This document shows positions 1-32,000 of a stretch of DNA of 32,000 bases, piece after piece. The DNA is taken from positions 150,001 through 182,000 of the forward strand of contig NZ_LT671858.1 of the NCBI RefSeq assembly GCF_900083515.1. Direction: 5' to 3'. Below the pieces are notes generated by a model. The model was not told where the DNA came from, searched no databases, and saw nothing but the letters and a program-made list of their open reading frames with translations. Every line of letters begins with the position of its first letter. Position 1 is the first letter of the stretch. Source of the DNA: Cuniculiplasma divulgatum. GTDB lineage: Archaea; Thermoplasmatota; Thermoplasmata; Thermoplasmatales; Thermoplasmataceae. Position numbers and translations under genes: made by a program.

Positions 1-412
1 AAAGAATCTCAGACTCTGCATTTTCTATAGCATTTTCTAATTTATTTTCAGCGGTGCTACTATTTTGGATAAATAGCATATTAGGAACCCTAACAGGGAA
101 ATTCTTTCTACTTTTCTTAACGTAGTCTTCAAGGCTGGATAAGTATTTCTTCATATCATCCAGTTCTGACTTAAAAGCCTCCTCTGGCATGACTGCTTCA
201 TAAGATTTTTTTAGTCTTGAACTAATAATTACCAACCCTTTCCTTTGAAGTTTACCAAGTATGTCGTAAATCCTAGGTTGTGGAATTCCCGTTTCTTTTA
301 TTATATCCGTTGGTTTCATTGCACCGTTTAACAAAAGGCAGGAATAAGCTTTAATCTCATACTTTGAAAGATGGAACCTTTCAAGTTCTTCAAAAATTTC
401 TTCTTCAACCAT
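1..412 (-). CDS. TrmB-family transcriptional regulator; N-terminal part is in the window and the gene runs off the left edge
   Basis: My own reverse-strand translation from the ATG at 412 gives MVEEEIFEELERFHLSKYEIKAYSCLLLNGAMKPTDIIKETGIPQPRIYDILGKLQRKGLV..., a typical TrmB N-terminal winged HTH. The frame stays open to position 1. It is absent from the ORF track because no stop lies in the window. Confidence 0.75.
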   Translation of the reverse strand, partial: MVEEEIFEELERFHLSKYEIKAYSCLLLNGAMKPTDIIKETGIPQPRIYDILGKLQRKGLVIISSRLKKSYEAVMPEEAFKSELDDMKKYLSSLEDYVKKSRKNFPVRVPNMLFIQNSSTAENKLENAIENAESEIL

Positions 413-797
413 AAATTGATAGCCTTAAACAACCTAATAATATTTTGCAACCATTCGCGGAAATTTACTAAATAAATGTTCATAGAATTTAATCTCAGAG
501 TCGGGAAAACCTTTAGGGTTTAAAGACTCTATCTTATTTAAACAATTCCAAATATATACTTACTTTATAATATGATTCTCCTATGGTTGCTTTTTAAAAT
601 TAAAGAAAAAATCTTTATATATTCAAATATAAGTGAGCCTTTACCACGAGAAAAGTCGTTCACTGTTATTGGAAAAAGTTAGTTAGACTGATATTAAAGA
701 TTCGTATGATATTTAAAAAAGCCTTAGCCTGAAAAAGCAATATTTTTCCATTTAAACTCTATAAAAAATGTGGCATGATCTTATGTTAAAAAGATTT

Positions 798-1586
798 TTA
801 ACCTATTCTTTTGTAAGGATCAGGTGCAGCTTCTATTAGTTTCTTGGTATAGTCTTCACTTGGAGAGCTGATAACATCCGCTGTCTTACCAGATTCCAAA
901 ATTCTGCCATCATTAATGATGTAAAGTCTATCAGTCAGGTAACTAACTGTGCTTAGATCATGGGTTATATACAGAATTGAAACTTTTCTTTTATTTCTTA
1001 GATATTTAAAAAGTTCTAAAATAGTTGCTCTAATAGAGGCATCTAGCATGGAAACCGGTTCATCAGCTATCAATAGAGACGGAGACGTTGCCAGAACCCT
1101 TGCTATGTATGCCCGTTGTCTTAAACCTCCTGAAAGTTCATGTGGCATTTTCCACCTGAAATTTTCCTGAGGTATTAGAGATACGTCTGCTAGAATATCA
1201 TTTATTGTTTCCTCGATATTTTGTGCATTTCTAAGTTTTAAAGGGCGTCTTATATGCCAGTCTACATTGTGTGTTGGATCTAGAGATGAGTACGGATCTT
1301 GAAAAATAAGCTGAACATTTCTCCGATATTCCTTTAATTCTTTTCCTTTAATATTTGTTATATCCTTTTCATTGTATAGCAATTTTCCTTCCGTAATTCT
1401 GTTCATCTTAAGTATTAAATTAGCTATTGTAGACTTTCCACTTCCACTTGCCCCTACCAAGCCAATTATTTCAGCCTTATCAACAAACATGTTAATGCCA
1501 TGGAGAACTTCCACAAAATTCTCAGATCCTCTTTTGCCCTTTACATCAAATCGTTTAACTACATCTTTAAGCTCTAGAACGTGCAT
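798..1586 (-). CDS. ABC transporter ATP-binding protein, Opp/Dpp type (OppF/DppF-like)
   Basis: Walker A GASGSGKST, ABC signature LSGGLRQR and Walker B LLIADEP. It overlaps the upstream ATPase gene by 20 nt, consistent with an operon. Confidence 0.9.
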   Translation of the reverse strand: MHVLELKDVVKRFDVKGKRGSENFVEVLHGINMFVDKAEIIGLVGASGSGKSTIANLILKMNRITEGKLLYNEKDITNIKGKELKEYRRNVQLIFQDPYSSLDPTHNVDWHIRRPLKLRNAQNIEETINDILADVSLIPQENFRWKMPHELSGGLRQRAYIARVLATSPSLLIADEPVSMLDASIRATILELFKYLRNKRKVSILYITHDLSTVSYLTDRLYIINDGRILESGKTADVISSPSEDYTKKLIEAAPDPYKRIG

Positions 1587-2547
1587 TGTTTATAGCCTCC
1601 TTTTTCCAATCTGGGTATCTTATGCAACTGTATTTAGTTCCATCTTCCTCTATTAGGATTGGTCTTCTTTCTCTACATTCATTAATCACAAAAGGACATC
1701 TTGCCGAAAAAACACAACCTTTCGGCGTTTCTGAGAAATCCAATGGCTCTCCCGGAATAGGATTTAACTTGTTTATTGACTTAGACATAGTGGGAATGCT
1801 ATCAAGAAGTAATTTAGTATATGGATGTTTTGCATCTGTAAGAAGTGCCTTATAAGGTCCCATTTCCATTATATTTCCACCATATAGAACCAGTACTCTA
1901 TCTGATATCTGAAAAAGTACCGAAATATCATGTGTAACTATAATTATAGACAATGACAGTTTTTTTTGAATCTCTTTTATAGTTTTTAAAATCTCATATT
2001 GAACAAGCACGTCAAGTCCTGTGGTAGGTTCATCCATAATTATAATTTTGGGTGAATACAACAGTGCCATTGCGATTATGACTCTCTGTTTCATCCCACC
2101 ACTTATTTCATGAGGATATCTATAAAGAACATCATAACCCAGATGTACAATATCAAGAACTCTATGTAAATCCTCAGTATTCATTTCTCTTTCATGAGAC
2201 TCTATTATGTCCATAAACTGATCTATAATTTTTTTCACGGGATTTAGAGAGTTCTGTGTTCCTTGTGGGACAAAACTAATAAACTCTCCTCTTACTTTTC
2301 TTAGTTCCTCTTCTTTCATTTTTAACATGTCTTTATTATCTATTTCCACGTTTCCTCCCAGTATATACCCTGGATATGATAGTGAGTTAAAAATTGAATA
2401 AAGCAGTGTAGTCTTACCCGAGCCAGATTCTCCGGATATCCCTAAAATTTCCCCATCCATTAATTCAAAGCTGAGATCATCAATTATCTTTACAAATCCT
2501 GATTCACTCAGATACCCGGAAATCATATTTTTAACCTCAAACTTCAA
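1567..2547 (-). CDS. ABC transporter ATP-binding protein, Opp/Dpp type (OppD/DppD-like) with C-terminal oligopeptide/dipeptide-transporter extension
   Basis: Walker A GESGSGKTT, signature ISGGMKQR and Walker B IIIMDEPTTGLD. The C-terminal Cys-containing tail (GCVFSARCPF) is typical of the OppD/F family. Confidence 0.9.
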   Translation of the reverse strand: MKFEVKNMISGYLSESGFVKIIDDLSFELMDGEILGISGESGSGKTTLLYSIFNSLSYPGYILGGNVEIDNKDMLKMKEEELRKVRGEFISFVPQGTQNSLNPVKKIIDQFMDIIESHEREMNTEDLHRVLDIVHLGYDVLYRYPHEISGGMKQRVIIAMALLYSPKIIIMDEPTTGLDVLVQYEILKTIKEIQKKLSLSIIIVTHDISVLFQISDRVLVLYGGNIMEMGPYKALLTDAKHPYTKLLLDSIPTMSKSINKLNPIPGEPLDFSETPKGCVFSARCPFVINECRERRPILIEEDGTKYSCIRYPDWKKEAINNARSRA

Positions 2548-3470
2548 TTCTTATCACCTATTTTCTTTAACGACTTTTGGATTTTTTTCCTAGAATAAAC
2601 TCTCAGCGTTGGATTTGCTATTTCATCAAAGCCACTGTTGAGTAATGAAAAACTCATCGCCAAACCCCCGATCGCAATAGAAACGGGTATATACCACCAC
2701 CATTCACCTGAAAGATATGCTTCATTGCTAATAGCCCAATACAGCATTGTTCCCCAGTTGATAGAATCAACGTTACCAAGACCAAAGAACTCTATCCATG
2801 TTAATCCAAGTACTCCGTACATTGCAGCGAAGAAAAAATTGCTAACTATCAATGGAAACATATTTCTAATAATCTGTCTGAATACTATGCTTAAATTTGA
2901 CTCTCCTATAAGTTTTGACGATTTAATGAAATTTCTGGTAGCAAGACTCTTAGTCTGAGACCTTAAAACTCTTGCACCCCATGCCCAACCAGTAATCGAT
3001 AACGCCAAAAAGATAGCAATGTAACTGAAAGAGATCCCTATTCCAATAAATAAGCTACCAATAATAATTACAATCATGATTCCAGGGATTATGACAAAAA
3101 CATAGCTAAGACCATCTAAAATCTTATCTGTTTTGCCACCAATCAAACCAGCACTCAATCCAACCAAAATAGAAATTAAAGTTGATACAAGACCAACTGC
3201 CAAACCAACACCAAGAGTGGGAGCAGCCCCATATAAGAATCTTGAAAACAGATCTTCTCCATACGCATTAGTGCCTAAAATATGGGAAAAACTTGGACTC
3301 AAATTGATAGCGAAAGAATTAAAACTTGGTGAATACGGCGAAAAGTCGGGCCCAAAAATTGCCAATAAAATGTATGCTATTAAGAGGAAAAACCCAATTG
3401 ATGATTTTTTGTTCGAAAAAATTCCAGAATTTATAAATTTTTTAATTAAATTTGAGAGTGATAAGGTCAT
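2544..3470 (-). CDS. ABC transporter permease (DppC/OppC-like)
   Basis: Polytopic membrane protein, and 4-nt overlaps with both flanking genes of the ABC operon. Confidence 0.85.
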   Translation of the reverse strand: MTLSLSNLIKKFINSGIFSNKKSSIGFFLLIAYILLAIFGPDFSPYSPSFNSFAINLSPSFSHILGTNAYGEDLFSRFLYGAAPTLGVGLAVGLVSTLISILVGLSAGLIGGKTDKILDGLSYVFVIIPGIMIVIIIGSLFIGIGISFSYIAIFLALSITGWAWGARVLRSQTKSLATRNFIKSSKLIGESNLSIVFRQIIRNMFPLIVSNFFFAAMYGVLGLTWIEFFGLGNVDSINWGTMLYWAISNEAYLSGEWWWYIPVSIAIGGLAMSFSLLNSGFDEIANPTLRVYSRKKIQKSLKKIGDKN

Positions 3471-4474
3471 TGCGAATCACTCCTAATTCTTGGGTCCATT
3501 ATTCCATATAATATTTCTGTAATAAAGTTAGCAACTAACGAGATCAAAACTATAACAATGAAAATACCATTAACAAGTGGATAATCTAAACCTTCAATTC
3601 CTTGATAAAGGTATTCCCCCAGACCTTGATATGAAAAAATCTGTTGTATTAGTATAACTCCAGTTATAGAAACTCCTATGGATATGCCAAAGCTAGTCAT
3701 GTTTGGTAAAATGGCGTTTCTTGTAGCATTCTTTCTCATTAATTTCTTCTTTACGCCCATAAGTTCAGAAAATTTAAGGAAATCGCTATTCAGAATGGTT
3801 ACCATGTTGTTTCTCATACCAAAAACCCAACCAGACAGGGTAGTAAGTACAAGAGTTGAAACTGGTAATATAGCATGATAGGCAACACTGGATATAAATG
3901 TTAAATTTAAGCCTGGGGTTAATCCCAGTTTGTAGGCATTTAAAGCTGGAACAACATTCAAGTCAACAGCAAATATTAGCATAAGTATGACTGCAAACGC
4001 AAATGCTGGAATTCCATACATGAACATTGGGATGAGTGTTGAAAGAGAATCTTTCCATGTACCTCTGGATAATGCAGCCACTCTTCCTAGATAGTTTCCA
4101 ACATAAAATGATATGACTATTGGTACAACCACAAGAAAAATAGTCCACCAGAACGAGTCTGCTATAATTGTTGCGACAGGCTCTGGAAAATATATGATAG
4201 AGACACCAAGATTTCCGTGAAACAAGTTTGATAAGTAACTAAAGTATTGAATATATAATGGTTGATGTGATATTCCTAGTTCAAGGTCTATTGCTTTAAT
4301 CAGAGTAGGGCTCACATATGCTCCATTAGCTGAAAGTCTTGCAATCACGGCCTCGGCAGGATTACCTGGAATTAATCTTGGGAGCGCAAATCCGACAGTA
4401 ACTGTAATAAAAAACAAAACTATGAAGTAAACCACTCTATCAAAAAAAAATTTATATCTCATACTCTCACTCAT
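3467..4474 (-). CDS. ABC transporter permease (DppB/OppB-like)
   Basis: Polytopic membrane protein. The conserved N-terminal LPRLIPGNPAE motif is typical of DppB/OppB permeases, and the gene sits in the operon. Confidence 0.85.
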   Translation of the reverse strand: MSESMRYKFFFDRVVYFIVLFFITVTVGFALPRLIPGNPAEAVIARLSANGAYVSPTLIKAIDLELGISHQPLYIQYFSYLSNLFHGNLGVSIIYFPEPVATIIADSFWWTIFLVVVPIVISFYVGNYLGRVAALSRGTWKDSLSTLIPMFMYGIPAFAFAVILMLIFAVDLNVVPALNAYKLGLTPGLNLTFISSVAYHAILPVSTLVLTTLSGWVFGMRNNMVTILNSDFLKFSELMGVKKKLMRKNATRNAILPNMTSFGISIGVSITGVILIQQIFSYQGLGEYLYQGIEGLDYPLVNGIFIVIVLISLVANFITEILYGIMDPRIRSDSQ

Positions 4475-4483
4475 AAAAGAAAA

Positions 4484-6367
4484 TTATTTGTTAAATTTTT
4501 TCTCCTTTTTGTTTTTATTTATATATGCATAGGACACAGCAACTGCAGCAATTATAACGATCGCAGCTATGATCCCATAGATGTAGTTAGATATTGGGGT
4601 TTTTGATGGTGTAACAGTTACGGATGGTTTTTGATCTGCTCTATCGAAGAGGTGAAGTGCAACAACTTCAAGTGCTGGGTTTTGCCATGGTGCCCCAACC
4701 CAGTAGTTATTGTTAGCAGTTGGGAATCCTCCTATTGTTTTGTTGTTGTATTCATACCATATAGCTGCGTTAACCGTAGTTACAACAGGGTCGTTTTTCA
4801 TAATTATGCTTGCCATTTTATTTATAAGTATGTTTTGGTCGTTAACGTTTGTGGTCTTTGAATATTCCTGTAAATATGTGGAAAAACCATCGGTCGAGGA
4901 ATTGAATCTTTCCCAGTCAGTTGTTGCTGTTTGGCCTATTGGAGTTACATTTCCACCATCATAATACTGACCATAAAACCCGTAGTATGGATTAGGCCCC
5001 CATTCGGTGTTGGAGTACTGAATTATCCAGTAATTTCCAGTTTGCATATCGTTGTACAAAGTGCTATAAACCGGAGTAACAACTGTTAATGTTATACCTA
5101 TGGCAGCCTCTTCCTGAGATATGATTGATATATCTGCATCCCAGTCTGTCCATCCAGCTGGAGTCATTATTGTCATCGTTGGAACTAGGGTTCCATTTGG
5201 TTCAACCAACTGTCCTTTACTATTCCACGTATATCCGTGTTCACTTAATATTTTTTTGGCAAGAGATACATTATATTGAGAAAGGTAATTCGCTAATTTT
5301 AGATTTGTACTGTTTAATACTGAAGATTGGGATTCCATCAAACTTAATCCAAGGGCTGGTGTTTCATACCCATATTCACCCTGCATGTAAAGTTTAGTCC
5401 TGTTAATAGCGAAACCCATAGCTTCTCTGAAGAATGTTTGGTTTAATGGAAATCTCATATTGTTCATCTGCTCGGCAACTGGCGTTTCATATCCAAAGTA
5501 GTAACCATAATTAGCTGGGTCTTTAGACACATATAATTTCTGAAGTCCTGGTATGAATAAACCACCCCATGACACCTGCCCATCTTCAAGCGCTAAGTCT
5601 GCTGCATTGTTACTGGTATAAGCATAATAAACTATGTGCGATAAATGTGGTTCATTAGGCTGCCAGTAGTGGGCATTAGCACTTAATTCTATCTCACTTG
5701 AAGAAACACTTGTCAATACGAAAGGACCTGTTCCAACAGGTTTTGGATTGGTATATGTCACAGGATTTGACACATTTTGCCAGATCTGCTTTGGAACAAT
5801 TAGGACTAAGTTCAGGTAGTAAAACGATGGTACATTTGGTGTCTTGTAAGTGAACTGCACTTCATATTGGTTTACCTCACTTACGGAAGTGATATAATCC
5901 CAAACAGAGTATGAGTCAAGTGCAGGATACTTCTTCATAAGGTTAAAAGTAAAGACAACATCACTTGCATTGAATTTCATTCCATTACTGAATGTTACAT
6001 TCTGTCTGAGATGCACAGTAAGTGTCAAATCTCCATTGCTCCATGCATAACTAGTCGCGAGCCAGGGAATCGTGGTGCCATTTAATGGATCAATCTGAAA
6101 CATTGGTTCATATATTAATGACTGGACTCCATTAGGGTATATAGAAGAGCTGAAAGGATTAAATGAATCAGTGAATGACTCATAAGGGGATGGTAAAACT
6201 ATGGCTGTCCCTCCAGATTTAATAGCAGTACTATTGGCTACATCACTAGTTACATTTCCACTTTGTGAACTATGTCCCAAGGGAGTATCGCTGGCAATGA
6301 TTCCATAAAATGCGGTACCTACCATGAGAAGCGTCACAAACACTATCAATAATTTTGTCGCTTTCAT
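4484..6367 (-). CDS. Extracellular solute-binding protein, family 5 (Opp/Dpp type), with N-terminal signal/anchor and C-terminal transmembrane anchor
   Basis: 627 aa, first gene of the ABC operon. It has an N-terminal hydrophobic segment, a C-terminal hydrophobic helix (IYGIIAAIVIIAAVAVSYAYI) followed by a Lys-rich tail, and many N-x-S/T sequons. Confidence 0.85.
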   Translation of the reverse strand: MKATKLLIVFVTLLMVGTAFYGIIASDTPLGHSSQSGNVTSDVANSTAIKSGGTAIVLPSPYESFTDSFNPFSSSIYPNGVQSLIYEPMFQIDPLNGTTIPWLATSYAWSNGDLTLTVHLRQNVTFSNGMKFNASDVVFTFNLMKKYPALDSYSVWDYITSVSEVNQYEVQFTYKTPNVPSFYYLNLVLIVPKQIWQNVSNPVTYTNPKPVGTGPFVLTSVSSSEIELSANAHYWQPNEPHLSHIVYYAYTSNNAADLALEDGQVSWGGLFIPGLQKLYVSKDPANYGYYFGYETPVAEQMNNMRFPLNQTFFREAMGFAINRTKLYMQGEYGYETPALGLSLMESQSSVLNSTNLKLANYLSQYNVSLAKKILSEHGYTWNSKGQLVEPNGTLVPTMTIMTPAGWTDWDADISIISQEEAAIGITLTVVTPVYSTLYNDMQTGNYWIIQYSNTEWGPNPYYGFYGQYYDGGNVTPIGQTATTDWERFNSSTDGFSTYLQEYSKTTNVNDQNILINKMASIIMKNDPVVTTVNAAIWYEYNNKTIGGFPTANNNYWVGAPWQNPALEVVALHLFDRADQKPSVTVTPSKTPISNYIYGIIAAIVIIAAVAVSYAYINKNKKEKKFNK

Positions 6368-6484
6368 AAAACTAAATATCTAAAACAGTATTTATAGATT
6401 CAAAATACTTACAGTCAGTAGTGACATTTGGTCAAAACTCGATCATCCCTATCAAATATAAATATGCGTATTTTCTAGGCATAC

Positions 6485-8437
6485 ATGATGGAAAATAAAT
6501 GGAAAGATAATTTCTTGTTAGGGGTAAATTATTGGCCAACAAGACAGAATATAAAAATGTGGAAAAACTGGGAACCAGAAGAGATTTCAAAGGATATAAC
6601 TTCCCTATCAAAGCTTGGTACGACAACATTGCGAGGTTTCATTCTGGACGAGGATTTCATAGATAATTATGGGAAAATAAATCAGGAAGCGCTGAAAAAC
6701 CTATCTCAATTTCTAGACATCTGTGCTTCCCGTGGGCAAAATGTAATGCTTACATTCATGGTAGGTCATATGAGTGGAAGAAACTGGTTTATACCGTGGG
6801 CACCTGAAAACCGGATCTATGACTATGAGTCCATAATCAAATTCACTGAGTTTGTGAAAACTATAGTGGTTAGATTCAGGAATCATCCAGCTATCGAAGG
6901 ATGGTTAATGAGTAATGAAATGAGCATAGTTTTAGAGCCAAAGGATAAGTATCAAGCTCTTTCAATTGAAAAATCATTCTACCAAACTGTAAAACTTTAT
7001 GATCCAAAACATCTGGCTTCATCCGGAGAAGTTATTTCTTATCTCCAGGAACCACAAAACATAGAAGGCTATTCGGACTATTCTGGGCTGCACATATATT
7101 TTTATGATAATGATAAAATAAGACATAGATTCACCTATGGCTCTATGTTAAGAATATACTCAAACGATGGAAATAACAGAAGTTTTCTTGAAGAATTCGG
7201 GTTTAGTACAAATCAAGTATCAGAGGACTCTCAGGGAGAATTCATTTATTCCATACTATGGTCATCCTTTATTAATGGCTCTCTTGGTGCCCTTATCTGG
7301 TGTAGTTCAGATTTTGAACAGATAGAAGACCCACCTTACGAATGGAGATTGATAGAACTTAATTTTGGATTGATGGATAACCACAGAAATCCTAAACTAT
7401 CGGGAAAACTATTCAAGAAATTTTCAGACGAAATAATGGAACTGGAAAGCAGTGGAATAAAAAGTAAAGATTTTTCAGAATCATCTAACGCCTCTGTTCT
7501 TGTACCTTTCTTTATATCCAATGAATATACGTCAATTGATCCTAATTACAAGAGACAGCTTTTCAGTAGATTTCCAAATGGGCTTACAATTTCCATTCAA
7601 CTCATGAAAATGGCAAACATTGAGAATAGTGCATTTTACGAAGACAACATTACAGAAAAGATAGAATCGAAGAAACTCATAATAATACCATCAACTCCTA
7701 CATTGAAGGCAACATCTTGGTCGAAAATCATGGAAGCGAGTGAAAAAAAGCAAGTAGGCATATATGCTTCAACATTCCGGGGAATTAGCGGTAAGATTTC
7801 GCTAAATAATTATCATGAATCATTTACTTATCTCTGGGAAGAATTATTTGGATTGCAAAATGTACTGGAAGCTGGTGAAAAAGGAATTCATTACAGCGAA
7901 AAAATCACATTAAACTTCCTGACAAACTTTGGGAAGATTAAAAAGGGAGAAAAGATAGAACTCATTCTTGACGAATTGCAAGTATATTCATATAGGGTAA
8001 AGGTAAAAGATGCCCAAGTAATTGCTCAGGATCAGTTTGGAAATCCTATTTTCACCAAATCAAACAAAGGCAAGAACTTCTTTATGAATATCCCAATGGA
8101 GCTTATTCTATCTTCTATTGAAGAAAATAATTGGAATCAAAAATATCACGAGATATATAGAGAGATAGGGAAAATGAGTGGAGTAGCTGTGGAACATGAA
8201 TCAACATGTCCATGGATAGAAATAGGAAGAAAGGAAGTTAACCATGGAGAATTCTTGGTAATGATTAATCATGGTCCGGAATCAGTATCTATTATATCAG
8301 ACATAAACAACGATTTCGTTAAAATTGGTGGAAACGCTGAGATAAAAAAAGTGGAGAGAAATAATATAGAAGTTCTGTTCCCTTCCGGAGGCATACTGGT
8401 GTTAAAGATTAATAAAATGAGAAAGCAAACTAAATAG
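6485..8437 (+). CDS. Clan GH-A (TIM-barrel) glycoside hydrolase, GH5/GH42-like
   Basis: N-terminal GVNYWP...W motif, candidate acid/base WLMSNEMS (N-E) and candidate nucleophile LEEFGF. It is divergent from the ABC operon. The GH family could not be assigned without a search. Confidence 0.6.
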   Translation: MMENKWKDNFLLGVNYWPTRQNIKMWKNWEPEEISKDITSLSKLGTTTLRGFILDEDFIDNYGKINQEALKNLSQFLDICASRGQNVMLTFMVGHMSGRNWFIPWAPENRIYDYESIIKFTEFVKTIVVRFRNHPAIEGWLMSNEMSIVLEPKDKYQALSIEKSFYQTVKLYDPKHLASSGEVISYLQEPQNIEGYSDYSGLHIYFYDNDKIRHRFTYGSMLRIYSNDGNNRSFLEEFGFSTNQVSEDSQGEFIYSILWSSFINGSLGALIWCSSDFEQIEDPPYEWRLIELNFGLMDNHRNPKLSGKLFKKFSDEIMELESSGIKSKDFSESSNASVLVPFFISNEYTSIDPNYKRQLFSRFPNGLTISIQLMKMANIENSAFYEDNITEKIESKKLIIIPSTPTLKATSWSKIMEASEKKQVGIYASTFRGISGKISLNNYHESFTYLWEELFGLQNVLEAGEKGIHYSEKITLNFLTNFGKIKKGEKIELILDELQVYSYRVKVKDAQVIAQDQFGNPIFTKSNKGKNFFMNIPMELILSSIEENNWNQKYHEIYREIGKMSGVAVEHESTCPWIEIGRKEVNHGEFLVMINHGPESVSIISDINNDFVKIGGNAEIKKVERNNIEVLFPSGGILVLKINKMRKQTK

Positions 8438-8456
8438 AATCAAATATCACAACCAA

Positions 8457-9635
8457 TCACTTCTTAGAATTTCTCAATACTGGAATATATCCTAGAACAG
8501 ATGTGGCAAAAAGTGGCAACGTTGCTATCGCATCATAAAGTGAGAAGTAGTCTGCCACAAATAGTATACCGGCAAGAGAAAGAACACGTCCTGCTACCAG
8601 ATAGTATTCCCTATTTATCCAAAAGTGTCTTGTTCTCTTAAAACCATCAAGATATTGCATAAATTCACTCACACCAAGATTAGAAAGAGGTGTTATGAAA
8701 AACAATATTATAGAAGATGCGAGAAATATTAATATTAGGGTATATGAGAATCTGACAATATAGGCAAGTGACGAAAGTATAACAAGAAATATTGCATAAG
8801 GCACATAACGTTTCACTTTCTTTTTCATATATGGAGCAATTGCATTGGAAACGAACCCAACAGAAGCTGTAACAGTCCCGTATATACCTGTGAGGACAAA
8901 ATTCCTAGTCAAATAGAAAACATAAACTGGAATAACTGCACTCATCACCATTCCCAGAATTGATGAAGTAAAAAATAATAACCTGAACTTTCCATATTTA
9001 TCTTCCTTTATTATTGTATTTTTTACATGAAATTCTCCCCCCTTTTCTCCGCTTGATCTAACAAGAAGGGATACAATTCCTGAAAGGAGAAGCAGAATAG
9101 AGGCAAGAAGAAAATCGTTAAGATACCTTTCTATACCTGTTGCAAAAGAATAGGCAATAAGTAGACCAGCAACTAAAGGTGCAACGAGTGAATTAAGGTT
9201 TGATACTGCAGAATTTATTGAAAGAAAGTTAAACCTCTTTATCGTCTTTGAGATCGCCAATGTAAATGTCGCATTGCCTGCCCAAAAAATACCTGATGAA
9301 ACCCCATACAGTAACCCAAAATATACAGCATTTCCCGAGAAAAAAGGAGAAATAAAAAGACTTGATATTACAGCAGCTTTAAGGAAAGTACCGATAGAAT
9401 ATAGAAATCTAGCACTAACGTATGCAATTAAATATGTGCCAACAAGAAAGAATAATGTTTGAGAAATCTGAAGTGATAACTGGTAATATATCACATCACT
9501 TATGTTATTTGAAGTGAAGAAAAGTACATTTATGAAGATCCCAAACAACCCATTAGAAAACGAGAATAACCCATATGATACATAGTACTTCAAAGGGTCG
9601 AAATTGGATTTCCCTTCTCTCCCTTCTAAATTCAT
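8457..9635 (-). CDS. Polytopic membrane transporter, MFS-like
   Basis: 392 aa with about 10-12 hydrophobic helices. No soluble domains are evident. Confidence 0.5.
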   Translation of the reverse strand: MNLEGREGKSNFDPLKYYVSYGLFSFSNGLFGIFINVLFFTSNNISDVIYYQLSLQISQTLFFLVGTYLIAYVSARFLYSIGTFLKAAVISSLFISPFFSGNAVYFGLLYGVSSGIFWAGNATFTLAISKTIKRFNFLSINSAVSNLNSLVAPLVAGLLIAYSFATGIERYLNDFLLASILLLLSGIVSLLVRSSGEKGGEFHVKNTIIKEDKYGKFRLLFFTSSILGMVMSAVIPVYVFYLTRNFVLTGIYGTVTASVGFVSNAIAPYMKKKVKRYVPYAIFLVILSSLAYIVRFSYTLILIFLASSIILFFITPLSNLGVSEFMQYLDGFKRTRHFWINREYYLVAGRVLSLAGILFVADYFSLYDAIATLPLFATSVLGYIPVLRNSKK

Positions 9636-9754
9636 CCACTTATATCTCTTTAAATAAAATAGTAATCCCGTTTATATCCATTTTTCTTTACTACTGTAAA
9701 TAGTTTAAAGATCACAAATATTAAGGTAAAATATGAGTTTGTTATTTGATCAAT

Positions 9755-10708
9755 ATGAATATATTGCTACTGGGAGGAAATGGTTTTGGTTTTGTTCACG
9801 CAGAGAGCTACAGGAAACTTGGGTACGATTTTTCAGTGTTTTCAAGAAATGAGGAAGTTTTGAAAAGATACAGAGACGAATTTCATGTTAAGAATACGTA
9901 TAATGATCTCAACGAGGCAATGAATTCTTCTCATGACGTAATTGATATGGTAATGCCACATTATATGCACAGAGATCTGGCTGTGAGAGCCATGAAGGAA
10001 GGCAAAAATGTACTGATAGAGAAACCTATCGCAGGCACTCTCGAAGAAGCAAGAGAGATGATAAAAGTGTCCAAAGAAAACAATGTAAAATTCATGGTAG
10101 CAGAACAGTATCATTTTGACTCCTCACTAATTCATTCAATGGAATACGAGAAAAAAGGGATGATTGGAAGAGTACACACAATCATAGTAAGAAGTCAAAA
10201 CCAGTTCAACAACCAGGGATGGAGAACTAATGAAAAGATGATGGGTGGTGGTGCGCTAATAGATGGAGGAATACACTTCATTGAAGCATTGCTGGATCTG
10301 GGTGGAGAGTATGAAGATATAATTTCAAGGGTGTATAAGGGAAAGTCATCTATAGAGGGAGAGGATAACACTGTTTCTCTTATCAAATTCAGATCAGGTG
10401 CCACAGGAATTTTCTACTATTCATGGAACTATATTTCTTCCCCTGATGTTCCGTCATTTGAGGTAATAGGAACTGAGGGGAGCATATATGAATTCAGGGG
10501 TATGAGGGAACCTGGTCAACCAAGAACTGCTTTCGGTATGCCTGTACTCAATGGAAAGATACAGAAAATTAAGGAGGTTGATGTTTTCGATGCAGAAATA
10601 TCTGGGTTCCTGACAACTATTGAAAGAGACGAGGAAGTTCCATATTCCCCTGAACTGGCATACAGAAATCTAAGTACAGTTCTTGAAATGTATAGAAATT
10701 CAAGATAG
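9755..10708 (+). CDS. Gfo/Idh/MocA-family NAD(P)-dependent oxidoreductase
   Basis: N-terminal Rossmann motif ILLLGGNGFG and the VLIEKPIA motif characteristic of the family. The ORF track starts at TTG 9746; I prefer the ATG at 9755. Confidence 0.8.
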   Translation: MNILLLGGNGFGFVHAESYRKLGYDFSVFSRNEEVLKRYRDEFHVKNTYNDLNEAMNSSHDVIDMVMPHYMHRDLAVRAMKEGKNVLIEKPIAGTLEEAREMIKVSKENNVKFMVAEQYHFDSSLIHSMEYEKKGMIGRVHTIIVRSQNQFNNQGWRTNEKMMGGGALIDGGIHFIEALLDLGGEYEDIISRVYKGKSSIEGEDNTVSLIKFRSGATGIFYYSWNYISSPDVPSFEVIGTEGSIYEFRGMREPGQPRTAFGMPVLNGKIQKIKEVDVFDAEISGFLTTIERDEEVPYSPELAYRNLSTVLEMYRNSR

Positions 10709-10755
10709 TAAGTTTAAGTGCAAATAAAATATTGAAATTTTATTTTTCCAGAATA

Positions 10756-11994
10756 TTACACACTGAATCTTGATGGAGAGAAGAGATCAAATTCTTCAGG
10801 TATTTTCCCACCATCAATCAGTATGGAAGCCAGCCTTCCCATCTCACCTGAATGCATTACCCCCTGTCTGCAGTTACCTGTTGCCCAGAAGAGATTGGTG
10901 AATTTTGAAGACTTTCCAAGGATGGCCAGACTATCAGGTGTGCAGGGTCTCATTCCTGAACTTTTACTTGCAGGTTCTATTCCATCCAGAAATTTGAACT
11001 TATCACTCATTACTCTCTTAAGGTATTCAAAGCGTTCAGCTGGTGGTTTGAATGACTGCCCTCTAAACTCGAAGAAGCTTGTCGCCTTGAGACTGTTACC
11101 CATTGGTATTGCATACACACCATCCTCACTAAATTCAACAGGCATATGAGGTCTTTCCTTTACATCATCATATGTAATACTGTGACCCCACCCTGGGGCA
11201 AGTGGCAGCTTCAGACCAAACATGGAGGCAATTACGGTGCTACCCATTCCAGATGAGATAAGAAATTCATCGCCTTTTATAGCATCACCACCAGAAACAA
11301 CGTGTTTCACTGAGCTACCATTCATTTTTACACTTTCAATATCATTCTCAATTACCTCAATGCCTGATTCCCTGTTAATCCTCCTCATTTCGCTTAGTAG
11401 TTTTCTAGGATTAAGTGAAGATTCTTCCGGGTAATAAATGCCAGATAGCTTTTTTGTTCCAAGTGCGGGCTCCCTTTCAAGGCATTGTTCAGGTAAAAGA
11501 ACCTCAAATTTAACTGTTCCATCTTTCCTTAACTCTTCTGAAATCTTTGTCATCTCTTCCTGAGTTTTGAAGGTTTGCAACAATCCGGTATGTACAATAT
11601 CAATACCCATACTGTAATTCTCAACAAATTCATCCAGAATTTTCATCGATCCAGTAGTCAGCATATACTGGCTTTTCTTCCCACTTTCAGATAAAATCTT
11701 ATGCCTGCTTCTTGAATAAGCAGAAAACCATGATAAATTGGAAAGCATGAATCCCATGCCAAGCCTGACAGGGGAATCTCTCCTGAAGAGCCACTTCATA
11801 TTGCCTTTCAACCCCTCATAATCAGGAAGAGGAAAACTTAACCCTGGTCCCACAAGTCCTGCGCTTGACCATGCAGCCGAATTCGTGATTTTCTTGCCTG
11901 AAATCCATTTTACACTGTTTCCACTTTTCCTGAGAAAATATGAGGAAAAGGCCCCAACAGGTCCCCCACCGACAACAACTATATTTTCATTCAA
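10756..11994 (-). CDS. FAD-dependent oxidoreductase (DAO/DadA-like family)
   Basis: N-terminal dinucleotide-binding motif VVVGGGPVGAF and a length of 412 aa typical of the DAO family. Confidence 0.75.
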   Translation of the reverse strand: MNENIVVVGGGPVGAFSSYFLRKSGNSVKWISGKKITNSAAWSSAGLVGPGLSFPLPDYEGLKGNMKWLFRRDSPVRLGMGFMLSNLSWFSAYSRSRHKILSESGKKSQYMLTTGSMKILDEFVENYSMGIDIVHTGLLQTFKTQEEMTKISEELRKDGTVKFEVLLPEQCLEREPALGTKKLSGIYYPEESSLNPRKLLSEMRRINRESGIEVIENDIESVKMNGSSVKHVVSGGDAIKGDEFLISSGMGSTVIASMFGLKLPLAPGWGHSITYDDVKERPHMPVEFSEDGVYAIPMGNSLKATSFFEFRGQSFKPPAERFEYLKRVMSDKFKFLDGIEPASKSSGMRPCTPDSLAILGKSSKFTNLFWATGNCRQGVMHSGEMGRLASILIDGGKIPEEFDLFSPSRFSV

Positions 11995-12182
11995 TTCAGG
12001 AATGAGATCAATTGCCTAATTAAGGTTTTGGAAAAGGGTGTTAGCCATTCAGTCAATAAGTTTCTCTCAGAATAAAAAAAATTATTTAATTTAAATTCAC
12101 TATATATTATCATTATCATTTATTAGTCTCTGTATGTCTATATATTTTATATATACTATTAAGAAAATCTATAAGGAAAATC

Positions 12183-13709
12183 ATGCAATCTACTTCTATC
12201 GGGAACGGGATGGAAAATAATATTCTTGGAGGTCTAGATAATTCAGGTCTTAGAAGAGGTCATGTCAAGACAATGTTTGTAGCAGGTATGGGATTCTTTA
12301 CAGATGCCTATTTACTGTTTGTTCTTACTGTAGCAAGTCCAATACTAGCATCAACCTATGGTTTCAATCTGGTAGCAATAAAGGGAACAACCAATCTTCT
12401 AGGATTTCAGGTTCTTAATATTCAGATAATAGAAGGTCTGATCTCATCAGCGGTACTGTTTGGAGCATTCTTTGGAGCAATGGTATTTGGACATATTGCA
12501 GATAGATATGGAAGGAAGAAAATCTATGGTTTAGAACTTAGTATCATGATAATATTTACGATCCTTTCCGCTCTTTCGGTTAATTACCCAATGCTCATAA
12601 TAACAAGATTCATTGTTGGTATAGGTGTTGGTGGAGATTACCCAATAAGTTCAACAATAATGAGTGAGTATTCAAGCAGTAAACACAGGGGCAAACTGGT
12701 AAGCATGGTATTTGCAATGCAGGGATTCGGTCTTGTATCCGGTGCTTTGGTAGGACTCGGATCAATATACATACTTCCAATAGCAGATTCATGGAGACTA
12801 ATGCTCGCCTTCGGTGCAATACCAGCAATATATGTGGTATATCTGAGAAGAAAGCTGATGGAAACACCAAGATTCTCATTACAGGTCGAGGGAAACAAGG
12901 GTGCAGCTGAAAAAGCAATCTCAACAATAACTGGTGTTGGTGCTGGTTCAGTAGATCAGACCATAACAAAGGTAAAGAAATTGAGCAGTAAAGATTATAT
13001 GCATTCACTGAGAAAGTACCTAATATTTGTGCTAGGAACCACAATTTCCTGGTTCATATTCGATATGGCTTTTTACGGAACCACATTAAATAATGGATTC
13101 ATACTTCAACAGATAGGATATGGTTCTTCTGCTTCCCTTAGAACTACCATATTCAACACTGCAATAGGTGATACAATACTGGCAGGTGCTTTTGCACTTC
13201 CAGGATACTGGATATCGGTTGGGTTGATAGACAAAGCCGGAAGGAGGTTGCTTCAATGGTTAGGATTTGCGGTGATGGCTATTTCCTACATTGTACTTGG
13301 TTTTGAATACTCATTCCTTAAAACCGATATTGATCTCTTCATAATGGTCTTTGGAGTATCATACCTGTTTGGAAACATAGGTCCAAACACAACAACATTC
13401 ATCCTTCCAACAGAACTCTTCCCAACAAAAATAAGATCTACAGCCCATGGAATTGCAGCATCAATTGCAAAACTTGGTGCTGGAATATTTACATTCCTTT
13501 TCCTTATACTTGGAACAGCACTTGGAAATGGTGGTGAATTCGAGCTACTTGGAGCAATGGCAGCTATAGGAGCAGTTGTAACATTGCTGACAATACGTGA
13601 AACAAAGGGATTGAGTCTGGAAGTATCATCAGAAGATCCTGCAGAAGGCGTTTGGGATTTTAAGCCAAATCAGCCAATATCTGTAGAATCTGCAACTAAG
13701 GGTCAATAA
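12183..13709 (+). CDS. MFS inorganic phosphate:H+ symporter (Pho84/PHT1/PiPT-like, PHS family)
   Basis: GHIADRYGRKK (MFS motif A) and GVGGDYPISSTIMSEYSSSKHRGKLVSMVFAMQGFG, which closely resembles the PHS-family signature. Confidence 0.8.
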   Translation: MQSTSIGNGMENNILGGLDNSGLRRGHVKTMFVAGMGFFTDAYLLFVLTVASPILASTYGFNLVAIKGTTNLLGFQVLNIQIIEGLISSAVLFGAFFGAMVFGHIADRYGRKKIYGLELSIMIIFTILSALSVNYPMLIITRFIVGIGVGGDYPISSTIMSEYSSSKHRGKLVSMVFAMQGFGLVSGALVGLGSIYILPIADSWRLMLAFGAIPAIYVVYLRRKLMETPRFSLQVEGNKGAAEKAISTITGVGAGSVDQTITKVKKLSSKDYMHSLRKYLIFVLGTTISWFIFDMAFYGTTLNNGFILQQIGYGSSASLRTTIFNTAIGDTILAGAFALPGYWISVGLIDKAGRRLLQWLGFAVMAISYIVLGFEYSFLKTDIDLFIMVFGVSYLFGNIGPNTTTFILPTELFPTKIRSTAHGIAASIAKLGAGIFTFLFLILGTALGNGGEFELLGAMAAIGAVVTLLTIRETKGLSLEVSSEDPAEGVWDFKPNQPISVESATKGQ

Positions 13710-13928
13710 CAATTGATCACAAAAATTTAGAGCAATACTAAAATTTAAAATATTTATAGTTTTTTGAAACATTCTTGAAGTGTTAAGTCTCATTTAAATT
13801 TTAAAATTATATACCATTTACCAGAAACAACGTCACTCTCAATAGTAGTATTCATTACAAATATGTGCACTATTATTCCCTAATCAGAAACTGGAAATCA
13901 CTATATATGCAAACTATATGTTCTGTTA

Positions 13929-14363
13929 ATGAAACCCTTCAAACTTGATCAACTCGATCTGGATATCATAGAGATAATGGAGGAAGACTGTTCACTGACA
14001 TATAACGATATCGCAGAAAGAACAGGAAAGAATCTCTGGACAGTAAGGGACAGGATGGTACTTTTGAAACAGAGAGGTATAGTAAAGGGATGCAGGGGTG
14101 ATATAGATTACACAAAGCTAGGCATGGGATGCAAGGCATACATATCATTCAACATTCCGGCTGAGAAAATAGATGAATTTGTATCCTTTGTAAAAGGAGA
14201 AAAGAGGATCAAGAAACTCACAATTACCACAGGTTCGAGGAGATTCAGCATACATATTATTGGGGAAGAATGCGGTGAAATAAGGAATTATGCCAGAAAA
14301 ATACTTCCAGCATTTGGTGTATATGACGTGGACTTTGAGGTTATACTGGATGAAGTACCATAG
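13929..14363 (+). CDS. Lrp/AsnC-family transcriptional regulator
   Basis: 144 aa. The N-terminal HTH is LDLDIIEIMEEDCSLTYNDIAERTGKNLWTVRDRMVLLKQRGIVKG, and the C-terminal part looks like a RAM-like domain. Confidence 0.85.
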   Translation: MKPFKLDQLDLDIIEIMEEDCSLTYNDIAERTGKNLWTVRDRMVLLKQRGIVKGCRGDIDYTKLGMGCKAYISFNIPAEKIDEFVSFVKGEKRIKKLTITTGSRRFSIHIIGEECGEIRNYARKILPAFGVYDVDFEVILDEVP

Positions 14364-14434
14364 ATACACAGAAGTGCGTCACAAAATTACATGAATGAAT
14401 CAAAACACAATTTTTGTTTAAATTCAAATCAATA

Positions 14435-15208
14435 ATGAAATTTTTTGCCAGACATTACTTAGTACAAATAACACATCCTTTGATCATGACAGACGAAATG
14501 GAAGAAATAGAAAGATTTGCAAAGTCGACTCTTGGAGGAATGCCAGAAGTTATAAAGCTGCTCGGCCACCATAACGTGGAACTGGCCAAGGAACAGTTCA
14601 GAGAGAATAATGAAATGTATCTCGGGAGAAAGTATGTTCAGAAAAAAACACTGGCTCTAATGGCGATGTCAGTATCACTATCAAATGGTCAGGAAAGCTC
14701 CGCCATGATACATTTCAAGCTTGCTCAGAATTTTGGGGCTGAAATGTTGGAGATACTGGATTCCATAAAAGTTGCAAAAATGGTTGTAATGGCTTCAACA
14801 ATGTCAGTAATGACTGCAATATTACCAGTTGTACAGAAAAGGAATGTGAAAGCATCGGACGATGTTGAAATAAAGAAGATACTGGCCAAGATCCAGTCAG
14901 AATCACACATGGAATCTCTTCCGGAAGATCTCGTATCACTCGCTTCAATTTCATTTGGACTTTTGGATGAACATCTGAAGGAGAAGTCAGAGTTACTTTC
15001 ACCGTTTATAATGAGCCAGAAAGATGTCTTTCTTATAGCATTTGCAGATGCTGTTTCTATAAGATACCCAGAATGTGCAAAGGTGTATCTATCACAGTTC
15101 TTTATAAAGGGAGGAACAGAGAAGGAAATGGAAGATGCACTGTTTCTTACAAGATTCATAACAGGGAACAGAACACTTACTTCCGCTACGGGGATACTGA
15201 AATGGTAA
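14435..15208 (+). CDS. Helical protein, possibly carboxymuconolactone decarboxylase (CMD/AhpD-like) fold; function unknown
   Basis: Weak by-eye resemblance to CMD repeats, and there is no CxxH motif. The ORF track starts at TTG 14414; the ATG at 14435 is in frame. Confidence 0.35.
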   Translation: MKFFARHYLVQITHPLIMTDEMEEIERFAKSTLGGMPEVIKLLGHHNVELAKEQFRENNEMYLGRKYVQKKTLALMAMSVSLSNGQESSAMIHFKLAQNFGAEMLEILDSIKVAKMVVMASTMSVMTAILPVVQKRNVKASDDVEIKKILAKIQSESHMESLPEDLVSLASISFGLLDEHLKEKSELLSPFIMSQKDVFLIAFADAVSIRYPECAKVYLSQFFIKGGTEKEMEDALFLTRFITGNRTLTSATGILKW

Positions 15209-15236
15209 ACTGCAAACACGATTATATTCTGAGGGA

Positions 15237-16307
15237 ATGAAAATGAGGAAAAGTACACTAAATATGTTTGGGTCAGAGTGGTTCGGGATAGCCATATCAA
15301 CTTTGGCTCTTTCACAGATATATATTCTTTCATATGGAGAAACAGGAAATGTATGGTATAATTACCTTGCTGAGGCGTTTTCCATAACAGGAATCATCCT
15401 ATTTCTTGTAATCCTGGTAATATGGATTATACGTGGGCTCGCTATAAGGGATAAGGTGTTTACCCACTGGAACAATCTTACGAGGCTGAGTTTTGTAGCA
15501 CTCATCCCGATTATAGGTTTTGTGGCTAATTATCAGTTGATATATTTCTTTGGCCTTTCCGGATGGTCAGCAGATCTATCCGTCCTGAACTTCTATGGTG
15601 AGTACCTCTTTGCACTTATTATTGGTGTTCTGCTTGGTTATCGACTATACACAAAGGAAATCAATCCCAGGGAAATGAACTATGCAATTGTGATCCCACC
15701 CCTTGCAATAGGAACAAGTGTTTTTCTTGCGACACCTCTCATGAAGTATTTTGGAGGTTTTGAAGCACAATCTATGTATTTTCTCGTCCTGATGGGACTT
15801 GGTATATTCTTCTTTCTGTACATATTTATAGGTTCGCTCGCATTATCCGGGCACGTAACTACCAAGGTTCATGATACACTCCCAACCACGATGCTTCCAG
15901 TGGGTATTGCAAGTCTAATAATCATAAATATATTCACAATTTCAGGGTTCAAAGTAATAGGCAATATCTCCCTTTCAGCATCCACAGTAGAACTTGTTTC
16001 TATATTGCTATGGGGATTTGAAGTCTGGAACTTTTTGGTGGTTCTTATACTTATATTCACTAAACCATCAAGAGGAACACTCAGTGTCTGGGCATATGGA
16101 TTTCCTCTTGGTCTTTTTGCAACATCCACAATGAAAATATTTGATTTCACAAGTTATTCTGCACTGCTCTGGGCATTTATTGGAATATCAGCTGCACTGA
16201 ATATACTGTGGGTTTACGCATGGATCAACACTGTCTCATTCATTAGATCAAAGTTGAGGGAAGAGGTTAGGGAAAAAAATGCAACTGTATCGGGAAGGAT
16301 CGAATGA
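15237..16307 (+). CDS. TDT-family (TehA/Mae1/SLAC1-like) anion/C4-dicarboxylate transporter
   Basis: 356 aa with about 10 TM helices. The N-terminal WFGIAISTLALS motif resembles that of the TDT family. Confidence 0.55.
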   Translation: MKMRKSTLNMFGSEWFGIAISTLALSQIYILSYGETGNVWYNYLAEAFSITGIILFLVILVIWIIRGLAIRDKVFTHWNNLTRLSFVALIPIIGFVANYQLIYFFGLSGWSADLSVLNFYGEYLFALIIGVLLGYRLYTKEINPREMNYAIVIPPLAIGTSVFLATPLMKYFGGFEAQSMYFLVLMGLGIFFFLYIFIGSLALSGHVTTKVHDTLPTTMLPVGIASLIIINIFTISGFKVIGNISLSASTVELVSILLWGFEVWNFLVVLILIFTKPSRGTLSVWAYGFPLGLFATSTMKIFDFTSYSALLWAFIGISAALNILWVYAWINTVSFIRSKLREEVREKNATVSGRIE

Positions 16308-16480
16308 CATTCTTCCATCTTTACTATTTAATCATTCAAAATTCATATTGATTTGAAAGTAGAAGAGTTTCTCTCAAAAAGCTTTTCACCAGCTTAGAAA
16401 AACAATATGAAATAATTCCGAATTCTTTCTAATAATTACAAATCAAAGATTTTTTATTTTTGTGTAAAGTACAATAGAAA

Positions 16481-16492
16481 TGGGCCCGACCG
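16481..16492. repeat. 12-nt exact copy (tgggcccgaccg) of the 3' end of tRNA-Val at 28815-28826; candidate att remnant and island boundary
   Basis: Direct comparison of the two sites. The copy is followed by cgagccc, which equals the other acceptor-stem strand of the same tRNA (28880-28886). It lies in the 330-bp intergenic gap between the TDT transporter and the GNAT gene. Confidence 0.5.
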
Positions 16493-16638
16493 AGCCCGTT
16501 TAAACTTTTAAGCAAATCCTGTAATATTAGAGATAGGTAGAGTCCCATTTACAACTGTAAGCAAGTCTTCTTTTGTATGAGTAACATGGTGTCCATTAAA
16601 TGAACATATGAATTTGGCCCAGAAGAATTTTCTATAAA

Positions 16639-17124
16639 TTATGATTCGTATTTTTTTTCCATTATAAAATCGCTTCCATCAGTATCCTCAACCTTGAATC
16701 CGTTCTTATAATAGAACGAAAATCCCACAGAATTTTGTCTGTGAACATATAGTCTGCATTCCAGAATACCTTTTTTCTTCATAATTTTCTCTGCCTCTAA
16801 CAGTAATGTTTTTCCAATCTTCTTGTGCGTGTATTCCGGTTTAAGATATAAGCGAAGTAATTCAGCTTTATTAGCAATAATCTTCAATTCAATAAATCCA
16901 ATTAACGTCGAATCTGCAAAAGCTCCGAGGAATAATATATCAAGGTTAGATTGAGATCTTACTATTTCATTTAGCAGTTTTTCCTTAGAATATTTCTCCC
17001 TTATCCAACTCTCGATATATTCCTCACTGTATATGCCTGCGTAAGTCCATTTCCATGATTCTCTAGCAACTTCAATCAGAGTTTCTAGATCCTCAATAGA
17101 TAATTTCCTAATTTCTATGGACAT
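16639..17124 (-). CDS. GNAT-family N-acetyltransferase
   Basis: 161 aa. It has an acetyl-CoA-binding-like segment (HKKIGKTLLLEAEKIMKKKG) and a C-terminal YYKNGF motif. It overlaps the upstream MFS gene by 17 nt. Confidence 0.85.
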   Translation of the reverse strand: MSIEIRKLSIEDLETLIEVARESWKWTYAGIYSEEYIESWIREKYSKEKLLNEIVRSQSNLDILFLGAFADSTLIGFIELKIIANKAELLRLYLKPEYTHKKIGKTLLLEAEKIMKKKGILECRLYVHRQNSVGFSFYYKNGFKVEDTDGSDFIMEKKYES

Positions 17125-18313
17125 GGGTAATTGTTCGCCTCCAAATAATTATTAATATTATTGCTAGTGAAAAGGTTGAAATTAAGAAAAATGTATTATG
17201 ATAGCCAGTAAACTGCACCAAAATTCCGGTTATTGGTGCAGACAAAAATGTTAAGCCAGTAGCAAGGCTATTATAATAACCTTGAATTGTTCCCGTTATC
17301 TCTTCAGGAACATTATTTTGAATTCCGGAGAAAATTATAATTTCACTAACCCCAATAGATATCCCAATTATAAACATAGGCAGAAGAACGTATATAAATT
17401 GAGTAATGTAACTTAGTGCTATAAGCATTACCGCCAATACAGCTATTGACCAAAAGACTCTGTTCAATCTCGGAAATCCTTCCTTTCTTTCTAAAAAGGA
17501 TCCTATGGAAATCCCTAACGTAAGTATAAGATATATAACAGAGAGGTACAACGCTGGTAGTTGGAATATTCTAACCACCATTACAGTAGTCAAAACTCCA
17601 AACATACCGAATATAAAATTAACCAGAAATCCCTCTGTAAAAAGGACTAAAACTATTGGAGATTTTCTTATAAAGTTCAAAGGGTCACTTAACTTTCTAG
17701 CACCAGCCTTTAGCTGGTGTCTTTTAGGTTCTTCGTAAACTTTGATGAGAGAAATTGGGATTGTTGAGGTCAGGTAAATAAGTAATACAAATATTAATGT
17801 AAACGTTACTCCTGTTGAAATTAAAAAGCCTACTAAAATGTAACCTAATCCTTCTGAAATGTTGTATAAAATATTTGAAAAAGCCCTGTATCTTTTTACT
17901 TTCTCTCCTTCTTTTAAGAATTTCTTTATCCAGACTGCTCTAACGGAGTTAATAAAATCAGATGTCAGTCCAACCGAAAATGCGAACAAGAATAGAAAGA
18001 TAATAAGGAACGCTTTTTGGTTAAAGAGAAAAGTGAATAATAAAGGCACCACTGAACAAGCCCGAATAAGAGAAAACAGGATTGCTATAAATTTTTTATG
18101 TATACTATTATCCACAAAAGAGCCCACAGCAAAGCTCAAAAATAATGGTAACGTAACAAGTCCGTCGGCAATTCCAGTATAGACCGGGGAATGCGTGACC
18201 GTAAAAGAGACCCACAGAATGCTAATATAAAAGATGGCAGTAGCTATTCGAGATAGAGAAATACTTGAAGCAGTAAACATATAGTTTCTAATATCGCGGT
18301 TCATATTAGTCAT
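17108..18313 (-). CDS. MFS_3 / EntS-like efflux transporter (the 'transmembrane secretion effector' type)
   Basis: 401 aa with about 12 TM helices. The N-terminus (RNYMFTASSISLSRIATAIFYISILWVSFTVTHSPVYTGIADGLVTLP) resembles the EntS/MFS_3 pattern. It lies 20 nt downstream of the SagB-like pair. Confidence 0.65.
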   Translation of the reverse strand: MTNMNRDIRNYMFTASSISLSRIATAIFYISILWVSFTVTHSPVYTGIADGLVTLPLFLSFAVGSFVDNSIHKKFIAILFSLIRACSVVPLLFTFLFNQKAFLIIFLFLFAFSVGLTSDFINSVRAVWIKKFLKEGEKVKRYRAFSNILYNISEGLGYILVGFLISTGVTFTLIFVLLIYLTSTIPISLIKVYEEPKRHQLKAGARKLSDPLNFIRKSPIVLVLFTEGFLVNFIFGMFGVLTTVMVVRIFQLPALYLSVIYLILTLGISIGSFLERKEGFPRLNRVFWSIAVLAVMLIALSYITQFIYVLLPMFIIGISIGVSEIIIFSGIQNNVPEEITGTIQGYYNSLATGLTFLSAPITGILVQFTGYHNTFFLISTFSLAIILIIIWRRTITHVHRN

Positions 18314-18332
18314 AAATAATTTACATTAAATT

Positions 18333-19442
18333 TTAAATCTCATTAACCCATTGCAAGTTTAATATGTTGCTGGAGGTGTTGTCCATAAGTAAAGAAGGTG
18401 AAGGTTTTTTTCCGACCGTTATCGTATACAATACAAATTGTTTGTTCCTTTTCAAACTAAGCATCTTGTCAAATGAAGAATCTCTAGTTGCGGGTGTTGG
18501 TAACGAACCAAACCCCATTCGCTCCGCTTCAAATATCAATCTCTGAGCTATTCTTCCCGCTTCTATGAATATGTTTCTAAGTGCCCTTTCATGCCTATAT
18601 CTCCATTGGTATTGTTCAAAATCAGTAACGAAAAGGATAGTAAAATTAGCTGTTTTTGGTGCTTGATGCCACCATAAATTATGTATCATCTCCTCTCTAA
18701 AATCTCCAGACTTTAATTCGGAAAGGAAATGGTCCTTTACGTCATAAAGGTATATTCCATTTTGTAAGTGATTAATATTATAGGCAATCACGTAAAAATC
18801 AAATTCTGTTCCATGGCTTGCAAAATAATCTAAAGGGTCTTCATAACTGAGGTTTCTAACGTGCCTAACTCTTGAAAGAGCATTCCATAAAATACTAGAA
18901 AAATCCTCTAGTTTCATTGATTCATTTTGAAAAATTCTGGTCGTTCTTCTGCCTAAGAGTACATTTTTTAAGTTTACCTCTTCTAGACCTACATTTTTAG
19001 GTATTGGCATTTTAATTTTTGTAAATTCGAGGGATTCGACAATCCTATCCGGCAAACTATTTTCACTTAAATATGCATTTATCAAACCTCTTCTTAGGTC
19101 TCCTGAATAATCTTCATCGTCAATGAATTTCACCTTTTTAGACCACACATAATAAATTAATGAATCGTACCATCCTCTTTTAAACCAATGTAAGATGCTA
19201 TCCAAGTTCTCTGTTTCTGGCTCCTCGTTTGTATTAATTAAAAACCCTATTTCTCTTAAATATGAAAAAATGGTTAAATCAGAATTTCCCATTTGATTAA
19301 ATAAAAGAAATTCTATGAATGCGTCTAATTTAATTTTTATTCTCTTATAAAGTAAAGGATTTGAAATTATAAGTCTAGATGGTTCAGTAAAATTATCAAT
19401 AGTTGTCAATTCTTTCCATTTAATATTTTCAAGTGTTTTCAA
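18333..19442 (-). CDS. SagB/ThcOx-type nitroreductase-fold dehydrogenase, paralogue B, with an extra N-terminal ~150-aa domain
   Basis: LLGRRTTRIF (the RRSxR FMN-phosphate motif) and C-terminal IEAGRIAQRLIFEAERMGFGSLPTPA, typical of the nitroreductase fold. The PSxG motif is degenerate (ASHGTEF). The start is TTG at 19442, with GAGGAG 7 nt upstream. Confidence 0.75.
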   Translation of the reverse strand: MKTLENIKWKELTTIDNFTEPSRLIISNPLLYKRIKIKLDAFIEFLLFNQMGNSDLTIFSYLREIGFLINTNEEPETENLDSILHWFKRGWYDSLIYYVWSKKVKFIDDEDYSGDLRRGLINAYLSENSLPDRIVESLEFTKIKMPIPKNVGLEEVNLKNVLLGRRTTRIFQNESMKLEDFSSILWNALSRVRHVRNLSYEDPLDYFASHGTEFDFYVIAYNINHLQNGIYLYDVKDHFLSELKSGDFREEMIHNLWWHQAPKTANFTILFVTDFEQYQWRYRHERALRNIFIEAGRIAQRLIFEAERMGFGSLPTPATRDSSFDKMLSLKRNKQFVLYTITVGKKPSPSLLMDNTSSNILNLQWVNEI

Positions 19443-19455
19443 AACTTCATCTCCT

Positions 19456-20517
19456 CTAGTTTCCTATAGCCATAGATGCCATATAGCCTTCTTTCAATGG
19501 GCTTAATCCTAGAAATTTTTCTATCCCTTCATCATTAGCTGAATATTGAACTAAATACTTATATCCTAACTTTTCACATATGATTTCAGTTGTCGCCGCT
19601 AAATGTCCCACGTCCATATGTATAGTTCGGAAAGTCCTAGGTTCTCGATATCTATACATATTTCTCTCAAATATACTGGTAAATATTAAGATTAAATCAA
19701 CATGAAAATCGGGTCGCACATATGTTGTAGGAAAAAGAAGTCTTAGGTCATCTGGGTCTGTTCCACCAATTTTTATTTGTTCAAGTTTGGAATCTTTAAC
19801 AGAAATGTGGTACCACCCAGACTCCAAACCTTCCACATTTATCGCTACAATGTATGTCTCAGTAGGATGTCTGGACCCCCCGGATGGACTGGTTCTCAAT
19901 ATTAGTGGGTCTCCATTCCAATAAACTCTTAAGCTCCCAACTCTTGTATAACCAAGTGATGCCATCGTAAGCAAATCGGCAAAATTGACACATTTTTGCT
20001 TAGAGGTATTAGTTTCTCGTATTTTCACCTCTGTAGCTTTGGGGATGTCATACGAAACCTGCGAATTATATTCCTTATATCTGTTAGAATCAATTTCTTG
20101 ACTACTATAATTAATCATCCGTTGTTTTGCAACATAATCCTCGATAAAGGGATAATCATAAGACACTAGATGATAAAGTAACGCCATATACCAATTATGT
20201 TTATACCAATTATCAAACTCTAAACCAAACACTTCATTAGAACCATCCATTTCTTGTTTAACTTCCAGTAAAAGGTCAGTTGCCATAAGTTTTTTCAGTC
20301 CAAGATGAATAAGCTCATTTTTGATTCCATATTTCTCATAAAAGAAATCTAGAATATCTCCCACAGTATGTGGAATTTTGCAATATAAAAGTATTGCCAA
20401 AGTTGGAGAACTTACCTTATAATTTCTTTTAGTGACCCAATTCCTAACAATCCATAGATCCCCAACAATCCTATCTGGTGGATATATTAGAATTTCGGAA
20501 ACTGATTTAACCTTCAT
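19456..20517 (-). CDS. SagB/ThcOx-type nitroreductase-fold dehydrogenase, paralogue A, with an N-terminal PqqD/RRE-like domain
   Basis: LRTSPSGGSRHPTETYIVA (the SagB signature R..PS.G...P.E.Y) and C-terminal MDVGHLAATTEIICEKLGY...MASMAIG. The N-terminal ~90 aa (WIVRNWVTKRNYKVSSPTLAILLYCKIPHTVGDILDFFYEKYGIKNELIHLGLKKLMATDLLLEV) reads like a PqqD-type peptide-binding wHTH. Confidence 0.8.
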   Translation of the reverse strand: MKVKSVSEILIYPPDRIVGDLWIVRNWVTKRNYKVSSPTLAILLYCKIPHTVGDILDFFYEKYGIKNELIHLGLKKLMATDLLLEVKQEMDGSNEVFGLEFDNWYKHNWYMALLYHLVSYDYPFIEDYVAKQRMINYSSQEIDSNRYKEYNSQVSYDIPKATEVKIRETNTSKQKCVNFADLLTMASLGYTRVGSLRVYWNGDPLILRTSPSGGSRHPTETYIVAINVEGLESGWYHISVKDSKLEQIKIGGTDPDDLRLLFPTTYVRPDFHVDLILIFTSIFERNMYRYREPRTFRTIHMDVGHLAATTEIICEKLGYKYLVQYSANDEGIEKFLGLSPLKEGYMASMAIGN

Positions 20518-20575
20518 TAATTATAATTACTATTACAATGTAATAAGCTTATGTAGTAACAAAAACTAAATAATC

Positions 20576-20583
20576 TTTAAATA
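20576..20583 (+). promoter_or_regulatory. Archaeal TATA box (tttaaata) for the 23-codon ORF
   Basis: It matches the TTTAWATA consensus. It lies about 35 nt upstream of the ATG at 20617, so a transcript start would fall just before the GGAGGTGA at 20605-20612. Confidence 0.45.
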
Positions 20584-20616
20584 AGATTATTCAAATTGAA
20601 ATTTGGAGGTGAAAAA

Positions 20617-20688
20617 ATGACTGATGCGGATTTTGTGGTTGAGGAAGTAAGTTTGGACATGCCAGCCGCCAAGCAAAATGGGGGATAA
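20617..20688 (+). CDS. Unannotated small ORF, 23 aa (MTDAEFVVEEVSLDMPAAKQNGG); candidate precursor peptide
   Basis: My own translation. GGAGGTGA (a full anti-SD complement) sits at 20605-20612, 4 nt before the ATG. The stop is TAA immediately followed by an out-of-frame TGA (taatga). Three oligo-T runs follow within 45 nt. The ORF is divergent from the SagB-like operon, 100 nt away. Confidence 0.55.
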   Translation: MTDADFVVEEVSLDMPAAKQNGG

Positions 20689-20703
20689 TGAAACAATAAT
20701 CAC

Positions 20704-20730
20704 TATTTTTTATACTTTTTTATTTTTTTG
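20704..20730 (+). terminator. Oligo-T archaeal terminator-like tract (T6, T6, T7)
   Basis: The sequence tattttttatacttttttattttttt lies directly downstream of the 23-codon ORF. Confidence 0.5.
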
Positions 20731-20852
20731 AAAATCAAGAAATGGAGTAAGTAAACATTTTTTAAGATATGATTTTTCCGAGTCGGACTATCATACTTGT
20801 GTCAGTAATGGGGTTTTATTTTCTCATAAAAATAGGGACCAAACCACCCTTA

Positions 20853-20883
20853 TTCTTGTTCAAACTTCTTTTGAAGAAGTTTG
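20853..20883. repeat. Palindromic motif copy 0 (ttcttgt-t-caaacttctt-ttg-aagaagtttg)
   Basis: 10-bp perfect inverted arms with a 3-nt spacer, preceded by ttcttgt. The architecture is the same as at 21324 and 21361. Confidence 0.7.
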
Positions 20884-21032
20884 TCGCAAAGGAAAGCCCG
20901 TATTATTAAATCTGAAATTTTAAGGGCTTTCCTGCGAACCCCCTCCTCCGCCGAGCGTAGCAGGTCTGAACGAAGTGAAGACCCGAAGTGTCCCGAAGGG
21001 ACACGTAGCCCACACGTGCATAGCACGGGTGG

Positions 21033-21050
21033 GTGCGAAGCACAGGGCAC
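21033..21050. repeat. Left arm of the 18-bp perfect long-range inverted repeat (gtgcgaagcacagggcac)
   Basis: Its reverse complement, gtgccctgtgcttcgcac, occurs at 21279-21296. Confidence 0.85.
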
Positions 21051-21278
21051 GGGGGGTCGGTGGACAGCCCGAAGGGCTGGACAAATCAGGATAATAGGCT
21101 GTTGCGAAGCAACAAGTGAACGCCGAAGGCGTACACGTGCCTATACCTGATTAGACCTCCGAGACGAGCGAAGGCAAAAAGAGGGGGGGAATTTGTGAGC
21201 GAAGCGAACAAAGGAGGGGTGAATTTTTGCCGTAGCGAAAGCCAAATCCTCCGTTCAGGAGGTTGGCGTGTCGCAGAG

Positions 21279-21296
21279 TGCCCTGTGCTTCGCACT
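21279..21296. repeat. Right arm of the 18-bp perfect long-range inverted repeat
   Basis: Exact reverse complement of 21033-21050. The arms are 228 nt apart. Confidence 0.85.
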
Positions 21297-21323
21297 TGTG
21301 CGTAGCGAGGCGGGGGCTTATTG

Positions 21324-21350
21324 CTCTTGTGGACTTCTCACGAGAAGTCC
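21324..21350. repeat. Palindromic motif copy 1 (ctcttgt-ggacttctc-acg-gagaagtcc)
   Basis: 9-bp perfect inverted arms with a 3-nt spacer, preceded by ctcttgt. Confidence 0.75.
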
Positions 21351-21360
21351 GTAATTATAG

Positions 21361-21387
21361 TTCTTGTAGACTTCTTTCAAGAAGTCT
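21361..21387. repeat. Palindromic motif copy 2 (ttcttgt-agacttctt-tca-aagaagtct)
   Basis: 9-bp perfect inverted arms with a 3-nt spacer, preceded by ttcttgt. It lies 37 bp from copy 1. Confidence 0.75.
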
Positions 21388-21461
21388 GAAATAAAAAGTA
21401 AAAGGAAATAAGGAGGGCATTAAGCGCCCCGTGTATTGACACACGGGGGCACGTGTGGCTC

Positions 21462-21641
21462 TCACGTGCTAAGCTTACGTGGTCGTTTAGCTGGTCTTTT
21501 ACTAACGTAATGTCTGTTGGATACTCTGCTGGCTGATAGTGTGAGCCATTTCCTGCACTTCGGACAATACCAATTCTCCGTTTCCTCTAACTGACATAAT
21601 GGCGTTCCGCAAAACATACACTTTATTCTGTATTCCTTCAT
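21462..21641 (-). CDS. Small zinc-ribbon protein, 59 aa (below the ORF-track cutoff)
   Basis: My own translation: MKEYRIKCMFCGTPLCQLEETENWYCPKCRKWLTLSASRVSNRHYVSKRPAKRPRKLST. It has a CxxC...CxxC arrangement plus a basic tail, and an ATGA overlap with the upstream gene's stop. Confidence 0.55.
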   Translation of the reverse strand: MKEYRIKCMFCGTPLCQLEETENWYCPKCRKWLTLSASRVSNRHYVSKRPAKRPRKLST

Positions 21642-21856
21642 TTCATTGCCTCCTTCCGCATTGCTTCATATTGCTCTGTCTTGGCCTTTAACTGCCGTTC
21701 TAACTGCTCTATTTTCGTGTGTGGGTCTACATATCCTTTATTCTCCTTATATTGCGATATGAGAAAATTCAGGACACGTGATAACTCCTTGTGCTTTGTG
21801 AGTTCCTCCACGAATTCCACGTTTTCTGGCTCTATATGAAATGTAGTTATGTGCAT
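21638..21856 (-). CDS. Small protein, possibly ribbon-helix-helix plus coiled coil
   Basis: The ORF track gives 21638..21859 with a GTG start; the ATG at 21856 overlaps the upstream stop (TGATG). The N-terminus ITTFHIEPENVEFVEELTK...SRVLNFLISQY has a beta-alpha-alpha pattern. Confidence 0.5.
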   Translation of the reverse strand: MHITTFHIEPENVEFVEELTKHKELSRVLNFLISQYKENKGYVDPHTKIEQLERQLKAKTEQYEAMRKEAMK

Positions 21857-22194
21857 CACTTACTCACCTCTGCCTTGTGCAATATGATTGCCTTGTAGTA
21901 GCTGTTCCCTGATTTCCTGCTAATGAGTTTATCCAATACGAAAAAGGTATCAGGTTTTAGATAGCCTAAATCGTATTGCTCGTTCAATACTGATGAGCCA
22001 TAGAAAGATACAATCTGTCCGTCAGAAGTCCGTTTTGCGTAATAGATATATAGCTCTGCCTCCTGACCTTCCCTTTCTATTTTCGTTTTTTCTACACTTG
22101 AGAGTTGTAGCTCCTCTCCTATGAGAACGTCCTTTTCCACTTGTAGCATACCTTCGGTATGCTTTTGTTCGTCTGTGTTTTCTTGTTCAGCCAT
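21856..22194 (-). CDS. Hypothetical protein, 112 aa
   Basis: ORF in the co-directional chain, coupled to the downstream gene. No motif recognised. Confidence 0.5.
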   Translation of the reverse strand: MAEQENTDEQKHTEGMLQVEKDVLIGEELQLSSVEKTKIEREGQEAELYIYYAKRTSDGQIVSFYGSSVLNEQYDLGYLKPDTFFVLDKLISRKSGNSYYKAIILHKAEVSK

Positions 22195-22453
22195 TCAATC
22201 ACAATAATATTGGGTAGAAAAGATATAATAAGGTATCTGCAATGAATATTGAAGCAAAGTAAAAGATAGTCATATTACTTGGAATATAGCTGAAAAGAAA
22301 TGCACAATGTAAGATATGGATATATATTTATATCTTGATGTTCATATATTATATACGGGCATATTCTCGGTTATATAACTTGGAATAATTAAAAGGGAAT
22401 GGTGAGCAAAATATAAAAGCACCACGAAAACAATAGATTTTTTGTTGTTGTTT

Positions 22454-22618
22454 CTATCCGTTCGTCTGTGCTGGTTTCTCTGTTCGCAATATAGCGTTTA
22501 GACGCTTTTTTTGCTGTTCTTCCTCCTCACACATAGGGCAACACTCCTTGAGCCTTGAGCCGATAAGGAATAGATGGCCTCTTTGGTGTATGTGTATTAG
22601 AGGGTATATTTCTTGCAT
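22454..22618 (-). CDS. Small Cys/His-rich protein, 54 aa (below the ORF-track cutoff)
   Basis: My own translation: MQEIYPLIHIHQRGHLFLIGSRLKECCPMCEEEEQQKKRLNAILRTEKPAQTNG. GGTGG lies 5 nt upstream of the ATG. Confidence 0.4.
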   Translation of the reverse strand: MQEIYPLIHIHQRGHLFLIGSRLKECCPMCEEEEQQKKRLNAILRTEKPAQTNG

Positions 22619-22705
22619 TTTGCCACCATAAATATAACGAAAAATAGGATATAAACTTTATCGGGGAAACGTGGCGGTGGCAAAGCCACGCTCCCTAAGA
22701 AATCG

Positions 22706-22834
22706 TTATTTTCGCAACAACGAGCTTAAAAAGAGGGTGGTGTGCATACATTCTACGCATAGCCCTGAATTATTGACCGCTGTTATCCCTGCTTCCTCGT
22801 CATCTATCCTGACCTTGCATATTCTACACTTCAT
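22706..22834 (-). CDS. Small zinc-ribbon protein, 42 aa (below the ORF-track cutoff)
   Basis: My own translation: MKCRICKVRIDDEEAGITAVNNSGLCVECMHTTLFLSSLLRK (CxxC-19-CxxC). The ATG lies 1 nt after the upstream stop. The same 11-nt junction, atgaaatgaag, precedes the other zinc-ribbon ORF at 21636-21646. Confidence 0.5.
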   Translation of the reverse strand: MKCRICKVRIDDEEAGITAVNNSGLCVECMHTTLFLSSLLRK

Positions 22835-22835
22835 T

Positions 22836-23192
22836 TCATCGCCTTAACAAATGTCCTAAGCGTTCCTTATCGTATTCTTGCATTTCCTCTTTGCTGGCTC
22901 TTTCCAATACGACAACGTCCTCTTTTCCGTATTTTGCGTATGAGAACTTAATGTATTGTGCCTCTGCACAACTGCCGTCCCGATATACAGGATAATATAT
23001 GCCTATTCCCTCCCTCTCGCCATAGCGTATCTCGGAAAATACAGAAGGAGTAAAAAGCTCCTTTTCAATCGTAATCACTGACCCTGCTCCAAAAGATAAC
23101 AAAGTGTGTAATTCATTTTCCGTCCGCCATTTCATCGTTTTTATGTCGTTTTTTCTCTCCTTCCCATTTCTTTCAGCTTCCATTTTTCTCAC
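22836..23192 (-). CDS. Hypothetical protein, 118 aa
   Basis: ORF in the co-directional chain. No motif recognised. Confidence 0.5.
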   Translation of the reverse strand: MRKMEAERNGKERKNDIKTMKWRTENELHTLLSFGAGSVITIEKELFTPSVFSEIRYGEREGIGIYYPVYRDGSCAEAQYIKFSYAKYGKEDVVVLERASKEEMQEYDKERLGHLLRR

Positions 23193-23340
23193 CTATAAAG
23201 TGTGAAATCCTTGCGTGATACCTTCCTTTTTTGTGTTCCTTAACGTGCAAGACTACGTGCTTTCTCCTTCCCTCCTCGAACCATTCTATTGTTATGAGAA
23301 AACTAATCAGTTTTCCCTTCGGTGCATTGGGTATTTTCAT
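23173..23340 (-). CDS. Hypothetical small basic protein, 55 aa (below the ORF-track cutoff)
   Basis: My own translation: MKIPNAPKGKLISFLITIEWFEEGRRKHVVLHVKEHKKGRYHARISHFIGEKNGS. It overlaps the start of the 118-aa ORF by 20 nt. Confidence 0.35.
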   Translation of the reverse strand: MKIPNAPKGKLISFLITIEWFEEGRRKHVVLHVKEHKKGRYHARISHFIGEKNGS

Positions 23341-23373
23341 ACTCTCACTTATTATATTTGAAAAGATAGATAT

Positions 23374-23643
23374 TTATAGATTTACCTCCATTTCCTCTGT
23401 CTTAAGAACTACAATAATTCTGATGAAATATGAGCATACAGCTATTGCAATGAAAGACCAAAGAAAAGTAATTCCAATTAATTCAATCCACATTCCTGTA
23501 ATAGACGCTGGGCTATTCGTTGTAGCGTCCTGCACGGATACACGAACAATAATCATTAGGAAAGCCAGAAAATATGTAAAGAAAACTGCAAAAATAGAGA
23601 TAATAAGCTTAAGCCACGCAATCTCTTTTTTTTCTGATTTCAA
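23374..23643 (-). CDS. Small membrane protein (2-3 TM helices)
   Basis: Two or three strongly hydrophobic segments. The TTG start overlaps the upstream stop (TTGA). Confidence 0.45.
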   Translation of the reverse strand: MKSEKKEIAWLKLIISIFAVFFTYFLAFLMIIVRVSVQDATTNSPASITGMWIELIGITFLWSFIAIAVCSYFIRIIVVLKTEEMEVNL

Positions 23644-23927
23644 AAGATGGCAATTTCCTCGCCTCCCTCGTCAATACGGATTTTCGGTTTCCTAAATAGA
23701 CGATATTCTATCTCTACCCTACTTCCTGATTTCCTGCCTATTACTGCACTATTGGGGTGTTCATATTTGATTTGTGCCAATTCCTGTCTGAATTCACGAT
23801 ACATATTTTGTTGCATTGCCATAACCGATAATACAGGATTGTGTCCGTATTCTGCGTTCCTTGCCCTCTTTTTTAGCTCTCGTAATTCATTCACATTAAC
23901 GGCTTCCATTTCCATTATCTCGCTCAT
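23640..23927 (-). CDS. Hypothetical protein, 95 aa
   Basis: ORF in the chain, with an ATGA overlap with the upstream small ORF. Confidence 0.5.
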   Translation of the reverse strand: MSEIMEMEAVNVNELRELKKRARNAEYGHNPVLSVMAMQQNMYREFRQELAQIKYEHPNSAVIGRKSGSRVEIEYRLFRKPKIRIDEGGEEIAIF

Positions 23928-24097
23928 TCTTTATCACCTCCTTTCCGAGTCTCTTTCCCCTGCTTATTTACCGCTTTCTCAATTTCACGATATACTATGT
24001 CGTCTATTTGCTCTCCCAGCATATTAATGCGGTTAGCTTCCCGCTCCTCGCAAAGTATCTCTCTTATTTTTATCTTTGTTTTGTAATCTAAATTCAT
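23924..24097 (-). CDS. Hypothetical small protein, 57 aa (below the ORF-track cutoff)
   Basis: My own translation: MNLDYKTKIKIREILCEEREANRINMLGEQIDDIVYREIEKAVNKQGKETRKGGDKE. GGAGGAGG lies 7 nt upstream, and there are ATGA overlaps at both ends. Confidence 0.5.
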   Translation of the reverse strand: MNLDYKTKIKIREILCEEREANRINMLGEQIDDIVYREIEKAVNKQGKETRKGGDKE

Positions 24098-24234
24098 TTT
24101 TTAACCTCCTCCTCGTCTTCTTCCTTATAGCCTGCCGTCCACTTTACAAAATCATCTAATGCGTCTGTCCTCTTCTTATTATCTTTCTGCATCTTCTTTA
24201 TCTGACGGTTCAAGAACCAATCTCTTATGCTCAT
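24094..24234 (-). CDS. Hypothetical small charged protein, 46 aa (below the ORF-track cutoff)
   Basis: My own translation: MSIRDWFLNRQIKKMQKDNKKRTDALDDFVKWTAGYKEEDEEEVKK. There are ATGA overlaps at both ends. Confidence 0.45.
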   Translation of the reverse strand: MSIRDWFLNRQIKKMQKDNKKRTDALDDFVKWTAGYKEEDEEEVKK

Positions 24235-24935
24235 TCATTATCACCTCCTTGCGTGAGCTTCGCTCTTTCTTCGGGGGTCGTCCCGCTCTTTGCTTTCAGC
24301 TTCTCTAACTCAGTCTGATATTCTCGAATTTTCTCATTAGCCAATTTCCTTCCCTCCTCTGTTGTTGCTTGAGCATACTTCTGTTGCCATAAATTCAGTA
24401 ATCGTGCCAATTCCTCTTTAGTGTGTATCATTACAGGCTCTCTTTCTGCCGTTTCGTTGCCTGGCTCTTCTTCTTTTGATTTAAATTTTTTCTCGTATTT
24501 TTTCCTCGCTCTATCCTCTGGTGAAGTCCAATATGTTCTTGTAAGCAAAGCGTGGATTGGTGGATATAAGTCAAAATACCAAACCACGTCAATAATTAAT
24601 AAACTAATACTCATAGAACTTTGCAATATCGGGTTTTCCAGAGATACCCACGAAAAAGAATAAAGCCCTGTAAAAGAAAAAGCGTAGACCATCGCTACAA
24701 TACCTAAAACTTCCAAAAAAATCATAATTACAAACCAGATAATAATGTCAATAAAAGCGATGGCAAAAGAAAAAATGAGTGGGTAAAAGAGCCAATTCGG
24801 AACGAATGTGTATTGTGGTAATGTGTTCCACGGAACTTGTTGGAAAAAGATAGGAAAGTTAAAAAATATGAACAATAAGGATAGAATGATAAGCCTATGT
24901 TTATAGTTAAAATTCTGCTTCCCCACGATATTCAT
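24231..24935 (-). CDS. Membrane protein (about 4 TM helices) with a C-terminal charged coiled-coil tail
   Basis: Hydrophobic N-terminal 140 aa and a Lys/Glu-rich helical C-terminus. There is an ATGA overlap with the ATPase gene. Confidence 0.6.
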   Translation of the reverse strand: MNIVGKQNFNYKHRLIILSLLFIFFNFPIFFQQVPWNTLPQYTFVPNWLFYPLIFSFAIAFIDIIIWFVIMIFLEVLGIVAMVYAFSFTGLYSFSWVSLENPILQSSMSISLLIIDVVWYFDLYPPIHALLTRTYWTSPEDRARKKYEKKFKSKEEEPGNETAEREPVMIHTKEELARLLNLWQQKYAQATTEEGRKLANEKIREYQTELEKLKAKSGTTPEERAKLTQGGDNE

Positions 24936-26791
24936 AGCTTTTCCTCCTGTAATTCGGGCAAAGTAAGCACTTTTACGTCTGGGTATTTCTCAACATACTT
25001 CTTTTTCTCACTCTGGTTTGGGACGATGATAATTGTTTCCTTGCCCTGTTTCTGATAATAGGCTATCCTGTCCTTGATGTCCGAGATATCGTTTTTAAGC
25101 CCTGTTTCAATCTCAAAAACATATTTATCGCTTTCAATATCTGCCGTGCTAATACCCGATGGTTGTATTTTCGGATTAATTCCCTTATGATAAATCACGT
25201 CCGCCGTTCGATTCACAAGATAAGTATGAAGCCCAGATGGATTTTCTCCGTTTCGGAAATAGATTTTTGTGTCTTTGATGTCAGGTTTATCATTTACAAA
25301 TTTTACGTTATTAACTTCCTTCACGTCTATTTTCTCTAATTTTAAAAGCATCGGCAATGTCTTACGATATAAAGTTAAACGATAATTCTCTCCCTCCCCA
25401 CCATATCTCTCGGCAAAACGCTTTCCCAAATCCTGTATATTTCCTGCCTGTGATAGAAATTCAAAGATAACTTTTTGATAGTCTATATCCTCCTTCCTCT
25501 CTTCCTCGGAACTCCCTTTGCCTTTGCTGTCATTATTGTTTATTGTAATCTCCTTCACGGAATATAACTTCGGTTTTGGGTTCTGCAATCTATATATTAT
25601 CACATATTGGTCGGGTCTATCCTGCCCGATGTCCGTAAACTCGTAAGTAGAGAGCATTTGAGCTACAACTTGGTGGAATAAATCACTAATGGCACTTACC
25701 TCGTCTAAATTCTCCTTGCCAGATTGTTTGAAGCTGAATTGTGTTTTACAGTTATCTAATGCCTGTCCTCGCAAATCCGCTATTCTTTGAGAAGCTAGTA
25801 TCATACTACCTTTTGCACCAATGAGAGCGGACATCTCTGGTATTATAGAAAACCCTGATTTTGTCAATAAATGAGCCTCGTCTATTACGAATAAAGTATT
25901 TTGCCTCTTGTTCCATACCTCTTTAGAGAGTTGATTAAGCAAGAACTCTGCATAGAATTTGAAAAATTGCATATCTACCTCGGTGTTCTCTGAACCCTCA
26001 AAATCAACTACACAAGTATTGGGTAATTCATAATTCAAAACATTTTCCCGATATATGATTGGCAAATTGTTCTGTATGAACTTTAATGCTCCTTTGGTAA
26101 TGCTTTCACTTTCGGATTTTAGCATATCCTCCAATATCTTTTTGAAATCTTGCCAATTTTTGCTCTTTTCCGCTATCTGCTTTACCTGACCTCTGACTGT
26201 TGAAGCGGTTATGCCCTGCATACTCGCGCTGATTGGAAATGCCGTTATAAACGCCCTTGCCACTGCCTCTGGACTTATAAAAACATTAGGAACTGCTTTG
26301 TGGATATAGAGTGTAGGATAGCCTAACCTTGTGTAATCATCTGTTGCCTTAAACATAAAAATTATTTTCTTTTCTTCTGATAAGGATTGGATTAATTTAT
26401 AGACCAATTGACTTTTACCTGAACGGGAAGCCCCCATAACTGCTATAATGCGATTATGTCCCTTTCTTTCGAGATATTCGTTTATGTCCATTTTCCCTTC
26501 ATATATTGTTTCTCTGTCCTTCTGCCAGCCCCTCCCGCTCTCGTCCTCGTGCCACGTTAGTTTTACATCTGCAATAGCTAAAATCTCATTCTGTATTTTT
26601 TGCGGGCTCACAAACTGCGCTCTCCATAGAATACTCAAAACAATACAAAAAATAATCCAACTCGTTATTACTGCCCCTACCAAAGACACGGGTATTAGAA
26701 GTATAGCCACGAGTAAAGCGAATAAGCCTGCCACACTCACAACTGCGACACGTCCGTGTTTACGTCTGGGGCGGCTAAATGCTTCCATCAT
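24932..26791 (-). CDS. Membrane-anchored FtsK/HerA/TraG-like P-loop ATPase with C-terminal wHTH-like and nuclease-like regions
   Basis: Two N-terminal TM helices (VAVVSVAGLFALLVAILLIPVSLVGAVITSWIIFCIVLSILW). Walker A is GASRSGKS, which I verified at nt 26411-26434 on the reverse strand. Walker B is LFVIDEAHLL. The C-terminal ADIESDKYVFEIETGLK looks like a PD-(D/E)xK motif. GGAGGTGA lies upstream of the ATG. Confidence 0.7.
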   Translation of the reverse strand: MMEAFSRPRRKHGRVAVVSVAGLFALLVAILLIPVSLVGAVITSWIIFCIVLSILWRAQFVSPQKIQNEILAIADVKLTWHEDESGRGWQKDRETIYEGKMDINEYLERKGHNRIIAVMGASRSGKSQLVYKLIQSLSEEKKIIFMFKATDDYTRLGYPTLYIHKAVPNVFISPEAVARAFITAFPISASMQGITASTVRGQVKQIAEKSKNWQDFKKILEDMLKSESESITKGALKFIQNNLPIIYRENVLNYELPNTCVVDFEGSENTEVDMQFFKFYAEFLLNQLSKEVWNKRQNTLFVIDEAHLLTKSGFSIIPEMSALIGAKGSMILASQRIADLRGQALDNCKTQFSFKQSGKENLDEVSAISDLFHQVVAQMLSTYEFTDIGQDRPDQYVIIYRLQNPKPKLYSVKEITINNNDSKGKGSSEEERKEDIDYQKVIFEFLSQAGNIQDLGKRFAERYGGEGENYRLTLYRKTLPMLLKLEKIDVKEVNNVKFVNDKPDIKDTKIYFRNGENPSGLHTYLVNRTADVIYHKGINPKIQPSGISTADIESDKYVFEIETGLKNDISDIKDRIAYYQKQGKETIIIVPNQSEKKKYVEKYPDVKVLTLPELQEEKL

Positions 26792-26793
26792 AA

Positions 26794-27006
26794 TTATATT
26801 TCACCTCCAATATTATTATGGGTTTCTCTATCCAGCAAATCCATCAAAATAGCGGTTGCACCGACAAGCTCCTCTCCTGAAACCACGTCTGGCAGAGATA
26901 AGAGAATTGGTAGGATGGGGGAATTTGGGAATTTCTTAGCAAAGCTATGTTTAAGGTGTTTTATTGATGTTTTTTTAACCAAAATCAAATCAACGTGTTC
27001 GACCAT
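26794..27006 (-). CDS. Hypothetical protein, 70 aa; first gene of the leftward operon
   Basis: The ORF ends 2 nt before the ATPase start and contains that gene's SD. No motif recognised. Confidence 0.4.
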   Translation of the reverse strand: MVEHVDLILVKKTSIKHLKHSFAKKFPNSPILPILLSLPDVVSGEELVGATAILMDLLDRETHNNIGGEI

Positions 27007-27040
27007 ACTTATCTATTTGTAATTCAATGAGAGAATATAT

Positions 27041-27484
27041 ATGGTTAATACCATTACTATACCTATGAGCATATATTTATCGTGGGTAGAATACTATTCA
27101 TGTGCTTACTGCGAGGAAATCATCAATACTATGCTATCTGCTGATAAGACAATGAGTCAATATAAGATTACTAAACTTGTAAAAAGTAAAATGAACTCAA
27201 AGACCGCAATAAAACATATTGAGGATTTAATTGACGTGGGGATTATAATTGATTATGGTGGTCCTGCTCTTCGGCTTTTGGAAGATATAAAATCAGTATT
27301 TTTAGAAACATCTTATGAACCATACGGGAAACCTGCTCGGAAAGGCATATTAGATTTTTCAAATGAAAACGATGTTGAATTATTGTCAGAAATTATAAAA
27401 GCTCAACACAAGAAACGAAAAAAAAGCTATGCTTTATGGTTTGATTACGCATTCTTATATGAAAAGTGTATGAAAAAGGACTAA
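27041..27484 (+). CDS. Putative winged-helix DNA-binding protein, 147 aa
   Basis: The segment MSQYKITKLVKSKMNSKTAIKHIEDLIDVGIIIDYG is HTH-like. The gene is divergent from the leftward operon, with a 34-bp gap, and is the only plus-strand gene in the element. Confidence 0.4.
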   Translation: MVNTITIPMSIYLSWVEYYSCAYCEEIINTMLSADKTMSQYKITKLVKSKMNSKTAIKHIEDLIDVGIIIDYGGPALRLLEDIKSVFLETSYEPYGKPARKGILDFSNENDVELLSEIIKAQHKKRKKSYALWFDYAFLYEKCMKKD

Positions 27485-28764
27485 AACCTCAACCTCATTA
27501 CCGCTTTTCCGTTCGGCAATACTGCTTCAAAGTCGTATCCATCGCTGATATATTGCTCTATTTCGTTTACAGGTATGACCTTCTGCTTCGCTCCGTTGTC
27601 GCTCATCGCACCTGCTACCTTGTCCCTTAACAACTGCTGAAAGTCCTCATTGCTCACGCTTGAAAGGTCTAACTTGTCTATCTCCTCCTGCTTGTAGCCC
27701 ACTGCCGATAAGAGCTGTTGCTGTAAGAATAGCTTTGCGTTGTCCTCTGAAACATCGGATATTCTCGTTTCAAGGAATTTTAAACACTTACGATAACTTT
27801 CCCTCATCTCCTCTATCATATCTGGCGGTAGCCTCTTATTTGTGCTGTATCTTGCCTCTATATCGCCCTTATGACCCATAATAAACTGCCTCCACGGGTG
27901 CGATATTAGACCTTTGCTCTCTGCGATGTCTAACGCCGTGCTGAAATATGCCCTTAAAACGTAAGGTCTCATCTTTAGACCTGCTGTGGTTATTGCCTCC
28001 CTGATATCCCTCGTTACCAACATAGTCCGCATAAAATCATTCTTCTTTGTGCCTCTTACATCAAATTGCAACAGTGGGGATTCATAAGTTAGCTCCTCTC
28101 CGTTCTTTTTTCTCTCCTCCAAATATTCCTTGATATACGTTATACCCTCCTCTCCAATGAAAGAAAAGTATTGGTTTCTTGCCTTGCTTAGCCTTGTCTT
28201 TACCATTATTGTGGCTGGAATCTTGGTGAATTCGATTTCATCTGAAATCTTAAGCTCTTTAATATCGCCTAATCGTAATCCATCTGTGCCCTCGTAATTA
28301 CCCAATGTTTCGGGTCTAAAGCCTGAAAATGCCATAATAGAGATTGATACCCTGCCTCTTGATGTCGCTTTTCTTAAAAGCCTGCTCAATTCTTCCTTGC
28401 TTGGCACTCTTTCGTTGTCTAACGTTGGACTTTCGTTTTCATTTGCTATATTTACATCTAACTTTATATCGATTCCATTAAATTTAGCCCAAGACCGTAA
28501 AACCTTTTTATATCTTACAATATATGACCCTGCTTTCCCCTCTTTCTCTAATCTTCTAACAAAATCCAAGAAATTATCTCTAAACTCTAACTTTTCCATA
28601 TCGGTTAGAAGTTGTTCAGGCGTAGTTTTCTCCAATTCACAATAGTAGCCTAAAGTCCTTCGGTAAACGGTTGCTGTAAGTATTGATTTAGCCTTTAGAT
28701 TCTCAAACCATCTTCTTATTTTCGGGTTTTCCATTAGGTTGTCATACTTCGGTTTATAGGTCAT
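27481..28764 (-). CDS. Tyrosine recombinase / integrase
   Basis: Catalytic-motif candidates are R in AFSGFRPETL, HPWR (HxxR), GHKGD and Y in EARYS. The gene is intact and starts 51 nt from the tRNA 3' end. Confidence 0.85.
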   Translation of the reverse strand: MTYKPKYDNLMENPKIRRWFENLKAKSILTATVYRRTLGYYCELEKTTPEQLLTDMEKLEFRDNFLDFVRRLEKEGKAGSYIVRYKKVLRSWAKFNGIDIKLDVNIANENESPTLDNERVPSKEELSRLLRKATSRGRVSISIMAFSGFRPETLGNYEGTDGLRLGDIKELKISDEIEFTKIPATIMVKTRLSKARNQYFSFIGEEGITYIKEYLEERKKNGEELTYESPLLQFDVRGTKKNDFMRTMLVTRDIREAITTAGLKMRPYVLRAYFSTALDIAESKGLISHPWRQFIMGHKGDIEARYSTNKRLPPDMIEEMRESYRKCLKFLETRISDVSEDNAKLFLQQQLLSAVGYKQEEIDKLDLSSVSNEDFQQLLRDKVAGAMSDNGAKQKVIPVNEIEQYISDGYDFEAVLPNGKAVMRLRF

Positions 28765-28812
28765 ACATCATATAGTCTAAAATCATAAATAAAGTATTCG
28801 TTTAATACTTAA

Positions 28813-28886
<74 letters not shown>

Positions 28887-29092
28887 TCGTCTGTGGATGT
28901 GATTATAGATAATTAGTTTTTTTATCAATGTCACTAATTTGATGAATTGAGTAAGGATAAGTCCCTCAACATTTATTTTGGTCAGATTCACCATAAGATT
29001 TCCTGTTATAGCATTAATGTAATTGAGAAACAACCTTATTGTTTGTATATATCTTTCATCTACAATTTTATATTGAATTGATATGTGCATTA

Positions 29093-29938
29093 ATGAGTGG
29101 TGTCATTATTGTACATGGTGGAGTTGGAGCCAAGGGAAGATCGCTGGAAGATATGAATGGTGTAGCTTCAAAAAGCAAAGATGACGATCCACTAAAAACT
29201 GTAGTGAATGCAGTAAGGTATATGGAGGATGATCAGAGATTCAATGCTGGAACAGGCTCAGTTATAAGAATAGATGGTTCCATACAGATGGATGCAGCTG
29301 TAGCTATTCCTGGTTCTTTTGGTTCAGTTATAAACATAGAGAGAGTGAAAAATCCGGTACTGGTTGCTCTCGATGTAATGGAAAAAACTCCGCACATAGC
29401 ACTTGCAGGTTCAGGAGCCATAGACTTTGCAAGAAGGTCTGGCTATCCAGACTATGATCCAGTAACAGAAAAGGCTAGAGTAGCGTATAAAAAGATGGTA
29501 GACGCCATAAAGGATAAAACAAATTCTGAAGAAAGGTACTCAACAATAAAGAAACTGATAGATGATGGCCTTGTGGAAGAGCCACATGATACCGTAGGTG
29601 CAGTGGCATATGTTAATGGAAAGTTCGCCGCAGCAGTTTCTACCGGAGGAGCTTCTCCAATGATGCCTGGAAGAGTAGGGGATGTACCACTAATAGGTGC
29701 AGGAATTTACTGTGGACTTAATGGTGCAGTGGTTGCAACTGGACTGGGTGAAGAGATAGCAAAAAAGCTTCTGTGTTACAGAATTTACTCAAGAATAGGA
29801 GAGGAACCCCTTAACAGGATACTAATGGAGGAAATAGACAACATGGAGGGAAAACTTGCAGGTGTTATTGCTGTTTCAAGAAATGAGTATGGTTTTTTCT
29901 CCAATGGAGCTATGCCAATAGACACAACTCAGTTTTGA
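29093..29938 (+). CDS. Isoaspartyl peptidase / L-asparaginase (Ntn-hydrolase, plant-type asparaginase family)
   Basis: N-terminal VIIVHGGVGA and the autoprocessing/nucleophile motif HDTVGAVA. The ORF track starts at TTG 29039; the in-frame ATG at 29093 (MSGVIIVHGG) fits the family N-terminus. Confidence 0.8.
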   Translation: MSGVIIVHGGVGAKGRSLEDMNGVASKSKDDDPLKTVVNAVRYMEDDQRFNAGTGSVIRIDGSIQMDAAVAIPGSFGSVINIERVKNPVLVALDVMEKTPHIALAGSGAIDFARRSGYPDYDPVTEKARVAYKKMVDAIKDKTNSEERYSTIKKLIDDGLVEEPHDTVGAVAYVNGKFAAAVSTGGASPMMPGRVGDVPLIGAGIYCGLNGAVVATGLGEEIAKKLLCYRIYSRIGEEPLNRILMEEIDNMEGKLAGVIAVSRNEYGFFSNGAMPIDTTQF

Positions 29939-30038
29939 TCTTTAAACTTTACAGTTATCTTATTTAAAAAGATGTGACAAATGTCATTTTTTTATGAAAA
30001 TTTATATTGAAAGAATACATGAATAGCAGTCTGGGAAT

Positions 30039-31097
30039 ATGGAGTTTGATAAATTTAAATTTATGCAATTCCCACGTGATATCTACGTGGGTCACGGCGT
30101 TTTACAGAGAATCAGTGAAGTAACTGAAAAAAATCTTAGAAATGGAAGAGTTTGTATAGTAACAGGTGAAAATACAATTAAGGTTGCAGGTAAGGAAATT
30201 TCAGACATGTTGTCAGACAGCTCCATAGACAATCAGATTATAATAGCGGGAGGTGCAGACGAAACAAACCTTACAAAGGTTACAGAACTTGCAAAGGACT
30301 ATGGTGCAGGAATGATCATTGGCGTTGGAGGTGGTAGCAAGATCGATCTGGCAAAGAAAACTGCATATTATCTTGGGGTACCACTCATAAGTGTACCTAC
30401 GACTCCAAGCCATGATGGTATAGCATCACCGCGGGCATCCATAAAGAGGAACGGCTGGTCCGTTTCTGAAGAAGGAGTAATGCCCGTATCCATAATAGCC
30501 GATACCTCAGTCATGATAAAGGTTCCATTCAGGTACCTTTCAGCTGGAGCGGCAGACGTAATTTCAAACGAAACTGCAATAATGGACTGGAAATTAGCGA
30601 ACAGAATAAAGGGGGAAGATTACAGCAGTAGTGCAGCTGCCATAGCAGAGTATGCTGCAAAGGAACTCATAGAAAAATCTCATTTAATAATGCCCGGCGT
30701 GGAAGAATCTGTCTGGCTGGTTACCAAACAGATACTTGCATCTGGCACTTCAATGGCAATAGCGGCTTCATCAAGGCCAGCGAGCGGAGGAGAGCATTTG
30801 ATTGCTCACGCTCTGGATATGATGGCACCCGGAAAAGCCATTCATGGGGAACAGGTCGCACTTGGATCAATAATAACTATGTTTCTGCATGGTGGGGACT
30901 GGAAGGGCCTTGCCGAAATATATAGAAATATCGGTATTAAAACCAGGGCAAGCGACTATGGTATAAGTGATACCGTAATGGTACAGGCCGTAAGAACTGC
31001 TCACAGGATAAGACCAGAGAGATTTACGATCCTTGGAGACATGGATCTGAGTTACAGCGCTGCTGAGAATGCCCTCAAAATAACCAATATAATTTAA
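30039..31097 (+). CDS. egsA: sn-Glycerol-1-phosphate dehydrogenase [NAD(P)+]
   Basis: 352 aa. The motifs GVGGGSKIDLAKK and VPTTPSHDGIASPRASI are characteristic of archaeal G1P dehydrogenase. Confidence 0.85.
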   Translation: MEFDKFKFMQFPRDIYVGHGVLQRISEVTEKNLRNGRVCIVTGENTIKVAGKEISDMLSDSSIDNQIIIAGGADETNLTKVTELAKDYGAGMIIGVGGGSKIDLAKKTAYYLGVPLISVPTTPSHDGIASPRASIKRNGWSVSEEGVMPVSIIADTSVMIKVPFRYLSAGAADVISNETAIMDWKLANRIKGEDYSSSAAAIAEYAAKELIEKSHLIMPGVEESVWLVTKQILASGTSMAIAASSRPASGGEHLIAHALDMMAPGKAIHGEQVALGSIITMFLHGGDWKGLAEIYRNIGIKTRASDYGISDTVMVQAVRTAHRIRPERFTILGDMDLSYSAAENALKITNII

Positions 31098-31115
31098 TAA
31101 AAGAAGGGAAAGTAA

Positions 31116-31568
31116 ATGGCAGCAAAAATATCCTTAATAGGATTAGATCAGGCGGAAGTGGGTCATGTATTCAGGTTTGTGCAACCGTTACAGACCTGTT
31201 CTGAATGCAAGATTAAAAATGTATGCTTTAATCTTGAACATGGTAAAAGATATAGAATAAAGGAAGTGAGAAAGCAACAGCATCCCTGTATGGTATTTAA
31301 TCACGACAAGGTAGCAACAGTTGAGGTCGAAGAGGTGGACGAGGATCTGGTTGTTGAATATGGAAACAAGATTCAGGAAGGCTCTACATTATCACTTAAG
31401 AGCAGGAAGTGCGATCACATAACCTGCGAATTCATAGAAAAGTGTAATCTCACATACTATGGTGACGAGGTAAAATTCAATATCAGGAAAATAATGCATA
31501 AGGTAGATTGCCCGAAAGGATACAATATGAAAATGATTGAGGCAAAGCTGGTAAACGGAAAGAATTAA
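31116..31568 (+). CDS. Conserved archaeal Cys-rich protein, UPF0179-like
   Basis: The N-terminus (ISLIGLDQAEVGHVFRFVQPLQTCSECKIKNVCFNLEHGKRYRIKEVRKQQHPCMVF...VATVEVEE) resembles the UPF0179 family pattern as I recall it. Confidence 0.55.
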   Translation: MAAKISLIGLDQAEVGHVFRFVQPLQTCSECKIKNVCFNLEHGKRYRIKEVRKQQHPCMVFNHDKVATVEVEEVDEDLVVEYGNKIQEGSTLSLKSRKCDHITCEFIEKCNLTYYGDEVKFNIRKIMHKVDCPKGYNMKMIEAKLVNGKN

Positions 31569-31576
31569 GAAAAATC

Positions 31577-32000
31577 ATGTCAGCAATTAAAATAGGCATA
31601 GCGGGAAAGCCAAACGCCGGTAAATCAACACTTTTTTCAGCCATCACAGGTACAATGGTTGCAATAGGAAATTATGCATTCACCACAACACAGCCTAATG
31701 ATGGGATTGGTTTTATGGATACTGTATGTCCGGATACTGAACTGGGTAAGCCATGTAATCCCAGAAGAGGAAGATGTGAAAACGGTACCAGATTCATACC
31801 CGTGGAAATGGTTGACGTTCCAGGATTAATAGAGGGATCAAGTGAAGGAAGGGGAATGGGCAACATGTTCATGGACGCGTTGAGAGATACCACTGCCATA
31901 ATCAACCTGCTGGATCCCATAAATGAAGAAAAGCAGATTCTGAGTCCAGAGGAACTGATTCACGATGCAGAATCAACTGAAAATGAAATAATGAGATGGT
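31577..32000 (+). CDS. Obg/YchF-family P-loop GTPase/ATPase; N-terminal part, runs off the right edge
   Basis: My own translation from the ATG at 31577: MSAIKIGIAGKPNAGKSTLFSAITG...YAFTTTQPN...DVPGLIEGSSEGRGMGNMFMDALR. G1, G2 and G3 motifs are all present. No stop occurs in the window. Confidence 0.8.
   Translation, partial: MSAIKIGIAGKPNAGKSTLFSAITGTMVAIGNYAFTTTQPNDGIGFMDTVCPDTELGKPCNPRRGRCENGTRFIPVEMVDVPGLIEGSSEGRGMGNMFMDALRDTTAIINLLDPINEEKQILSPEELIHDAESTENEIMRW

What the first reader, a model, noticed from the sequence alone, without database searches (positions are those of the whole stretch)
16639..20730. Candidate novel RiPP-like cassette: tandem RRE-fused SagB/ThcOx paralogues, EntS-type exporter, GNAT and a divergent 23-aa peptide gene, with no cyclodehydratase
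Four tightly packed minus-strand genes form one operon, with gaps of 13 and 20 nt and a 17-nt overlap.
- Paralogue A (19456-20517) is a nitroreductase-fold SagB-type enzyme. Its first ~90 aa read like a PqqD/RRE peptide-binding winged helix.
- Paralogue B (18333-19442) has a comparable N-terminal extension.
- Downstream are an MFS_3/EntS-like efflux pump and a GNAT acetyltransferase. Export plus self-protection is the classic pairing in peptide-antibiotic loci such as microcin C, where MccE is a GNAT.
- Exactly 100 nt upstream and divergent is a well-signalled 23-codon ORF.

Known SagB/McbC/ThcOx enzymes oxidise azolines made by a YcaO cyclodehydratase. No YcaO, ThiF-like or radical-SAM gene is present here. 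The peptide has no Cys, and its only Ser and Thr lie in the acidic N-terminal half. Any chemistry would therefore differ from TOMM/cyanobactin azole formation. The block sits in an accessory context, between a tRNA-fragment repeat and an integrated element.
Basis: partly seen in the sequence, partly recalled or inferred. Interest (0 to 1): 0.85.

Follow-up and report, generated by a model that had tools for sequence, protein, structure and literature searches.

The report
Archaeal trifolitoxin-like (tiarin) antibiotic gene cluster
This is a small gene cluster for a modified-peptide antibiotic of the recently described trifolitoxin-like "tiarin" family, predicted to poison lysyl-tRNA synthetase; this exact cluster is already listed in a December 2025 preprint, so it is real and interesting but not new.

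Summary
Four packed minus-strand genes (two RRE-fused SagB-type flavoenzymes, an MFS exporter, a GNAT) face a divergent 23-codon ORF. Two spacings are off by one.

The RiPP reading is right, but the cassette is not a new kind. It is a tiarin (trifolitoxin-like) cluster.
- Enzyme A matches TfxB and enzyme B matches TfxC, in profile and BLAST tests against the real tfx locus.
- The peptide MTDADFVVEEVSLDMPAAKQNGG carries the tiarin leader motif and the conserved Gln at the modal spacing. Relatives show only synonymous changes.
- bioRxiv 10.64898/2025.12.02.691738 lists this exact peptide and operon for Cuniculiplasma divulgatum.

Under that paper's model, TfxB/TfxC make a Gln-derived chromophore rather than azoles. 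That explains the missing YcaO and the lack of Cys. The residue before Gln (Lys) predicts a LysRS inhibitor. The GNAT would acetylate the processed warhead as immunity.

Points I did not find in the papers read:
- The cassette is cargo of a 12.4-kb tRNA-Val integrated plasmid-like element, 99-99.9% identical across Thermoplasmatales genera.
- Its GNAT is Ta0374/"PaiA" (PDB 3K9U), annotated as a spermidine acetyltransferase.

No chemistry or activity has been shown for this archaeal member.

The parts
20617..20688 (+). Precursor peptide gene (TfxA-like), MTDADFVVEEVSLDMPAAKQNGG. Leader motif FVVEEV is residues 6-11. Lys19 is codon 20671-20673. The Gln20 predicted to be modified is codon 20674-20676.
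   Evidence: ORF and Shine-Dalgarno. The identical peptide is listed as a tiarin precursor in Suppl. Data 1 of the preprint. Changes are 8 synonymous / 0 nonsynonymous against L087, and 5 / 0 between L007 and L091. Motif spacing of 9 is the modal value.
20605..20612 (+). Shine-Dalgarno GGAGGTGA, 4 nt upstream of the precursor ATG.
   Evidence: GGAGGTG is conserved upstream of the orthologous ORFs in L007, L087, L090 and L091.
20706..20729 (+). Three oligo-T tracts just after the precursor stop codon. Likely an archaeal terminator (inferred).
   Evidence: Sequence read.
19456..20517 (-). Enzyme A: TfxB-type RRE-fused SagB/nitroreductase-fold flavoenzyme (Ta0371 equivalent). RRE is about residues 1-85 (nt 20263-20517).
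   Evidence: AF2 model pLDDT 82.8. Foldseek hits to ThcOx, McbC, BmdC and RREs. BLASTP to TfxB 1e-29; A-family profile scores 137 bits to TfxB against 28.6 to TfxC.
18333..19442 (-). Enzyme B: TfxC-type SagB/nitroreductase-fold flavoenzyme with a shortened RRE-like N-terminal domain. It has the canonical RRTTR FMN-phosphate motif at residues 164-168.
   Evidence: AF2 model pLDDT 82.3. Foldseek to ThcOx over about 390 columns. BLASTP to TfxC 5e-25; B-family profile scores 160 bits to TfxC against 52 to TfxB. hhalign of the N-terminal domains gives probability 86%.
17108..18313 (-). MFS (DHA3/EntS-like) exporter. Functional analogue of the MATE pump TfxD, not a homologue.
   Evidence: No similarity to TfxD. 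Conserved after B in L007 and L087.
16639..17124 (-). GNAT acetyltransferase, identical to Ta0374/PaiA_THEAC (PDB 3K9U, 3NE7, 3F0A, 3FIX). Predicted immunity enzyme that acetylates the processed warhead.
   Evidence: It overlaps the MFS gene by 17 nt. It is conserved with the cassette in L007 and L087. The role is inferred from TfxH in the preprint.
16481..16492 (+). att-like direct repeat TGGGCCCGACCG, a copy of the tRNA-Val 3' end. Left end of the integrated element.
   Evidence: There are only two copies in the window and 0 are expected. Cross-genome homology starts at 16476-16480.
28814..28886 (-). tRNA-Val(GAC), the integration target. It contains the second copy of the repeat at 28815-28826. 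Right end of the element.
27481..28764 (-). Probable tyrosine recombinase (integrase) of the element.
   Evidence: Weak Pfam Phage_integrase hit: 24.4 bits, E 2.9e-5, below the gathering score. It sits next to the tRNA.
24932..26791 (-). AAA-type ATPase of the element backbone. Probable plasmid replication protein.
   Evidence: 30% identity over 82% of its length to the ATP-binding protein of the 7.6-kb Picrophilus oshimae plasmid NC_016049.1.

Best explanation
The region is a minimal tiarin (trifolitoxin-like RiPP) biosynthetic gene cluster, carried as cargo on a 12.4-kb plasmid-like element integrated in tRNA-Val.

Proposed mechanism, with each step marked as shown or inferred:
1. The 23-aa precursor is translated. 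This is supported by purifying selection on the ORF.
2. Its acidic/aliphatic leader motif (D-F-V-V-E-E-V) is bound by the RRE domains of A (TfxB-type) and B (TfxC-type). The fold is shown here; binding is inferred.
3. The two flavoenzymes, probably acting as a heteromer, dehydrogenate and cyclise around Gln20 in K19-Q20-N21. This gives the Gln-derived conjugated heterocycle that defines the family. It is inferred from trifolitoxin, whose mature mass equals the linear core minus H2O minus 6 H. The exact chromophore structure is still disputed.
4. The core has no Cys, so no thiazoline and no YcaO are needed.
5. An unidentified protease removes the leader, and the MFS pump exports the product. 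Both are inferred.
6. In a sensitive neighbour, the peptide enters through an oligopeptide importer. Aminopeptidases trim it to a warhead starting at Lys19, which inhibits lysyl-tRNA synthetase. This comes from the preprint's rule that the residue before the conserved Gln sets the aaRS target. Only ArgRS/TFX has been tested experimentally.
7. In the producer, the GNAT (Ta0374) acetylates the free alpha-amine of any warhead formed inside the cell. This is inferred by analogy to TfxH and MccE.

The element spreads the cluster between Thermoplasmatales genera living in acid-mine communities.
For: Family membership:
- A matches TfxB and B matches TfxC, reciprocally, against the real tfx locus L093. 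BLASTP gives 1e-29 and 5e-25. Profiles give 137 and 160 bits, against 29 and 52 bits for the crossed pairs.
- An A-like gene is followed by a B-like gene in nearly all 80 loci found across Bacteria and Archaea. At least 20 of those contigs also appear in the preprint's tiarin list.

Precursor:
- The exact peptide and operon (Nitro_FMN_reductase; Nitro_FMN_reductase; MFS; Spm_actase_Thplmales) are listed for Cuniculiplasma NZ_LT719092.1 in the preprint's supplements.
- Orthologous divergent 23-aa ORFs occur in L087, L090, L007 and L091. Core AKQNGG is invariant and, within each pair of closely related loci (window/L087; L007/L091), only synonymous changes are seen.
- The leader-to-Gln spacing of 9 is the modal spacing, seen in 18 of 27 peptides that carry both motifs.

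RRE fold:
-.

GNAT:
- It is translationally coupled to the MFS gene and is kept with the cassette in relatives where A is 86% and 54% identical.
- TfxH was shown to acetylate aminopeptidase-processed TFX and to confer resistance (preprint).
- TaPaiA turns over spermidine slowly, 42.6 per min (PMC11863989).

Mobility:
- Window 16476-28888 is 98.9-99.9% identical to segments in T. acidophilum, Cuniculiplasma and other genomes that have different flanks.
- The att repeat is confirmed.
Against: - No product, mass shift, fluorescence, export, target or immunity has been shown for this or any other archaeal tiarin.
- The rule linking the residue before Gln to the aaRS target is correlative, except for Arg/ArgRS. 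I found no statement in the preprint that a Lys-type cluster encodes a LysRS.
- The window GNAT shows no detectable sequence similarity to TfxH. It also has a published polyamine-acetylating activity, so its immunity role is by analogy only.
- A lacks the N-terminal RRSxR-type FMN motif that B has. The Pfam match to A starts at profile position 28. A may therefore not be a conventional flavoenzyme.
- No leader protease is encoded in the cassette.
- The residue after Gln is Asn, not the Gly of TFX. Asn does occur in 4 published precursors.
- The archaeal uptake and processing route is unknown.
Confidence: 0.82

Rival explanations
1. It is a tiarin-type modified peptide, but not an aaRS-targeting antibiotic. 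The Gln-derived chromophore peptide would instead serve as a signal, a metal- or redox-active cofactor, or an addiction factor for the mobile element. The MFS pump would be used for secretion and the GNAT for regulation.
For: - Only TFX has a proven target.
- The cluster encodes no resistant aaRS.
- It sits on a mobile element, which suits an addiction or competition module.
- The peptide is unusually short, with very little N-terminal 'bait'.
Against: - Nine published precursors also have Lys before the conserved Gln.
- In every published cluster that encodes an aaRS, its specificity matches the residue before Gln.
- The exporter-plus-GNAT pairing is the self-protection pattern shown experimentally for TFX.
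Confidence: 0.1
2. The GNAT is what it is annotated as: a polyamine (spermidine N1-) acetyltransferase for polyamine homeostasis. On this reading it merely sits next to the RiPP genes, and export alone protects the producer.
For: - NF041158 (Spm_actase_Thplmales) scores 216 bits.
- The sequence is identical to PAIA_THEAC and PDB 3K9U.
- Spermidine turnover has been published.
- There is no sequence similarity to TfxH.
Against: - The gene is on a horizontally transferred element, not in the core genome.
- It overlaps the exporter gene by 17 nt.
- It travels with the cassette in relatives where A is 86% and 54% identical.
- Its turnover of 42.6 per min is below that of genuine SSATs, according to PMC11863989.
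- The NCBIfam model may well have been built from this very protein family.
Confidence: 0.2
3. It is a classical TOMM/LAP-type azole peptide system. The SagB-like enzymes would oxidise azolines made by a YcaO cyclodehydratase encoded elsewhere in the genome.
For: - Both enzymes hit TIGR03605 SagB.
- Their folds resemble ThcOx and McbC.
Against: - The peptide has no Cys. Its only Ser and Thr lie in or before the leader motif. The invariant core AKQNGG has nothing that can be cyclised.
- No YcaO or ThiF gene lies in the element or the window.
- The element moves between genera as a self-contained unit.
- Orthology is to TfxB/TfxC, which are tied to a Gln modification.
Confidence: 0.02
4. The 23-codon ORF is a chance ORF, and the A/B pair acts on a small molecule or cofactor.
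For: - Very short ORFs are common by chance.
- Most genome annotations do not call this one.
Against: - Differences to relatives are 8 of 8 and 5 of 5 synonymous, while the flanking intergenic DNA is only 59-70% identical.
- A strong Shine-Dalgarno is conserved.
- Position and length are conserved in relatives whose enzymes are only 54% identical.
- The ORF matches both published motifs at the modal spacing.
- RRE domains are present on the enzymes.
Confidence: 0.02

Closest known systems
Trifolitoxin (tfx) cluster of Rhizobium anhuiense T24, and the tiarin family defined from it (Travin et al., bioRxiv 10.64898/2025.12.02.691738)
   Same: - A precursor with an acidic/aliphatic leader motif and a conserved Gln.
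- An adjacent TfxB-type then TfxC-type pair of RRE-fused FMN-dehydrogenase-like enzymes, in the same order.
- A dedicated exporter and an associated GNAT.
- This exact Thermoplasmatales peptide and operon are in the paper's supplementary lists.
   Different: - There are no TfxE (YcaO), TfxF (third dehydrogenase) or TfxG (kinase-like) genes, and no Cys or thiazoline. This is one of the barest versions of the pathway.
- The exporter is MFS, not MATE.
- The GNAT is not detectably similar to TfxH, and it is co-transcribed at the operon end rather than divergent.
- The precursor is divergent from the enzyme genes rather than upstream on the same strand.
- The precursor is the shortest known, at 23 aa.
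- The residue before Gln is Lys, which predicts LysRS, rather than Arg, which targets ArgRS.
- The host is an archaeon and the vehicle is an integrated plasmid-like element.
Microcin C (mcc) system: a Trojan-horse aaRS inhibitor with MccE GNAT immunity
   Same: - The logic is the same: a ribosomal peptide is imported, trimmed by aminopeptidases to an aaRS-inhibiting warhead, and the producer is protected by an efflux pump plus a GNAT that acetylates the alpha-amine of the processed warhead.
   Different: - The chemistry is unrelated. MccB is a ThiF-like adenylyltransferase that makes a peptidyl-nucleotide.
- There is no nitroreductase-fold enzyme and no Gln chromophore.
- The target there is AspRS.
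TOMM/LAP and cyanobactin azoline dehydrogenases (SagB, McbC, BcerB, ThcOx)
   Same: - They share the nitroreductase-fold SagB-type domain. ThcOx is the best structural match, including its N-terminal RRE-like domains.
   Different: - Those enzymes oxidise azolines made by a YcaO. Here there is no YcaO and no cyclisable residue in the core.
- Here the enzymes come as a conserved, diverged pair. A and B are 26% identical over the catalytic region.
Cyclodipeptide oxidase AlbA/AlbB
   Same: - It is a nitroreductase-fold flavoenzyme that performs C-alpha/C-beta dehydrogenation of amino-acid residues. That is the kind of step proposed for the Gln in trifolitoxin (PMC8816728).
- It gives weak structural hits.
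   Different: - It acts on free cyclodipeptides.
- It has no RRE.
- It forms filaments with a small AlbB subunit.

Membership tests
Tiarin (trifolitoxin-like) RiPP biosynthetic gene cluster | A TfxB homologue is present. | tested here: met
   A against TfxB from L093: BLASTP 1.1e-29, 29% identity over 229 aa. The A-family HMM scores 137.3 bits to TfxB, against 28.6 to TfxC.
Tiarin (trifolitoxin-like) RiPP biosynthetic gene cluster | A TfxC homologue is encoded within about 2.7 kb of the TfxB homologue. This is the preprint's selection rule. | tested here: met
   B against TfxC: BLASTP 4.8e-25. The B-family HMM scores 160.5 bits to TfxC, against 51.9 to TfxB. B starts 13 nt after A ends. The preprint keys this cluster's entry to TfxC-homologue accession WP_048161557.1; I did not confirm that this accession is protein B.
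Tiarin (trifolitoxin-like) RiPP biosynthetic gene cluster | RRE (leader-binding winged-helix) domains on TfxB and TfxC. | tested here: met
   A: the model's residues 1-85 have a beta-sheet plus three helices. Foldseek gives local hits to TbiB1 5v1v (TMt 0.66), lasso B1 6jx3, PqqD 5sxy and CteB 5wgg, and a full-length hit to ThcOx. B is weaker: it aligns to ThcOx over about 390 columns, and its N-terminal profile aligns to A's RRE with probability 86% and one helix missing. Peptide binding itself was not tested.
Tiarin (trifolitoxin-like) RiPP biosynthetic gene cluster | A precursor with leader motif #1 (aliphatic/acidic) and core motif #2 containing the conserved Gln. | tested here: met
   FVVEEV is at residues 6-11 and AAKQ at 17-20. 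The spacing of 9 is the modal value, seen in 18 of 27 peptides that carry both motifs. The exact peptide is in Suppl. Data 1. Purifying selection is seen in relatives.
Tiarin (trifolitoxin-like) RiPP biosynthetic gene cluster | A self-protection gene is present: a GNAT or a resistant aaRS copy, plus an exporter. | tested here: met
   MFS and GNAT are in the same operon. No aaRS is present. This tests presence only; function was not tested.
Tiarin (trifolitoxin-like) RiPP biosynthetic gene cluster | The mature product carries the Gln-derived fluorophore. | not testable with these tools
   This needs expression, high-resolution MS/NMR and fluorescence measurements.
Tiarin (trifolitoxin-like) RiPP biosynthetic gene cluster | The processed product inhibits the aaRS that matches the residue before Gln (here LysRS). 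| not testable with these tools
   The preprint shows this experimentally only for TFX and ArgRS.
TOMM / linear azol(in)e peptide cluster | A YcaO cyclodehydratase (with an E1-like partner) is in the cluster, and the core contains Cys/Ser/Thr. | tested here: not met
   No YcaO or ThiF gene is in the window. The invariant core AKQNGG has no Cys, Ser or Thr.
Spermidine/spermine N1-acetyltransferase (the current annotation of the GNAT) | The sequence reaches the NCBIfam equivalog cutoff, and polyamine is the physiological substrate. | tested here: inconclusive
   NF041158 scores 216.4 bits against a cutoff of 225. The sequence is identical to PaiA_THEAC. In vitro spermidine turnover is 42.6 per min. 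The physiological substrate cannot be tested here.

The most novel reading that the evidence does not exclude
The most novel reading not excluded has four linked parts.
- This would be the first archaeal peptide antibiotic ('archaeocin') with a predictable intracellular target, LysRS.
- It would be made by the barest tiarin pathway seen among the clusters examined here: one 23-aa peptide plus only TfxB and TfxC.
- It is carried by a self-transmissible integrated plasmid that has swept almost unchanged through several Thermoplasmatales genera in acid-mine communities, acting as a competition or addiction module.
- The crystallised 'PaiA spermidine acetyltransferase' Ta0374 would really be its immunity enzyme.

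I did not see the mobile-element carriage or the Ta0374 link stated in the papers I read.
Probability: 0.4. Interest if true: 0.6.

Novelty: already known. Interest (0 to 1): 0.3.

Why it matters
The family matters because tiarins are a programmable scaffold of Trojan-horse aaRS inhibitors. This archaeal member is attractive for three practical reasons.
- It has only two modifying enzymes and a Cys-free 23-aa precursor. That makes it the simplest system in which to reconstitute the family-defining Gln chromophore and settle its structure, which the preprint says is still disputed.
- Its putative immunity enzyme already has crystal structures (3K9U, 3NE7, 3F0A, 3FIX). Docking or co-crystallising the Lys-warhead could be done straight away, and could correct a database annotation (NF041158/PAIA_THEAC).
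- The near-identical element in different genera shows very recent inter-genus transfer of an antibiotic cluster among extreme acidophiles.

As a discovery claim it adds little, because the cluster and its peptide are already listed in the December 2025 preprint.

Tried and rejected
- Looking for TfxA in PLSDB plasmids by tblastn found nothing. The tfx locus was obtained instead through the protein collection.
- L037 (Rhizobium phaseoli) was first suspected to be the tfx cluster itself. It is a different tiarin cluster with a KQM-type precursor.
- My first strict regular expressions for upstream same-strand precursors missed most loci. They missed the Thermoplasmata ones because those precursors are divergent or start with TTG. 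Reading both strands found them.
- A generic direct-repeat search did not report the att repeat, which is too short at 12 nt. It was found by eye and confirmed with the DNA search.
- I could not identify the window's host genome from the flanking SLAC1-like protein; there is no exact record. The window is not any of the six genomes, because the flanks differ.
- Rfam found nothing in the GC-rich hairpin region.
- The phage collection has no relative of the element's ATPase.
- The Filippova 2011 paper on Ta0374 is not held. Its kinetics are cited second-hand from PMC11863989.
- The supplements did not reveal whether any Lys-type tiarin cluster encodes a LysRS.
- A multimer prediction of A + B + peptide was not possible with the tools and caps available.

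Full report
**Observation**

- A, 19456-20517, 353 aa.
- B, 18333-19442, 369 aa, TTG start.
- MFS, 17108-18313, 401 aa.
- GNAT, 16639-17124, 161 aa.

The A-B gap is 13 nt and the MFS/GNAT overlap is 17 nt, as stated. The B-MFS gap is 19 nt, not 20. The small ORF is MTDADFVVEEVSLDMPAAKQNGG. Its ATG is at 20617 and its stop ends at 20688, so it lies 99 nt (not 100) from the start of A. A GGAGGTGA Shine-Dalgarno sits at 20605-20612, and three oligo-T tracts follow at 20706-20729.

Pfam and NCBIfam confirm the domains. Both enzymes have nitroreductase-fold SagB-type domains; TIGR03605 scores 77.9 bits for A and 80.5 for B against a cutoff of 78.4. The transporter is a DHA3/EntS-like MFS. The fourth gene is a GNAT. 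No YcaO, ThiF, radical-SAM or aaRS gene was found among the window ORFs I scanned, which were all those of 140 aa or more plus several shorter element ORFs.

**Context**

Protein A is 100% identical in several Thermoplasmatales genomes, including T. acidophilum AL139299, Cuniculiplasma divulgatum LT719092, CP133595 and CP133600. BLASTN of the window against those loci shows that window 16476/16480 to 28886/28888 is shared at 98.9-99.9% nucleotide identity. The DNA outside that segment differs between genomes.

The shared segment is bounded on the right by tRNA-Val(GAC) at 28814-28886. A 12-nt direct repeat, TGGGCCCGACCG, marks both ends. It occurs only at 16481-16492 and, inside the tRNA 3' end, at 28815-28826; none is expected by chance.

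Next to the tRNA lies a 427-aa protein with a weak tyrosine-recombinase match (24.4 bits, E 2.9e-5). A 619-aa AAA ATPase in the element is 30% identical to a protein of the 7.6-kb Picrophilus oshimae plasmid NC_016049.1. The cassette is therefore cargo of a roughly 12.4-kb integrated plasmid-like element.

**What the enzyme pair is**

A scan of one genome per species with an alignment of A relatives returned 80 loci from Bacteria and Archaea. In almost all of them an A-like gene is followed directly by a B-like gene. MFS and GNAT are kept only in the close Thermoplasmata relatives (L007, L087). Elsewhere the pair is joined by ThiF-like enzymes, MATE or ABC exporters, and peptidases.

This two-paralogue architecture recalled the tfxB-tfxC genes of trifolitoxin. 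[quoted passage not shown] The preprint reports the following:
- TFX inhibits ArgRS after import by YejABEF and trimming by PepN.
[quoted passage not shown] They are proposed to install the family-defining Gln-derived fluorophore.
- 79 tfxBC-containing clusters occur in seven bacterial and two archaeal phyla.
- Precursors of 23-65 aa share a weak acidic/aliphatic leader motif and a conserved Gln.
- GNATs or extra aaRS copies accompany many of the clusters.
- When an aaRS is encoded, its specificity matches the residue before the conserved Gln.
- The GNAT TfxH acetylates the aminopeptidase-processed warhead and confers resistance.

Its Supplementary Data 1 lists exactly MTDADFVVEEVSLDMPAAKQNGG for Cuniculiplasma divulgatum NZ_LT719092.1. 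Supplementary Data 2 gives the operon as Nitro_FMN_reductase; Nitro_FMN_reductase; MFS; Spm_actase_Thplmales; RimI. NZ_LT719092.1 is my locus L001, which carries the same element.

**Independent tests of membership**

I fetched the authentic tfx locus through TfxA. Its gene order is TfxH GNAT (divergent), tfxA, TfxB, TfxC, TfxD, TfxE (YcaO), TfxF, TfxG.

| Query | Best match | BLASTP E | Family profile (bits) | Profile to the other paralogue (bits) |
|---|---|---|---|---|
| A | TfxB | 1e-29 | 137 | 28.6 (TfxC) |
| B | TfxC | 5e-25 | 160 | 52 (TfxB) |

The MFS pump is not homologous to the MATE pump TfxD. The window GNAT shows no detectable similarity to TfxH. Both are therefore functional analogues at most.

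Structure predictions:
- The AlphaFold2 model of A (pLDDT 82.8) has an N-terminal beta-sheet plus three helices. Foldseek gives ThcOx as the top full-length hit (E 5e-14), then BmdC and McbC. It also gives separate local hits of the N-terminal domain to leader-binding RREs: TbiB1 5v1v (TMt 0.66), lasso B1 6jx3, PqqD 5sxy and CteB 5wgg.
- B (pLDDT 82.3) aligns to ThcOx over about 390 columns.
- B's N-terminal profile aligns to A's RRE with 86% probability and lacks one helix.
- A and B are 26% identical over the catalytic part.
- B carries the canonical RRTTR FMN motif. A lacks it, and the Pfam match to A starts at profile position 28. I read this as a hint that the pair works as a heteromer. 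This is inference only.

**The precursor is a real gene**

- In L087 and L090, where A is 86% identical, the same 23-aa peptide is encoded with 8 synonymous and 0 nonsynonymous changes.
- In L007 and L091, where A is 54-56% identical, a divergent 23-codon ORF at the same position reads MSKKDFEIEEIVLAKPTAKQNGG. It has a TTG start and a GGAGGTG Shine-Dalgarno. The two copies differ by 5 synonymous and 0 nonsynonymous changes.
- Flanking intergenic DNA is only 59-70% identical.
- The core AKQNGG is invariant.
- The window peptide has the leader-like motif FVVEEV and the core AAKQ, 9 residues apart. That is the modal spacing, seen in 18 of 27 peptides that carry both motifs. Nine published precursors also have Lys before the Gln.
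- A more distant Thermoplasmata MAG (L009) has a same-strand precursor ending in LALMQEGGCGDPT.

**Mechanism**

Both are explained if TfxB/TfxC chemistry is directed at Gln rather than at azolines.

For TFX, the mature mass equals the linear core minus H2O minus 6 H. One dehydration is the thiazoline made by the accessory YcaO. Three dehydrogenation equivalents belong to the chromophore. Lethbridge et al. (PMC8816728) proposed C-alpha/C-beta oxidation of Gln followed by GFP-like cyclisation. The preprint says this structure needs revision.

By the preprint's rule, Lys19 before Gln20 predicts a LysRS inhibitor. This is my application of their rule. Only Arg/ArgRS has been tested experimentally.

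**The GNAT**

The window GNAT is identical to Ta0374/PAIA_THEAC, which has crystal structures 3K9U, 3NE7, 3F0A and 3FIX. It is annotated as a spermidine N1-acetyltransferase and turns over spermidine at 42.6 per min, which PMC11863989 contrasts with genuine SSATs.

Three features make a tiarin-immunity role plausible by analogy with TfxH and MccE, though it is unproven:
- The gene overlaps the exporter gene.
- It stays with the cassette across diverged relatives.
- It sits on a mobile element.

**Verdict**

The RiPP interpretation is right in kind. The family is known, and this very cluster is already catalogued, so the novelty rating is 'already known'.

Residual value lies in four points:
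- the mobile-element carriage;
- the Ta0374 link;
- the divergent gene arrangement and minimal size of the precursor;
- the cluster's suitability as a minimal system for solving the tiarin chromophore chemistry.

I did not see the first two points stated in the papers I read.

Noticed in passing
window 16481-28886: The whole 12.4-kb segment is 98.9-99.9% identical in T. acidophilum, Cuniculiplasma divulgatum and other Thermoplasmatales genomes that have different flanks. One of them (L003) has an IS110 insertion. The segment contains a weak tyrosine-recombinase gene, an AAA ATPase, many small ORFs of unknown function and the tiarin cassette. It is bounded by a 12-nt att repeat and tRNA-Val. 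This indicates very recent transfer between genera.
   Followed up: partly
window 20930-21470 (+): This is a GC-rich (47% against about 35%) non-coding stretch inside the element, with an exceptionally stable predicted fold (z = -10.2). All 7 window copies of [GC]CGAAG[GC] lie here on one strand, including the 3 GCGAAGC motifs, which from memory I recall as a very stable DNA mini-hairpin. There is no Rfam match. The stretch is partly conserved in the related element L087. It could be the element's replication origin or a structured RNA.
   Followed up: partly
window 24932-26791 (-): The 619-aa AAA ATPase of the element is 30% identical, over 82% of its length, to the ATP-binding protein of the 7.6-kb Picrophilus oshimae plasmid NC_016049.1. 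It has no relative in the phage collection. The element backbone therefore looks plasmid-derived.
   Followed up: partly
L087 (ENA metagenome contig k141_899264), whole locus: A related element carries the same cassette at 84% nucleotide identity. Its backbone is far more diverged: the integrase is 72% identical and most other genes are undetectable. tRNA-Val lies at the GNAT end there, rather than at the integrase end. This suggests the cassette is more conserved than its vehicles, or is exchanged between them.
   Followed up: no
window 798-6367 (-): The host chromosome near the element encodes an Opp/Dpp-type oligopeptide ABC importer: an SBP_bac_5 binding protein, two permeases and two ATPases with oligo_HPY domains. 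YejABEF, which the preprint describes as the oligopeptide transporter TFX uses for entry, looks to me like a related kind of importer. The proximity is probably coincidental, but it shows that these peptide-scavenging archaea have a plausible Trojan-horse entry route.
   Followed up: no
window 16639-17124 (-): The GNAT is identical to Ta0374 (UniProt PAIA_THEAC; PDB 3K9U, 3NE7, 3F0A, 3FIX). The NCBIfam model NF041158, 'spermidine N(1)-acetyltransferase, Thermoplasmatales', names this family. If the tiarin-immunity reading is right, that annotation describes a side activity.
   Followed up: partly
L009 7672-7800; also L012, L025, L033 and others: In about 30 of the 80 related loci, a ThiF/E1-like gene directly follows the TfxC-type gene. 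It is often followed by a MATE exporter and an S9 peptidase. A Thermoplasmata MAG (L009) has this richer version, with a Met-type, Cys-containing precursor (…LALMQEGGCGDPT). Thermoplasmata therefore carry at least two different tiarin types.
   Followed up: partly
window 18333-19442 against T. acidophilum CAC11516.1 and CAC11517.1: The original T. acidophilum annotation calls B as 319 aa, which cuts off the RRE-like domain. It calls the MFS pump as 368 or 335 aa, against 401 aa in the window. Either the annotation is wrong or the exporter has started to decay in that strain.
   Followed up: no

Follow-up and report, generated by a model that had tools for sequence, protein, structure and literature searches.

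To our knowledge, no genetic system exists for the Thermoplasmatales, and hardly any work has been done on their plasmids and integrated elements. The described locus closest to the one treated here is IG2, an intergenic region of plasmid pPO1 of Picrophilus oshimae, which was reported to have a deviating G+C content, to be free of Tn5 insertions and possibly to form DNA secondary structure; the authors (Angelov, Voss and Liebl 2011) proposed no function, homologues or structure for it (PMC3177234). They placed the likely origin of pPO1 in another, AT-rich intergenic region beside cdc6 and did not detect single-stranded intermediates, a negative result with data not shown (PMC3177234). A further point of reference is the GCGNAGC-type motif, whose stability is exceptional in DNA and much lower in RNA; structured RNAs normally prefer GNRA or UNCG tetraloops (PMC13037366). 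An earlier reading of the present DNA from its letters only (the sequence-only reading) had linked d(GCGAAGC) mini-hairpins to phage single-strand replication origins, and the review by Hirao confirms such hairpins at single-strand priming sites (PMC13037366).

The window, by which we mean the whole 32-kb stretch of DNA analysed, comes from an AT-rich genome and contains a single GC-rich island, at 20884-21461. G+C content is 0.53 at 21001-21500 and 0.29-0.46 in all remaining 500-nt bins, so that the island, which is also purine-rich, is as conspicuous as the sequence-only reading had described it. The pentamer CGAAG occurs nine times (20971, 20984, 20994, 21036, 21070, 21105, 21124, 21169 and 21200) and CTTCG once (21288), the same counts as had been made by eye. 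The accompanying estimate that well under one CGAAG would be expected was too low, since dinucleotide-preserving shuffles of the 578-nt region average 1.24; the enrichment is nevertheless real, because none of 2000 such shuffles reaches nine. Each of the five hairpins listed in that reading was found as a perfect stem with a GAA triloop. The full count of perfect triloop hairpins is seven, a number matched by 11 of 2000 shuffles and therefore, taken alone, just moderately unusual. GCGNAGC occurs six times in the core of the island and ten times across the window, against 2.6 expected for the window; GCGNAGC/GCGNNAGC is present about seven times, with a variable middle base. The pattern CTTCT-N2-6-AGAAG is found three times in 32 kb against 0.26 expected, and all three instances flank the core. 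The conserved unit comprises 20852-21391, with a core of about 430-435 nt (20884-21315), one hairpin unit of about 35 nt on its 5' side and two on its 3' side, while 21392-21461 appears to be the terminator-like tail of a converging operon, outside the conserved unit. This is not the architecture of a CRISPR array or of tandem iterons: two 37-nt units stand in tandem, one further copy is distant, and the core has no periodic repeat.

The island lies in an element of 12.35 kb (16481-28826) integrated in tRNA-Val, and the core is placed between the conserved backbone of this element and its variable cargo (Table 1). Other genomes contain copies of this element, and Megablast identity to them begins at 16476-16480 and stops at 28886-28888. 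The island had been assigned to the integrase-distal end, which is wrong because the element extends on to 16481; the island is internal. The ATPase that marks the family is 30% identical to ORF1 of pPO1 (E = 2e-53), and 48 homologues of it were found, while comparison with PDB sequences was uninformative. The families of the three small genes (F4, F2 and F3) adjoin the core in most loci, in either orientation. The OB-fold assignment of the 112-aa protein is weak, because the resemblance (TM ~0.4) was seen in one of five AlphaFold models. For the 73-aa protein, the fold search gave no meaningful match and Pfam gave just sub-threshold matches, none of them ribbon-helix-helix, leaving that candidate identity unconfirmed. 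Cargo at the same position differs between elements and includes restriction-modification, cation efflux and radical SAM genes; in the window it contains a 23-aa ORF (20617-20688, + strand). Searches of the backbone proteins of the window element, L017, L013, L020 and pPO1 against Pfam, PHROGs and NCBIfam found no Rep, HUH Rep, relaxase or primase by detectable homology, and orc1/cdc6 is absent from the window element. No contig has the terminal overlaps of a circular molecule that would define a minimal replicon. An active invertible segment beside the core was considered and rejected, because the gene modules that are inverted between the two subtypes have diverged too far in DNA.

Table 1. 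Features of the integrated element and of its structured core, in window positions.
Feature	Position	Strand	Sequence or content	Basis or remark
Far att repeat, left end of element	16481-16492	+	TGGGCCCGACCG	
Cargo module	16639-20688	.	GNAT gene, MFS transporter, two SagB-family dehydrogenase-like genes, 23-aa ORF	directly 5' of core
Upstream conserved unit	20852-20885	+	TTCTTGTTCAAAC, then palindrome CAAACTTCTT-TTG-AAGAAGTTTG (20861-20883)	inverted repeat I16
Structured core	20884-21315	+	~432 nt	RNA fold z = -12.3, covariation in alignment A4
Helix 1	20884-20937	+	TCGCAAAGGAAAGCCC ... GGGCTTTCCTGCGA, large AU-rich loop	4 pairs changed on both sides
Closing helices, 5' strand	20946-20962	+	CTCCGCC-GA-GC-GTA-GCA	pairs with 21299-21315 (helices 2, 3)
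Three 5' hairpins	20963-21034	+	GGTC..ACGAAGT..GACC; GTGTCCC-GAA-GGGACAC; GCCCACACGTGC-ATA-GCACGGGTGGGT	helices 4-6
18-bp long-range helix, 5' strand	21033-21050	+	GTGCGAAGCACAGGGCAC	pairs with 21278-21295; perfect inverted repeat I1
Central branched domain	21053-21160	+	CAGCCC-GAA-GGGCTG, TGTTGC-GAA-GCAACA, ACGCC-GAA-GGCGT	helices 8-13
G-rich module	21173-21231	+	stem GGCAAAAA/TTTTTGCC around AGAGGGGGGGAA, inner hairpin, GGAGGGGTGAA	helix 14
Helices 17-18	21235-21274	+	GCGA..GCCAAATCCTCC-GTTCA-GGAGGTTGGC..TCGC, including GCGAAAGC	covariation alignment
3' strands	21278-21315	+	long-range helix (21278-21295), closing helices (21299-21315, TGC-GTA-GC-GA-GGCGGGG)	
Two tandem downstream units	21318-21391	+	37 nt each, TTCTTGT-(G/A)GACTTCT-N4-AGAAGTC	direct repeat family D1
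Terminator-like tail of converging small-gene operon	21392-21461	-	hairpin CCCCGTGT-ATTGAC-ACACGGGG (21427-21448), then CCTTATTTCCTTTTACTTTTTATTT	read from sequence
Three small genes	21462-22194	-		adjoin core in most elements; absent from pPO1
59-aa zinc-ribbon protein	21462-21641	-	basic tail	
73-aa helical protein	21638-21859	-		
112-aa protein	21856-22194	-	possible OB fold	
Membrane-anchored FtsK/HerA-like ATPase	24932-26791	-	family marker protein	weak AAA and HerA Pfam matches
Tyrosine integrase	27481-28764	-		Phage_integrase and XerA-like matches
tRNA-Val(GAC), integration target	28814-28886	-	att repeat TGGGCCCGACCG at 28815-28826	

The core is the best-conserved part of this family of integrating plasmids in acid-loving Thermoplasmatales. 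Model matches gave 37 copies, 24 of them distinct, from pPO1 (IG2), Cuniculiplasma/G-plasma, E-plasma, I-plasma, and acid-mine and other metagenomes. Covariance model R1, built on 21165-21317, finds one copy per true locus, with E values from 1e-40 to 4e-19, and none in chance loci; its score is 182.8 bits for the copy in the window and 126.4 bits for that in pPO1. Every relative that was retrieved through the ATPase, and whose DNA reaches the site, has the core, antisense to the ATPase, 3-4 kb away from it and placed where conserved backbone meets variable cargo, which answers in the affirmative the question, raised by the sequence-only reading, of whether the block travels with the integrase/ATPase module. 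Core DNA is 64-99% identical among elements whose ATPase proteins are 30-45% identical, and between element subtypes blastn finds essentially the core alone, plus a few short matches of 73-87% identity. Neighbouring genes are inverted in some subtypes with the core sequence retained, and up to three different core copies can occur per chromosome. Cuniculiplasma divulgatum PM4 has three copies on LT719092, within 548304-566157, 635862-657721 and 861897-879753, and the G-plasma locus is ATDV01000004.1 279204-297042. A pattern scan of the genome collection returned 14 loci, among which those of E-plasma and I-plasma are real; the other 12 were rejected by model R1. The search against plasmids and viruses that the same reading had suggested matched pPO1 as the sole hit of the island by blastn in the plasmid collection and nothing in the phage collection. 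Three pattern scans of IMG/VR gave either no match or matches by chance to phage DNA that is GC-rich or unrelated, and the element family is therefore absent from that viral collection.

IG2 of pPO1 is a true homologue of the core. Located at 3769-4076 (- strand), it adjoins an ATPase homologous to that of the window element, and the two cores share both block order (TCGCAAAG, a hairpin, CTGCGAACCCC..CCGAGCG, AAAGAGGGG..GGGGTGAATTT, CGTTCAG, then GCGAGGCGGG) and helices, the latter kept by compensatory changes. The pPO1 copy is shorter (~308 nt) and lacks several hairpins. It has an extra miniature G-rich module just 3' of the core, visible in the sequence and as a weak model match (L001 3683-3766, 18.3 bits, E = 0.09), and its long-range helix has a different sequence at the equivalent place, GUGAGCAGACGACAC / GUGUCGUCUGCUCAC.

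The island is an unannotated non-coding element. Both strands contain possible ORFs of 43-89 aa, which would allow a decayed or unrecognised coding gene, but island ORFs of up to 89 aa have no match in Pfam, the variable columns lack a 3-base periodicity (80/75/83), and of the 143 indels among 24 homologues 134 have lengths not divisible by three. A 36-aa ORF that follows the Shine-Dalgarno-like GAGGGGGGG was rejected, as the alignment shows no conservation of it in other copies, and a look-up of the 89-aa pseudo-ORF for transcript-derived contigs returned no record. The same reading could be widened to a fragment of rRNA or of another known RNA. At the gathering threshold, however, Rfam 15 recognizes just tRNA-Val in the whole window; a permissive E-value threshold adds three chance matches (E > 1) in 20300-22000, and seven homologous loci contain one tRNA and nothing else. 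The statements of the sequence-only reading that the stretch has no credible ORF and belongs to no known RNA family both hold, and we regard a coding gene or a known-RNA fragment as barely credible.

The fold of the island is backed by covariation. Comparison with dinucleotide-shuffled controls, recommended in the sequence-only reading, shows that RNA and DNA folds are both far better than the shuffles, with z = -12.3 (+) and -11.4 (-) for RNA and z = -11.0 and -10.9 on the two strands with DNA parameters. In alignment A4, made of the 24 distinct copies of the core, 98.4% of + strand cells pair, and 34 of 119 pairs have changed on both sides. The covariation score is 0.139, compared with 0.057 for shuffles (0 of 500 reach the observed value) and 0.017-0.028 for slid controls, which amount to about one fifth of the observed covariation. 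Structure is thus kept by compensatory substitutions, as in structured RNAs generally, with both controls much lower, and such substitutions extend to helices whose strands are 227-350 nt apart. The + strand is favored, with a consensus energy of -135 against -112 kcal/mol for the - strand and a fold better by 15-26 kcal/mol in nine of nine copies tested; it shows 43 G-U cells against 5 A-C cells, the conserved G-U pairs falling mostly at helix ends. Of the nine hairpin loops, six have the form of a C-GAA-G triloop. The middle base of the loops varies (GNA: GAA, GTA, GGA; also GATA) with the flanking G and A retained, and G-to-A loop changes (AAA) are tolerated in three or four copies at several loops. 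GCGNAGC/GCGNNAGC occurs also at sites assigned to internal loops or helix strands in the consensus fold. A scan of all column pairs for pseudoknots or tertiary pairs gave just invariant (ACCCC with GGGGU) or G-U-based candidates, none of them supported.

Individual parts of the fold differ in how they vary. Helix 1 appears as GGAAAG/CUUUCC, GCCGUG/CACGGC and GACCUG/CAGGUC. The closing helices contain symmetric GA/GA and GTA/GTA internal loops and show compensatory changes at two pairs (L020), and the three 5' hairpins are exchanged wholesale for other hairpins in some elements (L013 type). The long-range helix (helix 7) encloses a 227-nt domain and has 6 of 15 pairs changed on both sides. Helices 8-13 have 12 such pairs, in a central domain that is shorter in pPO1 and L020. 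The G-rich module contains the most conserved unpaired sequence of the core, with GGGGTGAATTT invariant in copies retrieved via the ATPase; its inner hairpin, TTTGT-GA-GC-GAA-GC-GA-ACAAA, has a covarying stem (UUUGU/ACAAA, UUUCU/AGAAA, GCCC/GGGC, GGCU/AGUC). Outside the core, the upstream unit is the first of three related units of about 35 nt. Of the 20 distinct upstream flanks, 17 keep the stretch of about 45 nt that lies 5' of TCGCAAAG; sequence farther upstream is unrelated. The downstream units are of the upstream type and in the same orientation, their outer stem covaries (GGAC/GTCC, AGAC/GTCT, GCC/GGC, GCCC/GGGC), and they are missing in one metagenome subtype (flanks L039, L046, L049, L053, L055). 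The tail at 21392-21461 could act as a terminator for the converging operon; on the + strand there is no convincing oligo-T terminator 3' of the core.

We read the island as the gene for, or the transcribed core of, a structured non-coding RNA, about 430-470 nt long and not described before, that would belong to the pPO1-family integrative plasmids of the Thermoplasmatales, and give this reading a probability of roughly 0.55. A new structured RNA is the most likely identity and a single-stranded DNA priming signal a less likely one, two possibilities that sequence analysis does not distinguish. Transcription would be driven by a promoter within the upstream unit of 45 conserved nt, which may carry both promoter and operator for the core: the TATA-like TTGATTAAAC / TTTTATATCC, some 30 nt 5' of TCGCAAAG, is the candidate promoter, and the palindrome would be the operator. 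The promoter assignment is weak, because the unit is rearranged or absent in three of the 20 distinct flanks (L018, L043, L047). The T-rich terminator of the converging operon would insulate the core RNA. The RNA would serve the element itself, with the invariant G-rich module (AGAGGGGGGGAA ... GGAGGGGUGAA) as its likely interaction surface and the small nucleic-acid-binding proteins encoded alongside (OB-like, zinc ribbon) as likely partners. The predicted function to which we commit is replication, copy control or transfer, for an element in which no replication protein is recognisable. Within this reading, the mechanism could be that of a pre-primer or control RNA, in analogy to ColE1 RNA II, or that of an RNA-protein scaffold, two equally tentative candidates.

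We count in favor of an RNA the covariation, the + strand preference, the excess of G-U pairs, and the non-coding, GC-rich and purine-rich character of an island in an AT-rich genome. To these we add that the core is far better conserved than the proteins and is present in all ATPase-found relatives reaching the site, and that the converging operon's own T-rich terminator precedes the core. The backbone without Rep, primase or relaxase also counts in favor, as does the description of pPO1, without single-stranded intermediates and with a separate AT-rich origin (PMC3177234). In its size, long-range helices and G-U pairs the core looks more like an RNA. Counted against an RNA are the want of a convincing + strand oligo-T terminator, the weak promoter assignment, the position of conserved G-U pairs mostly at helix ends, the prevalence of C-GAA-G loops (6/9) with recurrent GCGNAGC/GCGNNAGC, and a fold equally good with DNA parameters. 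A preprint on an acid mine drainage (AMD) metatranscriptome (10.1101/538918) does not mention the element.

The chief competitor is a single-stranded DNA initiation signal like ssi, sso, the phage G4 complementary-strand origin or Frpo of the F plasmid, which we hold to be a serious possibility of clearly lower probability than an RNA. The + strand, single-stranded during transfer or strand-displacement replication, would fold into a scaffold of about 430 nt bearing an array of d(GCGNAGC) mini-hairpins that resist nuclease and SSB; recognition by a primase or RNA polymerase would lead to complementary-strand synthesis, or, in a hybrid version, the folded DNA would be a single-strand promoter. 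The core would then be the priming or entry signal of an undescribed Thermoplasmatales pathway that lacks any Rep or relaxase we could recognise and in which the FtsK-like membrane ATPase might take part. We know of no single-stranded transfer system in these archaea. Such signals have a strand-specific, stable fold with mini-hairpin loops, and the core has one too, stable under DNA parameters, with C-GNA-G triloops on six of nine hairpins and recurrent GCGNAGC/GCGNNAGC in which the middle base is free between a retained G and A. These motifs are also present at the complementary-strand origins of G4, St-1 and alpha3, at RSF1010 ssiA (CCGAAGG) and at N4 hairpin promoters (PMC13037366). The membrane FtsK/HerA/TraB-like ATPase could move DNA, a neighbouring gene may encode an OB-fold single-strand binder, though the case for it is weak, and Tn5 insertions were never recovered in pPO1 IG2 (PMC3177234). 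A single-stranded stage of the replicon, however, is not apparent: HUH Rep, relaxase and primase were found in no element scanned, and single-stranded pPO1 intermediates were not detected by the authors, who do not show the data (PMC3177234). At about 430 nt, multi-branched and with long-range helices of 15-18 bp, the core is also larger and more elaborate than known ssi/sso, and it tolerates AAA in place of GAA in several loops. The two-way proposal of the sequence-only reading, a single-strand origin or a structured RNA, is strongly supported as regards a conserved single-strand fold, borne by a mobile element and supported by covariation. Its origin half suffers from the missing Rep, relaxase and primase, and from the pPO1 report, which found no single-stranded intermediates and put the origin at the AT-rich region by cdc6.

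Two further readings were considered. A double-stranded cis site for partition, for packaging or transfer (like Streptomyces clt for TraB) or for theta-type initiation would have proteins binding the palindromic units and GCGNAGC motifs, the fold being incidental. Three related palindromic units found solely around the core, adjacent genes in either orientation for small proteins that look DNA-binding, and an FtsK/TraB-like ATPase in every element fit this idea. Duplex recognition, however, does not explain compensatory changes across 227-350 nt or the strand asymmetry, and identity of 64-99% in the site against 30-45% in the proteins is unusual for a site co-evolving with its binder. As an Orc1/Cdc6-dependent origin the island would be odd, with 53% GC in place of an AT-rich unwinding region, no orc1/cdc6 in the window element and no ORB-like repeats seen by eye; in pPO1 the AT-rich IG1 beside cdc6, a separate candidate origin (PMC3177234), fits that description and IG2 does not. 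We judge a double-stranded site improbable. More doubtful still is a long structured 3' UTR, or a bidirectional terminator or insulator between backbone operon and cargo, with no function past stopping transcription and stabilising mRNA. The island does lie between converging or neighbouring transcription units and has stable hairpins on its flanks, but the operon already has a hairpin and T-rich terminator at 21392-21448, ahead of the core, and the preferred strand is antisense to the operon. A terminator needs far less than some 430 nt, about 120 conserved pairs and unpaired motifs that are invariant, and the core sequence is kept in subtypes with inverted neighbour genes.

RNA or DNA alike, the core is probably essential for the maintenance or movement of these elements and should therefore be retained in any shuttle vector; its family includes pPO1, the one plasmid proposed as a Picrophilus vector backbone. 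In metagenomes it can readily serve as a DNA marker by which to find such elements; assemblies there appear to be broken by it, because co-existing elements share it. As a DNA signal it would imply a replication or transfer route undescribed in Archaea, and would be the first such archaeal signal and the largest known.

Single-strand initiation signals are roughly 40-330 nt long, and the core fold is larger and multi-branched. Like the core, the sso of rolling-circle plasmids, the origins of G4, St-1 and alpha3, RSF1010 ssiA/ssiB and Frpo are strand-specific folds on mobile DNA, and such signals share GCGNAGC, GCGNNAGC or CCGAAGG mini-hairpins with it (PMC13037366). Known ssi/sso replicons, in contrast, are proven to pass through single-stranded stages and encode a Rep, relaxase or primase; no such gene was found in the core's elements. 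ColE1 RNA II is a long structured transcript serving a plasmid without its own replication initiator. The likeness to RNA II/RNA I, by analogy only, consists in the lack of an initiator and in high conservation, and G-rich runs could favor a persistent RNA-DNA hybrid; the core has no sequence or structural homology to ColE1, and no archaeal precedent is known. GOLLD, ROOL, HEARO/omega RNA and phi29 pRNA, of which the last works alongside a packaging ATPase, resemble the core as large, covariation-rich non-coding RNAs on phages or mobile elements, several of them without an assigned function. The core differs from them in its archaeal host, its C-GAA-G triloop repertoire, its lack of an Rfam match and the absence of a TnpB, IscB or IS110 partner from the element. 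The hgc RNAs of Klein, Misulovin and Eddy (2002) were reportedly recognised as GC-rich islands of non-coding RNA in (hyper)thermophiles with AT-rich genomes. They are chromosomal genes, and no hgc family matches the core; like it, they are GC-rich, structured, ORF-free islands in AT-rich archaeal genomes. If the core is an RNA, it would be a large, well-supported addition, with unusual loops, to a very short list of structured RNAs from archaeal mobile elements and, among RNA classes specific to such elements, the first that is large and structured, built unusually from GAA triloops.

The stretch at 20884-21461 is the sole GC-rich island of the window, with a GC fraction of 0.53 (21001-21500) versus 0.29-0.46 elsewhere, much as the sequence-only reading had claimed. 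Its motif counts were reproduced exactly: CGAAG occurs at nine sites within 20971-21200 and CTTCG at one, 21288. Dinucleotide-preserving shuffles of the region averaged 1.24 CGAAG, and none of 2000 reached nine. All five GAA-triloop hairpins listed in that reading are present, and GCGNAGC has six copies in the core (20884-21315, the structured part of the island) against 2.6 expected for the entire 32-kb window. A comparison with shuffled controls, a check proposed at the same time, showed much better folding of the region for either strand, with z of -12.3 and -11.4 under RNA parameters and -11.0 and -10.9 under DNA parameters.

The island belongs to one integrative element of 12.35 kb (16481-28826), whose integration target is tRNA-Val (28814-28886). 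Both ends of the element (16481-16492 and 28815-28826) carry the direct repeat TGGGCCCGACCG, 12 nt that match the 3' end of this tRNA. In megablast, copies from other genomes align between 16476-16480 and 28886-28888 at 98.9-99.9% identity, and the sequence on either side is unrelated; near-identical elements thus occupy differing contexts in several genomes (LT719092, CP133595, CP133600 and others). Because the element continues past the island through the cargo, a variable block, to 16481, the island is internal, at the backbone/cargo junction, and its earlier placement at the integrase-distal end was mistaken. The cargo resembles a small cluster for peptide maturation and may be an archaeal RiPP-type antimicrobial borne by the mobile element. 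A T-rich run, TATTTTTTATACTTTTTTATTTTTTTG (20700-20730), lies 3' of the 23-aa ORF on the + strand and probably terminates transcription of the cargo before the core is reached. In the CP133595 copy (L006), an IS110-family transposase is inserted just 3' of the ATPase gene (12248-13453), and its match to the window is interrupted at about 24564-24570. An ATPase identical to that of the window is also recorded under the name Thermoplasma acidophilum.

Features of the element and of the core, in window coordinates unless a homologous locus (L013, L017) is named
Feature	Coordinates	Strand	Remarks
Tyrosine integrase	27481-28764		First gene inward from tRNA end
Membrane-anchored FtsK/HerA-like ATPase	24932-26791		
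Many small genes		-	Between ATPase and GC island
Small-gene module	21462-22194; L017 12589-13188; L013 11536-12206		112-aa, 73-aa and 59-aa proteins
Cargo block	16639-20688		Past GC island, seen from tRNA end
GNAT gene	16639-17124		Cargo
MFS transporter (exporter)	17108-18313		Cargo
Two SagB-family dehydrogenase-like genes	18333-19442, 19456-20517		Cargo
23-aa ORF	20617-20688	+	Cargo; MTDADFVVEEVSLDMPAAKQNGG
Helix 1	20884-20937		
Closing helix	20946-20962 with 21299-21315		Symmetric GA/GA and GUA/GUA internal loops
Three 5' hairpins			Between closing helix and 18-bp helix
18-bp long-range helix	21033-21050 with 21278-21295		Perfect inverted repeat; surrounds branched domain
Branched domain	21053-21160		
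G-rich module	21173-21231		
Final pair of helices	21235-21274		

A blastn search of the island against plasmids gave a single match, pPO1 of Picrophilus oshimae, inside the 554-bp intergenic region IG2. Of this region it had been noted only that its G+C content deviates, that it had received no Tn5 insertions and that its DNA might adopt a secondary structure; the probable origin was assigned to the opposite, AT-rich region IG1 beside cdc6, and single-stranded intermediates were reported as not detected (PMC3177234). Adjoining IG2 is pPO1 ORF1, which is homologous (30% identity, E = 2e-53) to the ATPase of the window, the marker of this element family. Among contigs retrieved for ATPase homologues of 41-73% identity, every one long enough contains the core, within roughly 1 kb of unannotated sequence 3-4 kb past the ATPase on the opposite strand, with an identical order of conserved blocks. 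In these relatives the block travels with the integrase/ATPase module, a question the sequence-only reading had raised. The cargo beyond it varies by element (restriction-modification, cation efflux, radical SAM or RiPP-like cluster). Pattern scans found further copies in E-plasma and I-plasma genomes and about 19 metagenome contigs, and none in IMG/VR. A covariance model of the 3' third (21165-21317) recovers 37 copies (E from 1e-40 to 4e-19), one per true locus, with no match in chance loci from the pattern scans.

Between element subtypes, blastn detects essentially the core alone, plus a few short matches at 73-87% identity; core copies are 64-99% identical and ATPases 30-91%. The C. divulgatum PM4 chromosome (LT719092.1) carries three different family elements (L005, L011, L015), each with its own core copy. 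Compared with the window ATPase, theirs show identities of 100%, 73% and 45%, respectively. The core and 3' flank of L015 are almost identical to the window's although its ATPase has diverged, which implies modular recombination. Several contigs terminate inside or beside the core, as expected where co-existing elements share sequence, which suggests that such common conserved sequence breaks metagenome assemblies. L018, L019, L044, L046, L049, L053 and L060 are metagenome contigs with an end inside the core or at most about 250 nt away.

The consensus fold, built from an alignment of 24 distinct copies, has 119 pairs on the + strand. Standard pairs fill 98.4% of cells, 34 of the 119 pairs show changes on both sides, and the covariation score is 0.139 versus 0.057 in shuffles (0 of 500 reach 0.139) and 0.017-0.028 with partners slid. 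The long-range helix differs in sequence among the window, pPO1 and the homologous locus L020, with pairing kept in all three, and the inner hairpin of the G-rich module likewise covaries. A scan for additional covarying stacks gave no supported pseudoknot. Consensus energy is -135 kcal/mol on the + strand versus -112 on the - strand, each copy tested folds better on + by 15-26 kcal/mol, and the + structure has 43 G-U cells versus 5 A-C cells. These values identify the + strand of the window as the one that folds; it is antisense to the ATPase operon.

GGGGUGA is complementary, one G-U pair included, to UCACCUC, the usual archaeal 16S 3' end. The G-rich module's AAAGAGGGGTGAA (21181-21222) recurs in L017 at about 12829 (- strand), at the end of a 124-aa gene, where the ribosome-binding site of the following gene would fall. 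In pPO1 a second, miniature version of the G-rich module, GCACGAA-GAGGGGGUAGGGGGUGAA-UUCGUGC (L001 3683-3766, - strand), follows the core immediately on its 3' side and matches the covariance model weakly (18.3 bits, E = 0.09). This second version hints that the paired G-tracts form the functional surface, possibly by way of a G-quadruplex or a Shine-Dalgarno resemblance.

A unit of about 35 nt, TTCTTGT..ACTTCT-N-AGAAGT, occurs once upstream of the core (20852-20885), twice downstream (21318-21391) and nowhere else in the window; one metagenome subtype lacks the downstream units. In 17 of 20 distinct upstream flanks, conservation extends for about 45 nt ahead of TCGCAAAG; the stretch is rearranged or absent in L018, L043 and L047, and beyond it lies unrelated cargo. 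A TATA-like stretch about 30 nt before TCGCAAAG reads TTGATTAAAC, TTGTTCAAAC or, in L019, TTTTATATCC. This stretch fits a putative archaeal promoter, for which the palindrome of the upstream unit is a candidate operator. Most elements, pPO1 not among them, have three small genes beside the core, which may face either way. They encode a zinc-ribbon protein, a 73-aa helical protein, for which a fold search gave no meaningful match, and a 112-aa protein whose structure model weakly resembles OB folds. In some subtypes this module is inverted relative to the core; an active switch by its inversion was ruled out, the inverted copies being too diverged.

The core is a structured non-coding element of a mobile element. 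The longest ORF in the island is 89 aa and coding signs are absent: Pfam matched none of its ORFs, the variable columns of the homologue alignment lack codon periodicity, and 134 of the 143 indels between homologues have lengths not divisible by three. These results bear out the view that no credible ORF exists, and an Rfam search of the island, which matched no family, agrees with its not having been recognized as a known RNA; we give a coding sequence or a known RNA next to no credence. A mere terminator or 3' UTR is very improbable, and a hairpin with a T-rich stretch (21392-21448), ahead of the core, already belongs to the ATPase operon. A duplex cis-acting site is improbable, if slightly less so; the strand-specific covarying fold is explained alike by a structured RNA and by a single-stranded-DNA signal.

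We favor a structured RNA, with a probability of roughly 0.55, because the core is large and multi-branched, some G-U pairs are conserved, and RNA genes in AT-rich genomes classically show up as GC-rich islands. Two further points favor it: Pfam, PHROGs and NCBIfam revealed no Rep, relaxase or primase among the backbone proteins of the window element, L017, L013, L020 and pPO1, and the pPO1 data speak against single-stranded intermediates. A single-stranded-DNA signal is a less likely explanation, to which several features nonetheless point. The loops are overwhelmingly C-GNA-G triloops; GCGNAGC, together with the octamer GCGNNAGC, occurs at seven sites with the middle base free, some of them not hairpins in the consensus fold; and this recurring GCGNAGC is exactly the mini-hairpin DNA motif. 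That motif is far stabler as DNA than as RNA and is known at the G4, St-1 and alpha3 complementary-strand origins, RSF1010 ssiA and N4 promoters (PMC13037366), which supports the link to phage single-strand origins drawn in the sequence-only reading. A single-strand stage would also suit, if only weakly, the FtsK-like ATPase and the neighbour with a possible OB fold. Of the original proposal, an origin or a structured RNA, the shared part stands, an element that folds as a single strand and belongs to mobile DNA; for the origin half, no Rep or primase was found.

Among known systems, the closest is the homologous IG2 of pPO1, noticed in 2011 and never analysed. The core belongs to no Rfam family. 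Its motifs are like those of single-strand initiation signals, but at the level of the replicon it does not qualify as one, and it resembles ColE1 RNA II and the large mobile-element RNAs by analogy only. What distinguishes it is strong covariation, spread across Thermoplasmatales genera, and an unusual GAA-triloop construction.
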